Shown in pieces: positions 1 to 64,000 of a stretch of DNA of 64,000 nucleotides (its first letter is position 1; the number at the start of each line of letters is the position of its first letter). Source of the DNA: Rhizodiscina lignyota (Eukaryota); the NCBI GenBank assembly GCA_010015805.1, contig ML978126.1, forward strand, positions 806,001 to 870,000, written 5' to 3'. A program made the translations under genes and the position numbers. The notes beneath the pieces were generated by a model. The model saw nothing but the letters and a program-made list of their open reading frames with translations. It made no database searches and was not told where the DNA came from.

Positions 1-617
1 AAGCGGAACGACGTCGTGGGCACCCCGTACAAGTGCGCATAGCTGTGAGCCATCAGCTCCACTGATTTCTTCGTGGCTGCGTAGATGGTGAGCGGCTGGT
101 CTGCGCAGTCCGTCTCGCGAAACGGCACGGATTCGTTGGCGCCATAGATGGATGATGTGGACGCGAGCAGCAGGTGCCGGACGTCGAGCTCTTTGGCAAT
201 GTCGAGGACGTTCCACGACCCTTCGACGTTGGAGCTGAGGTAGGAACGAGGATTCTCAAGACTGAAGCGCACCCCCGCCTGCGCAGCCAAGTGCACAACG
301 ATATCGGGTTTGGCCTCTCGCATCGCAGTCTCAAGTTTCTCGCGGTTTTCCAGCAGCGCGATGATTGATTGGAAACGTGGATATCCCGACAGTACGGCAT
401 GTCGCATCTCCTTTAGTTTAACATTGTAGTAAGGTGTCATGCCATCGAAGCCTACAACATCGTGACCTTCCTCCAACAGGCGTCGCGCAAGATGGAATCC
501 AATGAAACCAGCAGTGCCAGTAATGAAATATCGCAATTTTACTATTGATCTGTCTTGCTTGTTCTCGGATAACGAATCTCGACGACTGCGCGGCTGCGCC
601 GATCCAGCTTCTTCCAT
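1..617 (-). CDS. UDP-glucuronate 4-epimerase (extended SDR, LspL/Uge type); 3' part lies outside the window
   Basis: Manual translation from the ATG at 617 gives MEEAGSA...[37 protein letters not shown]...[18 protein letters not shown]...[10 protein letters not shown]...[28 protein letters not shown]. The GxxGxx[10 protein letters not shown] and YxxxK motifs are intact and there is no stop or intron in 205 codons. A possible upstream GTGAGT..TAG intron lies at ~711-780. Confidence 0.9.
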
Positions 618-1554
618 GCTAGGGCGAGTCAATAACAGGCGTGCGAAGCTTCGACAACGAAGGAGAAATGATGTTGATGAAGGTTTAGCTTCCTCTATTG
701 TTGAGAATATCTAAAACGGAGAGGTATGGTCATTTTCATGATTGACACTCACAGAAAATCGCCTTCGATCTTTCACTCACTCAACCTCCTTCCTTTTGCA
801 CGAGACGCTTAACCAGACAGATTGCGACTTAGCTGATTCGAGCGTGGAATTTTACTCTGTCCAAAGTACCGGATGTATAGGGCGAACCACAGCCCATGAA
901 GTTTCATGTTCACGACGGCCACCCCATGATCTCGCGGGAACGACTGTAATGGGACTCAGCAGCCATCCCAACATCCCTAATTCCGTGCCACAACAGACCA
1001 AGAGATCCTGACCTGTACTGATCTAATCCGATTCCCGCAGACATTTGGTTTTGTGGTGAACGGTGGTGCAGGGAGATTGTCTCCGCCTCAACACAACCAA
1101 ACCACCAACCAACGCTCGTCGAATATAATTGAATAAGCAGCCGTTAAAGAAGGGTTCGAGTCCGACCAGATCGAATCAGGTCAGTTCTCCTCAGGTTACT
1201 ATTGTAGATTAACTAGTGGCGACCTCTGATTTGCGGCGATACGAACTGACTTTAATCATTAGTACACTTAGGTTTCTGCGTCTCTCCTTGGAAACCGACA
1301 AAGACGCGGCTTGCATCACTCAAATCGACGTACACGATGAAATCGAGACCATCCTTTCCATCAGGAGGCCGTACGACTGTAAAGTCCAATCCTTGGAGGG
1401 TTGCAGTACGACATCGCCAGCCTTCCCAGCTAGAGATTGTACAACTTCTCGACATTCCAAGATTATTATTAAAGAAGGCCGGGATGATATTCTGCTTTGC
1501 ACGCATTTTTGCTACGGCTCAGACCTAGCAATAATTCACCGTTACGATCCAAAG

Positions 1555-1933
1555 CAGAGCTGTGCTTGAACTAGTGTGGTTTGACTTCCAAGTGATTAGT
1601 TAGTTTGACTGTTAATTAGACAGCCCATTCGTTTGATTCCAATCCATTGATCAATCGAATCCGACCATACGATCTTTAAAATACTATAATTAGTTGTATC
1701 TCGAAGATTTGGCATAACGGGCACGGACGTTAATGCGCGATGTAATAAATAGCGCGTAGGTACCCTGGCATATGTCGATCTCTATTATCCTTTAATCCTC
1801 TATATTTAAATAATTAGGGCTAATAAATCCAATCAGCTTGATCCGGTAATAATCAAAGCAATCAATCAGACGCGTCGATCACTGAACAAAATCAACCAAA
1901 CGGTGCAAGCCGATTGGACTAAGCACAGCTTTA
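1555..1933. mobile_element. Possible degraded non-autonomous TIR element (hAT/MITE-like)
   Basis: AGCTGTGCTT (1558-1567) and AAGCACAGCT (1921-1930) are perfect inverted repeats. The interior is TpA-rich with CAATCAA/CAACCAA-type short motifs. No target-site duplication found. Confidence 0.3.
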
Positions 1934-2107
1934 GAGTGAAAAAACCATGCGAATTACTTGACGGAAAAGTCTGTCTCATCTACTAGCTATACAATATTTC
2001 GGGCCGATACAAAAACGACAGTAATGCTGGATCTAATTATGAAGTGACATGTATATGTAAACCTCCTTATCCTCACCCCTCCTGAACTGCTAGTGGCATG
2101 GACTTGC

Positions 2108-2908
2108 TCAACTGTTCGCTTGTATTGCGCTTTCGATAGCATAATTATTCTCTGCGGAGTCCTCCAAACACCAGATCGCAGCACTGGTCACACCCGACGC
2201 ATGCACACTCTCCCAGACGGTGAGGAGGTCCGGAAGTTGCAGGCCACGCGGTGACTGTGTGCTGGAAGCTATTCCCAGTCCAATCGTTCCATAAGTGACC
2301 CCATTCACAGTTAATAAGTTGCCAACTGATGCTAGGGCGTCTTCGTATCCCTGTATGTCATCGATTCCATCCGCGTACGCCTGGTAGTTGTAGCAACCCA
2401 GGAAGAAATTGGTCGACGTCCAGAGCTGCTGGTACTGGATATTCGTTGCCCCAAAGGGAGCACAAGACCACTGCGAATGCTCAACCATTTGTGTGATGAC
2501 CTGGGACATGCATCGAACGAAAGAGTCGTCGAGATTGTTCTCGTAATCGATGTCGAAGCCGGCCAGGCTGTAAGTAGACATCATATTCGTCAGCGAGGAG
2601 ACTGCATTGTTAATCCAAGCGCCCTCGTCGGCTGGCGCTTGCCAAGGAAAGTTGTCGCCTCCTCCGAGGCTGGCGTAGAATTTGCGGTTTGGATTCTCTT
2701 CCATCAATTGAGATATGTAGCCCGGCGTGATTTGTGAGTCCCAGACGGGCGTGAAGTTGCCATCGCGATTGAGGTCCCGGGCAAAGGCTAGACAAAAGAT
2801 GAAAGTGAAGTTTGAATCGGTGCTGACTGGGACAAGCTCGAGGTTTGGAGCTGGTCGGCCGCCTGGGAAGGCACCAACGTAAGCCGTGATTTGAGTCTGC
2901 GATCTCAT
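2108..2908 (-). CDS. GH18 chitinase-like protein, plant class IIIb/narbonin type, 266 aa, single exon
   Basis: Motifs YVGA, FIFCLAFARD..GNF.PVWD, ASLGG, WINNAVSSLT, LAGFDIDYE (DxDxE kept), APF and YNYQAYA follow the order seen in plant class IIIb chitinases. No signal peptide is evident. Confidence 0.85.
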   Translation of the reverse strand: MRSQTQITAYVGAFPGGRPAPNLELVPVSTDSNFTFIFCLAFARDLNRDGNFTPVWDSQITPGYISQLMEENPNRKFYASLGGGDNFPWQAPADEGAWINNAVSSLTNMMSTYSLAGFDIDYENNLDDSFVRCMSQVITQMVEHSQWSCAPFGATNIQYQQLWTSTNFFLGCYNYQAYADGIDDIQGYEDALASVGNLLTVNGVTYGTIGLGIASSTQSPRGLQLPDLLTVWESVHASGVTSAAIWCLEDSAENNYAIESAIQANS

Positions 2909-4428
2909 GATGTTGGCAATTGAAGAGTTTTGGAGTGATTAATGGGCAAGAAAATATCAGTACACATGGTTGAACAGATGGAGACGACATTTTATATCAC
3001 ATATTATTTCCGCCATGCCGCCTTGAGAAGATGTGCCGAAGTAGAGAGACTCACACGCAAGTTCGTATCTTTCGGCTATGGAGCTGAAAGTTGGCAACCG
3101 GTGGGAGGGCGGGCGTTGAAAGTTTGCGCAGATTAAATGAAAAGACACTCAGCTTAACGACGGCTCACTGTCGCTGAGTGGCAATGAGGCCGCCATAAGA
3201 AAGGGCATGCGATCATACTTCAGCGCATATGGTGTCTGTTCAGCTCCAGAAAGCGGAAGCAGGATCTCCAAAATATGAACGCGAAGGTAGGATGTAGGAA
3301 CTCCTGATTCTGTTCACGAGCGCATTCGGGCTCCTCCTCACGACAGACAGAGCGGTTCAAATCCGCACGTGCTGGTCATTTGTTCCGCACCCAGCTCACT
3401 GAGGCGCTTACCTACCGCTCATTCGAGTGCTCACCGACTGCTCTCCCAGCTCGCCCGCCTCTCTATAATGGTGCATTTCCGACCAGTTAGATCAAAGCGA
3501 AGAATGAGCAAGGTGAATGTAGACTGGTTAGAGAGAAGACCAATACAAACTACCCAATTTTCCACACTTTCCTCCCTCTCACTTGCGCTGGTGAACCTCA
3601 GCGTTGGGTAATTTATCCTAAGCTCTGACGACGTCGTAGCGGTGAAGTCCGAAGCTGAGCCGGGCTCGCCGTGAGCCCTAGGACTAGATAAAACTCCGAT
3701 ATTATGCCAGTTAGTTGATCATAGACGACACTGCAGATGGTTGACTGAGAACTGGGTCATTCTTAGGCAGTCACCGTTGTTCCAGCTGTCATATCAAGTC
3801 AGATTATTCTAATTTTTCATCCATAGCCCTTTTCAATGTCGTAATGAGAATCAAAGATGAGCTGGCTGGAGCCATTTTCGAAAATTTGAATAGAGAAGCT
3901 CTAAGACTAGGAAGAGCGAGGAGAAGGAGCTAATGATTACGCATTAGCAAGATCATAGACGTAGTGCACAGCCATTAAATAGTACAACAGGATAGCCGAA
4001 GAAAGGTTTTTAGCCAGTTAGCAGTCGCCCCCGGAGCTGAAACATCCGGATCTTCTAACAATGGTCAGGCCATGCTGGACCAGCGATCACTCCCATTTAC
4101 GTTCTGCTTCCTCCTCCCTGACATAAGCCCAATCTAAGGGATGATCCACAAAGGAGTAATTGGGTGAATATGGAATCATCTTGAATAGTTATCTTGTTCT
4201 TCACGATTCAGACAATGTTTGGTTCATCAATTCCAAATCTCAATTCCAGAAATATGTCTTCGATGAACGATGAGGTTGAAAAATGTATAAAACACGTCTC
4301 CTCTGTTAGGGTCGAACGGGCATTCATTCAAGCACCAAGCATCACTTCAGCCCAAGAATTCACCGCGATCAATAAAACCTTTCTCAAGACCCTTCCATTA
4401 GACGCTTGTCTTGTACTATCCACACATC

Positions 4429-4851
4429 ATGCAATTTTTCAAATCGGCAGCCCTTCCGTTGGTCCTCCTCTACGTTGGTAGCTCTGTTGCCGACGTCACG
4501 ACCCAATCATGCTCCTTCAGCATGAACCCCGAGACGGGAGATCTTGAATGGTCAATCACATTCGGCAATATCCCGGGCGGTTCGATTAGCTCAGTCTGCG
4601 GAAACTTTGGCGGCGATACAAGAAACAATGGCAACGGCGCTCTGATAACTGAGGGACAGAGCAATGGGACTCCCGTGGTTGGCTCGGTCAGTTGCAATGC
4701 CGGTGGCAGCACGATGCAGACCAGTTTCACTCTTGGCGGGCAGTTGGGTTGCGGCTCTGAGGCCACTACTATTAGCAATGCTATTACTTCAGTCATTGGG
4801 GATTCGGCCAGTGTTGACTTCAGTGCTTCGGACTGCGGCTGTTCTGATTAA
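4429..4851 (+). CDS. Small secreted Cys-rich protein (140 aa, 6 Cys)
   Basis: ATG at 4429 (MQFFKSAALPLVLLYVGSSVA, signal-peptide-like), Gly/Ser/Thr-rich body, TAA at 4849-4851, TATAAA about 140 bp upstream. Confidence 0.75.
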   Translation: MQFFKSAALPLVLLYVGSSVADVTTQSCSFSMNPETGDLEWSITFGNIPGGSISSVCGNFGGDTRNNGNGALITEGQSNGTPVVGSVSCNAGGSTMQTSFTLGGQLGCGSEATTISNAITSVIGDSASVDFSASDCGCSD

Positions 4852-5329
4852 GAGGATAGATGAACTGGGGCGGAAAACTTATACATTACATTCGTTGATT
4901 AAGGGGTTTGGGCTTATCGACCGGGGGGTGTGATGGAGATACGTGTATAGCTATGGCGATCGTTAGTACATTGCGGCATGGTTTTCTTTTAGCATCTTCA
5001 TACCTTCTAGTCTTTCCTTTATCGAATCTTGGTATACATAGGTAGTACAAATAACGGAGTTATTGGCTCTTGACTCGCACGAGCTTTCCTTAAAACAGTT
5101 CGCGGTTTCGCTTGGTAATAAGGAGATATACAAAGCGCTACAGGCCGAATGACCTAGGCTCTGCGGCGGTAAGGGGTCGTCTCTGGCTGTCTAGATGCGA
5201 GATGGCTCTTTACTACGGGATTGAATAGAACAGTAATTTTGAAAATATGTGACGAGGATTGCGCGCAACTAGCAAATACGTGTTAGTTGATTATTTAATT
5301 ATGAATAAAAATGTTGATCAAGCAATCGC

Positions 5330-7274
5330 TTAGATGATTTGAAAATTTCGAAGCTCTCCGCCGACTTGTGGCTCCCTTGGTAGACACAAATACCCATGCA
5401 CGTAGCAAGGGCCAATGAGACAATAGCCACCTTCCACTGCTCTCAGCAGGAACGGCATGTTCGAGCTGCCCCCCAAGAACACCACCAAGTCGTCCCTCTA
5501 TGCATTAGGAGGCGCAAGTACAAGGAGCGACTCTTCTGTTCTTGCTATCCTCCTGCCCACAGACGCGAGCCCAAGCGTCTGCTGGAGCCACGAGGAAATG
5601 TAGATGGCAGAAGTGACGTTCGATCCGCCGACGATATGGAGTGTTGGATAGGAGTGCGGATAGTACGAACCACGCTGCCATTGTCTGTTCAGGGTCTCAT
5701 CGTCCAAAACGGATGAGGTATCCGAGCCGCCGGAGTAGTTGGGGCATCGAACAGCCAGAGTGCTGAGGACCCCTTCCCAGAAGTGGTATGCAGAATGGGC
5801 GGGCGTCCTGCCTGTCCAGAGTTTGCCTGTCCAAAGTGTGGGTCCGTTAAAGCGGCGACGTAACTTCAGATCATCAGAGCGGCCATGAGAGAACAGGTTT
5901 GCCCATTCTCGGACAGTCTTTCCATCGGGTTCGGCTGCTGGTTTTGTCCATGCGGAGCTGACATGCTTAATCGAAGTGAGTATGCGGCCTTTGCAATTCA
6001 GAACCTTGTGGTCAGCACTGAAAGAGACTTGTATGGCCGGTAGCTTCTCTGCTGGTATGTGATATCTGCGGCTCCTCAGTATTGGTGAGAATATTGCTTT
6101 GAGGTCTCTCTGAGTAGTTAAGCGATTGAGAGGGAAAAGATGCTGACTTGTCCAGTCAGGCACCCACGACGGCAGGTCCTTAATAACAGTATCGCTTTCG
6201 ACGCAGGTCAACACATCCAGTGTGTTGGTCGCAAGAATGCATTGCACTGCAGCTCTGGTGAAGACGCTTGAGACATCCAGGTTGTAGTCGACGGTCAACA
6301 GCTGGCTCAGCTCTGCGCTTTGCAGTTCAGACTTTCGAATCCGTTCGTACAATGTTGGTCAGTGCAAACACATGGTCTCGTGGGTCCGTGGAGTCGTTAT
6401 GGCGGCCGTCCTGCAGAAGGTCCACAAAGGTGCTGTGCAGACGGACGGGCGGGTTCCACAGACGGGTGAGCCGCGTGGAGGTGCATGACATCCAATACCG
6501 CGTGAGGGTATTGAAGTTTGATCGGCCTCCATACGCTATGTAGATTGAGAAAAGGTTTTCTTGCGCTAACCACTGAGCGCTCTTGTTGTCTTCTTGGAGA
6601 GGCACTACTACCAAGGCTGTGGCTCGGCTCATGTGGAGTAGTTCCCAAGAGAGGGTTTGTCCGCGGTAGAAATATGTGATGGACTTGGCCATGGCGAATT
6701 CTTGAAGGATCCATGTCCTTGAGAACCATGGGTGCGCAAATAATTCTTGGAATGCAGAAAGCGTAGGTACGTCTGTATTCTTATCCTTGCGAAAGTTACC
6801 AATATCGATGAGGAGCCGCACGTAGTTCAAAGGCGTGCCAAGTGGCTCCGCGTCTTCGATGTCCAGGAAGACTATGGTTCTCGAAGCAATTTGATACAGC
6901 TTGTGCATCAGACGAACCTATTGGTTTCTCTCCGATACGTCATTTTGGTTTACACAAATCTGGTCGATCCATAGCCTTCTCGTGCGGTCTTTGAGACGAA
7001 AGGCCCGCAATGCTCGCTGCAAGCATGCAGTGATGCGTATCTCAGCGCCGTCACAGATGACAGCATGGCTCTTCTCCAAGTCGCCCCATGTATATGATAA
7101 GGCTTCAAACTTCGGATGGTCGGTGAAAGAGCAGTGGATGATGTTGCCAGAGAGTAGGGAAGCAGCTTCTCCGGGATGCACTTCAAGAAGCCGGATGTCG
7201 CCCTTTGCATCTGAGAACTGGTTTGGCGTATCCGAAGGAGTTGAAGCAAGTGGGTGGTATGTAGAAGGGTCCAT
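5330..7274 (-). pseudogene. HET-domain (PF06985, HET-6-like) gene disrupted by two in-frame TAGs and a frameshift or short intron
   Basis: All HET motifs occur in order: IRLL, FEALSYTWG, LWIDQICVNQ, ERNQ*VRLM (TAG 6920-6918), WFSRTWILQE, TDPRDHVFAL, VDY, LPSWVPDW, LAPPNA*RDDLVVFLGG (TAG 5500-5498), PFLLR, YCLIGPCYVHG, final TAA 5332-5330. There is a frame change near 6350-6302. Confidence 0.85.
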
Positions 7275-8050
7275 TCAGTTAAAGCTACCTTGTAAGCGCA
7301 GGCTGGCTTCCTGGTTGGCGGGAATAGCGGCTTATAATATCAGAATCCGCATGTAATCTCCGCCCCCTGCACTCCTGTATACCATCACCGTGAAAATCAC
7401 CTTATTATGTATGCCAAAGCTAGTAGGGACCCCTAGCTTAGCGCTCATACATACAAACTCTATAGAGCTGAGATAGTAAGTGATACTCCGTATCCGCGGT
7501 TTACATTGAGGCCTTAGTAGCGGCTTTTAATCCCTACTAGCTTTGGCATAAAAACACGATTTTCACCAACCTCCTTTCTCCATCCCCAGAAAGGAAATTC
7601 ACAAGGATATTCATATCGATAGAAATAATTTTTCGATAAACTACGGAGGTACTTAAGATCTTTGCCACATGGATCTCATTTGCAATAAATCCTATAAAAT
7701 TTCCGATATTGATAATATCTCCATAAGGTGGATTCTCCGTCACTAGTTGGACCTATCCTAAATCCATCGTCTGTTCAGTGGAAGAGCTAGATGAATACGT
7801 CGTAGACCAATCCCTGATACTTCCAGCGTCCAGACGTGTTGATCTCCATGTTCCTTCCTCCTCAAATCATCGACGGCAGAGATCCTCCGGGACTGTGTGC
7901 CTTTTAAAGCTGCCCTGCGGGATGAATCCTTCCAGGCAAAAGACGCTTCGAGGCGTCTTCGATAGGACCCCACACTGCTCAGACTATGAGTCCAGCATAG
8001 CTCGCCCGGTCGCTTCCTGCTGTTGGCTGATTCGACAAGAATTACGACCA

Positions 8051-9192
8051 TTACCAGATGCAGGCTAGGACTGCGACGAAGAACGATACTGTGACTAGGG
8101 GCCCGACTCTGGCAACATCTACAACCTGGTGTGCAAAGGAAGAGTCGTCGCTCGAAGAGCCCTGAGAGGTCTGCGCTGCCGAGCTTGGCGTTACAGCGGA
8201 CCTTATTGTTGAGCTTTGCGTTACGCTGTCACTAGTTGTAGCAGCGGGGTGTGCGGTTGACTTTGCGGTGCTGTCGCTTGTCGTAGGCGTAACAGCCGCA
8301 AATGCGATGCTCTTCCGATCCGTAATAGAGCAGTAGGATGATGAAGAGGAAGCTTCACTGGCCAAGCCACAGAACTTGCCACTCGATCCCGTACACTGGA
8401 ACTGTGCACACGCAGCGGCGACGGAGTTCCACTGGTCCGGTACATAGTAGGTACTCGAGAAACATGCGCAGTCGGTGCCGCCGTTGCCGCAATAACTTCG
8501 CAGGGATGACCAGACGTTGCAGGCTTCGGTTGGCCTAGATGGATGGAACACAGACGTGATTGTCGAGGTTGCGATTGTCTCCGGGTTGGCTGCAGCCGAA
8601 TCATCTACTATGGCGGTAACAACACCGAAGGTGATGGGCGTCACTGGACGTTGCGTGTTGCCGTTGCTCTTTTGTCCGTTGTTACCCTCAGTATTGTCGT
8701 TTCCGTTACCGTTCCCATTGTCTGGAGACTGCTCCTCCAGCTGGATAATTTCAAAGACCTTCTGATGGAACGGCTCCCAGTCATCGTCTCCATCGAAGAA
8801 ATCTGGCATTGAGTCAGCGGCATTCAAGCTCGGCCAGAACATGCATTACCTGAGAAGGGTGCTTGTTTATTGTTGTTGTCGTACTCTCCCAAAGGTCCTG
8901 CGTCGATGAGCGCGGTGGGTGAATCTACTGGGTTTGGTTCTTCTCCAGTGTTGGGGGTAGGAGCTTTAGGTATTGTAGGAGTGTTGGGAGTAGGAACTTT
9001 AGGTATTGGAGCAGGATTGGGAGTATCGGGACCGGGTTCTGTACCAGTCTCGGGAGTAGCGGGGCCAGGCTCTGTACCAGTCTCGGGAGTGTTAGGTTTC
9101 GGTTGTACGACCTCAGGGGCCGGAGCAGCTGCGTGCAAGCATTGCAAAATGCAGCACAGCACCAAGAGAATGTACAACCACCGGAATTCCAT
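8051..9192 (-). CDS. Secreted, probably GPI-anchored cell-surface protein with Pro/Thr repeats and an 8-Cys domain; 2 exons
   Basis: Signal MEFRWLYILLVLCCILQCLHA. A 47-nt intron at 8849-8803 (GTAATG..CTGAC..CAG) joins the two track ORFs as ...PFS-DFFDG. A Cys-rich block, Ser/Thr stalk and hydrophobic C-terminus follow. Confidence 0.8.
9025..9090 (-). repeat. 33-bp coding tandem repeat x2 (TPETGTEPGPx)
   Basis: TCTGTACCAGTCTCGGGAGT recurs at a 33-bp period on the + strand. Confidence 0.8.
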
Positions 9193-9931
9193 GTCTATCA
9201 AATCGTCGCGTCGCGAAAAAGAAGTCGAACGGCCTGCGATCGGGGTTAGCTAAAGGCATGCCTATATAGCGATGCGGCCCGTCCTGACGCTTGTGGACGA
9301 AAACCAAACAGAGGGCAGCACGGCCTCCAGGCGGATCGGGATGCTGGCAGACGGCGTGGCAAGGGGCCAGATGCGATCTAAGCACTGCGCTGGCTGGACC
9401 TCCTGTAATATCGCGGCCTGCGCCTTCGATCCTTCAAGCAACAACGCCACGAACAAACTCTTCAGCCTTATCCAACGCGCGCGTTGTGTCTCCTTTGGCT
9501 AAGATGAAGTTCGGCGGTGTTTCAGCGGCCTTCATCGTGGCCAAGTCTAGACCAACCTCATCTCTCCGCATCCTCTTGCACGCAAAGCCAAGCATTCTGG
9601 CTTGCTGTGAGGCTGAGACCGGAGAGTTAACGTTAAAGCATGTGGGGGCCAAAAGAATCAATGCTGGACGTAGCCCCGACCCAACGCATATTTCACTGGT
9701 GCTGTACGCTCATACACAGCTGGAACGTGTCCGCCTACGGAGCAGAGCGTGGTGTAACTTTCATCCGGTATTACCACCGTGTCTGCAATTTCAGGGCTCT
9801 GCGGAGCAGGCGCGCTATTGAGAAACTGTTGTGGTCGCGTGCAAATTGGTGGCGCAGCAACTAGCACATATTGTCTGAGCCTTCACAATCTCGAATGCCT
9901 CACCACTCACTCCATCGCGAGCGTGTGTGCC

Positions 9932-12043
9932 ATGGACCCTCCGTTGCCAGCTTATGTCTATCATCCGCTCAGGAAAGAGCGAGCGGAAATTCGGCTTCTA
10001 GAACTGCAGCCTGCGCCCGACCTACACCATCCTCTGCGGGGCACCGTCCGGCATAAAGCGCTCAGCGATGCGAAATTCAGCGCCCTTTCCTATACCTGGG
10101 GCGACCAGAAGGAGCATAGGTCAGACATTGAGATCACCTACAAGCACGGCAAGCTGGCCTCGGCTTTGGGAAAGATCTTCCATTCCAAGGCGCAACGGGA
10201 GGCTGAATCGACCGTCTACCGAAAGGATATTGGCAACAGTCTGGCAGCAGCGTTCAGGCATCTTCGCCAGAAGGACAGGCCAGTCACCGTATGGGCAGAC
10301 GCCTTGTGCATTAATCAAGATGACGAAAAAGAGAAATCATGGCAGGTTTCGCTCATGACACGAATATACTCGACATCTATCATGGTGCATACATGGCTTG
10401 GCCCACGCTACAACGAGAGCCCGACTGTAGTTGATGAAATTTCGTCTGCGTTCGCTTTCATTCGTTCCGTCGAACGTCAGGTGCATGCAAGTAGCAAATG
10501 GTCCCTCCTCGCTCACGACAGCTTATGGCTCAACGCCTGCTTTGCACTTGCGCAATCGAAGGTGTGGCACCACCAGGAACACGATGACGAGATAGAACGT
10601 CTCTGCGCTGGATTCGCAGTGGAAATGCGTAGCTCATTGCTTTCGGAGGGATCGTCTAAACGGTACCTTGGCGCTCTCAGGCTTTTATCCCAGATCGAAT
10701 ACTTCTCGCGAGTGTGGATCATACAAGAGGCTGGCAAAGCCCGCGATCTGACTTTCCATTATGGAAAACAGAGAGCGTCGCATAAGTTTGTTTTTCTCTC
10801 ATTATGCTTGGCAAAGGGATTCCTCGCTTCAAGGAGCTCGCTCGAGTCGCGCGAACTTTCAAAAGGGTTTGACTCGAGGTTTTATAGCTGTCTTACCGCA
10901 CGGCGACCCATGCCATTCACAACCGTCCTGCAGCTGGTGTACCTGTCACGGTCGGCCATGCAGCAAGCGACAAATCAACGGGATCTAATCTATGGACTCA
11001 TAGGGCTGGCCGAAGGGCGTGTTGCTATCGAGATCGACTACAGCCTCAGCGTCGAACAGGTGTACACATCAACGGCTCAAATGCTCCTCCGAGAAGGGTT
11101 TACAGACTTGTTGATTGCGTTCAAACCGTACAGTCCGCCTCATGCCTTTCCATCTTGGACTTACGATTGGTCGACGAGGGGGGCGTCGGCGTTCGACAAA
11201 TTCCAAGCTTGCGGGAATACAAAGCAGCAGATATCTTTTGTTCAGCTTCCGGGCTCTCAGCCCAAGCAGGCGATGAGGCTCGGAGGCAGTAGTGTCGGGC
11301 GCATAACTGCCACGGGCCGCCGATTCTCCACTCTAGCCCATGAAGCCGGGTTATCCGCTCAAATGATATGGTCTGGTACTAGGTACGATGAGCATGCACT
11401 GTCGGCGCAAGAGCAGGAGCGTCTCAGGGCGGAAATTGTTCGCGAACAGCGTCGACACCATAATGATGAGACCACCGCAGATGCTGGGGACCTCTTCAGT
11501 GATGTTACGTTTCCGGAGGCTTCATTCTGGCTCTGGTGGACGAAATGGGTGCTGGCGCTTGGGAATTTCTTCGAGGGGACTACACATCAAGAGGCCGACA
11601 GTGACGTATCAGAGGATGTCTTTGAATTGCTTCTGCGAATCGATCCTGCCCGCGGACGTGCTGACCCTTCGATTCCTCGCAGTGCTGGGCGAGCAAAGAA
11701 CTTCCCCGGGCTAACAGACATACGTACGTGGATCGATGCGAAATCCGGCGACCAGACAAGGAACCCTACGACTGCTTCAGCCATTGAAGGAATACTACGT
11801 CCCTACCGCTGGGCCTGGGGCATGCGACCAGTTATTCTGGACACGGGATATATCGGCTACGCCCCCGAGAACACTGAGGTTGACGACGAGATTGTGGTCT
11901 TCTCCAGAGTCAAAGCACCTTTAGTGATCAGAAAGGTGGACAGGCAAGCCCACAAAATCATCGGCCCGGCATACGTGAGCCGAGTGATGCAAGGGCAATT
12001 CTTGAGGACTATCCCGGGAGATCAGACTTTTACGTTGGTTTGA
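9932..12043 (+). CDS. Intact HET-domain protein (PF06985, HET-6-like), ~703 aa, single exon
   Basis: ATG 9932 (MDPPLPAYVYHPL), then EIRLLEL, FSALSYTWG, VWADALCINQ, EKSWQVSLM, YFSRVWIIQE, RDLIYGL, IDY, PSWTYDW and C-terminal IIGPAYV. Confidence 0.9.
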   Translation: MDPPLPAYVYHPLRKERAEIRLLELQPAPDLHHPLRGTVRHKALSDAKFSALSYTWGDQKEHRSDIEITYKHGKLASALGKIFHSKAQREAESTVYRKDIGNSLAAAFRHLRQKDRPVTVWADALCINQDDEKEKSWQVSLMTRIYSTSIMVHTWLGPRYNESPTVVDEISSAFAFIRSVERQVHASSKWSLLAHDSLWLNACFALAQSKVWHHQEHDDEIERLCAGFAVEMRSSLLSEGSSKRYLGALRLLSQIEYFSRVWIIQEAGKARDLTFHYGKQRASHKFVFLSLCLAKGFLASRSSLESRELSKGFDSRFYSCLTARRPMPFTTVLQLVYLSRSAMQQATNQRDLIYGLIGLAEGRVAIEIDYSLSVEQVYTSTAQMLLREGFTDLLIAFKPYSPPHAFPSWTYDWSTRGASAFDKFQACGNTKQQISFVQLPGSQPKQAMRLGGSSVGRITATGRRFSTLAHEAGLSAQMIWSGTRYDEHALSAQEQERLRAEIVREQRRHHNDETTADAGDLFSDVTFPEASFWLWWTKWVLALGNFFEGTTHQEADSDVSEDVFELLLRIDPARGRADPSIPRSAGRAKNFPGLTDIRTWIDAKSGDQTRNPTTASAIEGILRPYRWAWGMRPVILDTGYIGYAPENTEVDDEIVVFSRVKAPLVIRKVDRQAHKIIGPAYVSRVMQGQFLRTIPGDQTFTLV

Positions 12044-12846
12044 GTAGAGACGAGTGCCTCTTTCACCATGCTTTGAGCCTCTCTGACGACATATTGCGAG
12101 GCATTGCTTCCATTGTTGCAGGCAGCCGACCTTATGTATAAGCAAATATAAAAGTTATTAGTAAATAAATCATGAAAGAGACTCCTTTTAAACTAGAACT
12201 AGCGAGGTAGGGCGGATACAAAGACGAGAAGAATTACAGGGAGGAGCGATTTCAGAATAGGATACTCCGTATCCGTATTAGAATTGTGCTTAATCGGTAA
12301 GGATTCTTATCGATAACATAATCCATGCAGCTCAAATAAATAAAACAAGAGTTGGGGCTGGTTCCTGGGCTATGGGACCTTTCACATGCGCCATGATTTC
12401 TTTTCTTAAGACATCGATCAGGATCGACCATCCTCTCGTGACTCTGGGGTATAGAGGGTATTTGTGAACTTAATACTTCCTCCGTATCGTGAAATGCGAA
12501 GAAGTTCGAGGCCCCGTCGGGGTAATTGCATCTCCTGAGTGCTTGCTAAGTCAGTTTTGCGGGTGGAATTCGCCCGTCCATCTCCGCAATATCTTCGACG
12601 TCAGCGGGCGTTTATCGTAGGTACGCGTCCGCGAGAACGGTAACCAACAATTGCCCTTTTCCTACACATAAATTCCTCCGTGGCACAGGACCGCAAGTTG
12701 CACAAGGCTGTCATTCTCCTTCCTCGAATAAATACTGCTCGTGCCAAGTTCAATCGCTTCTTGATTCCGTCTCAACCCATATCTACGAAACGCTGAAAAC
12801 CCCACGGTCTTCTTTCCAAACGCTCAATTCTCATCCAAAACCCGAG

Positions 12847-13868
12847 ATGGCGCCCCAATTAGCCTTCATGGGCCTGGGAAACATGGGCCGCGGCATGTGC
12901 AAGAACCTCGTGGAGAAGGGCAACCTGGACAAGCCGCTCATCCTCTGGAACCGCACGCAGAAGCGCGCCGACGACCTCGCAGCGACGCTCGGCACCAGCG
13001 GCGCCAAAGTCGCATCGACAATCCAGGACGCGGTGAAGCCCGCGGACATCATTTTCATCTGCGTCGGCGACGACAAGGCGGACCGCGAGACCGTCGACAC
13101 CATCACGTCGGTCAACGTCGACGGGAAGCTCATCGTCGACTGCTCGACGGTGCATCCCGACACGACGCTCGAGCTGGAGAGCACGCTGGCCGCGAAGGGC
13201 GCCGCGTTTGTTGCGATGCCTGTGTTCGGCGCGCCGGCCATGGCGGACGCGGGCCAGCTCATTTGCATCATGGCGGGTCCGAAGGACGCACTCGAGAGAG
13301 TGACGCCGTACTGCAAGGGTGTGATGGCCCGCGCCGAGATCAAGTTCCCCGACGAGCCGCAGTCCAAGGCGCCGCTGCTGAAGCTGATCGGGAACAGCAT
13401 GATTTTGCAGATGGTGGAGAGCATTGCGGAGGGGCTGACGCTGGCGGAGAAGAGTGGATTAGGGGCCGATCATTTGCACGAGTGGATTGGTCTGATGTGG
13501 CCTGGTGCGTATCCGGCGTACAGCCAGCGCATGATAAAGGGCGATTATTACAAGAGAGACGAGGTGCGTAATCTCTACTTACGTTTGATATAATGGATGC
13601 TGGAACGTGATTTACTGACCAGGTAGTGCAGCCATTGTTTGCAGTCGATCTGGCACGAAAGGATGCTGGTCACGTCCTTAAAATTGCAGATGATTCAGGC
13701 GCCAAGGTCAGAGCAGTCGAGCTGGTCGATCATCACCTGCTGATGGCGAAGAATTATGCGGGAACGAAAGGCGACTTGGCAGGCATGTATGGCGCAGTAC
13801 GACAGGAGGCAGGACTGGCATACGAGAACGATCCAGAGGACAAAGGAAAGGCCAAGGCTGAAAGTTGA
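12847..13868 (+). CDS. Beta-hydroxyacid dehydrogenase (3-hydroxyisobutyrate/6PGD-like NAD-binding family); 2 exons
   Basis: AFMGLGNMG, WNRT, DCSTVHP, PVFGAP and catalytic LKLIGN. Intron 13564-13631 (GTGCGT..CTGAC..CAG) gives DE-PLFAVDLARKDA. Confidence 0.9.
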
Positions 13869-14190
13869 TTGTCTTTAGATTAGGTACTTGATGAGATTAT
13901 GCGCCATGACACCGCTAAACGGCCTGACGATGCGCTACATAGCTAGAAAGCTAGACAGCAATGACAATAAGCTTGCAGGAACACCTGATAAGGGTTATCA
14001 GCAAGACATCCGACCATTACTAGCGTACATTTTTATCCATCCTTCTGTGTTTCTCGCCATAAACAGCTTCCTTGCAACCGACCTGGCCCAAATGGCCTCT
14101 CCACACTCCACCCGCTCCACCCGCTTAAACCGCAATGCTCATCCCATAGGCCGTGTTCGTATTCGTGTTCGTGTGCGTGAGCACCATTCC

Positions 14191-15425
14191 TTAGACCTCG
14201 GGTTCCTCCCTAACCTTCCTCCTCTCGCTCATGGGCTTGATGAACGTCGACAGATCACCGACGGGAAGCTGGAACGGGAAGTCCATGGCAGCGAGCATGA
14301 TAGCGAAGAAGATCCACCAGCCCAGCGCGCATGTCACGAAGGCGAATGCTCCGGCGGCGGTGAACAAGTCCGTGGCCATTTTCGCGTTGCCGTTTGAGGT
14401 CTGCCAGTACGCGCCGGTGAGGAGGCCAAAGGCGCAAACGAGCGTGAAGAAGATGCCGAAGAAGACGATATTGGTGCGCAGAGCCAGGATCATGTAGAGG
14501 AAGCAGAGGAGACCCATGGCGAGGAGGACGAAGCCTAATGGATGTCAGTTAGCCGATGCTTGAATAGAAGTGGCAGAGTGATGGAAGTATAGCAAGAAGA
14601 GAGGGTGAGGGGGTTTGAATGCGTGCACTTGTCATAAAAGGGGGAGTAGATGCTCACCGAAGCCTGAATTGAACGGAATTGATGTAAGACCAGTAGCTGG
14701 GTTGCTCGGATCCGTGGCGTAGTTGCCGTAGGCGCTGTAGAACGGTTGCAACGTGGCCCCGAAGGCCAGCCAGAAAGCACCGAAGCTGGCGAAGACGACA
14801 AACGGGAAGGTGTTGCCCATTATCCACTACGGAATTATCACTAGGTGCTCCTTCAATGGCAGGAGAGCAAGGGATCAAGATGTCCGACTTACCTCACCAA
14901 GACCGCCGAGGACCATCAGAAGACCGCCAAAGAAGAAATACACTCCGATTGAGGCGCTACCGCCATTAGCACCACGCCAGCCCATAAGATCGCAGGCTAG
15001 CGGGTTCAGGGAGAGCAGGAAGCCGATAAGAGCCCTATGCTATTGTCAGATAAAGAACATAGAAGCGCAATTACTTCGAGTACGATGGTATGGATGCATT
15101 CGAAATGAAAATGGGACCGGAAGGACTCACAGAGGCGTTGGGTTGCCGAAGGTCTTTCGTAGGTCGCCCTTTACTACATTCTGCGGCGACAGGTAGAGTT
15201 TCTCGAATAATTCCGGAGAGATTGAGATGCTTCCCGCAGTCCTAATCTTCCTCAACGCATTTTCTGAATCCAAATCAGCATGAAGATGTTCGTGGTTTTC
15301 TGAGACCAGAAAGGTCAGTATTGTAGTTGCTCTGTACGTCTATGAGTCGCTCTGGAGTTTATACCGTCGTTACTGAAGTCCTTCTCTAACGACGCGCCGT
15401 TCTGATGAGGTTGCTGAGCCGACAT
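14191..15425 (-). CDS. GPR1/FUN34/YaaH acetate transporter (AcpA/Ady2-like); multi-exon
   Basis: Exons encode FGNPTPL, ALIGFLLS, YFFFGG, GNTFPFVVFASFGAFW and ALRTNIVFF. ATG at 15425, TAA at 14193-14191. Confidence 0.9.
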
Positions 15426-17293
15426 TGTTGAAACAGGCTTCAGTACGGTAGAGAAGATATGTGAGAGCAATCAGACACTTATAGAGCTTGAAGCGAGTCG
15501 AGGGTCTCGGCAAAAAATGTAGAGGATGAAACGCCTACACAACGGCGGATCGGGAGCTGGGCTCTCATATATCCCCACGCTTCTATAGCATCATAACCGC
15601 CAGTCTCGAAAGAGGAGACATGCCGGACGAAAGAAGAAAGCTCCATGCTGACGGCTCCGCACGGCATGCTATGATGCCTCAACGCCAGCACGGTCAGTCC
15701 CACGCATAGTACTTGGCCTGCGATAACCATCCACAGCTTCACCGATGTGGAGTCCAGAGTCGGGCATAGCGATCAATTGGGCATATCAACAGGCAGGAAG
15801 CGTGCTTCAACTGCCCCACTGCCCGTGCCATAGCTCCCGGTAGCTCGCTCGGAAGCGCTTCAACGGTTCGAAATAGGAGCTTAGGGCATTGAAGATGCAT
15901 AACGCGGTAAAGCCAGAGATGGGTAGATGTGCAGGAGCCGCCCCAGACTGTCGGGGAGCTTTCTGGGGTCCAAGATGCGCTCGAGACACCGCCAATTGAA
16001 GACTTTTTTTCGCGCCTGCTTTTGGTGGAATTACAAGACGGAAACATGTGCAAGGCGTGGCGCTGACGAATTACGCGCAAGCGGAATGCAGCGCAATCTC
16101 TGGAGCTGCCACAGCTTGAAGCAGTTGAAGTGGTCTGCGTGTCATTCGATTAGAGTCTCCAGGACGGCTGGAAGGGGTTAGCACTGGAGTGACCGGATTG
16201 GCGGAAGGCTTGTCGCGGAGAAGGGGGTGCGGCGGTTTGAGGGAAGGTCGCGAACCAGGTGCGTCGATCTGCCAGCCATTCCGTTTTTGCGGGGAAGCAT
16301 GTCACGATGCTTAATTCCAGTTAATTGCCAGAGAACAGCTACGTCAGCGACTGGGAGAGCGGTGGATGCGGTCCCAGCAAGAGGAACGAAAGCCAGTTGG
16401 TGGTGAAAGAGGAGAAGATCCATGAGCCGAGAGGGGAAGTTTGAGACGCGACGAAATCGTTGATGAATATAGACGAACCTGGGAAAATCCGAGTCACGGG
16501 ATGCAGCACAATGCCCGGCCTATGCCCGTACGCGAAAGCACAGGCAACGAGAGTTTCTGCTCGGGCCAAGGGACCTTGTAGCTGGTGGTTGTTTAGGAAA
16601 GGTCAGAGAGGATCTGGACAGGAGCCACGAGGGCAGCATCCGACGCGAAGGGTCGGGGCATCGGGAGCCTGCAAGCCCAGCAAACAGAGCAAACAGAGCA
16701 AACTCGCGCTCCTTGGCGTGCAAAATCGCTCAGGAGTTTTGTCGGAGCCTGCGGATTTGGACTTCTTCATATACTCTCGACCGATCAGTAATGGGCCGAG
16801 GAGATATGGTCAGCATTATCTCTGCCTCCGCAGCCAGAATACTGTCGACTACTGATGTGGAAAGACTGTCCGTGCAATCGCAATCATCTGACGTACTTCA
16901 GAGCTTTGAATTCCCTCAAAGTGGAGAAATAACGCGCACGTTCAGCCAATCATCACACCGCCTTTTATCGACTTCAGCAAATTCGACCCTGAGGAGCCAA
17001 GTGTTATAGCGCAAACTTCTCACGCGACGCTTAATGTCCAATCCAGTCGTCCGAAAGACTTCCGGGATTCCGGGTTCTATTTGTCGTCAAAAAAGTATAT
17101 ACATCGAAGGTACGTCCAGATCTGTTTTGTGCGACCGCGCAGATCCGTGTTTCCCAAAAGATAAACTCCATGGTCACAGACCAAGGGTATATGTGAACCC
17201 AAACCGAATATAATGTACCTGTTCCAGACAAATGCTCTATTTTGACGCTACTGAAAGTCGTGCCTTCCTTATCACACCTGCAATGAGACTTCC

Positions 17294-19005
17294 TTAGTGA
17301 TGGTGCTGCCGACGACCGTCATGACGATCGTCCTTCTTCAGCATACCGAAGATCTTCGCCAACCACGCTTGGAAAAGGGCCCAGAAGTTGGGGTCCTTGC
17401 TGTCCGGCGGCGGAGGAGCAAGAGTGTGCGACGGCTTCGGTGGCGACTTTGTGCCGGTGGGCTTGTAGCTGCCAGGCTTCGTCGATGTGACAAAGCTAGT
17501 AGGCAGCGCGCTAGTTGTGACTGGTTCAACTGGAATAGAGATGCTCAAGTAGGATGAGAGTGGGACGGAATTTGAGGGGGCGCTTGATGGAGCCGTGATG
17601 GTCGCCGGCAGAGAGATTCCGCTGGGCAGCGATGAGATTGGGACTGGGATGATCGAGACCGTCGAATTGACAATGACGACGATTGAGGTTGTGCTAGCAC
17701 CCTCGAAAGAGCTGGTCACAGCCGGCGCAGTCACAATCGGGCTGACTGGAGTGCTAGCCGATCCCGTGCCAGACGGAGCGCCGTAAGACGGGAAGGTTGG
17801 GTATGAGACTGATGAGCTGCTGATGCCTGTAGCGGCAACAGACGTGCTCACACCAGCGACGGAGACTGATCCTGATCCGACTGGAAACGAGTAAGAGGGA
17901 ATTCCAGTTGGATACGAGGCAGGGGAACTGCTAACTCCGGTACCGGCAACGGAGCTGCTCACACTGGTGCCAATTGGGCCAACAGGAGTGCTACCAGTGC
18001 CGATTGGGATGCTGATGGAGCCAGATCCGATAGGGAAAGAGTATGAATAGCCTCCCGTGGGGTACGGCGGGTATGAACCACTGACTCCAGTACCAAGAGC
18101 CGAGCTGCTGACACTTGTGCTAATCGGTCCAACAGGAGTGCTTCCAGTGCCAATCACTGAGCTGCCCGAACCAGATCCAACTGGATACGGATAAGTCGGG
18201 TATCCTGTGGGATAAGACACAAAGGAGCCGCTCGGGCTGGTACCGATGGGGCCACCAGGAGTAGTGCCGGTACCAAGGGCGGAAGTGCTCACGCCCGCGC
18301 TGGATGAGGTTGGATGGGAAGGAGCAACTGAATAGGTGATTGAAAGGTTTGCGGAGCTGTATGGTCCTGTGGGAATGGTGTAGTATCCCGTACCAGTTGC
18401 ACTTGGTGCAGAAGCCCAGGACAGGGAGAAGGTGGGATATCCAGTTCCCAACCAAGTCGAAGAAGCTGGCGAGGGACTGACTGTTACAGTGGAAATGCTA
18501 ACAGGTGATACTTCAACACTGCTGGAGCTGCTCGACGACGAGGAGCCAGTGCCCACGGGGTATACAGGGTAGCTGACCGAGAGATTGGCAGAGTTGACTG
18601 GTCCCGTGGAGATGGTGGAGTAGATGCCAGAGCTGACAGCACTGCCTCCAGTTGAAATTGGTGCGACTGGTGTTGAGAATCCGGTCCCAGTCGAGATGGG
18701 TGCGACTGGTGTCGAGAATCCAGTCCCAGTAGAGATCGGAGCAACCACGGAGGACGGGGCTGTTACGATCGGGATGGAGCTTGAGATATATTTGTGCGTT
18801 CGTGTGTGCCAGTGGTGGCTATGTTCATGCTGGCCCTGGTTACCGTACCCATATTGAGGAACTATTGGCACTGTCAGTACATATTCAACAAGCGTGGAAA
18901 TATTATGTTTTTCAGTCTCAGGTCAACAATTCTACGTGTGTGTGTGCAAGTCTTACCTGCCAAAGCAGAGCCCAAGAGGCCGAGAAGAGTGATCGTCTGA
19001 AGCAT
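17294..19005 (-). CDS. Secreted Ser/Thr/Pro/Gly-rich repetitive cell-wall-type protein; 2 exons
   Basis: Exon 1 is MLQTITLLGLLGSALA (ATG 19005). An 86-nt intron at 18956-18871 joins it to the 525-codon ORF, which contains internal repeats. Confidence 0.85.
18650..18745 (-). repeat. 39-bp coding tandem repeat (PVAPISTGTGFST) x~2.5
   Basis: GGTGCGACTGGTGT(T/C)GAGAATCC(G/A)GTCCCAGT repeats at a 39-bp period. Confidence 0.8.
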
Positions 19006-20855
19006 TTTCGGCGTTGATAAAGGAATGAAATCGTCACAAAGGCTCAGGTACTGTGTCTTCGACTGTTCTTTTCAGGAAACGAATGGCTCTGCCAAAGGAG
19101 AGATGTGCACACACAGTGGCAAAGGTAATGAACGACTGCTCCCGAAATGGGAAACGACAAAGAGAACGACGGTGGGATGAAGAACGGAAAGGCGGTTGCA
19201 GAGCGGAAGAAGAGGAAGAAGAGCAAATAAAGGAAATCGCAAAGCCATGGAACGTAGGCATGGGTCCCTCATTTCGATGCCTTGGTTGAGAAACTAACCC
19301 AAACAGCGTCTCCTGGCGAGAAGATCCGCAGTCGTATGTGGCTTGCTGGCTTGTGTACCTGCATGTTAACCTTGACAGCTGTCTGGATCTCTGCGGGATG
19401 TGCCATCACATAATCCCGCGGCTGCGGTTAGAGATCATTGCAGGACAGAAAGGTGGGACTGGGCCAAGAGATAATGCTCGACATAGGAGGCTTCCGAGGC
19501 CAGCCGTGTCTGTACTGCAACCAATCCGGTACTCTTGCATCGGGTATCCATAGACGAAGAGAAGTCCTTCCGCTGCTTCTCAGACATCTCCTTGGCCAGT
19601 GACTGCTATTGACATCCGCTCAATTTAGCAATGGGAAGAGAAAAGTGCATTTTCTGTGCTGAGCATGTCTTTCCTCCGCTGTGACCTAGCACGTCAGCAC
19701 ACTCGGAAATTTTGTCGGTTGGCAGACGCCAGTAACGCCATGCAGGCCATTACCGCTGGGATGCATGGGATCTGAGCCACGGGCGCACCGATGCATGAGC
19801 CGCAGTCGAGGAAACAAATCGAGTGTTTCTTGGTGTGTTGGTCCGGGATTGGGAGGTTGTTTGGCAGATGAAAGGAGGTGTAGGTGCGTTTTAGGTTTCG
19901 GCGGGATGGCAGCGTGGTGGCGTCCAGGCCTGGAGCCAGTCATGGCGTGGGATGTGCCCGGCGATCTCTCTCGTCAAACACCGCCGGCGAGGGATTGGAG
20001 ATGACAGGCCCGTCGCCCCCAAAGCGTCTCTTCACGTTTGTTTCGACGACATGCTCATTACGAGAAACATCGGCAGAAAGTCCTACGCCTTCATGTTGCT
20101 TCTTGAGACTCCTCGAATGGGGTTTGCCATCCGAAAAGTGCCCAAAAATGATGTATCACGCTGGACAAGGAAGCCGATTCAGGAGTCCACGTCACCACGA
20201 TAATTGGCTTGACATGTGAAACGACCTCAAAGCTCCACCGGCATCCCGCGCGAGCGCCTCATCTCATTTTCGTTTGCGTCCCGATCGGAGCAGAATTTGG
20301 CGGCCAGCTTGTGCAAGTCGGATGTACTCACCGACTGTAGGCCCGACTCCTCGATCAGGAAAATGTGTCTACGCAATCGACGCTGATATGGTGTGATACC
20401 TGTGGCGAACGAGCATGCTGAGCCTTCGATCTATTTTCGACGACAGTGCAATTAACAGCTGAAGGAGGAGCTGAAAGTGGATCCAGGGTCAGCCAGCTAA
20501 GAAACTCCAAGTTCCTTGAGCGACGGTAAGAACCCAATCCCCAGATCCACGTGGAGGGCGGAGCTCACTCGGCATCTTCCACGGTGACCTTGACTTTGCC
20601 GCATGAAGATCGGCCAATTCATTTAGATTAATCAAAATTACTCCAGCTGGGTCATTTGAGTCATCTCCTTCCTTATCTCGACGCCGAGCCTCTTCGGTCT
20701 TTCATATCAGAAATGCCGACTTCCAACTCATCAGTAGAGTCCTTCTCAAGCATTCAGTGATTTGTTATCTCTCGACAAGCCTTTGTACGGCCGTTACTTT
20801 TCGTTTCCTCCCAGAACGCCTATCCCGAATGACTTTCAGGATGTAGAGACGTAAA

Positions 20856-23552
20856 TCAGATACCTCTCCAGGTACTCTTCTTCGATATCTCAAACTCTCC
20901 GATGAGCCCTCTCCCGTCATCGAAATCGCTGCTGCTCCCTACCCAAACGCCATACTTTCCCTTCTCCTCGACCCAGCTATCTTCTCTCTCATTCCAGTAG
21001 CTCGTAGCGTATTTTCTCTCAAGCAATATCTCCACATATTGCTCTTCAGCCGGTTGTAGAAAAGCCTTGCTAAAGCCCTTCAGCTCCCGCGGTGGCCGGC
21101 TCACACAATCAGACGTTGGCGCCGGACTCACGTATACCTGCACGACTTCTGCGCCAGCGATATTCCCCGTATTCTTGACCGCGACGCGGACAACAATGGT
21201 GTTTGGCTGCACACCAGTACCATTCTCCTTCACCATTTGGACCTTGAGATGATCCATGGAGAAAGTTGTGTATGATAATCCGTGGCCGAAGGGGAAGAGG
21301 ACCGCTTTCTTCAGTTTCTGATAGTATCGATATCCAACGTAGATGTCTTCGCCATACCACGTCCTTCCAGCCTCTGAACTTTGGTGCAAGAATGCTGGAT
21401 TGTCTTCGTTCCTGATCGGAAAGGACAGCGACAGCTTTCCTGACGGATTGACAGCGCCGAAAAGAATATCTGCAATAGCATTTCCCGTCTCGTTACCGCC
21501 ATACCAAGCCTGCAAGATAGCGGGGGCATTCTTTGCCCATGGCATGAAAACAGGTGTTCCAGACTGCTGAACGACGACAGTGTTCGGGTTAGCAGCACAG
21601 ATTGCATGGACAAGCCGATCCTGTTCGCCAGGGAGAAGCATATCAGCGCGGTCGTGTCCCTCGGATTCCCAGTCACTCTACTTGGCTGTCAGCACCACAA
21701 GCATGTCACACAGCCTCAAAGCACAGCATGGGCTTACATTTAACCCGATGCACAATACCACCTGATCCACGCCTTTTGCCAACTTGATGGCCCTCTGGAT
21801 CTCCTCTGATGCATCCATCACTTTCACAGCCCCAATTCTTAGGCCGCCACCCGGGAAATTGACGCCTGAAGATTGCACCTTCATTGTCGCTCTGCTGGCC
21901 CAGTCGATTCGGATTTTATGTGCTTTGCCTCCATGCAGCTTAACCCGGCCGATCTCCTCTGCAGTACCCATACCAAAGAAAGACGAACCTTTCCTTTGAA
22001 CAGTGTCGTTGTCTACGACCAGTTCTCCATCCACATAGAGCTTCGCAGTGCCGCATACAGACAATCCAAAATCGTATTCGCAGTCCGTGTCTGGCGTAAG
22101 GATGCCCTCGGCCGTGGCATACCACAGCGCTACATTCATTTCTGGGTGGAAGTAATCCACCATGAACCACACTCCATCAGTCTTGTACAACTCGTCGAAC
22201 GGTTTGCGCTTCTTGTCTGATGGGGGTTCATTGTAGGCCTTGAAGATCATGCCTTTTCTTCCGTCCCCAGTCATCAGTTGTGGTGCGAGTATTGGCAGTT
22301 CTTTGTGCGCGTACGCGCCTACAGTGTATTTCACGTCTTTCCCATATGCGTCGGATATGCCTTCGTACGGGGAAACGGCGTGGTAAGCTCGCAGTGACGC
22401 AGATCCACCTCCACAGTACGTTGTGGTCTTTGCGTTTGGACCGATGACTGCAAGCGTCTTGTTCTTCTTCAGTGGAAGGATATTGTTCTCATTCTTCAAG
22501 AGAACAATAGAGTCAGCGCTCACTTTGCGGAGCAGATCTGCTGTTTCAGGGGTGTTAACTGTTGATTCCGGGGCGTCTTCAGGGACGCCGCTGAGGCTGC
22601 AACGCTTCACTAGTCTCAGGACATTACGAACCCTCTCGTCTAGAGTCTTTCTCCGGACTTTCTGGACTCTGAGGGACGCAGAGAGGGTGGGGCCTCGCCA
22701 TACTGTTGGGCCAGGCATTTCGAGGTCGAGCCCAGCGTTGATGGCTTCCGCAGTTGAGTAGACGCCATACCTACGGAGCCGACATCAGTCTCGATATATG
22801 CCAGGTACGAAGAAGCGTACCAATCACTCATAATGAGACCATGCCAACCCCATTCCTCACGAAGAATGTCTGTCAGAATGCGCTTCGTCTCGCTAACATG
22901 CGTTCCGTTCAACCTATTGTACGCCGTCATAATACAAGAAGGCGAGCATTCTCTAATAGCCACTTGGAAGGCCATGAGATAAATCTCTCGTAGGGCACGT
23001 TCGGACACAATAGCGTCGACCAGATTTCTCTCGTGCTCCATGTCATTTGTCACGAAGTGTTTCAGTGTTGCGGCAATGCCATTCTCTTCCATCCCTCTGA
23101 GCAAAGCTCCTGCACCCTTTCCTGCGAGAACTGGGTCTTCAGAGATTGATTCAAAGCCCCTCCCGCCGAGCGGGCTCCGCTGCATGTTGATTGTGGGTCC
23201 TAAGATAACGTGTGCGCCTTTCGCTTTTGCTTCTCTGGCCATCAGGTCTCCACAGCGATGCAACAACTCCGTGTCCCAGGTAGCACCAAGTGCAGTACCA
23301 CATGGAAAGCAAGCAGCTGGCTCGCCATTGAAGAAATGTGTGCCTCGAACGCCATTTGGGCCATCGCTCAATCGAAGTGATGGAACTCCAAGTCGATGTA
23401 CAGGATTCGTATGCCAGAAATCCCGACCTGCGATTCGTCAATTGAAAATCCGATTTGAACGTAAGTATTCAGGGATGCGTACCTGCAAGAAGTGCTATCT
23501 TCTCAGCATCTTCGAGCTGCTCAAGCACAGCGTCAACATCAATATCTGCCAT
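20856..23552 (-). CDS. Intracellular GH3 beta-glucosidase with PA14 and Fn3-like domains; ~4 exons
   Basis: [10 protein letters not shown] start, then [27 protein letters not shown], nucleophile MSDW, PA14 insert, ESEGHDR and [10 protein letters not shown]. No signal peptide. Confidence 0.93.
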
Positions 23553-24145
23553 ATTGAGAGCTGCCGAAGATGCATACAAGAAAGCTTTCCCTCTCCAAAG
23601 GGACTCTTTTAAAATCTTATATGCATACCACAACCTCCAGCTTAAACTTTAGGTATTTGCTTCCGCATATCCAGCCTGAGAGCTGCAGCACGCAATCCCA
23701 TGATGGGACAGCAGACCCATGGGCCTCGTGGCCAAACCAAGTCATGTTAAGACGGATCACCGGCACGATATACAGCCAGCGCTCTCCGGTTCGCCCGTGC
23801 GATGCAAAGACGCGGCAGCCCGGGCAGTGGCAGTTGGTAAAAGCATGTTGGAAGTAAGTAAGCCGAGTTGGACTCTGGTCTGGAGGATTGAAGCCGTGAA
23901 GGAGTGCATGTTGCATGCGCAATCTTGGTTCCGACGCATGTTAGTGGCCGGGACGGTTGCGCCTAGAGATGGGTACGCACCGTGCATTGCATGCCGGCGG
24001 AATCGACCTGGGGAAAATCATGGGGACAATCAGGCCATCCGAATTTGCTTCAAAATAAAAATTCGAGTCGCAAATGATCGTGAACTGCCTCCAAGGCTGC
24101 AACGGTCACGCATCCGCAGCCACACAAAGTTCCAGCATCAACCTC

Positions 24146-24181
24146 CCAAAAAGAAATCCAAAAAGAAATCCAAAAAGAAAT
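24146..24181 (+). repeat. 12-bp tandem repeat CCAAAAAGAAAT x3
   Basis: Three exact copies in intergenic DNA. Confidence 0.9.
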
Positions 24182-24625
24182 TAACATACAACAGGAGGGA
24201 TTCCCACGTGGTCACCCACCGTAGTACTAACTTCCCGCTTCGTGGCTTGAGTAAGGTCGATCGGACGAGAGGCCCTATTTTCCACGAGCTATGGTCGTAT
24301 GTGCTGTGCCAGAGTTTGAAAGCTGAATATATAGTGTGCTTCAAAACCAGTAAACTAACCTCTAAATTTCAGCCTCTATCGTGGACATATGGCGAGTTTC
24401 ATGGAGCGAAGCCCAAACTAAGAATATATTATTGATGAAGTTTCATAGAATAAACTATTTCCTGTTCTGTAATCCGCAGTAATGGCGCTACGATAACCAC
24501 GAAATATTTAAGATTGGACAATTGCAAGACCTCATTTCATTCCTCCTTGTTGATTGTAGATGATCCTATGACGGCGTTCGAACGAGATCCTCAATCAAGA
24601 ATTCACCTTAAGTGGGTGCATAAGT

Positions 24626-25507
24626 TCAATTGTTCTTCTTTGATCCTCCAGACTTTACACCCAGAGTCACATCAAGCCGCCGATACATATCGACGCCCAT
24701 GAAAACCGCTGTCGCAATGTCAGCACTATTTCCGCACAACCCGAAACTCCGGCTGCATTGCCTTACCGAGAGCAAGATACGGCACATAAAGCTGCCCCAA
24801 GCGAATCTTCTCCTCGTTCCGAAAGTTGCTCCAACTCAGGTAATCGGCAATGCACGTAAAGGTAGTGACACCCGTCTGTACCGCGAATACGAGCAGATGA
24901 ATTGGAAGCTTCGGGTCATCTGTGGCACGAGGTTCCGGTCAGCATTTAATTTGTTAAATCGGGAAATTGTACAGCGTGATATCATGTCCCTTGTAGGATC
25001 GGCATTCGCATATCAGAATTATGTCGGCGTTAAGACATGCTGGGAGTGGATTGATGGACAGATCAGGATGTCGGTACCTCTGAGAATAGCTCCAATGGCC
25101 CATACACTCACTGGAACATGATACAGAATTTCCATCCAAAGGTAAGCGTTAAACCATGCCGGCGGTGAGATGAAGAATTGATCGCGGTACGTTGTAATGT
25201 AGAAGTTGCGTATCTCATCCATCCATGCTGGGCGGATTGAGGGAGGATACAAAGGGTACGCGTCGACCGCTATGGTAGCGAATTAGTTAGCTTATGAGTA
25301 TACAGTGAATACGTTGTCTTAATATTTTAAGTCCCAACTACTTGAGAACGATTGGTGCTAAACGAAAAGATCTGGTCAAACGCGTGTGGACGACGCGTTG
25401 AGCCACGCGACATGGTCAAACATCTTACCGAATATGATGGGAATGTGGATGATAAAGAAGATCAGATAGACAATGTCTAACTTGCGTGAAAATAGAGATC
25501 GTGCCAT
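24626..25507 (-). CDS. EXPERA-domain (TMEM97/DUF2781-like) membrane protein; multi-exon
   Basis: MARSLFSRKLDIVYLIFFIIHIPI, VDAYPLYP, YRDQFFISPPAWF..Y.WME..YHVP, YAVQTGVTTFTCIADY, YVPYL, MGVDMYRRL; TGA at 24628-24626. Confidence 0.85.
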
Positions 25508-25943
25508 TATGCCTTAAACTGGCCTGGGAGTGGGAACCTGAATGTGATGACGGAGGTTGAGAGATACAAGGGGAGAAGTTCCAAAGGGGAGATTAACAAC
25601 TTATTTGCAACCAAAACAGACATCTTGTCCAAGAGATTGTTCACTCGATCTTCAGTTATCCACTCTGAATTCATGTTGATTATTGGTGTTAAAAGTGTAA
25701 TTACACACATCTCTTGATGAATTTATTAATGCCTTATGATTCATTAGCCATTGCTCCGTTGATGCAGCCAACCCTTCTATCAATCCATCCATTGTTCCAT
25801 TCATGTTGAATCTAATCATGACCTCGTCGAATCATTTCCACACCGCCCGTTTCGCAAAATACCCCGTAAATGTAGCAAGAGAGCAAGTCTTTGAAAATCA
25901 CCTTCCGAGTAGAAAAATCTCGTACCACAACCCTAACCCTGAC

Positions 25944-27661
25944 TTATTTTCCATTCGTATGCTCGTGCTTCTTCTGTCTCACCAGCCAAGTAAGTAGGTC
26001 CACTTTCGTGACTACCGCGACTGCCTTCATCGTGCCCTTCTCATCACGCTCAGTGACAACGGCAGCACTATTCCATTCAAAGAATCGGCTCAGCTGCGTG
26101 AGAGGCGTATCTCGCGTGATTTCAACAAACTTTCGACGCTTCGGACGTTGCGTAGACTCTGACGCGACCTCACCTGATGCAACATTACCAGGCTTCTTGT
26201 TCTCTTTTGCACTGAGTACTGGAGATCCAGGGGTTGTGAGGGAGATGTCCGTGGGATCGGTAACAACCTCGGTGATGTGCTCGAAGTCGAACATGACCTT
26301 CGAAACTGGGTCGTCGGGCGACACACGTCCAGCACTGATATAAGAGAGTAGATTTCCAAGTGTGACCAAGCCGACCAGTCGAGAGCCTTTCGCAGAGGAG
26401 ACGGGGAGCTGGTCGAAGCCCTTGTCGCGCATTACCTCAACTGCTTCAGCACATGGGCTGCTAGTAGGAATCGTAGTGACCGGTTTGAGTCGGAGAGAGG
26501 CAATGGTGGCAAAGTTATAGGGGTCGGGTTTTGATGTTGATGAACGGCGACGGATAGATAGAGTGTCGGGTTTGGGGGTCAATGGAGGAGTCGGAGGAAG
26601 AAGATCGTTCGCTTCCAGCCAGTCATCATCGACGAACTGCGAATCAATGTGAGCAGACAGCCATGTCGAGAATGCCATAACTCTCTTACCTTGCTGAGAT
26701 AGCTTCGTATGCTGTCTGGCAAAACGACAACAACCACATCGTCCTTACCAACACCCAAATCCCTTACCGCCTTGACCATTGCTGCCATAGCACTTCCACT
26801 ACTCCCTCCGACCAAGAGTCCCTCCTCCGCAATCAATCTCCTCGAAAACTGGAATGACTCAATGTCATCGGTCTTGTACCATTTATCCACCGATTTCTGA
26901 TCCAGCACATCTGGGATGAAGTCGTATCCAATGCCCTCAACCTTATACGGCTCATTCAGGTGCTCCTCGTTCAAGCTCACTGGTAGTGCCAACATGCTGC
27001 CCTGGGGATCCGCTGCAACGATCTTTACATCCTTGCTATGCTTCCTCAATCCCCTTGCAATGCCCGTGATCGTGCCACCCGTGCCGGCGCCTGCGACAAG
27101 CAGCTTGACCTTGCCATCAGTTTGCGCCCATATCTCCTCCGCTGTGCCAAACTCGTGCGCGAGCGGATTATCAGGATTTCCATATTGGTCGAGGATGTGT
27201 GCGTTTGGCAATTCCTTCTGAAGGCGTTTTGCGACACCGATATGAGATTCTGGAGCATCGTAGGCAGCCGCAGTAGGAGTGCGAATGATTTCGGCGTTGA
27301 GGGCACGGAGAACAGCGACCTTCTCAGGCGACATCTTCTCAGGGAGGGTGATAATTGTCTTGTATCCCTTGACAGCAGCGACCAATGCCAGACCAATGCC
27401 CGTATTTCCGCTCGTTGGCTCAATCAGCGTATCGCCAGGTTTTATCCTGCCTGACTTCTCCGCCTCTTCAATCATTCGCAGCGCGATCCTGTCTTTGACG
27501 CTTCCACCGGCATTGAAGTATTCGAGCTTCGCGTATACGGTCGCCTCGATCCCTAAGCTCTGCGGAATTCGGTTCAGTCGCACCATTGGAGTGTTGCCAA
27601 TTTGCTGAGTGATGGAGTCCATGACCACCGGTGGGATGGCCGGCTTGGTTTTCGAAGCCAT
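25944..27661 (-). CDS. cys4: Cystathionine beta-synthase; 2 exons
   Basis: PLP lysine motif NAGGSVKDR, EPTSGNTG, GAGTGGT, YKVEGIGYDF, LPDSIRSYLSK|FVDDDW, and a C-terminal CBS pair. ATG 27661, intron ~26689-26638. Confidence 0.95.
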
Positions 27662-28150
27662 GGTTCTCGAGTTCAAGTTGAGGATTGATTGGGGAGTGAG
27701 GAATGAGGGAAGAGAGGTCGGGTGGTGAGTGGTTATAGAGGAGGGAAAAGTTGAAGAGGTCCCCGAGGTCCCCGCGTGGATGGCGCGTGGATGGCGAAAA
27801 GAAAGCGCGTACGATCTGGTGAGAATCTGTAATGCAACGCCGAGAATAGCCGCGTCTGGAAGTCGCGATCGCGTAAGATCAACGGACGGCCCCTGATATT
27901 CACCATTTTCGCTATAAGTGAGCAATGTCTCTTTGTTATAGAGCCTGGCTTTATTCAATTGGTATCACTGTGGTACATATATATAGAACTCGCACATCGA
28001 CGCCGCCAATGCCCCCAAGAGTGATAGGTATCGAGGCGGTTCCTGAATATCTGCAAATCCCAGAATCCCCAACCACAAGAGTCCACCAACCCCGTAACGA
28101 TGCAGAAAATTATTCAAGCAATATCGTTGGAACAACAAGAGCCAACACAA

Positions 28151-31100
28151 TTATTTCAGGTCTGCCGGCGTAAGGGCTTGTACAACGCTAGTACCGTCGC
28201 TAAACCTCGTCCGGAAGATGCGATTTGCATTCTGGAACATGCCGTCCTTCAAACTAACAACAATGAATTGCGACCCTTTGAAGCGAGTTTTGATCAATCG
28301 GCCGATATTTTGCGTATGGGACAGGTCCAGCGCGGCGTCGACTTCGTCGAGAATGTACATTGGCGCTGGTTTAAACTGGAGCAGCGCCATAATGAGCGAT
28401 AGGGCGATAAGTGATCTGCCAGCCAGTCAGTATTTGTTTTAGGATTTGATATACCAGACATACCTCTGCCCACCACTCAGTTCCGTCAAGCTCTGCTTCC
28501 ATACCTTACCCAAGCAAACCTTCACCTCTAGGCCCTCGCTGACGGTCCTTCCTTCCAACGGTACTAGCTTCGCAAAGCTTCCTGGAAGCAAATCGTTGAA
28601 GATCTGGCCAAAATCCGCGCTGACCTTTTCCCATGTCTTCTGCAGAGCCTCCTTCTTGTACTCGTCTAAGCTAACAATCGTCTCCTCGATCTTCTTCTTG
28701 TCTTTGATGACAGTTCTCATCATGTTTTTCAGTGACGCCTCTTTCTTCTCTACACCGTCGATCATGTTCATGACCTTTGGATTGATCTTCTTCTTCATGC
28801 CTTGGAAGCGCTCGGATAGGTTCTTGAGGCTGGACTTGCATTCTGCCATGTTTTGGCCCTTGAAGTCGTAAGGAGTACCCGCACGACCGAAGGATTCCGT
28901 TTCGTCAGCGATCCACTCATGCTCTTCTTCAAGTGCCTTGAGTGAGTGAGCAAACGTCTGCTGCTCCTTATCGAATTTCTCAATTTGGTGGCTAAGCTTC
29001 TGCTGCTCGAGGCCTTCTTCTGTTATTTGCTTCGACTTGCTGCTGCTGGCTTCTTCTAATGCGTGCAGCTCGTCGTCGAACCCACTGAGTTTCGCCTGCT
29101 CGTCCTCAAGGTTGGCTTGCGCACGGTCATGTGCCTTCTTTGCCGTGTCTTGCTCTCTGAGAAGCGCATCGATTTCCTCTTGCTGCGCTGCAAGCGTCGT
29201 TTCTGCATCCTCCAACTGTTCCTGTGCAGCAGACAGATCACTACCACACTGCTCAGACTCGACCATGGCATCCCGCATCTCTTGTTGCAAAGGCTTGATT
29301 GACGCCGAATTCTTCGATAGGTCTTTCTTCAATTTATCGAGCGACTTTTGCAATTCTGCAAGTTTGCTGTCCTTGTTGTTGGTGAACTCGCTCATCTCGC
29401 GCTCAATCCGCTTGACCTCTTTCGAAGCTTCTTCTTGTCGAGATTTGGCGTCGACGATACCTTGTTTTAGCTGGACAATGTCGACCTTCATTTGCTCTAC
29501 TGCTTGAATGATCTATATAATGTCAGCGAAGTATCTTTTTTCAAAAACGAGAAACTTACCGATGTCGAAGAGTTGCTGCTTATTTGATCTTCTGTAAGCT
29601 TGACTTCGTGTGTCTTCAGATCCAATTGCTGCTTAATCTTCTTTGCGCTTTCAAGTCGCTTCTGCTCTGCATTCATTGTGATCTGCAGAACCCTCAACGC
29701 ATTTTCTTGAGCATTCAGCTCTGTCATGATCTCATTCAGCTGCTGCAATGTCACAAGCACACCGCTAGACTGAGGAGCGCTGCCGCCTGAGAGTGTACCT
29801 GATGGGTCGTAGACATCGCCCTCAAGTGTGACGCTCTTCATCCTGACTGACGGGTCGAACGTGACTTTCTTCGCAGTCGCAGCATCTTCACATACAAGAG
29901 TCGAGCCAAATACATACTCCATGGCTGCTGTCACCTCATCATCGTATCCGATGAGAGAAAGAGCAAGGTCGACCTTTCCTGGCGCTAGCTTTTGCGCGGC
30001 ACCAATCTTTTCTGCCGATGCCCTGAATGCTGCGATCTTGTTTAATGGGATGATTGTCACTCGCTTCTTCAGCTTTCCATTTTGCAGCAGCTGAGTGCCA
30101 GTGTCTGCTGTATCGACAACAACGTTGTATAATCGACCCCCGGCACAGATCTCCAGGGCGGTGCCAGCTTTCGTATGCTCCTTTTGAAGTGTGAACAGTT
30201 GTGCAACAAGACCTTTTACCTTCGATCTATCAAAATTCGGCGACGGATCGTTATAGTTGAAATCGATGTTGGCCACCTTGCGCCGCAAGTTGTCAGCTTG
30301 CTCGCGTAGCTCTCGTATTCGGGTTTGAAGCTGTGTCTCTTTCTGATACATCTCCTCTTCCTTGCCAGGCTCAAAGCCAAGTTTCTTCAGATCCGATTCG
30401 AGTTTGCTAGCTTCCGAACGGAGCGCCTCGAGATCCTTCATCAAGCCGGAATTCTGCTCCTTCGCCTTCTTGGCCCGAGGCTCTTCCTCCTTGATACGCT
30501 TTTCAAGATGAGAGATTTTGAGCTTGGCCTGTTCCTGTTCGGTAGAAGCTGTGCTGGCGCGATTCTTCGCGTCTTGCAGCTGTCCCTGGTAGCCACTCTC
30601 TTGACCCTCTTTTGATGCGACACCTGTTTGGAGTGTCTGGAGCAGCTCTTCCTTCTTTTCGACCTCCTCGGTCTGTTTTTGGAGATCTCCATTGGCTGCA
30701 TCGTACTTTGCCTGGAGCTTCTCGTATAACTTGGTTTTCTCTTTCAGCTGTGCTTCAAGATCCTTGACTGTCTTTTGGGCTTTCGAGCGCTTTTCTTTCT
30801 CCTCGCCCAAACTCGTCTTCTTCAGGTCGATCACCGTGGTCAGCCGCACAATTTCATGGGAATGCGTTTTGACCTCCTCTTCAAGCGCCTGAAACTTGCC
30901 TCCTTTCTTGAGCTCTTTCTCTCTTGCAGCCTTGACCTTCTTTATGTCTTCCTGCAGGAAATTGATCTCGTTCTTCAGTCTTGTTGCACCATCTTCCAGC
31001 TCCTTCTGTCTTTCCCTCTTCTTCTCCAAATCGTCACTGGCGCTCCGGAGCTTCTCCCGGTATCGTATCCAGTCGTGTGCAACAACGAGCCTTGTGAGTC

Positions 31101-31952
31101 TCTCCAGATCACTCTGCGTCTGCTGAAAGTCCAGGAAAGCCCTCTTCTCAGCCCGCAGTTTTTCTAGCTTGGGATCGATCTCATCTTTCAATAGCTCTTG
31201 TATCTCTTGCAGCTTCATCTCTTTCTTGGCCATCGTCTTGAAGGCCTTGTCCCTTCTGTCCTCAAACATGCGAGTGCCAGCCGCCTCCTCAATCATCGCA
31301 AGAATCTCTTGTGGCTTCATATTTAGCACTTTTGTGATCCTCCCCTGCATGATCAGGAAGTTCGGGTTGTTGATATTAAGCTGCACAGACTGGAATAGGT
31401 TCTGGACGGTTTGTTGCTGGGCGCGGTGTCCATTTATGAGGTATTTGGAAGTGCCTCCGAGGACTATTTGACGAGTGACGGATATTTGGGCGTACTCTTC
31501 GAAACCGATGGGAGATTTAGACTTGTCTTTGTTGTCAAAAACGATTGTTACAGAGGCTTTCGTTACACCAGCTTGGCCGCGCTTGTAAATGAGGTCCTTT
31601 AAAGTCGATCAAGTTAGCTCGCGTCCAGTAATAAAGGATTGTAGTTATCGTGTGACTGACCTGAAGGTTTTGAGCGCGAACAGTGCTCATGTTCGTAATT
31701 CCGAGAACGAAACATATCGAGTCGAGGATATTCGATTTCCCGCTTCCATTCAAGCCGGTAATCGAGTTGAAGCTCTCGTCCCTACCATGCTGTGAGCCGT
31801 TGCTATGCCGAAGCTTCACTGTCGTCGACTCACCATCCTGATATGACCGTCCGGACGGCGTATGATTTGAAACCCTACAGAAGTTAAGCGGTTGACAGTG
31901 TGAAGCAATTCGGAAGTGAGCATACGTCGATAATAACCTCTATTACCCTCAT
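28151..31952 (-). CDS. smc2: Condensin subunit SMC2; multi-exon
   Basis: [18 protein letters not shown], Walker [27 protein letters not shown], hinge, LSGGQR signature and Walker [12 protein letters not shown]. Confidence 0.96.
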
Positions 31953-32308
31953 ATTGGCGATGCGACGAGCGATTGAAAGTGCGCGTTGCCTCGCATCTCG
32001 GACGACGCGTTGTTTACACACAATCGGACAAATCTCGGTAAATTGGCCCCACTATGACGCTTTCAGCGTGTGGTCCCCTGCACTCGCATCCGCTAGCCTT
32101 CCGTCCCATCTGCATGTTCGACCGAGGCTTTTGGTAGAGCTACGTGAGCACTCTCCGCAAAACCCACGATTCAAGATGGAAGTTAAGTAATCGTATAAAT
32201 CTCGATTATCCCTCTCTCAATTTCTCTACTCGTTCAAGCATCTCCGTATTCAGCTCAGTTGCTGCCAGAACATACACTCAATCTCTCACAGGGCGATAAT
32301 CTCTCGCG

Positions 32309-33100
32309 ATGCCGGTGTCCACTCTGCACCTCCTGTCATTGAATACCTCTCTAGCCAACTTCCTCTCCGCCCTCCGCCAGTCTTCAGTCAAGCCTCTCAC
32401 AGTCGGCCGCGTTGTACGATGGGTCATCCTCCCTTCATCTATCTCCACCGCGCCATTGCTTGCCCATAACACTCATTGGGACGTCCTGGTTATTGTCGCG
32501 AACGCCGACCCGCTACCTGCTGATCTGCAAAAGTACGTCGCGAAATCTTGGACCGTAAAAGCGGGCATACCATCACGGATAGTGAAAGACTTTGACAAGA
32601 AAAATGAGAGGCTGCTCAATCCGAGGAGCGGAGATGTGCCACCGCTGACAGGATCATTGAACAACCTGGAGACAAAGGACTCATCGCAAAGCTTGGAGGT
32701 CTCTGGCGAACTCATGGAATGGATCAAAGAGTTTTCAAAGGCTGAAGGACGAGGAGCGGTGTCAATGTTGAACCTGCTCGCATTCAAACCGGACTTGAAG
32801 TCGGAGTACCTCAAATACGGTGCAGCATTCGCTGAATCAATTGGAAAGAGGAGAGGCGGTGATGCGAAGCTCGTTGGCTCAGTATTGGACGTCTCTAGTA
32901 GCCCCAAGGGTGTTAAGGAATGGGATGAGATTGCGTTAGCGCACTATCCGAGCATCATACACTTCGCGGACATGCTTGCTAGCGAGGACTACCAGGCTGT
33001 CAATCATAAGCACCGCCTAGGGAGTTTGAGGGATACTTTCATCCTCTGTACGACCGAGCTTGATTTACCGTGGGACGGGAAGGAAAGCGCGAAGTTGTAG
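32309..33100 (+). CDS. Conserved fungal protein with a C-terminal DUF1330-like alpha/beta barrel, 263 aa
   Basis: MLNLLAFK..Y..YG, WDEIALAHYPS..HFADMLASEDYQ and RLGSLRDT. Divergent from SMC2 across ~355 bp. Confidence 0.8.
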   Translation: MPVSTLHLLSLNTSLANFLSALRQSSVKPLTVGRVVRWVILPSSISTAPLLAHNTHWDVLVIVANADPLPADLQKYVAKSWTVKAGIPSRIVKDFDKKNERLLNPRSGDVPPLTGSLNNLETKDSSQSLEVSGELMEWIKEFSKAEGRGAVSMLNLLAFKPDLKSEYLKYGAAFAESIGKRRGGDAKLVGSVLDVSSSPKGVKEWDEIALAHYPSIIHFADMLASEDYQAVNHKHRLGSLRDTFILCTTELDLPWDGKESAKL

Positions 33101-33545
33101 TGCAAATCAATGACTATTCCGAGCAAGCTGTTGATTATGGTGGACAGTGTTCTCGTCAGTCTTCCATGTCACGACAAGTGGTTATGAGCTAGCATGTCGC
33201 TCCTGGCAACTGTCCTGACATTATCAAAGCCTTCGTTCCTGAAATGACTAACGCGGTGTTTGTCCCTTCGAGAAGATAGTCGGAGCACTACCAGCTTCAT
33301 CAGGATAAATTTGCGCAGTATTTTGTTGGCCAGATTGATGGTGAGGTAAATAAGATAATTACAACTGATCGTTAATCGTTAAGAGACACAGGAAACGAGA
33401 CCAGGCTATTCTTGATACTCCAGACGAATCAACAAACCATCATGCGGTTTCCTGGGTCACTGCATCCGCAAACCCTAAGGAGAAGCTAGAAACAAAACAA
33501 GGTGTCCTTCAAAGAAGGTCAGATATGTTGAGTACGGTGGATGCC

Positions 33546-34512
33546 TCATTGAAAGTTAATCCGTGCATTATCCTCATTGTTACCCCCGAACAGGAGCAAA
33601 GGATCCAATTCACTCATAGCATCCTGTATGCTGCCTCCGCTTCCGATATCCTCCATCCAATGATGGTTCATGCTAATCAAGGGGTCGTACGCAGAGAGCC
33701 GAACGTGTCCTTCGGCCGGATTCTGGCCTATCTTGCTCTCAACATCAATATTGTCAACGAAAGAGGAGACAGTTGATTCGTCAAAGCCAAAGTCGAAAGC
33801 GGCGTTACCGGCTATTTGTATGTTCCTCTGGGCCTCCAGAGCAATGTACTGACTCAAGTCATGTTCGAAAGCTGATGCTTCTGCGAAGGGTGTAATGAGG
33901 GACATTCCGAAATTAATATCGCGAACTTTACGCCCATCTAATCCTCCATGAGTAGATGAGGTATTCGGCGGTGCCTCAATGCCGTCGAGTGATGAAATTT
34001 CAGTTGTATCGGATGGCGCCAGATGAGAAGCAGCGACCGTAGAGGTGTCGAAAGCGTTGAGAGACTCGAAATTGTTCGGAACACTGGAGCTGAGCGTTGG
34101 CCCTCTGTTTTCAGTCGTCACAAAGGTCTCTGTTAGGAACTGCCGCGTACAGCTGGCTGTGGGATCGATGAGAGTATCTGGCGTAAGCGTTCTCTTTCCG
34201 TGGACTTCCTTGACGTGATCATCCCTTTTGTCCTTCCTGGGGAATGGCTTCCTGACCCCGTTGGGATCATGGCGCCGGTCGCAAGCAGGAAAAGGGCACC
34301 AGTACTCGTTGCGTACTTGATGGACTGTGTTCTCATGACGCCGTAAATCTGATTTACGCTTGCAATCTACATTGCAATCAGGCTCCGCGCATCGAAAACG
34401 CCTTCACATAACATCAGCTCAGATCGATCCATAACAGATACCCGGGCTTAAGGTGACTTTACCCGTTGGGAGACTTGAGAGGTACACTTCCATTAGCATT
34501 GCTTGCTTCCAT
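33546..34512 (-). CDS. C2H2 zinc-finger protein (two fingers); 2 exons
   Basis: ATG 34512 gives MEASNANGSVPLKSPNG. After a 61-nt intron (34462-34402) come RFRCAEPDCNVDCKRKSDLRRHENTVH and WCPFPAC...FPRKDKRDDHVKEVH, in frame with track ORF 33546-34121. Confidence 0.75.
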
Positions 34513-35299
34513 TTGAATCCACGCTCAGAGGATAAGATAAAATCTCCTTCTGTTGGATCCAATATTGAGCCATCGCTATCGGAAAGACCTCCATTATAAG
34601 TAGTTCCAACGGTCAAGCCCCTTCTGCTGATTTTCTGCGTTCACTTGATGCGTGCGTCAAAGCTATGTGGAAGTAATCCGATGCCGCATGGGATGCGGTT
34701 TGCTATTGGACACAGTTTCGATTACTTTGGCAGCGTGTTGCGATGTGCCGACATCTGTAGGGAGGGCGCTCCCCAGCCTCCGCAGTCTTTGCAGATTTGC
34801 ACGTCCTCTGAACCCTCGATTGCATGCACCAGCGCCACGCCCTGCAGCACCGGCGACGTACGTATATTCGAACGCTCGCAACTGCTACTCGTCCAGCTCT
34901 GCGTCAGCACCGCACACGCCCTCATCTGATCGCGAGACTTACGAAGCGGTGCGACGGGAGCATTCGCTAGGTTTTTTTTTAGTCACGTGATGAATTGTCC
35001 ACGCATGTCCGGCTCCTTTGAGGTGGACACCGCTCACCAATCTGCGGTGTCGTAGGCACTTCGGCAAGTTCCTGCAATCATTATTCTTCTAAGTTTTTTA
35101 TTTATATTCGCAACGTGCCGTCCGTTTTTAGATTTACTAACCGTTTAGTCTCAAATATTCCTCAGTTTTCCTCGACGTCTGAATGACCCGCCCTTAGGAC
35201 GGGCTGGCTTGCCCTTAACTGTAATCCAAGATAGTTACATCATCTTTACCTTCGGAGCTTCCGTACTCAGCACATTCTTTGGCAATATTTTGTGATTCG

Positions 35300-36000
35300 G
35301 TGGATATGATTCTCGACGCGAAAGATTCTGGAAGAGAAGGTCGCCATGTCGGCCCGGGAAGAGTATGTGGGAGACCGAAAGCATTCCTCCGCTGGGGGAT
35401 CGAGAGTATGAAAGCGACCGATGGTCCTGCTAGCATACGTAGACCACAGTGGGCTGGAGCAACCCAGACGACATCCATTCCGTGCGGCACCTCCCTGGCA
35501 GCCACGTTCGATCGTGATCTTGTAGAGCAGCTGGGGAAAATTCTGCGCGCGGAGACGAAGGCAAAGAACGCGTCTGTTCTGCTGGGCCTGCAATGAACAT
35601 GTCTCGATCCCCTCTTGGAGGGCGCAGTTTTGAAGATTTCGGCCGGGATCCGTACCTGACTGGAACCATAGGGCGGCGTGTTGTGCAAGGAGTCCAGAGC
35701 ATCTGTGTCGGAACGTGCCCGAGGCCGTATGTTGCCAACGACCAAGAGACGAAAATATTCAACATGGACAAACAAATTGATGGGCACACCGTTAGGGAAG
35801 TCTACCTTCGACTGTCTCAACTGATACAGTCCGAGTCGCCATGCTCATCCATGACGTCTTGCAGCGTCGTCAGCCACGAGCACGTGGATATGAGGAAACG
35901 GGCTGATATTTTGAGAACAAATGAGAGTTTGGGGGTTTTGTTATGAGCGACTGAGGCCGAACGAATTCCACAGTGCAGAGCATTTTGGTACGACCTCACT
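35300..36000 (+). pseudogene. GH3 beta-glucosidase N-terminal fragment, decayed
   Basis: ATDGPASIR, IPCGTSLAATFD, frameshift at ~35590, MNMSRSPLGGRSFEDFGRDP, YVANDQE and REVYL. The nucleophile motif reads ATG AGC GAC TGA (MSD*) at ~35944-35955. No C-terminal domains. Confidence 0.85.
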
Positions 36001-36160
36001 GCGAAGCGTTGGAAAGTGGACCACGGACGACACGAATTCTTGTTGCTACCAGCTCCAAGAGCATCATTCGGCCACTGAATGCCGCATATGGGATTATCCA
36101 TCTCCTGAATTAGGATTCATTGGAGCGTTTTGCGGCGGTGGAAATAGTCTCTTACTCCCG

Positions 36161-36331
36161 GAGCGGACTCAGTCCGCTCGAGTCCGCCCTCCGCTCCATC
36201 GACCTTCCACTTTCTTCATTGCCCGAATATTCTCCTGGTTACAATCCAATAATCCGGAAAACTTCCGCTTAAAATTATGAAGCTACCCTAGACTTTGTAC
36301 GGAAGCTTATGCATCCGCGAGCGGACTCAGT
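36161..36331. promoter_or_regulatory. CGG-N7-CCG palindrome plus a repeated half-site; candidate Zn2Cys6 binding sites
   Basis: GAGCGGACT-C-AGTCCGCTC at 36161-36179 is a perfect inverted repeat, and GAGCGGACTCAGT recurs at 36319-36331. TATAAA lies at ~36436, upstream of the SDR ATG. Confidence 0.55.
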
Positions 36332-36531
36332 GACGTTTCCCGCTATTCTCCACTATGTTGCTACGAAGAAGCATCATCACAATGCATATTTGTCCCATTT
36401 CTCTTTTTTTTTTTTTTTTCAAGGGTAATCTTCGCTATAAATGAAGGGCTCTCGTTCTATCATGGGCTAATCATAACCCCTATTACTTCAGTCTTTGCCT
36501 TGAATAACGGACAGACGCCCCGTTCTACGCA

Positions 36532-37597
36532 ATGAGCGACGCATTCAATCCTTATAAAGAGCTTTACGCCAAACCAAATGGCCCAGGGGACTCGCGACCT
36601 ACCGCGCTTCAGATCATTCGCGACAATGATCGGGTCAATTCTTGGGCTGACAAAGTCGTGCTGATTACTGGTGCAACGAATGGAATCGGAATCGAGACGG
36701 CTAAAGCGATGCATGCCACTGGTGCACATGTTTTCATCACCGCGCGAGATCCTGCACGTGCAAAGACGGTTGTGGAAGATATTCTCAAGGTCAGCGAAAG
36801 CAAAGGAAAGCTTGAAGTCATCGAGATGCATATGGAATCCTCGACGTCTGTCCGTGACGCCGCTCGCGAGTTCCTCAGCAAGAGCAAGAAGCTGAACATA
36901 CTCATCAACAACGCAGGTATTTACATCGAGACCTCTGTAGCCCTTACAGAAGCTGATAGAGGCAGGGATTATGGCTACTCCGGAGAGCAAATCTGATGAC
37001 GGCTTCGAGCTTCAATTTGCGGTCAATCATTTAGCGCACTTTATCCTGGCCACCCTCCTGTTGCCAGCGCTCCTTACAAGCAGTGCTCCGGATTTCAACT
37101 CGCGGGTTGTTTTTGTCTCTTCGTCTTCTCACCGATATAGCTCCATCCACTGGGACAACGTTAACCTTGAAGGCGAATACGATCCGTATATCGCTTATGG
37201 TCAGTCAAAAACTGCAGAAGTGTGGACGTCTAATTACGTCGACCGGGTCTACGGGCCTCGCGGTGTTCACTCATTGTCTGTGCATCCCGGGGGCATATTC
37301 ACAAATTTGCAGAAACATGCAGGAGAGGAGCAGATGGCTCAATGGAAGGCTGATCCGAATGTCGTGCCGTCCATGCTCTCGCCAGAGCAAGGAGCGGCAA
37401 CGACCGTGTGGGCTGCTACTGCGAAGGTCTGGGAAGGAAAAGGAGGCAAATATCTGGCAAACTGCATGATTGCCCCGCCAGCTACAAATCTGGACTCAGC
37501 GCTTGATCCTGGAGTGGGCCCAGATGCGTACAACAAGGAAGGCGAGGACAGGCTCTGGGCACTGAGCTCAAAGATGGCAGGAGTGAGCGCTCCATAA
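36532..37597 (+). CDS. Short-chain dehydrogenase/reductase (retinol-DH/WWOX-like); 2 exons
   Basis: LITGATNGIG, INNAG|IMATP (intron 36917-36965), VNHLAHF, VSSSSH, YGQSK, VHPGGI and EQGAATTVWAA. Confidence 0.92.
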
Positions 37598-38040
37598 GTT
37601 TGCAGGAGATTCTTCTACTGAGATGATGGGTGGGAAAGGGGAGCATGGGGTGGCGGAGGATGGAGGATGGAAGGCATTAGTTGCATTGCCGTAGTTGAAT
37701 AAATCTGGTTGCTCTGAATATACTGTCATTAGATCAACTACTCGGGTGTGATTACCTCTGCTTAATAATAACATTGTAAAAGTAGCTATGCCTAACTTCG
37801 ACGATTCGGTTATTGCGATTTCAGGTAGCTAGAAGAGAAATGCGACGTTGGCTGCTATGGCGCACAAAAGAATCCGATAGGCTACTTTTTACTCTACCTC
37901 ATGTGCATATTCATCCTCCTGTCTTCCTCACTCGACATTTCAACAAGGGCATCCCGAACTGAAAACTCTCAAGTTTGATCTTGTATCCAGTGCAAAATCA
38001 TTTCAGAAAAAGCAGAGGGCTTTGATAGCTAGAGTATGCC

Positions 38041-40011
38041 ATGGCATCAACTCAATTTGCAGCACTCGCGTGCAAGTCTTGCAGGTAAGGGGCAGGGCTG
38101 ATGTGTACACTTGACAAGAGCTAATCTTCAAAGGAAATTGAAAAGAAAATGTACGAGAGAGTTGCCGGCTTGCTCTTTGGTATGTTAGACCTCGTTCGAC
38201 AGGCAAGGGTCTTTTGACTGATGTGTGCACCGTTCACAGTGTGTCCGATTGGAGAAGAATTGCGAATATCCGCTACAACCCCATCGCGACGACTCAAGCT
38301 CCGATGGATCCAAAACTTTGGCAGAAAGAATTCAATACCTAGAGCAGAAGTTCGTGCAACAAGAACATGCACCCACATCCAATACTCAGGAGCCAGACGT
38401 GTCCTTTGCTGGAACGACATCTGCGACTTCGAACCTCCCCATTCCGCCGTGGACATCGTGGGCCCCTCCATCGAGATCAAGAGCATTTCCTGAACTCTAT
38501 ATTCTAGATTCAGATTCTTTCTCCAAGAATGCTCCTGAAGCTTTGGACCCAGGCATGCCATTGCCACCAGACGTAGTCGACACACTGCTCTCCTCCGGCA
38601 TTCAAAAAATATGCGATGAATACTTCAGCGGCACGCATTCATGGCTACCGGTGCTCATTAAGAAGCGCATCAATCACCAACTTCAGTCTTTCGACTCCTC
38701 CAATAATGCAAGCCTTGCTCTCCTCCTTCTGTGCATGAAGCTCGTGGCCGACGGACCTCTCGAGGCAGAGAAACCATCCGCAACACCAACATACCTATTA
38801 GCCAGAGAGTTTTGGAAAGCGCTTGAAAATGCTTCAGTAATAACATTGCATCTGCTGCAGTCCGTGGTATTAATAGCGCTTTATGAAATGGGGCACGGTA
38901 TTTTCCCAGCAGGATACCTTACAGTCGGCCATGCTGCAAGGATCGGTATATTAATGGGGCTTCACGATAGACGGAATGCAGCCCAGCTATTTATCCAATC
39001 TGAGACCTGGACGTTGCGCGAAGAGGAACGGAGAACATGGTGGGCTGTTATCATACTGGATCGGTGAGCGTGCTCTAAATCTGTGCGGAATTTGTTGGAA
39101 AGTCTCGTCATAAGCTAAAGACATTTCTGACTGATGTATTTCGTAGATTTGTCCATTTAGGGACTTCTGGACTACCTCTAGCTACTCCAGAACCAGGGCA
39201 AGGCGATCTACTGCCATGCTCCGACGAAGGATGGATGGAAGGAGAAGTCGGATCAAACCATCCGCTTTTCTCTTCCACATTCTCCGCCAACCTTGATATC
39301 GGCCACTTTGCTAGTACCTGCCAGGCTTCCCATATCCTCGGTCGTGTCTTGAAACACCGCGACGATGCTAGCAATCGCCGTGACAGGCCATTTCGACTTT
39401 CAGAAGCCAAACAATTGCATCGTACACTCGTCGCTCTTGATTCGGATCTTGTTCAGCGATATTTCGGCACCGGATTTTCGTTATTGAACGGCGACACCGG
39501 TGCTGTGTTTGAAGCTTTTGCGCTCTGTTGCTCCGCTCGACTCATACTGTATGACATGTATGGATGTAACGAGCCAGACCAAACGGCTAGTCAGCAAGCT
39601 CGCCTTCCGGAAGATACGGAAATGCAGCAAATTGCGTTGGATGGTATCAAAGAGATTGTCACTTATCGTATGTCTTTCCTTTCACAACCACTCATTATGA
39701 GGACGGATTTGGCAAGCCCGCTCGTCTGCCACTCCCTCTACCACTCCGCATCGGAATGCGCTTGGTTCATCAAGGAGAACCAGGCGTCAGATATGATCTC
39801 GGCCATGAAAACCTACGTTGATCTTCTCATGGAAATCGGAAAAAGATGGATGATTGCCAGTGAGTTGAGTCCCGGATTGCTGATAGTTGGGAAATTGACG
39901 TTTGTTGCAGCACTGTACCTGAAGCTTCTGGAACACGAAGGGTCTTTACAGACACTTTCAGATGCGCTAAATGTCTCAAATCTGACTAAGGCGTATTTTC
40001 GTCAAACATGA
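38041..40011 (+). CDS. Zn(II)2Cys6 transcription factor with a fungal-specific middle domain; multi-exon
   Basis: Spliced N-terminus ACKSCR|KLKRKCTRELPACSL|CVRLEKNCEYP, then EEERRTWWAVIILDR|FV. Canonical GT..AG introns. Confidence 0.9.
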
Positions 40012-40194
40012 ACTTCGCTGTAGGGCATTGAGAAACGAACAAGGCGGACCTCATGCTATTAGATTCCTATTTGACGCCAATATCTCCGAGTTAGCACCCA
40101 CCAGTGCAGTGCTCCTCGCGTATCCAGCTGTCAACAATCTGAAGAACTGTTTAGTTGCATGCAATGTGGTATTTTCGAATTTTGGTCCTGATTA

Positions 40195-40795
40195 TTAGTG
40201 CAAACCAGTAGGAGGAGGCGGCAACCTTGCCTGTGCCTTCGGATCATACCGAGTGTAACCATTGGGAGTGGAAATGCAAGAGACGCTGCTGGCCTTGTTG
40301 TCAAAATTGACAGGTCCACTGAAATCATGCGAAGGGTAAGCAAGGTTAAACCAGATCGAACGGCCGGAGCAGTTGATATCCCTATTGATATGTTAGTTTC
40401 CGAACCTACGTCTTCAATTAGAGGCAAACTTACTGAAACAGCGTGCAAGTGATTCCCGGAAATGCCATAGCGGAGGACATTTGGTCGTTCTTCGCGGGCA
40501 GGATGTTGATGCATTTGTTCTTCGGTGGTTTCATTATTGCGCAGTTCTTGTAGTGTGGGTCAACGCAGAACATGATATTGTTGTTGTAGCCCTGGTGGCT
40601 CAATAGGATGCCTACTAAGCCGTCAATCGTCGGGCTCACGCCTCGTGGGATAACAGAGACATCGTTCGTCGCAGCCGAGTCCGCATATTCAAACCAATGC
40701 CCTTCGACATTACCCGTATTGGCCGAATCATGAGGAACGACCAGTGCAGAGGCAGTGGTGGCTATAGTTAGAAGGAAAATAGAAAGATGGTTCAT
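40195..40795 (-). CDS. Small secreted beta/gamma-crystallin-like Cys-rich protein
   Basis: Signal MNHLSIFLLTIATTASA, then FCVDPHYKNC..CIN...NDQMSS...CTLFQ|DINCSG...FDNKASSVSC across an intron at ~40433-40383. TAA at 40197-40195. A possible in-frame 48-nt intron lies near 40640-40593. Confidence 0.75.
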
Positions 40796-41577
40796 AATTG
40801 TTAATGGAGATTAAAAGGAAACGGAAAAAATGCAGTTGGCAGGCGGTATGGAAGATATATGAGAGAGCTTCAATGGGCCCCATGACCGAGAGTCACAAGG
40901 AGAACAAAGGGCCACCTCATTGTGGTATGCACGAGCGCATTATGCAACGGCAAATGCAACTGAGGATAACACAAAGAAGACTCTCGAGGTTGTGTCCGGC
41001 TTTGAGCGCATAGCTTTGGATAATGGATCTGTGATCTTTATGGCGGGAAACTCATTCAGGGCGACAGACAGGCCGTCTTGGCTTGCAGTCGATCTTATCC
41101 GAGCCAGATTCTCAGAACAGTAGGAAGACTGCCATAGTATAGTTAGCATTGATCATGAAATCCGTCGTAAAGAGAAAATACTAAAGTTTGAGATTAAGAG
41201 TTTCGGGAGCGGCCATTGAGCGTCGGCCCGAAAGTCCATAGAACGTCAAATATAATACATTTAAACGCACATGATACTCGGTACAAAAATCTATTTAAAT
41301 AAAAGGACCTTCGCCTGCCGGAAAGCCGAATTTCGCTTAGGTTGGGTATCGATGCTGTGAAGAAAATCGCAACAATGAGAACGCCTGGGCTATGCAATTG
41401 ACAAACAGACAAATGGCCCCCCTGATGCGCTCCAGACACGATCCTGCTTTCGTACTTTGGCCAGCACTTACGCTGACGACCTGCTGAACGTATACGGGCT
41501 GTGTTTAGCGACCCGCCCCAGTCGATACACGCTCGAGCATCGAGTGTGTTGATTGGCTTATTGCCTTCGGAAGGCTC

Positions 41578-43110
41578 TTAGTAAAAAATGCACACCTCGC
41601 TTTGACGATCATCCCCCAGCTTCCAGAGTTCATCCACGCGGCAAATTCCTTCCTCCGCAGCAATTGCCCAATCCACGTCCGATCGAACGACGCAGCTAAA
41701 GACAGTAGAATATCCATTGGCCCCGGCATCGTAGAAGGCTTGAGTTGCGGCCGCATCACGGCTCCCGCTCTTGATCACTTTATAAAGGGTGGTGCCTGGA
41801 ACCGTAGGGGGGCTACCACGAAGTGGAAAGGGCCCCGTACCGCTTTTGAGCTCATGTTGATCTTGGACAGTCTGCACTACAGAAATGTAGATGACCCCGC
41901 AAGATTTTAGTGCGAGCTGTTTGGCTTTTACACAGCGTTTGCAGAGAGGGAGACCGCGGATTTCGGTGTCCGCATTTTGAAGGGAGTCGTCTGAGCTGTA
42001 TCCGTCCATTTCTGCATTCCCGACGGTCGCACCCCATCGCGGGTGCCCTGGATTCTCGCACTGGATGGCAGAAATAGCGTCTGAGCTTCGGAGGGCTGCG
42101 TTGCCGTAAACCAAGGGGACCTCCAGCTTCTTTGGCCTAGCATCTTGAATAATTGGCAAATGTCCAGTGGCCAGGCCAGCGTCTTCGAGACCATTCATCT
42201 GAGCTATTGTTATAGCATCCGGAAGTCGATGCCAACCATCTTCAGCACCGTACTTGATAAGTGGAAGGTATCGATCGAACTCAACGGCGGTCGCTGGTTG
42301 GCAAGTGACATAGACTCGGGACATGAAAGTAGGTAGATAGACTACTTTATCGTCTGGATGCCATTGGTACGGCCCGCCTGGAGCTGGGCGTAGAGGGAGT
42401 AACTGCCTTGACGAGTACACATGAGGAATGTTGTTCCAGGGGCCAGCCTGGTGGAAACTAATACCTGACGGAGGCAGTTGAGGCTCACTCGGCGGAGCTA
42501 GTGGAGGTAGCCCAATCGAACAAGCGGGTGGTACTCCAAACGCAGATGGCGGAGGAGGTACGAGACCAGTAAAACGTGAGGATATAGTTGGCTTGATTGG
42601 TGTACCCCTGATTCTTTCAGCGCCTGCAGCGGCAGAAACCGGATCCGGAGGGGCTGGATATCTGGATTGCTGCTCTTCTCCGAAGCTACCTGGACCGGCT
42701 TGTGCTGACGATGAAAATGGCTGTTGAGTCGCAGGTCCGTCCCCAGCTATACTGATCCAAGAGTTATCCGGCTCGCACGAGTCGCCAAACAGTTGGCTAG
42801 ACGTCTCAAACTCAGAACCGATACGCTGCTGAGACTCCGCAGTTGGTTGGGAGATTTGTCGACGCATTCGAAAGACAGGACTAGATTTCAATTTTTGATG
42901 GCTTGGGTTTGAAGATTCCGAGGCGGCATCGAACGACAATTCTCCCAGTTGAGTGTGGTTTTGCGTAACGCGCTCGGCGCTACTGTTAACACAGGATTCT
43001 TCACCCATCGCATGGCTCGCCGACCCGGCCGAGCCGCCAGCCAGCGTTACCGGAGCGCCTTGAAATAATGGATCGTCGTCAGCAGCGGTCATCTCATTGG
43101 AGCATCCCAT
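41578..43110 (-). CDS. Hypothetical protein (~510 aa): disordered Pro/Ser-rich N-half, globular C-half
   Basis: Long open frame with first ATG at 43110. No family recognised. Confidence 0.6.
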   Translation of the reverse strand: MGCSNEMTAADDDPLFQGAPVTLAGGSAGSASHAMGEESCVNSSAERVTQNHTQLGELSFDAASESSNPSHQKLKSSPVFRMRRQISQPTAESQQRIGSEFETSSQLFGDSCEPDNSWISIAGDGPATQQPFSSSAQAGPGSFGEEQQSRYPAPPDPVSAAAGAERIRGTPIKPTISSRFTGLVPPPPSAFGVPPACSIGLPPLAPPSEPQLPPSGISFHQAGPWNNIPHVYSSRQLLPLRPAPGGPYQWHPDDKVVYLPTFMSRVYVTCQPATAVEFDRYLPLIKYGAEDGWHRLPDAITIAQMNGLEDAGLATGHLPIIQDARPKKLEVPLVYGNAALRSSDAISAIQCENPGHPRWGATVGNAEMDGYSSDDSLQNADTEIRGLPLCKRCVKAKQLALKSCGVIYISVVQTVQDQHELKSGTGPFPLRGSPPTVPGTTLYKVIKSGSRDAAATQAFYDAGANGYSTVFSCVVRSDVDWAIAAEEGICRVDELWKLGDDRQSEVCIFY

Positions 43111-44621
43111 ATGAGCTGATAGGTCTGACCGGTGAAAAGAGGCAGAGAGAAAGTTGCAATTGGTGAGTTGAAGGAGAGTGAGGCGAAATGACGGGGGCCC
43201 CGGGGATGACGGCCAAATTTGATTAAACGGCTGCGGTTTCAATAAATATAAATATCAAAGCGTCCCGCTAAGCCGGTATGGCTACCATGCCGTTTGCAGA
43301 AAGGCACATATTTGTCTCCCAAGAAACCGGTACTACCGAAAAGTTGTGCATGTATTACCGCTGCTCGGGCATTCTCCCCGATAACATGATCTAGCAGAGT
43401 CTGCAACAGAACAAATACCTAACGAGAAAGAAAACATAAAAGGCGCAAACGCCCGCTATCGGGTGGAGGAGCCGGCGAAGCCGATTTGTGGGCTGACACC
43501 AACATGAGATCTTGTGACTAGAAAAATATCTCAACAATAATGTTGAAGTGGTGTGGAAGAAAGTGGACACATAGAGTAATGGATTTGGTAAGAATCTAAG
43601 AAGCTACCGAGTTACAGAGTACAGTGTACTCTTATTAGCCGTAAGGAGCATTGTAACAACGGGGCTTCCTTGTTCGGCACCGGACCGAACCCGAGAATAC
43701 GGTACCGCGTTCTCAGAAGACTCAGACTATTGGGAGCCTCAGTTTTTGAAGTGTTCAAGTGATAGATGAGTGGGACTTGCGAGATCTTGTAGATCTCAGG
43801 CTTTATGTATAGCGCATCAGCCTCATCAGGCACCAGCGCTAACTGGGCAAGGTATTCGGGATTTTGGGAGCATGCACATGCAGGGTACTCATCCGTCCGG
43901 CTCGAAACACAAGCATGTGGTTGGAAGATGTGAGAAAGCCGAGGGATGAGCCCGGTTATTCAAGCCTTGTGACGACGCTAGAAATGGGTCTAACGTCGTT
44001 GAAGTTGCTGATCACATTCGAATGTCTATATGTTCTGCTGTTAATGGTGCTGAATTCAATAGTCTTGTACTCTTGGCTGCGGAGGGCAGCGACTAGTATG
44101 ATTAATTTATCCGTCTTTTACATCTCTTAACATCGACGAATTGCATGAAATGAAGCCTGATTGAGGACTTGGTTGTGAGGAAAGAGCTTGGATTTCTATG
44201 ATGAACTCTGAAACCTCGGGCCAAAAGAGTGCGAGAAGGGGGCTACTCTATGATCTCTGATACGCTGCTTCACTGTGATGATCAGCATGGGTCTAAGGGC
44301 CAAAGGACGGCAATGGAAACTCGAAACTGTATCCTTGACTGCATCTTGTACACCATACGGCTCTGTATCTCAATACTGTACATATCAATCATTTATTACA
44401 TTGAGATTGAACATTGCAAACATTCTCAAAGACCGGTGTTCTGCCATATCAGATCGGACGGGAACTCAATAGGTTTGCTACGTAGAATACGTGACTAGAA
44501 ATGTCACCTTATCGTCTAACGTCTTGCGCTCGTAGTCTAAACCAACAAATGTCCACGAGAGCTGCGGCTGCAACCTTCCTTTCATGGATATACCCTTCAT
44601 TCCCAAGCTTATTACCAGCAG

Positions 44622-46906
44622 TCAAGCCTTTCTTTGTGGTGTACTGGCGAATACTCTGCCCAATGGCGAGCTTACAAGCGATGTATCAGAATCCATAGCC
44701 CCATCATAGGGACTGCCTGCTCCCACGTCCTGTGGCGAAAATACGGGACTCAAAGCAACCCTAGGCCTGCTCTTAAACACGCTATCATACTCAGCATCCC
44801 CGGAGAAGAGTATCTCCTTGGGTGTTGTTGACCCATTGCTACCCTCTTCAACCTCTTCCGTCAAAGTGAATGAAGGCTGCCGTCTTGGTGTCTCGAACTG
44901 GTTCACTGGATACAGTGAGCGACGTTTCGCAGTGCTCGGCGCCATCGACTTGCGAGACTTTTGGCCTGGAGGGTTGCCCGTGGGAAGTCGTGACATGGAT
45001 AACCGTGTACGCTCGAGAAGACTAGCGCGGCGGCTTAGCTCTTGGGAAGGTTGCGAAGGTGTGTCATGCGAGTCGTGATCATGCGATACTTCTGTATTCG
45101 ACACGGAACTAGCGTCGTGCTTCTCGAATTGAGGAAGGCTGTGGGCAATACTCAACCTCGTCCGCTCAGTGAGGGACATCGCGGGCTTCTGGGTTGGTAA
45201 TGGAGTTTCATTAGGGATAGCTGCGATGATCTTTTGCGCCCTGAGCTCTTCCTCTGTGGCTTTGAACTGAGATGCGTCTGTAATTGGCGAGTCTTTCTGA
45301 TGTTCGATATCATGAGGGGGTTGTCCAGCCTGAGGATTGTTTTCACCCTCATTGTCAGCTGCGCGGCCCAGTGGGGACAGCTGTGCCCCAGTCGTAACTC
45401 TCGCATTCGCCTGATATCCTGACAACTCTTGGAAAAGCTGCTTAGGGGGGTCCTTCGTATCCGGTGAAGCGGTTGTCCGAGTGGAGACTCTGCTTAGCTG
45501 GACAGCCTCGGGCTCATTAAAGCTCCTGAGCTCCCTATTTCGGCGCGGTCGCGTATCAGACACAGGCGAATCCTTCCTCCTATCCTGCATAGGTCTGGAT
45601 AGGATTGGGCTCTTCGCCGGTAGTGGGCTCAGTGCATGCCGAGCATCCGTACTTGCCTGAGTAGTAGCAGAAACATTGGCAAGCCGATGCTTCATCGTTG
45701 AAAGGAGGTTGGAATAAGGATTTGGCTCCGTTCGGCTTGGCGGATCATGACCCATTCCGCGCGCCTCATATTCCGCCTCACCGCCGATCTTCAACCCCTT
45801 ATGCTGAGTGAAACTGATACCAGAGACATTGGCATTAGTTGGGCCTGAATCCTGAGTGTTGAGACGATCTTTCACCTTATGGTGAATGCCGTGCCAGTAC
45901 GCAAGCCGTTTCTTCTGCTGCTCGACTCTGTTCTCGAGGTCAGCCTGTAAGCCTCGGCTTGTAACGGCAGTTTCCAGCTGTCGGCCATTACTAGCAGCAT
46001 ACCAGACCGCTTCGAATGGCTGCCTCAAGACTTGGTCTCCCGTGTCATCTTCGCCGTGAAGAATAATGTCAATCCAATTGGTGTTGCCGACCCAACTGTC
46101 GGTCAATTGCTTCTGTAGCTGCCCGACTTCTGAGTTGGGTGGAGATGGAAGGGATGATGCCCGACTGCTTTGCTCCCGCTCCTCCAGCTGCTGTGCCTTC
46201 GCATCGAGTGAATTTGAAAACGACGCATAGCGGCCTTTCAACGCATCTCGCCTACGCAACAGTGCTACAAGCGATCCCTTGTGCGCAATGGCCAGAGGCA
46301 GCAATGATCTTTGTTGAATCGCATCCGGCACGTTTGTCACAGCAGTTTTCAGCGCAACTGGAGCTTGCTTCATGTGCTTTACGGGTGCCACCCGCTTCTT
46401 CACCACCAGAGTAGAGAAGACAGCAAGCACCTCAGTGAATTTGTCCCCTTTGCAATCGTCCAGCATTGTTTTCCGCAATGTCGCCTCTCTGCCCAGAAGC
46501 CCATTCTTCTTGAGCTCATTGAGCGATCTGTACAAAGCCGCGCGAAGGTTCAGGGACTGTAGGGGTTCCAAGGGGGGAAAGAATGGCTGTAGTTTCTGTA
46601 GACAAACTGTGAGGAGCGGTCAAACAATTGCGGAGGGAAACCAACATCGCGTGTCTCGTCTGGATCCCATATTTCGAACAATCGGTAGAGCGCCCATTCT
46701 ACACATCGTATCTGTTGCTTCTGGTTTTGACCCGCGTCTCTCGTAGAGAAGGTCTGGTTCGTAATGGACGGCCAATCGGGGCGTATATCAAAGTCCAATA
46801 GTCGTAAATTCGTGAGGAAGAGCGCGACGTTCGAAGGCGGTGAATAGGTCATCTTGCTGCCATTGATGTGGCCGTTTGTGCTTGTCGCAGACAGTGTCCG
46901 CGACAT
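44622..46906 (-). CDS. HAUS6: HAUS augmin-like complex subunit 6 homolog; 2 exons
   Basis: LFLTNLRLLDFD..PDWP, CVEWALYRLFEIWDP, |KLQPFFPPLEPLQSLNLRAALYR and LRKTMLDDCKG match the fungal HAUS6 N-terminal domain. Long disordered tail. Confidence 0.85.
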
Positions 46907-47237
46907 TTTGTCTCTTCGTCGCGTGCTCCGCGATTGGAGCCATCTGCATTGATGTTGCACAAGGATTAGGGGTGTTGTGGAGTTTATGGTAGGTCTCGGA
47001 GGTTTGCCGTTCGCCGCTCCGCACTTCGGATAGGTGCAGTAAACAAAGTGCCATAGTTACAAACGACTCCTCAACAATTGCCCTTCTATCAAAGCAGATC
47101 GGTCAGCAAAGAGGATTTCCAGTCATTGTACATAGCCTCTCTTCCTCTCCATTTAAGTCCTGTGTTATCTCTGTCGTTCACTTCCTCCTTATCTGTCACT
47201 TCTCACCACCTGGCACGTAATCGTTGAATACTTCAAG

Positions 47238-48118
47238 ATGGGGGATGCAACTCAGACGAACGATCCTCCGAGTAAGGTCTTTATTGAAGGTCACATTTAC
47301 AAGATTACTGATTCTGGAAGGCGCAAGTTCAGGCATTCTGACCCGCGAAGACGCAGAAAAAGTCCATTGGACTCCGGAAACAGGTATGTCCAATTCCCAT
47401 TCATTCCTTGACTAGACCCTAATTCGGAGGCCTAATAGTTCTGTCCACACTCCCGCACAGACCGCAGACGAACTCCACATCCCCAATTCAGTTCTTCCAC
47501 ACACTTGAGCGACTGAAGACCAACAAGAGAGAGGGATGGCGCAGATTCGGAATCGACAGAGGAGAGTCAATTGCGGACCACATGTACCGCATGTCAATCC
47601 TCACCATGCTTGCTCCACCCTCCCTTGCTTCTCGGCTCAACATCGCGCACTGCACGAAGATGGCCCTCATACATGACATGGCAGAGTCACTGGTGGGCGA
47701 CATCACACCTGTTGACGGCGTTGCGAAACCCGAGAAGTCTAGACGAGAAGCGGAGACGATGGATTATCTGTGCAAAGATCTGCTGGGTAACGTCAGTGGA
47801 GGACTAGCAGGAGAAGAGATCAGACGAGTGTGGCAAGAATACGAGGATGGATTGACGCTGGAATCGAAATTCGTCCATGACATTGACAAAATGGAGCTGG
47901 TACTGCAGATGTTGGAGTATGAGCGATCTCACGAGAAACAACCGGATCTGTCAGAGTTCTCGTGGGTAGCGACCAAAATCGAACTGCCAGAGATCAAGGC
48001 ATGGTGCGAAGAGGTCTTGGAGGAGCGCAAGAGGCTGTACAAGTCGTGGGGCAAGGTACCATCAGAGCACTACTCCACTCAACATGAGAAAAACCTGGAT
48101 GAGTACTATGGCAAGTAG
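47238..48118 (+). CDS. HD-domain 5'-deoxynucleotidase (HDDC2/YBR242W-like); 3 exons
   Basis: LERLKTNKREGW, ESIADHMYRM, ALIHDMAESLVGDITP and FVHDIDKME. Two short 5' introns follow ATG 47238. Confidence 0.92.
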
Positions 48119-48534
48119 AATGGCCAAACGGTGAGAATGGATGTCCGTCACGACCTCGATCATGTTTCTATGAGACACGATAATACCCTTTGAAAGGCGG
48201 TAGTTTAGACCGAACCCGTAGTAGATGATACTGTAAATCGATTTTATGCTTTGCACCCAATTCTATCTCATTGTATATTGGTTATTCTAGGGCGACGATG
48301 GCTCATGCGGAGCTTCTGTGTAGTGTTATTAGAAAACATGTGTGGAAAGAGTTGGCCCCGGGAAACCTATAACGATTAAAGCCAAATAGATCTTGCACTT
48401 CAATGCAAACAAGACTATGCCTGAATGCTTACTTCGACGTCATCAGGAGTGTATATGACAAATGGCATACCGTTGAAACATTTCCACGGCCAGTAGTCGC
48501 CAAGTGAGTTGAAGGCATGGGTTGCATGCTTGCG

Positions 48535-48880
48535 GAGATTGGGTTCGATTATACACGGAAGCTATACACCCAGATTGTGACGCTCTTCCTATCCGTATCG
48601 ATAGATCCCTAGACACTGTCTTGTTGCTTGGCGCTGACGACGCCGGTGATGTCAGAAATATCCGAAAATGGCAAGTTGATAGTGGCTACTCCGGTATGGT
48701 AAGTACTGTTATCAGGCTCTTGCTCGGCGCTAAAGAAAGATAGAGGAAGAGAGAAGTAACAAGTTCTAATATAAAGGCCTAGCTTAGCGCGCTAAGAATA
48801 TGCTGAGGGAGATTTCGAAAGAGTCTCCGACGCCAATGGTGAACGAGATTGGGTTCGATTATATACGGAAGCTATACACC
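48535..48880 (+). repeat. 36-bp direct repeat pair, 310 bp apart
   Basis: GAGATTGGGTTCGATTATA(C/T)ACGGAAGCTATACACC at 48535-48570 and 48845-48880, 35/36 identical. Confidence 0.9.
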
Positions 48881-49381
48881 ATAGCCATTCAGTGCCTTAA
48901 AAGTTGCGGCCAACTATTTTGTCACGCTCAATCCAAGCTCTGTTCAGAAAACGCCATTCGTGTCGTGCTAGCCCTCCCGCAGTTTATGGCGCAATGGACG
49001 CCGCTGTGGTCTGCAGTGTAGTCTGTTCTGTAGTATACGCGCACCATTTGATCGTCGGCGGATGAATGGGCCATCGTCTGAATTTGTGCTATCGGAGAGC
49101 GAGGAGGAGGGTGGGCCAGGAAAGGGTTGAATGAATCGACGCTCCGGTGTTGGAAGGTAGAGGTGGCAGCGCCGTCACCAGAGCAACATAACACGCGCTA
49201 CGCGCTAAGCGAATGTAAATTACGTCATGAAGAAATTGATATTGAACGAATTTTACCCACAATAACGCCAAAATCCAAAACCCTGCCGCTTGAATGTCGC
49301 CGTGCCACTTCCAGAACCATCGCCAAGCATAGACGGCATCACGAGCCGAAAGTCTATAATAATGTTCAATCTTGCCCGAGC

Positions 49382-49518
49382 AGAAATGCAATATGAATCG
49401 CCAATGGTATGTCCGTGATAGTCGCAGAGATCAGTTGACTTGCCTGATGAGAAACGCCATGTGAATCGCCAAGAGGGTTTTCCGTGATAGTCGCGGGGAT
49501 GAGTCGGCTAGCCTGTTG
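49382..49518 (+). repeat. Diverged ~68-bp tandem duplication
   Basis: AGAAA..C.AT.TGAATCGCCAA....TCCGTGATAGTCGC.G.GAT.AGT.G.CT.GCCTG.TG occurs twice. Confidence 0.75.
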
Positions 49519-50747
49519 CTCTTCGCTTCCGTGGGCTTACAATGTCCTCCTCCTCGTCATCGCCTTCCCTCGAGTGAAGAGACTTCCTCTTACTCCCTCG
49601 TTTTGGGACATAGATCATGTCTACGCCCTTGTACTTATTGCCAGGCGCGAAGCTCTTGTTGATGGCCTTGAAGGCAGCATAGAAGGCGTTCGGTTCCTCT
49701 GCGAGTTGGCAGCTCTTACGGACGTTCAGATCAGTGCAATATTCCTCCATAGCACGTATATCCAAACGGGCCTGAAGGACGTGCTTGCAGAGAAGGTCAG
49801 CACTTGCAACAAATCGGGTTTTGGTAATCTTTCGAAACTGGCCATCGTCGGCATCGAGCGACGCCCAAACGTCGATGTCGTCGTCCGTGAACGTTTCTAT
49901 CCACTTCCTGACTACGTGGGCGGTGAATCGTGGCTCGGCCGACCAAAAGCCTTTCGGTCCTTCAGGGCTCGGAGTTGGTAGGGTGTACGGCGGGGTGGCA
50001 GTTGGTCGATGGCTTGAACCTCGCGGTTTGTCGGTACGGGTTGAGTACCCCGATCATGGAAGTATTTGACCCAGGCCATTCTGGCCTTTGCCTCTTTTAC
50101 CGCGACTACTCCCGTCGCCGCTGTCACGGCGGTTGCCGCTTCCTCGAGTTTGGCTGCTAGCATGGTGTGATACCTGGTCTCGTGATCCTCGAACAGATTC
50201 ATTATCGCTAACCGCCTTGCCGTACGCTCGGCCGCTCCGGCTGCGGTTTCGCCCGGTGGAACAATAAACAGGACAGCAGCCTCGCGTGCCAGGTTATGAA
50301 GGTGCACTTCGAAGCTCTCCACTTGCAGCCAGCCTGAGACGAACATTGCAAAGAAGCTGTTTGTGACACCAACCCACTTGTGCTGATATTCCTTGGAGTA
50401 ATTCATAAATGTCGTCACATGTGCTTGGAACGTGGAAGACTGGCTCTCGTGTGACTTGTTGGACGCAATTCTGACCATTGCCTTGTCCAGTGTGCCATGG
50501 CGGAGGAAGAACACCTACAAGCGTCAGCACAGGTACACATTGGGACTGATACGACTCTACCTTTGAGTGCTTGCGAAGGGTCTTCCCTTCACGGTACACG
50601 TCCTTCAACGCGATCTCTGCCGCTTCATCACCGTATCCCTCTTCAGGAGCGGGCACCGCGTCGTACAGCGGCTTCGTGTCTGGGTATGTCGGCACAAATG
50701 GAGGTAGTTCTGGCGTTAGTGCTATAGCCCATTGCGTTTTGGATCCA
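49508..50747 (-). pseudogene. Frameshifted gene of unknown family
   Basis: ATG 50747 (MDPK) needs a frame change to reach TQWAIALTPELPPFVPTYP. A GTAGAG..CTGAC..TAG intron links it to ORF 49912-50514. A second frame change leads to FTAHVVRKWIETF...PRKRRATG*. Confidence 0.45.
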
Positions 50748-51297
50748 TAGCTGATAAGAGATATCTTGGTGGTTGAGAAGAGAAGGTGGGGCTGGCAAGG
50801 TATATATACTCTGGTGATTAGGGTTTCGGTAAGTTGCTGCCTGGTAAGCGCCAGAGAAGACTTTGGTAAGTTAAGGTTAGTTGAGTCAAGCGCTTGGAAG
50901 CCATCACTTCACCTGCCGGGCACTGGGCGCACTTAAAGTTTTGTGGCTCGAGTGAAGTGGTATGCAACTCTACGGGCTCACAAGAGATTAACTTGGACAC
51001 GCGCAGGCCCGCGGTAGATATGAGTGAAGCAGTTGCTACTAAAGTCTCGTAATTGCTTCACTCGATTTTTGTAGCAAAGTTGATCGAGTCGGACGTACCG
51101 AGTTACAAGCTTCACTTGTACTTCGATTCGAGAGTCAATGCAGAGCTAGCGAATGTTGATGCAAACCTGCCGCCTTCACTGATCATCACTTGCTCGCCCA
51201 CACTTCACCCACTTAACACCTTCATGCACTGCTTCCGACGACGAGAGTTTCCTTCAACTCTAACTTGTTGCTCAATCCAAGCTCTGTGCCTGAAAGT

Positions 51298-53749
51298 TTA
51301 CCCCACTTTTGAATCGGCGCGTTTTCTCTTCGCTCTTGTCTCTCTCCTTAATGTACTTGCGGAGGCCGTCTCCTGGACTGGCTTGCGCTTCCCCCCGACA
51401 TATCTCGCTCGATCGAGAAACCTCACAGGAACGTCCACCCACTTGTCCCTGACGAAGTCTGCGAAGCCTTTACCAAATGCGTCAAGACGGCTACTACTGC
51501 TCACACCCCTTCCCAAGATGCCGTATATCACAAAATGCACAGCCCAAATTTTCGGGAACTCGACACGCTCGAGATGATATTCCTCTCTCCAGTCATCACC
51601 CATCAGCTCTTTCATCCTCGAAAGTGAAAAGAAGGATCGCAGCCAGTCCCACTCGTCGGCGTGTCGGACGAAGATGCCAAAGTTCAAATTTGGGCCTTTG
51701 TCGCCCGAACGTGCGAGACAGACGTCTCCGATGCGTGCTGGCTGTGTTGGACCGAAGGTCGAAAGCTGGACAGCTTTTGAAGTATCATAACTATCACGGG
51801 CCTCTAGCGCTTCGTAACGTCCTGGATGCCCTACTGCTGTTCGGGTAGCGGTGAGATCGGGTGCAAGCATATGCACACTGCAGTCCAGATTATTCTGATC
51901 ATACAACGCAGGATAGATTGCAAGAAATGGCCGGGGAGCAGCTGCTGCCATGTTTCTTGTGCTGTGAAAACCTTATACGACTTCAGCTATGCTATCCTCC
52001 TATCGAGAGGCGGTGTGACATACCTGAGAAGTGCTGCATGCCATATTCACCCATTGTCTTTGCAAGCTCAAGATTCAACTGTGCATCACTCGTTTCCGCA
52101 AATATGCGCATGTATGTGGTACTTGCATGTTGAGTACGTGGATTCTCCTGCGGCGTGCCGAGAACCTGAAACTCGAGCAAATCGAATTTGTCGAGAAGCC
52201 CTTTGCGTTTAAGGCCGTAGCGGAGCATCTTCTCCCATAATTGCCATTTCTCTTCGGTTGCGTATCCTGTAGCATTGATGACGAGTTCTGATTGGAAACC
52301 GCCTCTGTAGAATATCGCAAGCTTCGTTGTTGGGGGCGGAGGCGCACCGCGTATGCCTGACAGACAAACTCTGCAGCTAATGTTAACGTAACTAATAAGA
52401 TACAGAAAAAAGAAATTATCACCTATTTCTGCCAACTTCTTCTATTTCGACGTCGTCCAGATATGCCTTGACATCACTGTTGAGGTACACGTTGCCTTGC
52501 AATTCATACAGGAATTGCGTCTTAACGGTATCCACCGTGACAATACCCCGGGTATTCTCATGTTTCGTGACCACACAACTACCATCACTATCGATTTCCG
52601 CAATGCCGAATGGCAAATCAATCAGTTGGTCGAGTGGATATTCGTAGAAGCCTGCGAAATTTGAACCAGTCACGTATGCGGAGCACTCAATTAGATGACC
52701 AGCAACCAGAGCTCCAGCAAGTCTATCGTAATCAGTCTCAGACCATGACCACCAATACCAGGCAGCCGCGATGACCTTGGCTTATCAGCAGGTTTAATTA
52801 AAAAATCTTAGTGTCCATACCGGCGAAGCATCTGCCACTCTTCCCGCAATGACGATATCTGCTCCTAGTTCCAACGCTTTCAATATCTCACGAGCGCCAA
52901 GGTACGCATTTGCAGAGATTATTGGCCTTCCCTCCGTGTCCAGCAGCGCGAGCGTATTCTTTACCATTTGTATCTCGCTATTACTGGAGTCCAAATGCGC
53001 GTATATCCCGTCCTTGATCTGGCTCTTAACAACAGAGAGAAGATTGTCGCCCTCGATGTAGGTTATGTTGAGTGAAAGGCCGCGTTCATTGACCTGAGAC
53101 TGTAAGGATCCACCTGTGTCACTGTGGCGATGAATGAGATCAACCACAACTCACGAGCTGCTGTGTCTTCTCTGCAAGACCTTTGGGATTTTGAGCTCCA
53201 CCATTAATAACAACCTTGATTTGCTCTGAAGCAAGGAGGTCGATGGTCTGTTCAATGCCATCCCAAGCCGTTTGCTCATACCCTGGATGTTTGCCGGCAG
53301 CCATTGCTTCTGCATTCTCTGCGATATTGATCTCTGCAAAAATCAACAAAGTCTTCCCGTGGTACTGATGTCGCTGGCTTACCGGCAAGGTAGTCCCCTG
53401 TGATGAAATCGACATCTCCTTGCTCAGCCTGACGACGCATCTGATATCCAGGATCAGCTAGGCTATATTAGCATTCAAACACGCAGTGTACGGAGTATGA
53501 TCTGAGCATAAGAAAATATAATAATTCTGACGCTCGAAAAAGTAAACATCATAATGCTCCGGATCGTGGCCAGATTTTGGGAGTAAATGGGGGCAAGTAT
53601 AGTAGCCGGACATTGTAATCGAGTTCGTCCAGTTTACCTTTGTAACCGGAGCAATTCGCAACCCTAACAGGCCGTTGACCTCTCTGAGACCATCTTGAAC
53701 TCCCGTTCAACCCATTTGACCCGTTCATACCATTAGCGGACATCTTCAT
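51298..53749 (-). CDS. Acyclic terpene utilisation AtuA (DUF1446) family protein; multi-exon
   Basis: RPVRVANCSG, DFITGDYLAE, INGGAQNP, SANAYLGA, GRVADASP, GHLIECSAYVTGSNF, QFLYELQG, ARSGDKG and SSSRLDAFGKG. Confidence 0.9.
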
Positions 53750-54271
53750 GAGCTCCAAATAATAAGCCCAGCTTAGAGCACATACGGAGAGAAGAATATC
53801 AAGTGAAAGAAAGGGAAAAATTGTGAAACTCAATACTTGACCATTCTTCACGAAGCACATTCGGCACAGGTATGCCTGAGCATGAGGGGCTGTATCGGTT
53901 ACAGAGTCCGATCCATGCGTCGCCCTCGGCAGCATTTTCTCGGTGCTAAAGCATGCTTTCATGTCTAATAATGACAATTAGGATATTTGAGGTCTGTGGT
54001 AAGGAATAGAGATACGCATCAGGTTCATTCATAGCCTTGAGCCTGCTATGTCAGAAGTAGAGGTTGAAAGCTCTGAAAGGCACGTGGACGACGCTACGAT
54101 CACGTGACTCAAGTCAGACGGATATCTCCGTCCCGCCGAGTCGAGGCAGACTCGCTTTTCCCCGCAACTTTTCTTCCTTTATCTATTTTCAGCAAAATTT
54201 GACTCACTGCGTTTCTGACTGGCTGGTACGACCACTCCGACAGCTTAAAATTAATAAATAAGCTAACCCCA

Positions 54272-54343
54272 ACTAGTCTGGCGCAATGGTAGCGCGTTCC
54301 CCTCCTAAGGGAAAGGTTCTGGGTTCGAGTCCCAGGATGGTCG
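54272..54343 (+). tRNA. tRNA-Arg(CCT) with a poorly paired acceptor stem (possible pseudo-tRNA)
   Basis: A box TGGCGCAATGGTAGCGC, anticodon arm TTCCC-CT-CCT-AA-GGGAA, T arm CTGGG-TTCGAGT-CCCAG and a downstream T5 run. The 5' strand ACTAGTC pairs poorly with 3' GATGGTC. Confidence 0.8.
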
Positions 54344-57300
54344 ATTTCCTTTTTGCTGGCTCCTTTTACGATATGTATCGTCCCTACCGAGCCATTTCAG
54401 TTTTTTTTTGGACGTTTTGCAGACCCTGCTAACAACTATAAGCTATTATGGCAGTTCAGCGTAGCCAGCTTTGATCTTGAGTGCGAGAAGGTCCTTTTAG
54501 CCAGATCGACCGAGGCTTACCTATCACGTCGCTCGTAGATGGATGGAATCCTTTCCTGACAGAGGCATTCATATCTAGGCTTCGCTTAATAGGACGGTGG
54601 CCAATCTCTGAGACCGACGAAGGCTTGCTGCTTGGCTGGTTGGGATCGCTTGTACGAGGTCGTTCTCCAGCGCAGGACTGCCTAAGACAGTACGGAGATC
54701 ATGAAAAGCTACTTCAGCAACATCAACCTTCACCCCCTCTTCCCTTCGTCCTGTGGTGCTTCATAATTCTAGTAAAATCGACGATACCACCTTCGGTGCA
54801 TAACGATGTGAGCGTGCGCGTAGGCTACATTCACAACACTAACGGAGAGTGTTAGCCAAGTTCTAGCGCCCGTTGATGTTGTATATACTTCACCCCACCA
54901 CGAAGAGATCCCTACCTCAATCAACCGGTGAAGCACTGGTTTCACTCGGTACATCTCCACAATCACCACGCAAGACGCCACTCACTGTGTCAGCAGGGTG
55001 TTCAAAAGGACGACGTGAGGAGATCTACCGGAGTCACGCATGTCGCAAATCGAACCAAGACGCAGGCATAGACATAGCAGATTCGAATTCGTTATCCCGA
55101 TAAACGGATCGTACCTAAACCCCGATGCAACGCCGCATGGTCAGGAAGCCCCCTGTCCATCTCCGCTGAGGAGTGACGGCTTCTGAAAGAATGTATGGTA
55201 CGCATGAGCGAAGCAATTTGATCGAGAAGACTCCGAGCATGATGGCAATCGACATTCACAGCCGGTCACCAAGGAGCCGGAGGGGGGTCTCTTCTCAGCG
55301 TTGGTCATTTTGAGATGAAACGGAGCTAGCAAAAAGGAAATCGGCCATCCATACCAGCGCGTTCAAGTGGTGCCAAATCCCGATTTGTGCTTTGTACTGC
55401 GCGCATTCCTCTTATCTCATACCGAAACCAAATACGCCGTCTGTATTCCGCTCCCCATTTTTGGTTACTAAACATCGCTTTTGTATAATTCACTCGTCAC
55501 CATACTCAGTTGGCGCCAAAGATCACATGTACCCCCTTACTTCGGCAGAATCACCAGAAGAGACTGCAGAGATGTGTCGTCTTCCATTCACACGCACGCT
55601 TGTTTCAAACTTTGGTTTAAGGTCGCAATGGCGGCCAACCCCACTGTGTAGCACTCACTTTCCACTCGAGCCGCAAGATGTTCGAGACTCATATTTTCTC
55701 GCACTCGTCAACGCGTTTGTTCTAAGGTTCGATTTGAGGCTGCAATTGCGACTGCCCACACTGTTTTGCACTTACATCCTACTTCATTCTCAAGTCCAAT
55801 TTGAGTTCGGCCGCCCCATTTGTATGCACCCTAAGGGCGCTTCACTTCACCTCCTTTTTGTTCTTGAGGCAACACCTGACTCCACTACCTCATCTTCTCT
55901 TTCACGAGAGCTGGGAAAGCTTAATCGAGTACGTGAATCAACAGCGTGCCAAGGATCTGCACTCTATATACAACTCCAACACCTCTTCCTCTCATTCTCT
56001 TGTACGACCTCTTCTTCCAACAGCTTCTTCTTCTTCTTTTAATATTTCTCACTTTCCTCTTGCAGCTGTAGAGGACGTCGAGCAGCGCGGCCATCGCTGT
56101 ATGCGATACATCCAATCACATTCACATCTATACCCAAGTCAGTTAGCTATATGGGTGCGTGCACAATAGACCCATTTCACTTATGAGCACGCTACCAGCG
56201 CGACACAAACAAAGACGAAACCGATCTTATCGCCAGCCGACCCAACATCTGCGTGACAAGCCGCCCGGTTCCAGTCCACCAGCACTGTTTGAGTCGGACC
56301 TCTACAACCCGGGGTGCTATATTAAAATCCATCCACATCAGTTCAAACACGAATTGCTAAGTTTGGCGTCACACAGCTTCTGGAAAATCTCACAGTGGAG
56401 GAGTTGGCCGCTCTCATCTTCAAGCCGCTCCAGAATTCTGCTCAGTCGGCACAACGATTCGAGATCGAAGACCTTCTCTTATAGCTCGCCAAGAACTTTG
56501 ATCTGCCATTTGATGCAATTAAGATTTGGACGTGCTTTAACCACTGGACAATTCAAAAGCGGCTGGCTTACGTCCAAGAAGCACTCGAGCGGCCCCGATA
56601 TAATCACGAGACTCTTCCAACCGACGCCAAATACGAGACTGAACTGAAATTCTGCCGTTTGGATAGTCTCTATTATCGGATTCTGCTTAGAGTGAATACC
56701 AGAGCAACTTTCACTCAGTACATCGAGAATTACCCCCAGGCGGAGCAACTACCTCCCCATCTGTCCCACCCACCCTTCATCTCGCATCACGATCAAGAAG
56801 CGGAGCTCTGCCGGCAAGAAGTCGCTACCATCAAACAATAGTGAGATTCCCTGCCAGCGGAAGCCAATTCGATCAAGCGCTTTAACGAATCACTCAAGGC
56901 CGCGGAAAACGCAACATTCCACTCCGCTATAGCCAAGTTATCACAACTTCCAGCTCCAAATTTCAGTTTCAACATGCCATCCTCAGGAGGTGTTGTGATT
57001 GGCAATATCGAGAAGTTCAGACTCTGTCCCAATAAAAGCTCCTGACACACCCGACCCGGAAACACACAAGCTGCCCGTCAATATGGGCAAGGTTGCGGAA
57101 GATTGCAAAATGCCACACTACCTGGTCAAGAATCGACTCCATTTCGACGACAACATCACCACTCAAGACACTGAATAGCTAGAGCGCAGACACTCCAGAG
57201 AGCACGGAACTAAACTTTCAGAAATGCTCGCGCTCGGTTTAAGAAGCAAGATCTACTTACTCTTAGGTGCTACACCTTTGCCTGGCGGCTTGCGTGTATA

Positions 57301-57724
57301 GCATCTACACCAACATAGCTTATACTTTCTTCAACGGTGTTGCTATGATCGTATACACTCTAAAGAAGGTGGAATGCAACTTTCAGACACCGTATCGCTT
57401 ACCATGAAGTGCTAGAGCCGCTTGACTTTGGACGTTACGGCCTGTCGCCCTCGAGACATGTCAAAGGGCACAGTCCCCGTGAAATGTTAACGCTACAACT
57501 ATGTCTTTTACCACGCGGATTGCATTGTCAGCGCTGTCTTCGCCGCTGGGGTCCCACGTTATTATCGCGCAATGGATTCATGAACCGATGCATTCCCACG
57601 TTGTCCAGCAGACTTCATTGATGAAGGCGGGAAAATAAGAACCAGACATTCTCGCGGTCATCACTTGGCTCTCTCCGAGGTACACCATCATTATCGGCGA
57701 TGTCAATCAGACTACCGGATTCGT

Positions 57725-57800
57725 TGTTCTATCCTACGCGCTAGCTGCATAGACCACTAAAAAGGGAACAATGTAAGAGGCGTATATATACGACCCTAAC
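57725..57800. mobile_element. Shorter, degenerate copy of the ~100-bp solo-LTR-like element
   Basis: TGTTCT-ATCCTACGCGCTAGCTGCATAGACCAC...AACAATG-TAAGAGGCGTATATATACGACCCTAAC, colinear with 58917-59017. Confidence 0.6.
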
Positions 57801-58916
57801 CGTCTGCCTGTTCGAGCAGCGAAGATTCCCTTCTACCATCAACGATCCGGTAGCCGCTTTTATGTATGGCGGTCGTCTTGTCGCCCACCCGAAAACGGAG
57901 AAGCGCCCGCAAGTACACGGCTTCTTGGATTGGGTCAAGCGGGAAATGGGAGAAGACGCCTGCTTCGCTGGAGGAGCTCGTGACGGTCCCGTCCCTAGCA
58001 ATATCTTGCTAGTAAATGTAGCGAAAGCTTCCGAGCAGAGTGTCGGAGATGGCGGATACTTCAATACCGGAACCGCTAACAGCGTATACTACATCTACAT
58101 CGGCACGAGGGTGACGGAGTAGTCCTGTAGTCGATCAAGTGGGTGACAAAATAGTTAAGTCGTTGCTGTAATATATAGAACTACGATGATGTATATCCTC
58201 GATGGTTAACATAAGTCATGCACGCTAAAGCTACGTGTTTTAGATAAACGAACTCTGGAATATAGTTCGTCGACCTTTCAGAGATGCTCTCGCTAACGTT
58301 GAAGAGGAAACCTCGCTTCTGCTGAACACGTTCAAACTTCATGGGACTCAACTACTTTAAGACGAAGAGCCCCGCAAGGTCGTTCCTCCAGCTGCTATCA
58401 GTACACCGTACTTTCACCCCATATCGTCGACAGGCCGCGATACACACCAAAGCTATACAGACTCTCGCCAAACACTGTCATCAGTTACATAAGCCGGCGT
58501 ATTCTGTTGTCCACTCCACGGTGGACAGCTTTATCGGAAATGAAGTTGAGATCGGCATCGTAGACATCCCTCGTACTCAGTCCCTGGGATTCAACAAAGT
58601 CAATGCCCGGTTCAATTTGGCAGTAACTAGAGCGCGCAGCGGACTCATCATTATCGGGAACTTCGGAACACTCCAAAGTGTAGCGAATGACTACAAGGGG
58701 ACCTTTGTTGCCAAAATGATCCAGTACCTAAAAGAGAAGAAGCAGCGAGTCTACCATCATGTCGACAAGTACCCGGCTTTGCAAGAAATTGACCCGAATT
58801 TCAGCCCGAGTCGCACCACGCCCCTAAAGAGCAATACAGACGTCCAAGAGACTGATGCACACACTGAGGCCGGTCCAACTGGTCGCGGCTGGGATGCACC
58901 TGCCAATAATGACGGA

Positions 58917-59017
58917 TGTTAGATCCTACGCGCTAGCTACATAGACCACCAAAAATGTAACAATGTCTGAACATCTAATGTTCAGGCGTTAAGAGGCGTA
59001 TATATACGACCCTAACA
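58917..59017. mobile_element. 101-bp solo-LTR-like element
   Basis: Begins TGTTAG and ends CTAACA (inverted termini, TG..CA). Flanked by ACGGA/ACGGC, a 4/5-matching target-site duplication. Contains TATATATA. Confidence 0.7.
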
Positions 59018-59547
59018 ACGGCTGTGGTGTACCTGTAACCTACTCCTTGCGAAATCCCGGTTCCTTCAGTACACGACTCTGACGTACAGAGTGAGCCCGG
59101 TCCTAGCGGCTGCGGTGCACCTGCTCCTGGCGAAGACCCGGCTCTGATGACGGAGAAGTGATCTGGGACCAGTGCGACGAGTTCGACCCATTCGACCCCG
59201 CCAACCAGGAGACCGATCTCATGAGCGAACCACGATCTGAACGCAGCTATCTCACCGCTGGGACACTTGGACCTTCGGTTACAGTGATAGTCCTGATGAG
59301 GTTGTTAAGCACAATACTGGGATCTACGCTCGATGGATGGGAACACCACAACAAGGTTAACCACAACTTTCAAGACACCGAACAGCTAGTGTGTAAACAC
59401 TCCAAAGAACCCAGAACTGGACTTTCAGAGATGCTCTCGCTTAGTTCGAGGAGCAAGATCTGCTCGCCCTTGTGCATTACGATTTCCCGCGAATTCGCTC
59501 GACAGTGATATAACAAATAATACAAGCAAGGCTTTGAAAGCTGCCCA

Positions 59548-60050
59548 CTATTCCCACACCGTGGCTTTGTTCTCAGCCTTCCATTTCAACTCGGCCTCGC
59601 TATCCGTCGGTGGCGGAGCAATCCCTGATACCGTCCACAGATCACGCGGCGTCTCCCCGATGTGCAGTTCCCAGTCCAGTCCACGGTCAATGATGTACGG
59701 CTTCAGAGTCTGCGAATATTGTTAGCTAAAATCATCCGGCTAAGGGTTTCATTTGTCAACAATAGTCAACATACCTCGTTGATCATCATCAACCACCCTC
59801 TCCTTCTCGTCTTGCCTTCCTCCGTGTCGGAGGGCGCCATGGTCCGCGCAATCTGCTCAACCGTAATACGCACAAAGTTTGTTGTCGGCTTTCCACCAAT
59901 AAAAACATCTTTGTCGCCTAGTGGAATGAAAATTACGTTGACGTAGAAAGCAGGGAGGAACGAGTATAACTTCGTGATGGCCTCACTGATGCCTGCCTTC
60001 TGCTCATCGGTGAAGATCTTGGAGTTGGAGTAAATGCGCCAGAGAGGCAT
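59548..60050 (-). CDS. cis-CaaD-like tautomerase (Tautomerase_3 family); 2 exons
   Basis: Catalytic Pro at the N-terminus (MPLWRIY), LPAFYVNVIF, FVRITVEQIAR, intron 59774-59710, then DWELHIGETPRDLWTVSGIAPPP..SEAE..W. Confidence 0.9.
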
Positions 60051-60550
60051 CTTGCCCTATTTCGCGACTTTTGAATGATTGGATGAGAAATTGAAGAAAG
60101 TTGAATGTGGTCACGTGCAGGATGCCACTGTGATTTAAGCTTGAATTTAGAGTTAATGCACCTTGGCGCGACGAAGGATAGGCAAATTAGACCTGAAGAG
60201 GAAAAAATGTGCGCTTATATTAGTTGCCCGTTAGCACTACTCAACTTATATGGGCACTGGGAACAATGTATACTAATCGGAAAGAACTTGTGGCGCCCTT
60301 GTCATTCTCACGGTCGGAGGAATTTTTGATTACTCAGACTATACGCACGTAGTTGCCCGCCCTACTGCATACAATATGCGGCAATTCCTGCGGCCTTAGC
60401 TATGTGAAACGAAGAACTCCGGTTCTCCTTTGGAGATTACAGATGGAGTATGCTGGGAAAGGTCGCTGACAACCTTGGAAGTACCACTTTCCGAAAATGG
60501 AAGCATGTCATTGGCGAGTATCGGTGATCTAATTTATCCGTACCCGACAT

Positions 60551-63500
60551 TTACAGCTGCTCCAATCCTCCAAGAAGGTTCTGGAGAGCTTCCTCGGTTC
60601 CGTTTGAAAATAGATCTTCTACCGTTCCAGCTCTAATCATTTCGTTAGTCGATAAAACCGATTCTGCAAGACTCTCGTACTCACAGATGACCAATCTTTC
60701 TCATCATCATCCCCTCTTCCATCTCTTTCGACTTCACCGCTGCTGCATCCAGTACTGACTTCGGTATGTTCGCTAAGCGAGCGACATTCAAACCATACGA
60801 CCGATGAGCTACGCCACCACCAACCTCGTATAAAAACGTGATGTCGGCATCTCTACCATTTTCCCGATCCTCCTCTCGGAATCTCATGTGGACGTTCCGA
60901 AGTCCACTTTTATCGCCGAGTCGCCCCTCCAGCCCTGCGAGATGCTGATAGTGAGTAATAAAACCCAAAAGCATACCCCTGTCGACACACTCTCGCAAGA
61001 CTGCCTCTGCAATCGCAACACCATCATGCGTGCTCGTTCCCCTTCCAAGCTCGTCAAGAATCACTAAACTCCTCCGTCCAGCCTGCTTCAAGATATCTGC
61101 CGTCTCACTCAGCTCGACCATGAATGTGCTCTCTCCTTTCATCATATTGTCCTGAGCGCCCATGCGAGTATACACTGCGTCCAGAATTCCGAGCTCCGCG
61201 CTCGAAGCGGGCACATAGCTGCCGATTTGGCCCATGATTGAGATCAGTGCGATTTGTCGAACGTAGCTGCTCTTGCCACCCATGTTTGGTCCGGTAATGA
61301 GCAAAGCTCGCGTGGCGTCCGGGTCGGACGAATTCAGATCGATGTCATTAGGAACATACGAATCTAGCAGTAGCTGCTCGACCATTGGGTGTCGCCCTTC
61401 ACGAACACAAATCTTTGCTTCGGAAGTAAATGTTGGCTTCGCATATCCTGGAGCCGCTGCGAGTTCGGCAAGTGAGAGAAGGCAGTCGAGCGTTGCAAGG
61501 CTTTGGATACAGTCGCGGAACTCCTGGTAATGGGTTGAGATATCCGTGAGAAGAGCAGTAAATGCTTCGTCGCATGCTGCTGCAAGACTTTCCTTATGCT
61601 GATCACGCTCGCGAGTCATGCGGACAACTTCTGGAGTGTGAAACCTGCTCACTTTCTTTGTGCCGCTAATCTTCGCCCAGCTCGCAGGAACTCGCTTGAG
61701 TTGCGTATTTTCGACTTCGATGAGATACTCGATTTGAGAGACCGTAACGTATGTCACTTTGCTCTTGCCCAACTTCTCAGCGGCGACCTTTCGGTGCTCG
61801 TCCAAGTCTGCCTCAACTGCAGCGATACCAAGGCTGTGGGATGTCATGTCTTCAGTCTCATGTTCTGAGCGGAAGAAATTGTATTTGTCGTTGTCTCTCG
61901 CGGCTTGAAGATTGATTTTGTCTAGAACTTGAATAACCTTGTCGTTGATCTTCGGAAGAGCAGAAACCAGTTCGCATAAGATTGGAGAGGAGAACCCAGC
62001 AAGAGATGGATCCGTGACGTGGACGTATCCATTGGATATACGCTGTAGACTCTGGAAGACGTTGAGCAACTCTGGTCGAGCACACTTCTTGTAGTAAATT
62101 CTGATGAGCGACTTCTCCAGATCGCCTCTGGTATTCGAAAGAAGGTGCTTCAGCTTGTCGACCGCCATTGTGCGTTCTCCATCCTTCAACTCTTCCACAG
62201 CCGCGATTCGCTCTTCCAGCTTGCTTTGGTCCAGTAACGGCCGCCCAACCCACTTTCTCAGTAGTCGCTGTCCGAATTTGGTCTTTGTCCGATCCATAGT
62301 CCAGAACAAGCTGCCCTTGGTTCTATGATCAGTCTGGTTTTGGTAAATCTCCAAACTCGTAAGCGTATTGCCGTTGAGCAGCATATGCGACCGAGCACTG
62401 AACGGCTGGAAATTCTTCGTAAGGTCGAAGACATGCTCAAGACCATATTCTCTCATGTGTTCAATCATGGACGAGAGACAAATTGTGACGTGCCCAGACA
62501 ACTTGTGTACTTTGTCCAAAATGTGAGCTTTTTGTTGCCCATTTTCTTCAAAATTGGTTATCTTCATCTTGTCGGCGTAGAATTTCGAGACGTTGCTGTA
62601 TGATTCAGCAGCTATCGTTTTCGATTTTGCTATCCGCTCGACACGAGCCTGGTCACCAAAGACGTTGGATTTGCTGCCCGAAAGATGCTTGATGAGCTTC
62701 TCAGTTGTCTTGGAGAGCTCGCCGACAATGAGAAACTCAGCAGGAGCAATGTGCAGAAGCCTAGTCTCGATATCAGACCTCATGAAACCATCTTCAAAGT
62801 CGTCGTAGATGATATCTCCGGTTGCGGGCTGAACGGCAACAATGCCCACATGAACTTTCTCATCCGAACCGTATCCAAAGTTCGCATTCGATTCAGTGAG
62901 ACAGAGCATGAAGCCTGTTGCAGGTGCAGCGTTCGCATTGCTGTCCCCTTGGAGGCCTTCCACATCATCAATGTAGGTTGCCTTGGTGTACACATTTGTA
63001 AGCTTCCTCACGAATGGGGCATTCCTATTATCCCCAACAGCCTTGAGTGCTGCAGTCTCCAACTGTCTCACTACACCAACTTTATGTCCAGCCTGTACCA
63101 GCCTCTTGACGTGCACATGTAGGCGATGCACTGGAATGCTGGCAGAAGCAAATCGATTCAGATGTGCTTCGGAAGGATGTTCATCGAATCGCATCTTGCC
63201 AGGTATACAGACAATACCCAACTCTTTTGCAGCAACCCTGGCATCTTCTCCAAAGAACTTGAATTTGTATCCAACCTCTACCACGAGTAATTTGTCCATG
63301 TGTGCAGTCTTTAGGTCAATCACCTGCTTCACCATGGGTGTGAGCTTGCTGGTCTTCGGCGCCTTCTTTCTGCCATTCTGTTTTGGTTGAGACTCTTTAT
63401 CTTCCTCAGCCACTTCGTCGCCTGCATCGTCTGTCTCCGAGTCGACGAGGGGGTCTCGTCGTTTCAATTCGGCAATACTGTCGGGACGACCGAGTTTCTT

Positions 63501-64000
63501 CACAAATTTCTCGTGTAGGCGTTGCTTCGCTTGTCTGGTTGCATCATCGTCTGGCTCTTGAGGTGTGACGTCTTCGGACACCGGCGAGCTAGAGAAGAGA
63601 TATTTTGATGTCCTCTCTGACGCCTTGACGTATGCTCCAGCTGACCCAGACTCTGTTCGTACAGGCTTTGCAGATGTAGTAAGATTTGGAGAATGCTGGG
63701 GTTGTTGTTTGGGCGGTCCGTCGTCGCATAGTCCATCCGATGTACCCTTTGCCTTCTTTCCACTCGGTTCTAAATTCTCCACATCACTACCATCATCGTC
63801 AAGAACTCTTTTGATGCCCCTTGAAGGCTTCCTCCTCGACTGTGCTGTATTCTGATTTGGCCTCTCGTATAGTGTGTCGTCATCGTCGCCATCTACCGCG
63901 CCATTCGCTTGACTTGCAGAGGTAAGGGACGTTGGCTTGGGAGCTGCAGCAGGTTTTGGGGTGAAGAAGCTAGAAATCGAGGATTGCTTCTTGCTCTGAG
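60551..64000 (-). CDS. msh3: DNA mismatch repair protein MSH3; 5' end lies beyond the window
   Basis: PIP box QSSISSFF at the window edge, [40 protein letters not shown] and [10 protein letters not shown]. Last intron ~60684-60633; TAA at 60553-60551. Confidence 0.96.

Follow-up and report, generated by a model that had tools for sequence, protein, structure and literature searches.

The epimerase gene, its start codon and its active site

The left edge of the analysed DNA, a stretch of 64,000 nucleotides referred to here as the window, is occupied by the greater part of a UDP-glucuronate 4-epimerase gene. The gene lies on the minus strand at 1..617 and is read over 3-617: an open frame runs from an ATG at 617-615 to base 3, comprises 205 codons without a stop, and then passes the left window edge, beyond which the gene extends for about 480 bases. 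The complete product, P0122, has 365 amino acids, and the residues encoded within the window are identical to it at 205 of 205 positions. P0122 is colinear with 338-residue Rhizobium proteins from their Met to the C-terminus, with no gap of the kind that would mark an intron. A preliminary description of this DNA had pointed to an intron-free frame with intact catalytic motifs, and this is borne out both by the colinear 365-residue product and by the motifs GTAGFIG, STSS and YAATK, all of which are found in the window part. The same description had remarked that the gene is missing from the list of open reading frames. This is true, because the gene runs off the window; the frame appears only if open-ended reading frames are allowed.

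The ATG at 617-615 is the first in-frame ATG and opens a 27-codon N-terminal leader (537..617, minus strand). An in-frame stop is present 33 codons upstream, with no further in-frame ATG in between, while the next in-frame Met downstream is residue 60, which already lies past the nucleotide-binding motif. Only a start at the ATG at 617 therefore gives the whole enzyme. Its context has an A at -3 and a G at +4. The 27 residues of the leader (MEEAGS...SIVK) are hydrophilic and include no hydrophobic stretch. The leader is absent from the bacterial proteins, and the suggestion that it was newly acquired agrees with its having no counterpart in the bacterial homologues; likewise, no convincing likeness emerged when the leader and the DNA upstream of it were set against the 200 bases that precede nine bacterial genes. 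After the leader the frame reads TTG CGA TAT TTC ATT ACT GGC (L-R-Y-F-I-T-G), exactly as had been reported. The earlier observation is thereby confirmed as real, and it is correct in all checkable details.

The TTG that follows the leader (Leu28; 534..536, minus strand) occupies the position of the bacterial start codon. The preliminary description had read it as the ancestral start, a claim that stands in one part only: the TTG does align with the bacterial start, but the start of the donor type is ATG, which is found at this codon in nine of the nine nearest bacterial loci examined. TTG is present at the aligned codon in 2 of 80 bacterial loci (L064 and L080), both of them distant. Given the ATG in all nine nearest loci, the TTG is most simply a later A-to-T change and not the start of the donor. 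Such a single A-to-T change may have followed the appearance of a usable ATG upstream, or it may have come first, with selection then favouring the upstream ATG; less simply, the donor itself may have used TTG.

Residues 31-205, that is, those of the window part, match the Pfam Epimerase family PF01370 with an E value of 7.6e-37 and a score of 127 bits against a cut-off of 20.9, and this match and the motifs are far beyond chance. Its sequence marks the product as an extended-SDR UDP-glucuronate 4-epimerase, and as one of the rhizobial (lpsL) type. Among solved structures, the best relative is 5u4q (2.5e-113), followed by the Bacillus cereus UGAepi, or BcUGAepi (6zl6/6zla, 3.9e-41), MoeE5 (6kv9, 2.8e-33), a UDP-Glc 4-epimerase (7.7e-33) and WbgU (1.8e-32), so that UDP-glucose and UDP-GlcNAc epimerases rank behind BcUGAepi and MoeE5. 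The NCBIfam GalE and dehydratase models gave scores far below their cut-offs, and the NCBIfam matches included no equivalog for UDP-glucuronate 4-epimerase. The 5u4q entry, which carries the deposition title 'dTDP-glucose 4,6-dehydratase', is presumably an NAD-dependent epimerase of Klebsiella pneumoniae. It aligns almost gap-free over residues 28-357, although it is enterobacterial and, like the Erwiniaceae rows, falls outside the alphaproteobacterial part of the tree. BcUGAepi and MoeE5, which are biochemically and structurally characterised, are much more distant than 5u4q but have the Tyr/Lys pair, the Thr/Ser stretch and the arginine (Arg185, equivalent to R215) in common with the fungal protein, which differs from BcUGAepi by an insert of about 16 residues around 264-280.

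The residues expected of an active enzyme of this family are intact. The NAD-binding Gly-rich motif G-T-A-G-F-I-G is present at residues 34-40 (498..518, minus strand), and G34, G37 and G40 fall in invariant columns. The stretch S153-T154-S155-S156 (150..161, minus strand), in which S153, S155 and S156 are invariant, corresponds to S125-T126-S127-S128 of BcUGAepi, which we take to contain the catalytic Thr and the Ser/Thr network round the substrate carboxylate. The SDR YxxxK is found as Y179-A-A-T-K183 (69..83, minus strand), with Y179 and K183 invariant; its equivalent, Y149/K153 of BcUGAepi, is presumably the catalytic YxxxK of that enzyme. R215, the column of which is also invariant, aligns with Arg185 of BcUGAepi. 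In that enzyme Arg185 holds the carboxylate of UDP-GalA and a Thr/Ser network, mentioned without residue numbers in the available part of the source, holds that of UDP-GlcA (PMC12338863). Across 107 bacterial rows there are 57 invariant and 36 near-invariant columns, and the fungal protein keeps 57 of the 57 and 36 of the 36. This conservation suggests that the fungal protein would convert UDP-GlcA to UDP-GalA and back.

Relatives and phylogenetic position

The closest relatives of the protein are bacterial and come from a narrow group. The best 120 proteins of 112-359 amino acids are 69-76% identical over the window part, and the names among them are Rhizobium, Agrobacterium, Oryzifoliimicrobium and Peteryoungia, with no others; over the full length, identity to the Rhizobium, Agrobacterium and Peteryoungia proteins is 69-73%. 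Among the best 120 proteins of at least 360 amino acids, P0122 alone is closer than 69%, and the few names present are all bacterial. No fungal name is found among these best 240 matches (120 of 112-359 amino acids and 120 of at least 360), a set of which the first half would leave out fungal proteins that are both shorter than 360 amino acids and less than about 69% identical. In a scan of one genome per prokaryote species the best match is 69% (Rhizobium altiplani), in a scan of metagenome contigs it is 68%, and in the ESM Atlas the rows among the matches listed are 96-100% Bacteria. When ten proteins with long N-termini were picked from the best 150 matches of a search of 1.84 billion representatives and then named, three were eukaryotic (from a plant, an alga and an ichthyosporean), two were bacterial or metagenomic, five were nameless and none was fungal. 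The likeness to rhizobial epimerases that had been noted at the outset is accordingly upheld, the best matches being Rhizobium proteins with 70-76% identity over the window part; the gene name, however, is lpsL and not 'LspL' in the available part of the literature source (PMC8227245).

As described in the same part of that source, LpsL of Sinorhizobium, from the rkp-2 region, is a UDP-glucuronate 4-epimerase that supplies GalA for LPS, and its gene adjoins the UDP-glucose dehydrogenase gene rkpK (PMC8227245). LpsL and its Rhizobium and Agrobacterium orthologues belong to the same family as the fungal protein and are its closest sequences (69-73%), colinear with it from the bacterial Met to the C-terminus. 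The rkpK-lpsL gene pair was also seen in the bacterial loci fetched here: among 80 loci, 36 have a UDP-glucose dehydrogenase relative within the flank that was fetched. Eight of the 36 relatives are only 24-33% identical to the Rhizobium one, and in one locus (L007) the relative lies directly upstream of the epimerase gene. The fungal copy differs from these in its location in a fungal chromosome, in the absence of an upstream dehydrogenase gene, in the TTG at the start, in the 27-residue leader and in its host-like codons. The epimerase gene is common on large plasmids or chromids of Rhizobium, Agrobacterium and Sinorhizobium, and several copies are annotated beside a UDP-glucose/GDP-mannose dehydrogenase. 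Plasmid matches comprise at least 25 records at 60-80%, the best of them on Rhizobium and Agrobacterium plasmids of 0.2-1.2 Mb. In Rhizobiaceae, plasmids or chromids of 0.2-2.6 Mb are a frequent location of the pair of epimerase and UDP-glucose dehydrogenase genes.

Two maximum-likelihood trees were built. A quick tree of 108 rows held the query, 79 of the 80 loci (L075 was dropped for its short match) and 28 proteins picked from the best 240; in it the query falls within a 25-row Rhizobiaceae set with an SH-aLRT of 98. A careful tree of 50 rows held 47 rows chosen from the 108 together with a plant, a charophyte and an ichthyosporean GAE, so that its eukaryotic GAEs are all from outside the fungi. 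Here the query falls at 99/99 within a 14-row set of the Rhizobium/Agrobacterium group and Peteryoungia, and at 99/97 within an 18-row set that is surrounded by other Hyphomicrobiales and then by other Alphaproteobacteria. The three eukaryotic GAEs form a separate clade (99/99), and an AU test rejected a single clade of the query and the eukaryotic GAEs (delta lnL 60.9, p 5e-7), a group that was named after the tree had been seen. The placement of the query inside the 14-row set is poorly supported (53/36), and its end branch is long (0.46-0.53). A tree set against bacterial and plant GAE sequences, as the preliminary description had proposed, puts the query inside Rhizobiaceae with the plant GAE apart, and the transfer from Alphaproteobacteria suggested there is in keeping with this 99/99 nesting and with the bacterial taxonomy around it. 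A bacterial ancestry of the gene, with a donor in or near the Rhizobium/Agrobacterium group, is well supported by these trees.

The eukaryote-type GAEs (plant GAE1-6 and the charophyte and ichthyosporean proteins) have the SDR fold in common with the fungal protein and are predicted to carry out the same reaction. They are longer, however, at 452-549 amino acids; their N-termini are extended by 63 to 176 residues, hydrophobic stretches among them, and they are only 43-45% identical to the fungal protein, from which they stand apart as a clade of their own.

Residence in the fungal genome and proposed origin

The genes recognised by Pfam in the window include two HET genes, a Fungal_trans gene, SMC, HAUS6, MSH3 and an intron-split GH3 gene, and for the products of the epimerase gene and of MSH3 the recorded contig has one and the same length, 2,163,113 bases. 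A search of public sequencing runs for this stretch listed a single run and no RNA run. Re-assembly of that run gave a contig of 3,948 bases that covers window positions 1-3200 with 0 differences, with no joint or loose end and at a word depth of 151, and that overshoots this span by 188 and 560 bases at its two ends. This run is probably the source of the assembly itself, and the result consequently speaks for a consistent assembly and is not independent support. The gene is physically joined to fungal DNA, as had been supposed, and no chimeric join is seen: a single re-assembled contig reaches from the gene across the spacer and the gene that follows. The spacer, which lies upstream of the gene (618..2107), is 1.5 kb long, has 44% G+C and is presumed to be the fungal promoter region; no relic of a bacterial upstream dehydrogenase gene was found in it.

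Compared with the nine bacterial genes, the fungal gene is 63-69% identical in nucleotides and 19-36% identical at four-fold third positions, and synonymous sites are saturated. The codon fit per codon is -1.200 with the host table, as against -1.251 and -1.243 with bacterial tables; the difference is weak, and the codon choice of the gene lies inside the range of host genes. Because synonymous sites are saturated, codon use is host-like and the re-assembly is seamless, contamination or a chimeric join is unlikely. Base composition was dropped as a proof of amelioration, since the low-G+C Rhizobiales genes of loci L002 and L005 match the fungal value: G+C is 0.546 in the epimerase gene and 0.544 and 0.553 in these two, and GC3 is likewise equal. 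Both loci are labelled 'Rhizobiales bacterium', and the GC3 of their epimerase genes, 0.62-0.66, is unusually low for the group. As for the host, the MSH3 of the window is at most 78% identical to a Logan protein and at most 70% identical to that of any named species (Dothideomycetes, lichen-forming fungi and other Pezizomycotina). With a host that has no close sequenced relative, the absence of fungal orthologues of the epimerase is weak evidence on the timing of the transfer.

The gene is very probably of bacterial origin and now resident in the chromosome of a filamentous ascomycete, having come from the Rhizobium/Agrobacterium group, gained a new start and a leader, and probably still encoding a working epimerase. 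The donor would have been a member or close kin of this group, in which the lpsL-type gene usually follows a UDP-glucose dehydrogenase gene directly, in many cases on a large plasmid or chromid. In the fungus, the epimerase alone is seen. With the former bacterial start turned into TTG, translation must start 27 codons further upstream, at an ATG with a good eukaryotic context, and the gene is presumably expressed from there. The leader so added would be short and hydrophilic, without a membrane anchor or signal-like stretch. The product is predicted from sequence to be a soluble, cytosolic, NAD-bound UDP-glucuronate 4-epimerase. It would interconvert UDP-GlcA and UDP-GalA by oxidation at C4, rotation of the 4-keto intermediate and re-reduction, and it would require UDP-GlcA as its substrate.

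Could the gene instead have come down by vertical descent from an old fungal or eukaryotic GAE lineage, its likeness to Rhizobium being a matter of conservation or an artefact of the tree? The long end branch of the query would fit such a history, as would the sparse distribution of GAE genes reported for ascomycetes in the available part of PMC8092308, the sequences of which lie outside the trees built here. However, an identity of 69-73% to Rhizobiaceae as against 43-45% to the plant, charophyte and ichthyosporean GAEs is hard to reconcile with it. So are the nesting in Rhizobiaceae at 99/99, with other Hyphomicrobiales and then Alphaproteobacteria around, and the outcome of the AU test against a clade with the eukaryotic GAEs (p 5e-7). 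Furthermore, the gene has no intron, its product has no N-terminal membrane anchor like that of the eukaryotic rows, and no fungal name occurs among the best 240 matches. Vertical descent from eukaryote-type GAEs is largely refuted, and the explanation as a whole is highly improbable. An assembly error that joined bacterial contaminant DNA to fungal DNA is scarcely credible. It would explain an intron-free gene that is most like those of soil bacteria, some Rhizobiales do have an equal G+C (L002 0.544 and L005 0.553, as against 0.546), and the sole run with this stretch is probably the assembly's own source. Yet in the re-assembly a single contig, free of differences, joints and loose ends, takes in the gene, the AT-richer spacer of 1.5 kb and the gene beyond it, and the stretch lies on a 2.16 Mb contig with fungal genes. 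The bacterial start is gone, and the frame stays open as far as another ATG upstream, the context of which is of the eukaryotic type; upstream, where bacteria have a dehydrogenase gene, neither that nor another bacterial gene is present; and none of the bacteria and metagenome contigs sampled comes closer than 69%.

An improbable but less far-fetched explanation accepts the transfer and holds that the gene is by now a relic, silent or in decay, that serves no purpose in the fungus. The long end branch can be read in this way, as can the failure to find partner genes (a dehydrogenase or a glycosyltransferase) in the 64 kb to the right. A relic would not, however, be expected to have an intact frame of 365 codons, or to keep all of the invariant and near-invariant columns, 93 of 93, when its branch has gathered about 0.5 changes per site. 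The usable ATG in good context that replaces the lost start, and the host-like codon use, also speak against a relic.

Bacteria of the Rhizobium/Agrobacterium group are known to pass DNA to eukaryotes, and transfers of single metabolic genes from bacteria to filamentous fungi are well documented. An event of this kind is therefore not new, but this instance is unusually clean: the donor group is narrow, the repair of the start codon can still be seen, and the active site is fully conserved. A literature search, judged by titles and abstracts, found no report of a bacterium-derived UDP-glucuronate 4-epimerase gene in a fungus. In the available part of a kingdom-wide survey of 491 fungi, UDP-GalA is predicted 'sparsely', mainly in entomopathogenic Hypocreales, and UDP-GlcA synthesis is predicted in most ascomycete lineages, inconsistently in some classes; horizontal transfer is one explanation that its authors raise for the patchy ascomycete GAE genes (PMC8092308; Schwerdt et al., mBio 2021). 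The statement that UDP-GalA is not a standard ascomycete precursor is accordingly right as to its rarity but goes too far if taken to mean that it is unheard of, given these sparse predictions in the available text, mainly for Hypocreales (PMC8092308). The ascomycete GAEs of that survey, as far as the available text describes them, are a precedent for patchy UDP-GalA synthesis genes in Ascomycota; they differ from the gene described here in that no fungal name occurs among the best 240 matches, and they lie outside the trees built here. They are probably less than about 60-69% identical to P0122. Their absence from the best 240 matches suggests separate origins, and they may stem from separate events.

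A bolder and rather doubtful proposal is that an isolated ascomycete lineage took up a plasmid- or chromid-borne lpsL-type gene and so gained UDP-GalA for a galacturonate-containing wall or extracellular glycan undescribed in its relatives. The transfer would then perhaps have taken place within a long-standing association between the fungus and Rhizobiales, and genes to the left of the window might take part in glycan synthesis. The epimerase concerns UDP-GalA, a nucleotide sugar that is predicted in few ascomycetes in the available part of the kingdom-wide survey (PMC8092308). If the enzyme is active, the fungus would be able to make an acidic sugar donor that is foreign to most of its relatives, with a bearing on the chemistry of its wall or exopolysaccharide and on the origin of patchy sugar pathways in fungi.

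Other genes of the window

The preliminary description had also raised the possibility of a galacturonate-glycan cluster that would extend to the left of the window and end with the epimerase gene. In the first 20 kb of the window no glycan cluster is seen. A tblastn search for UDP-glucose dehydrogenase found none in the 64 kb to the right of the gene, and Pfam scans revealed no glycosyltransferase either among the ORFs of at least 110 amino acids of the first 20 kb or among 19 larger ORFs from across the window. A transferred block of several genes was considered and rejected: for the neighbour at 2108-2908 no close relative turned up in bacteria, and the best match of the ORF at 12847-13593 is 29%.

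The first of these, the next gene upstream of the epimerase (2108-2908, minus strand), encodes a 266-residue protein that, although it has no Pfam match at E 0.001, is a small GH18-like TIM barrel. Its best solved relative is the fern 'Chitinase A' 4rl3 (7.6e-19); further solved relatives are 3sim, a class III chitinase and narbonin. Its structure matches in the Atlas are plant and bacterial GH18 clusters, with no fungal one, and the genome scan gave no close bacterial relative. The ORF at 12847-13593 (plus strand) is 6-phosphogluconate-dehydrogenase-like, of the NAD_binding_2 type. Its GC3 is 0.84, where the window's other genes have 0.49-0.63, and in codon use it is closer to the bacterial than to the host table; with a best match of only 29% in the prokaryote scan, it is no obvious second transfer.

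The two HET-domain genes lie at most 12 kb from the epimerase gene, at 5498-6917 (minus strand) and 9779-12043 (plus strand). In the former, the HET C-terminal match falls in an ORF at 6327-6917, beside an unassigned ORF at 5498-6358. Further to the right, the GH3 gene (20856-22718, minus strand) is of the beta-glucosidase type, with a PA14 insert and an Fn3-like domain, and occupies at least two ORFs (20856-21641 and 21678-22718) that an intron presumably separates. With respect to base composition along the window, the two strands are locally asymmetric: GC skew reaches +0.13 to +0.18 over 16-20 kb (16001-20000), and AT skew is -0.17 to -0.26 over 28-32 kb (28001-32000), the region of the SMC-hinge gene.
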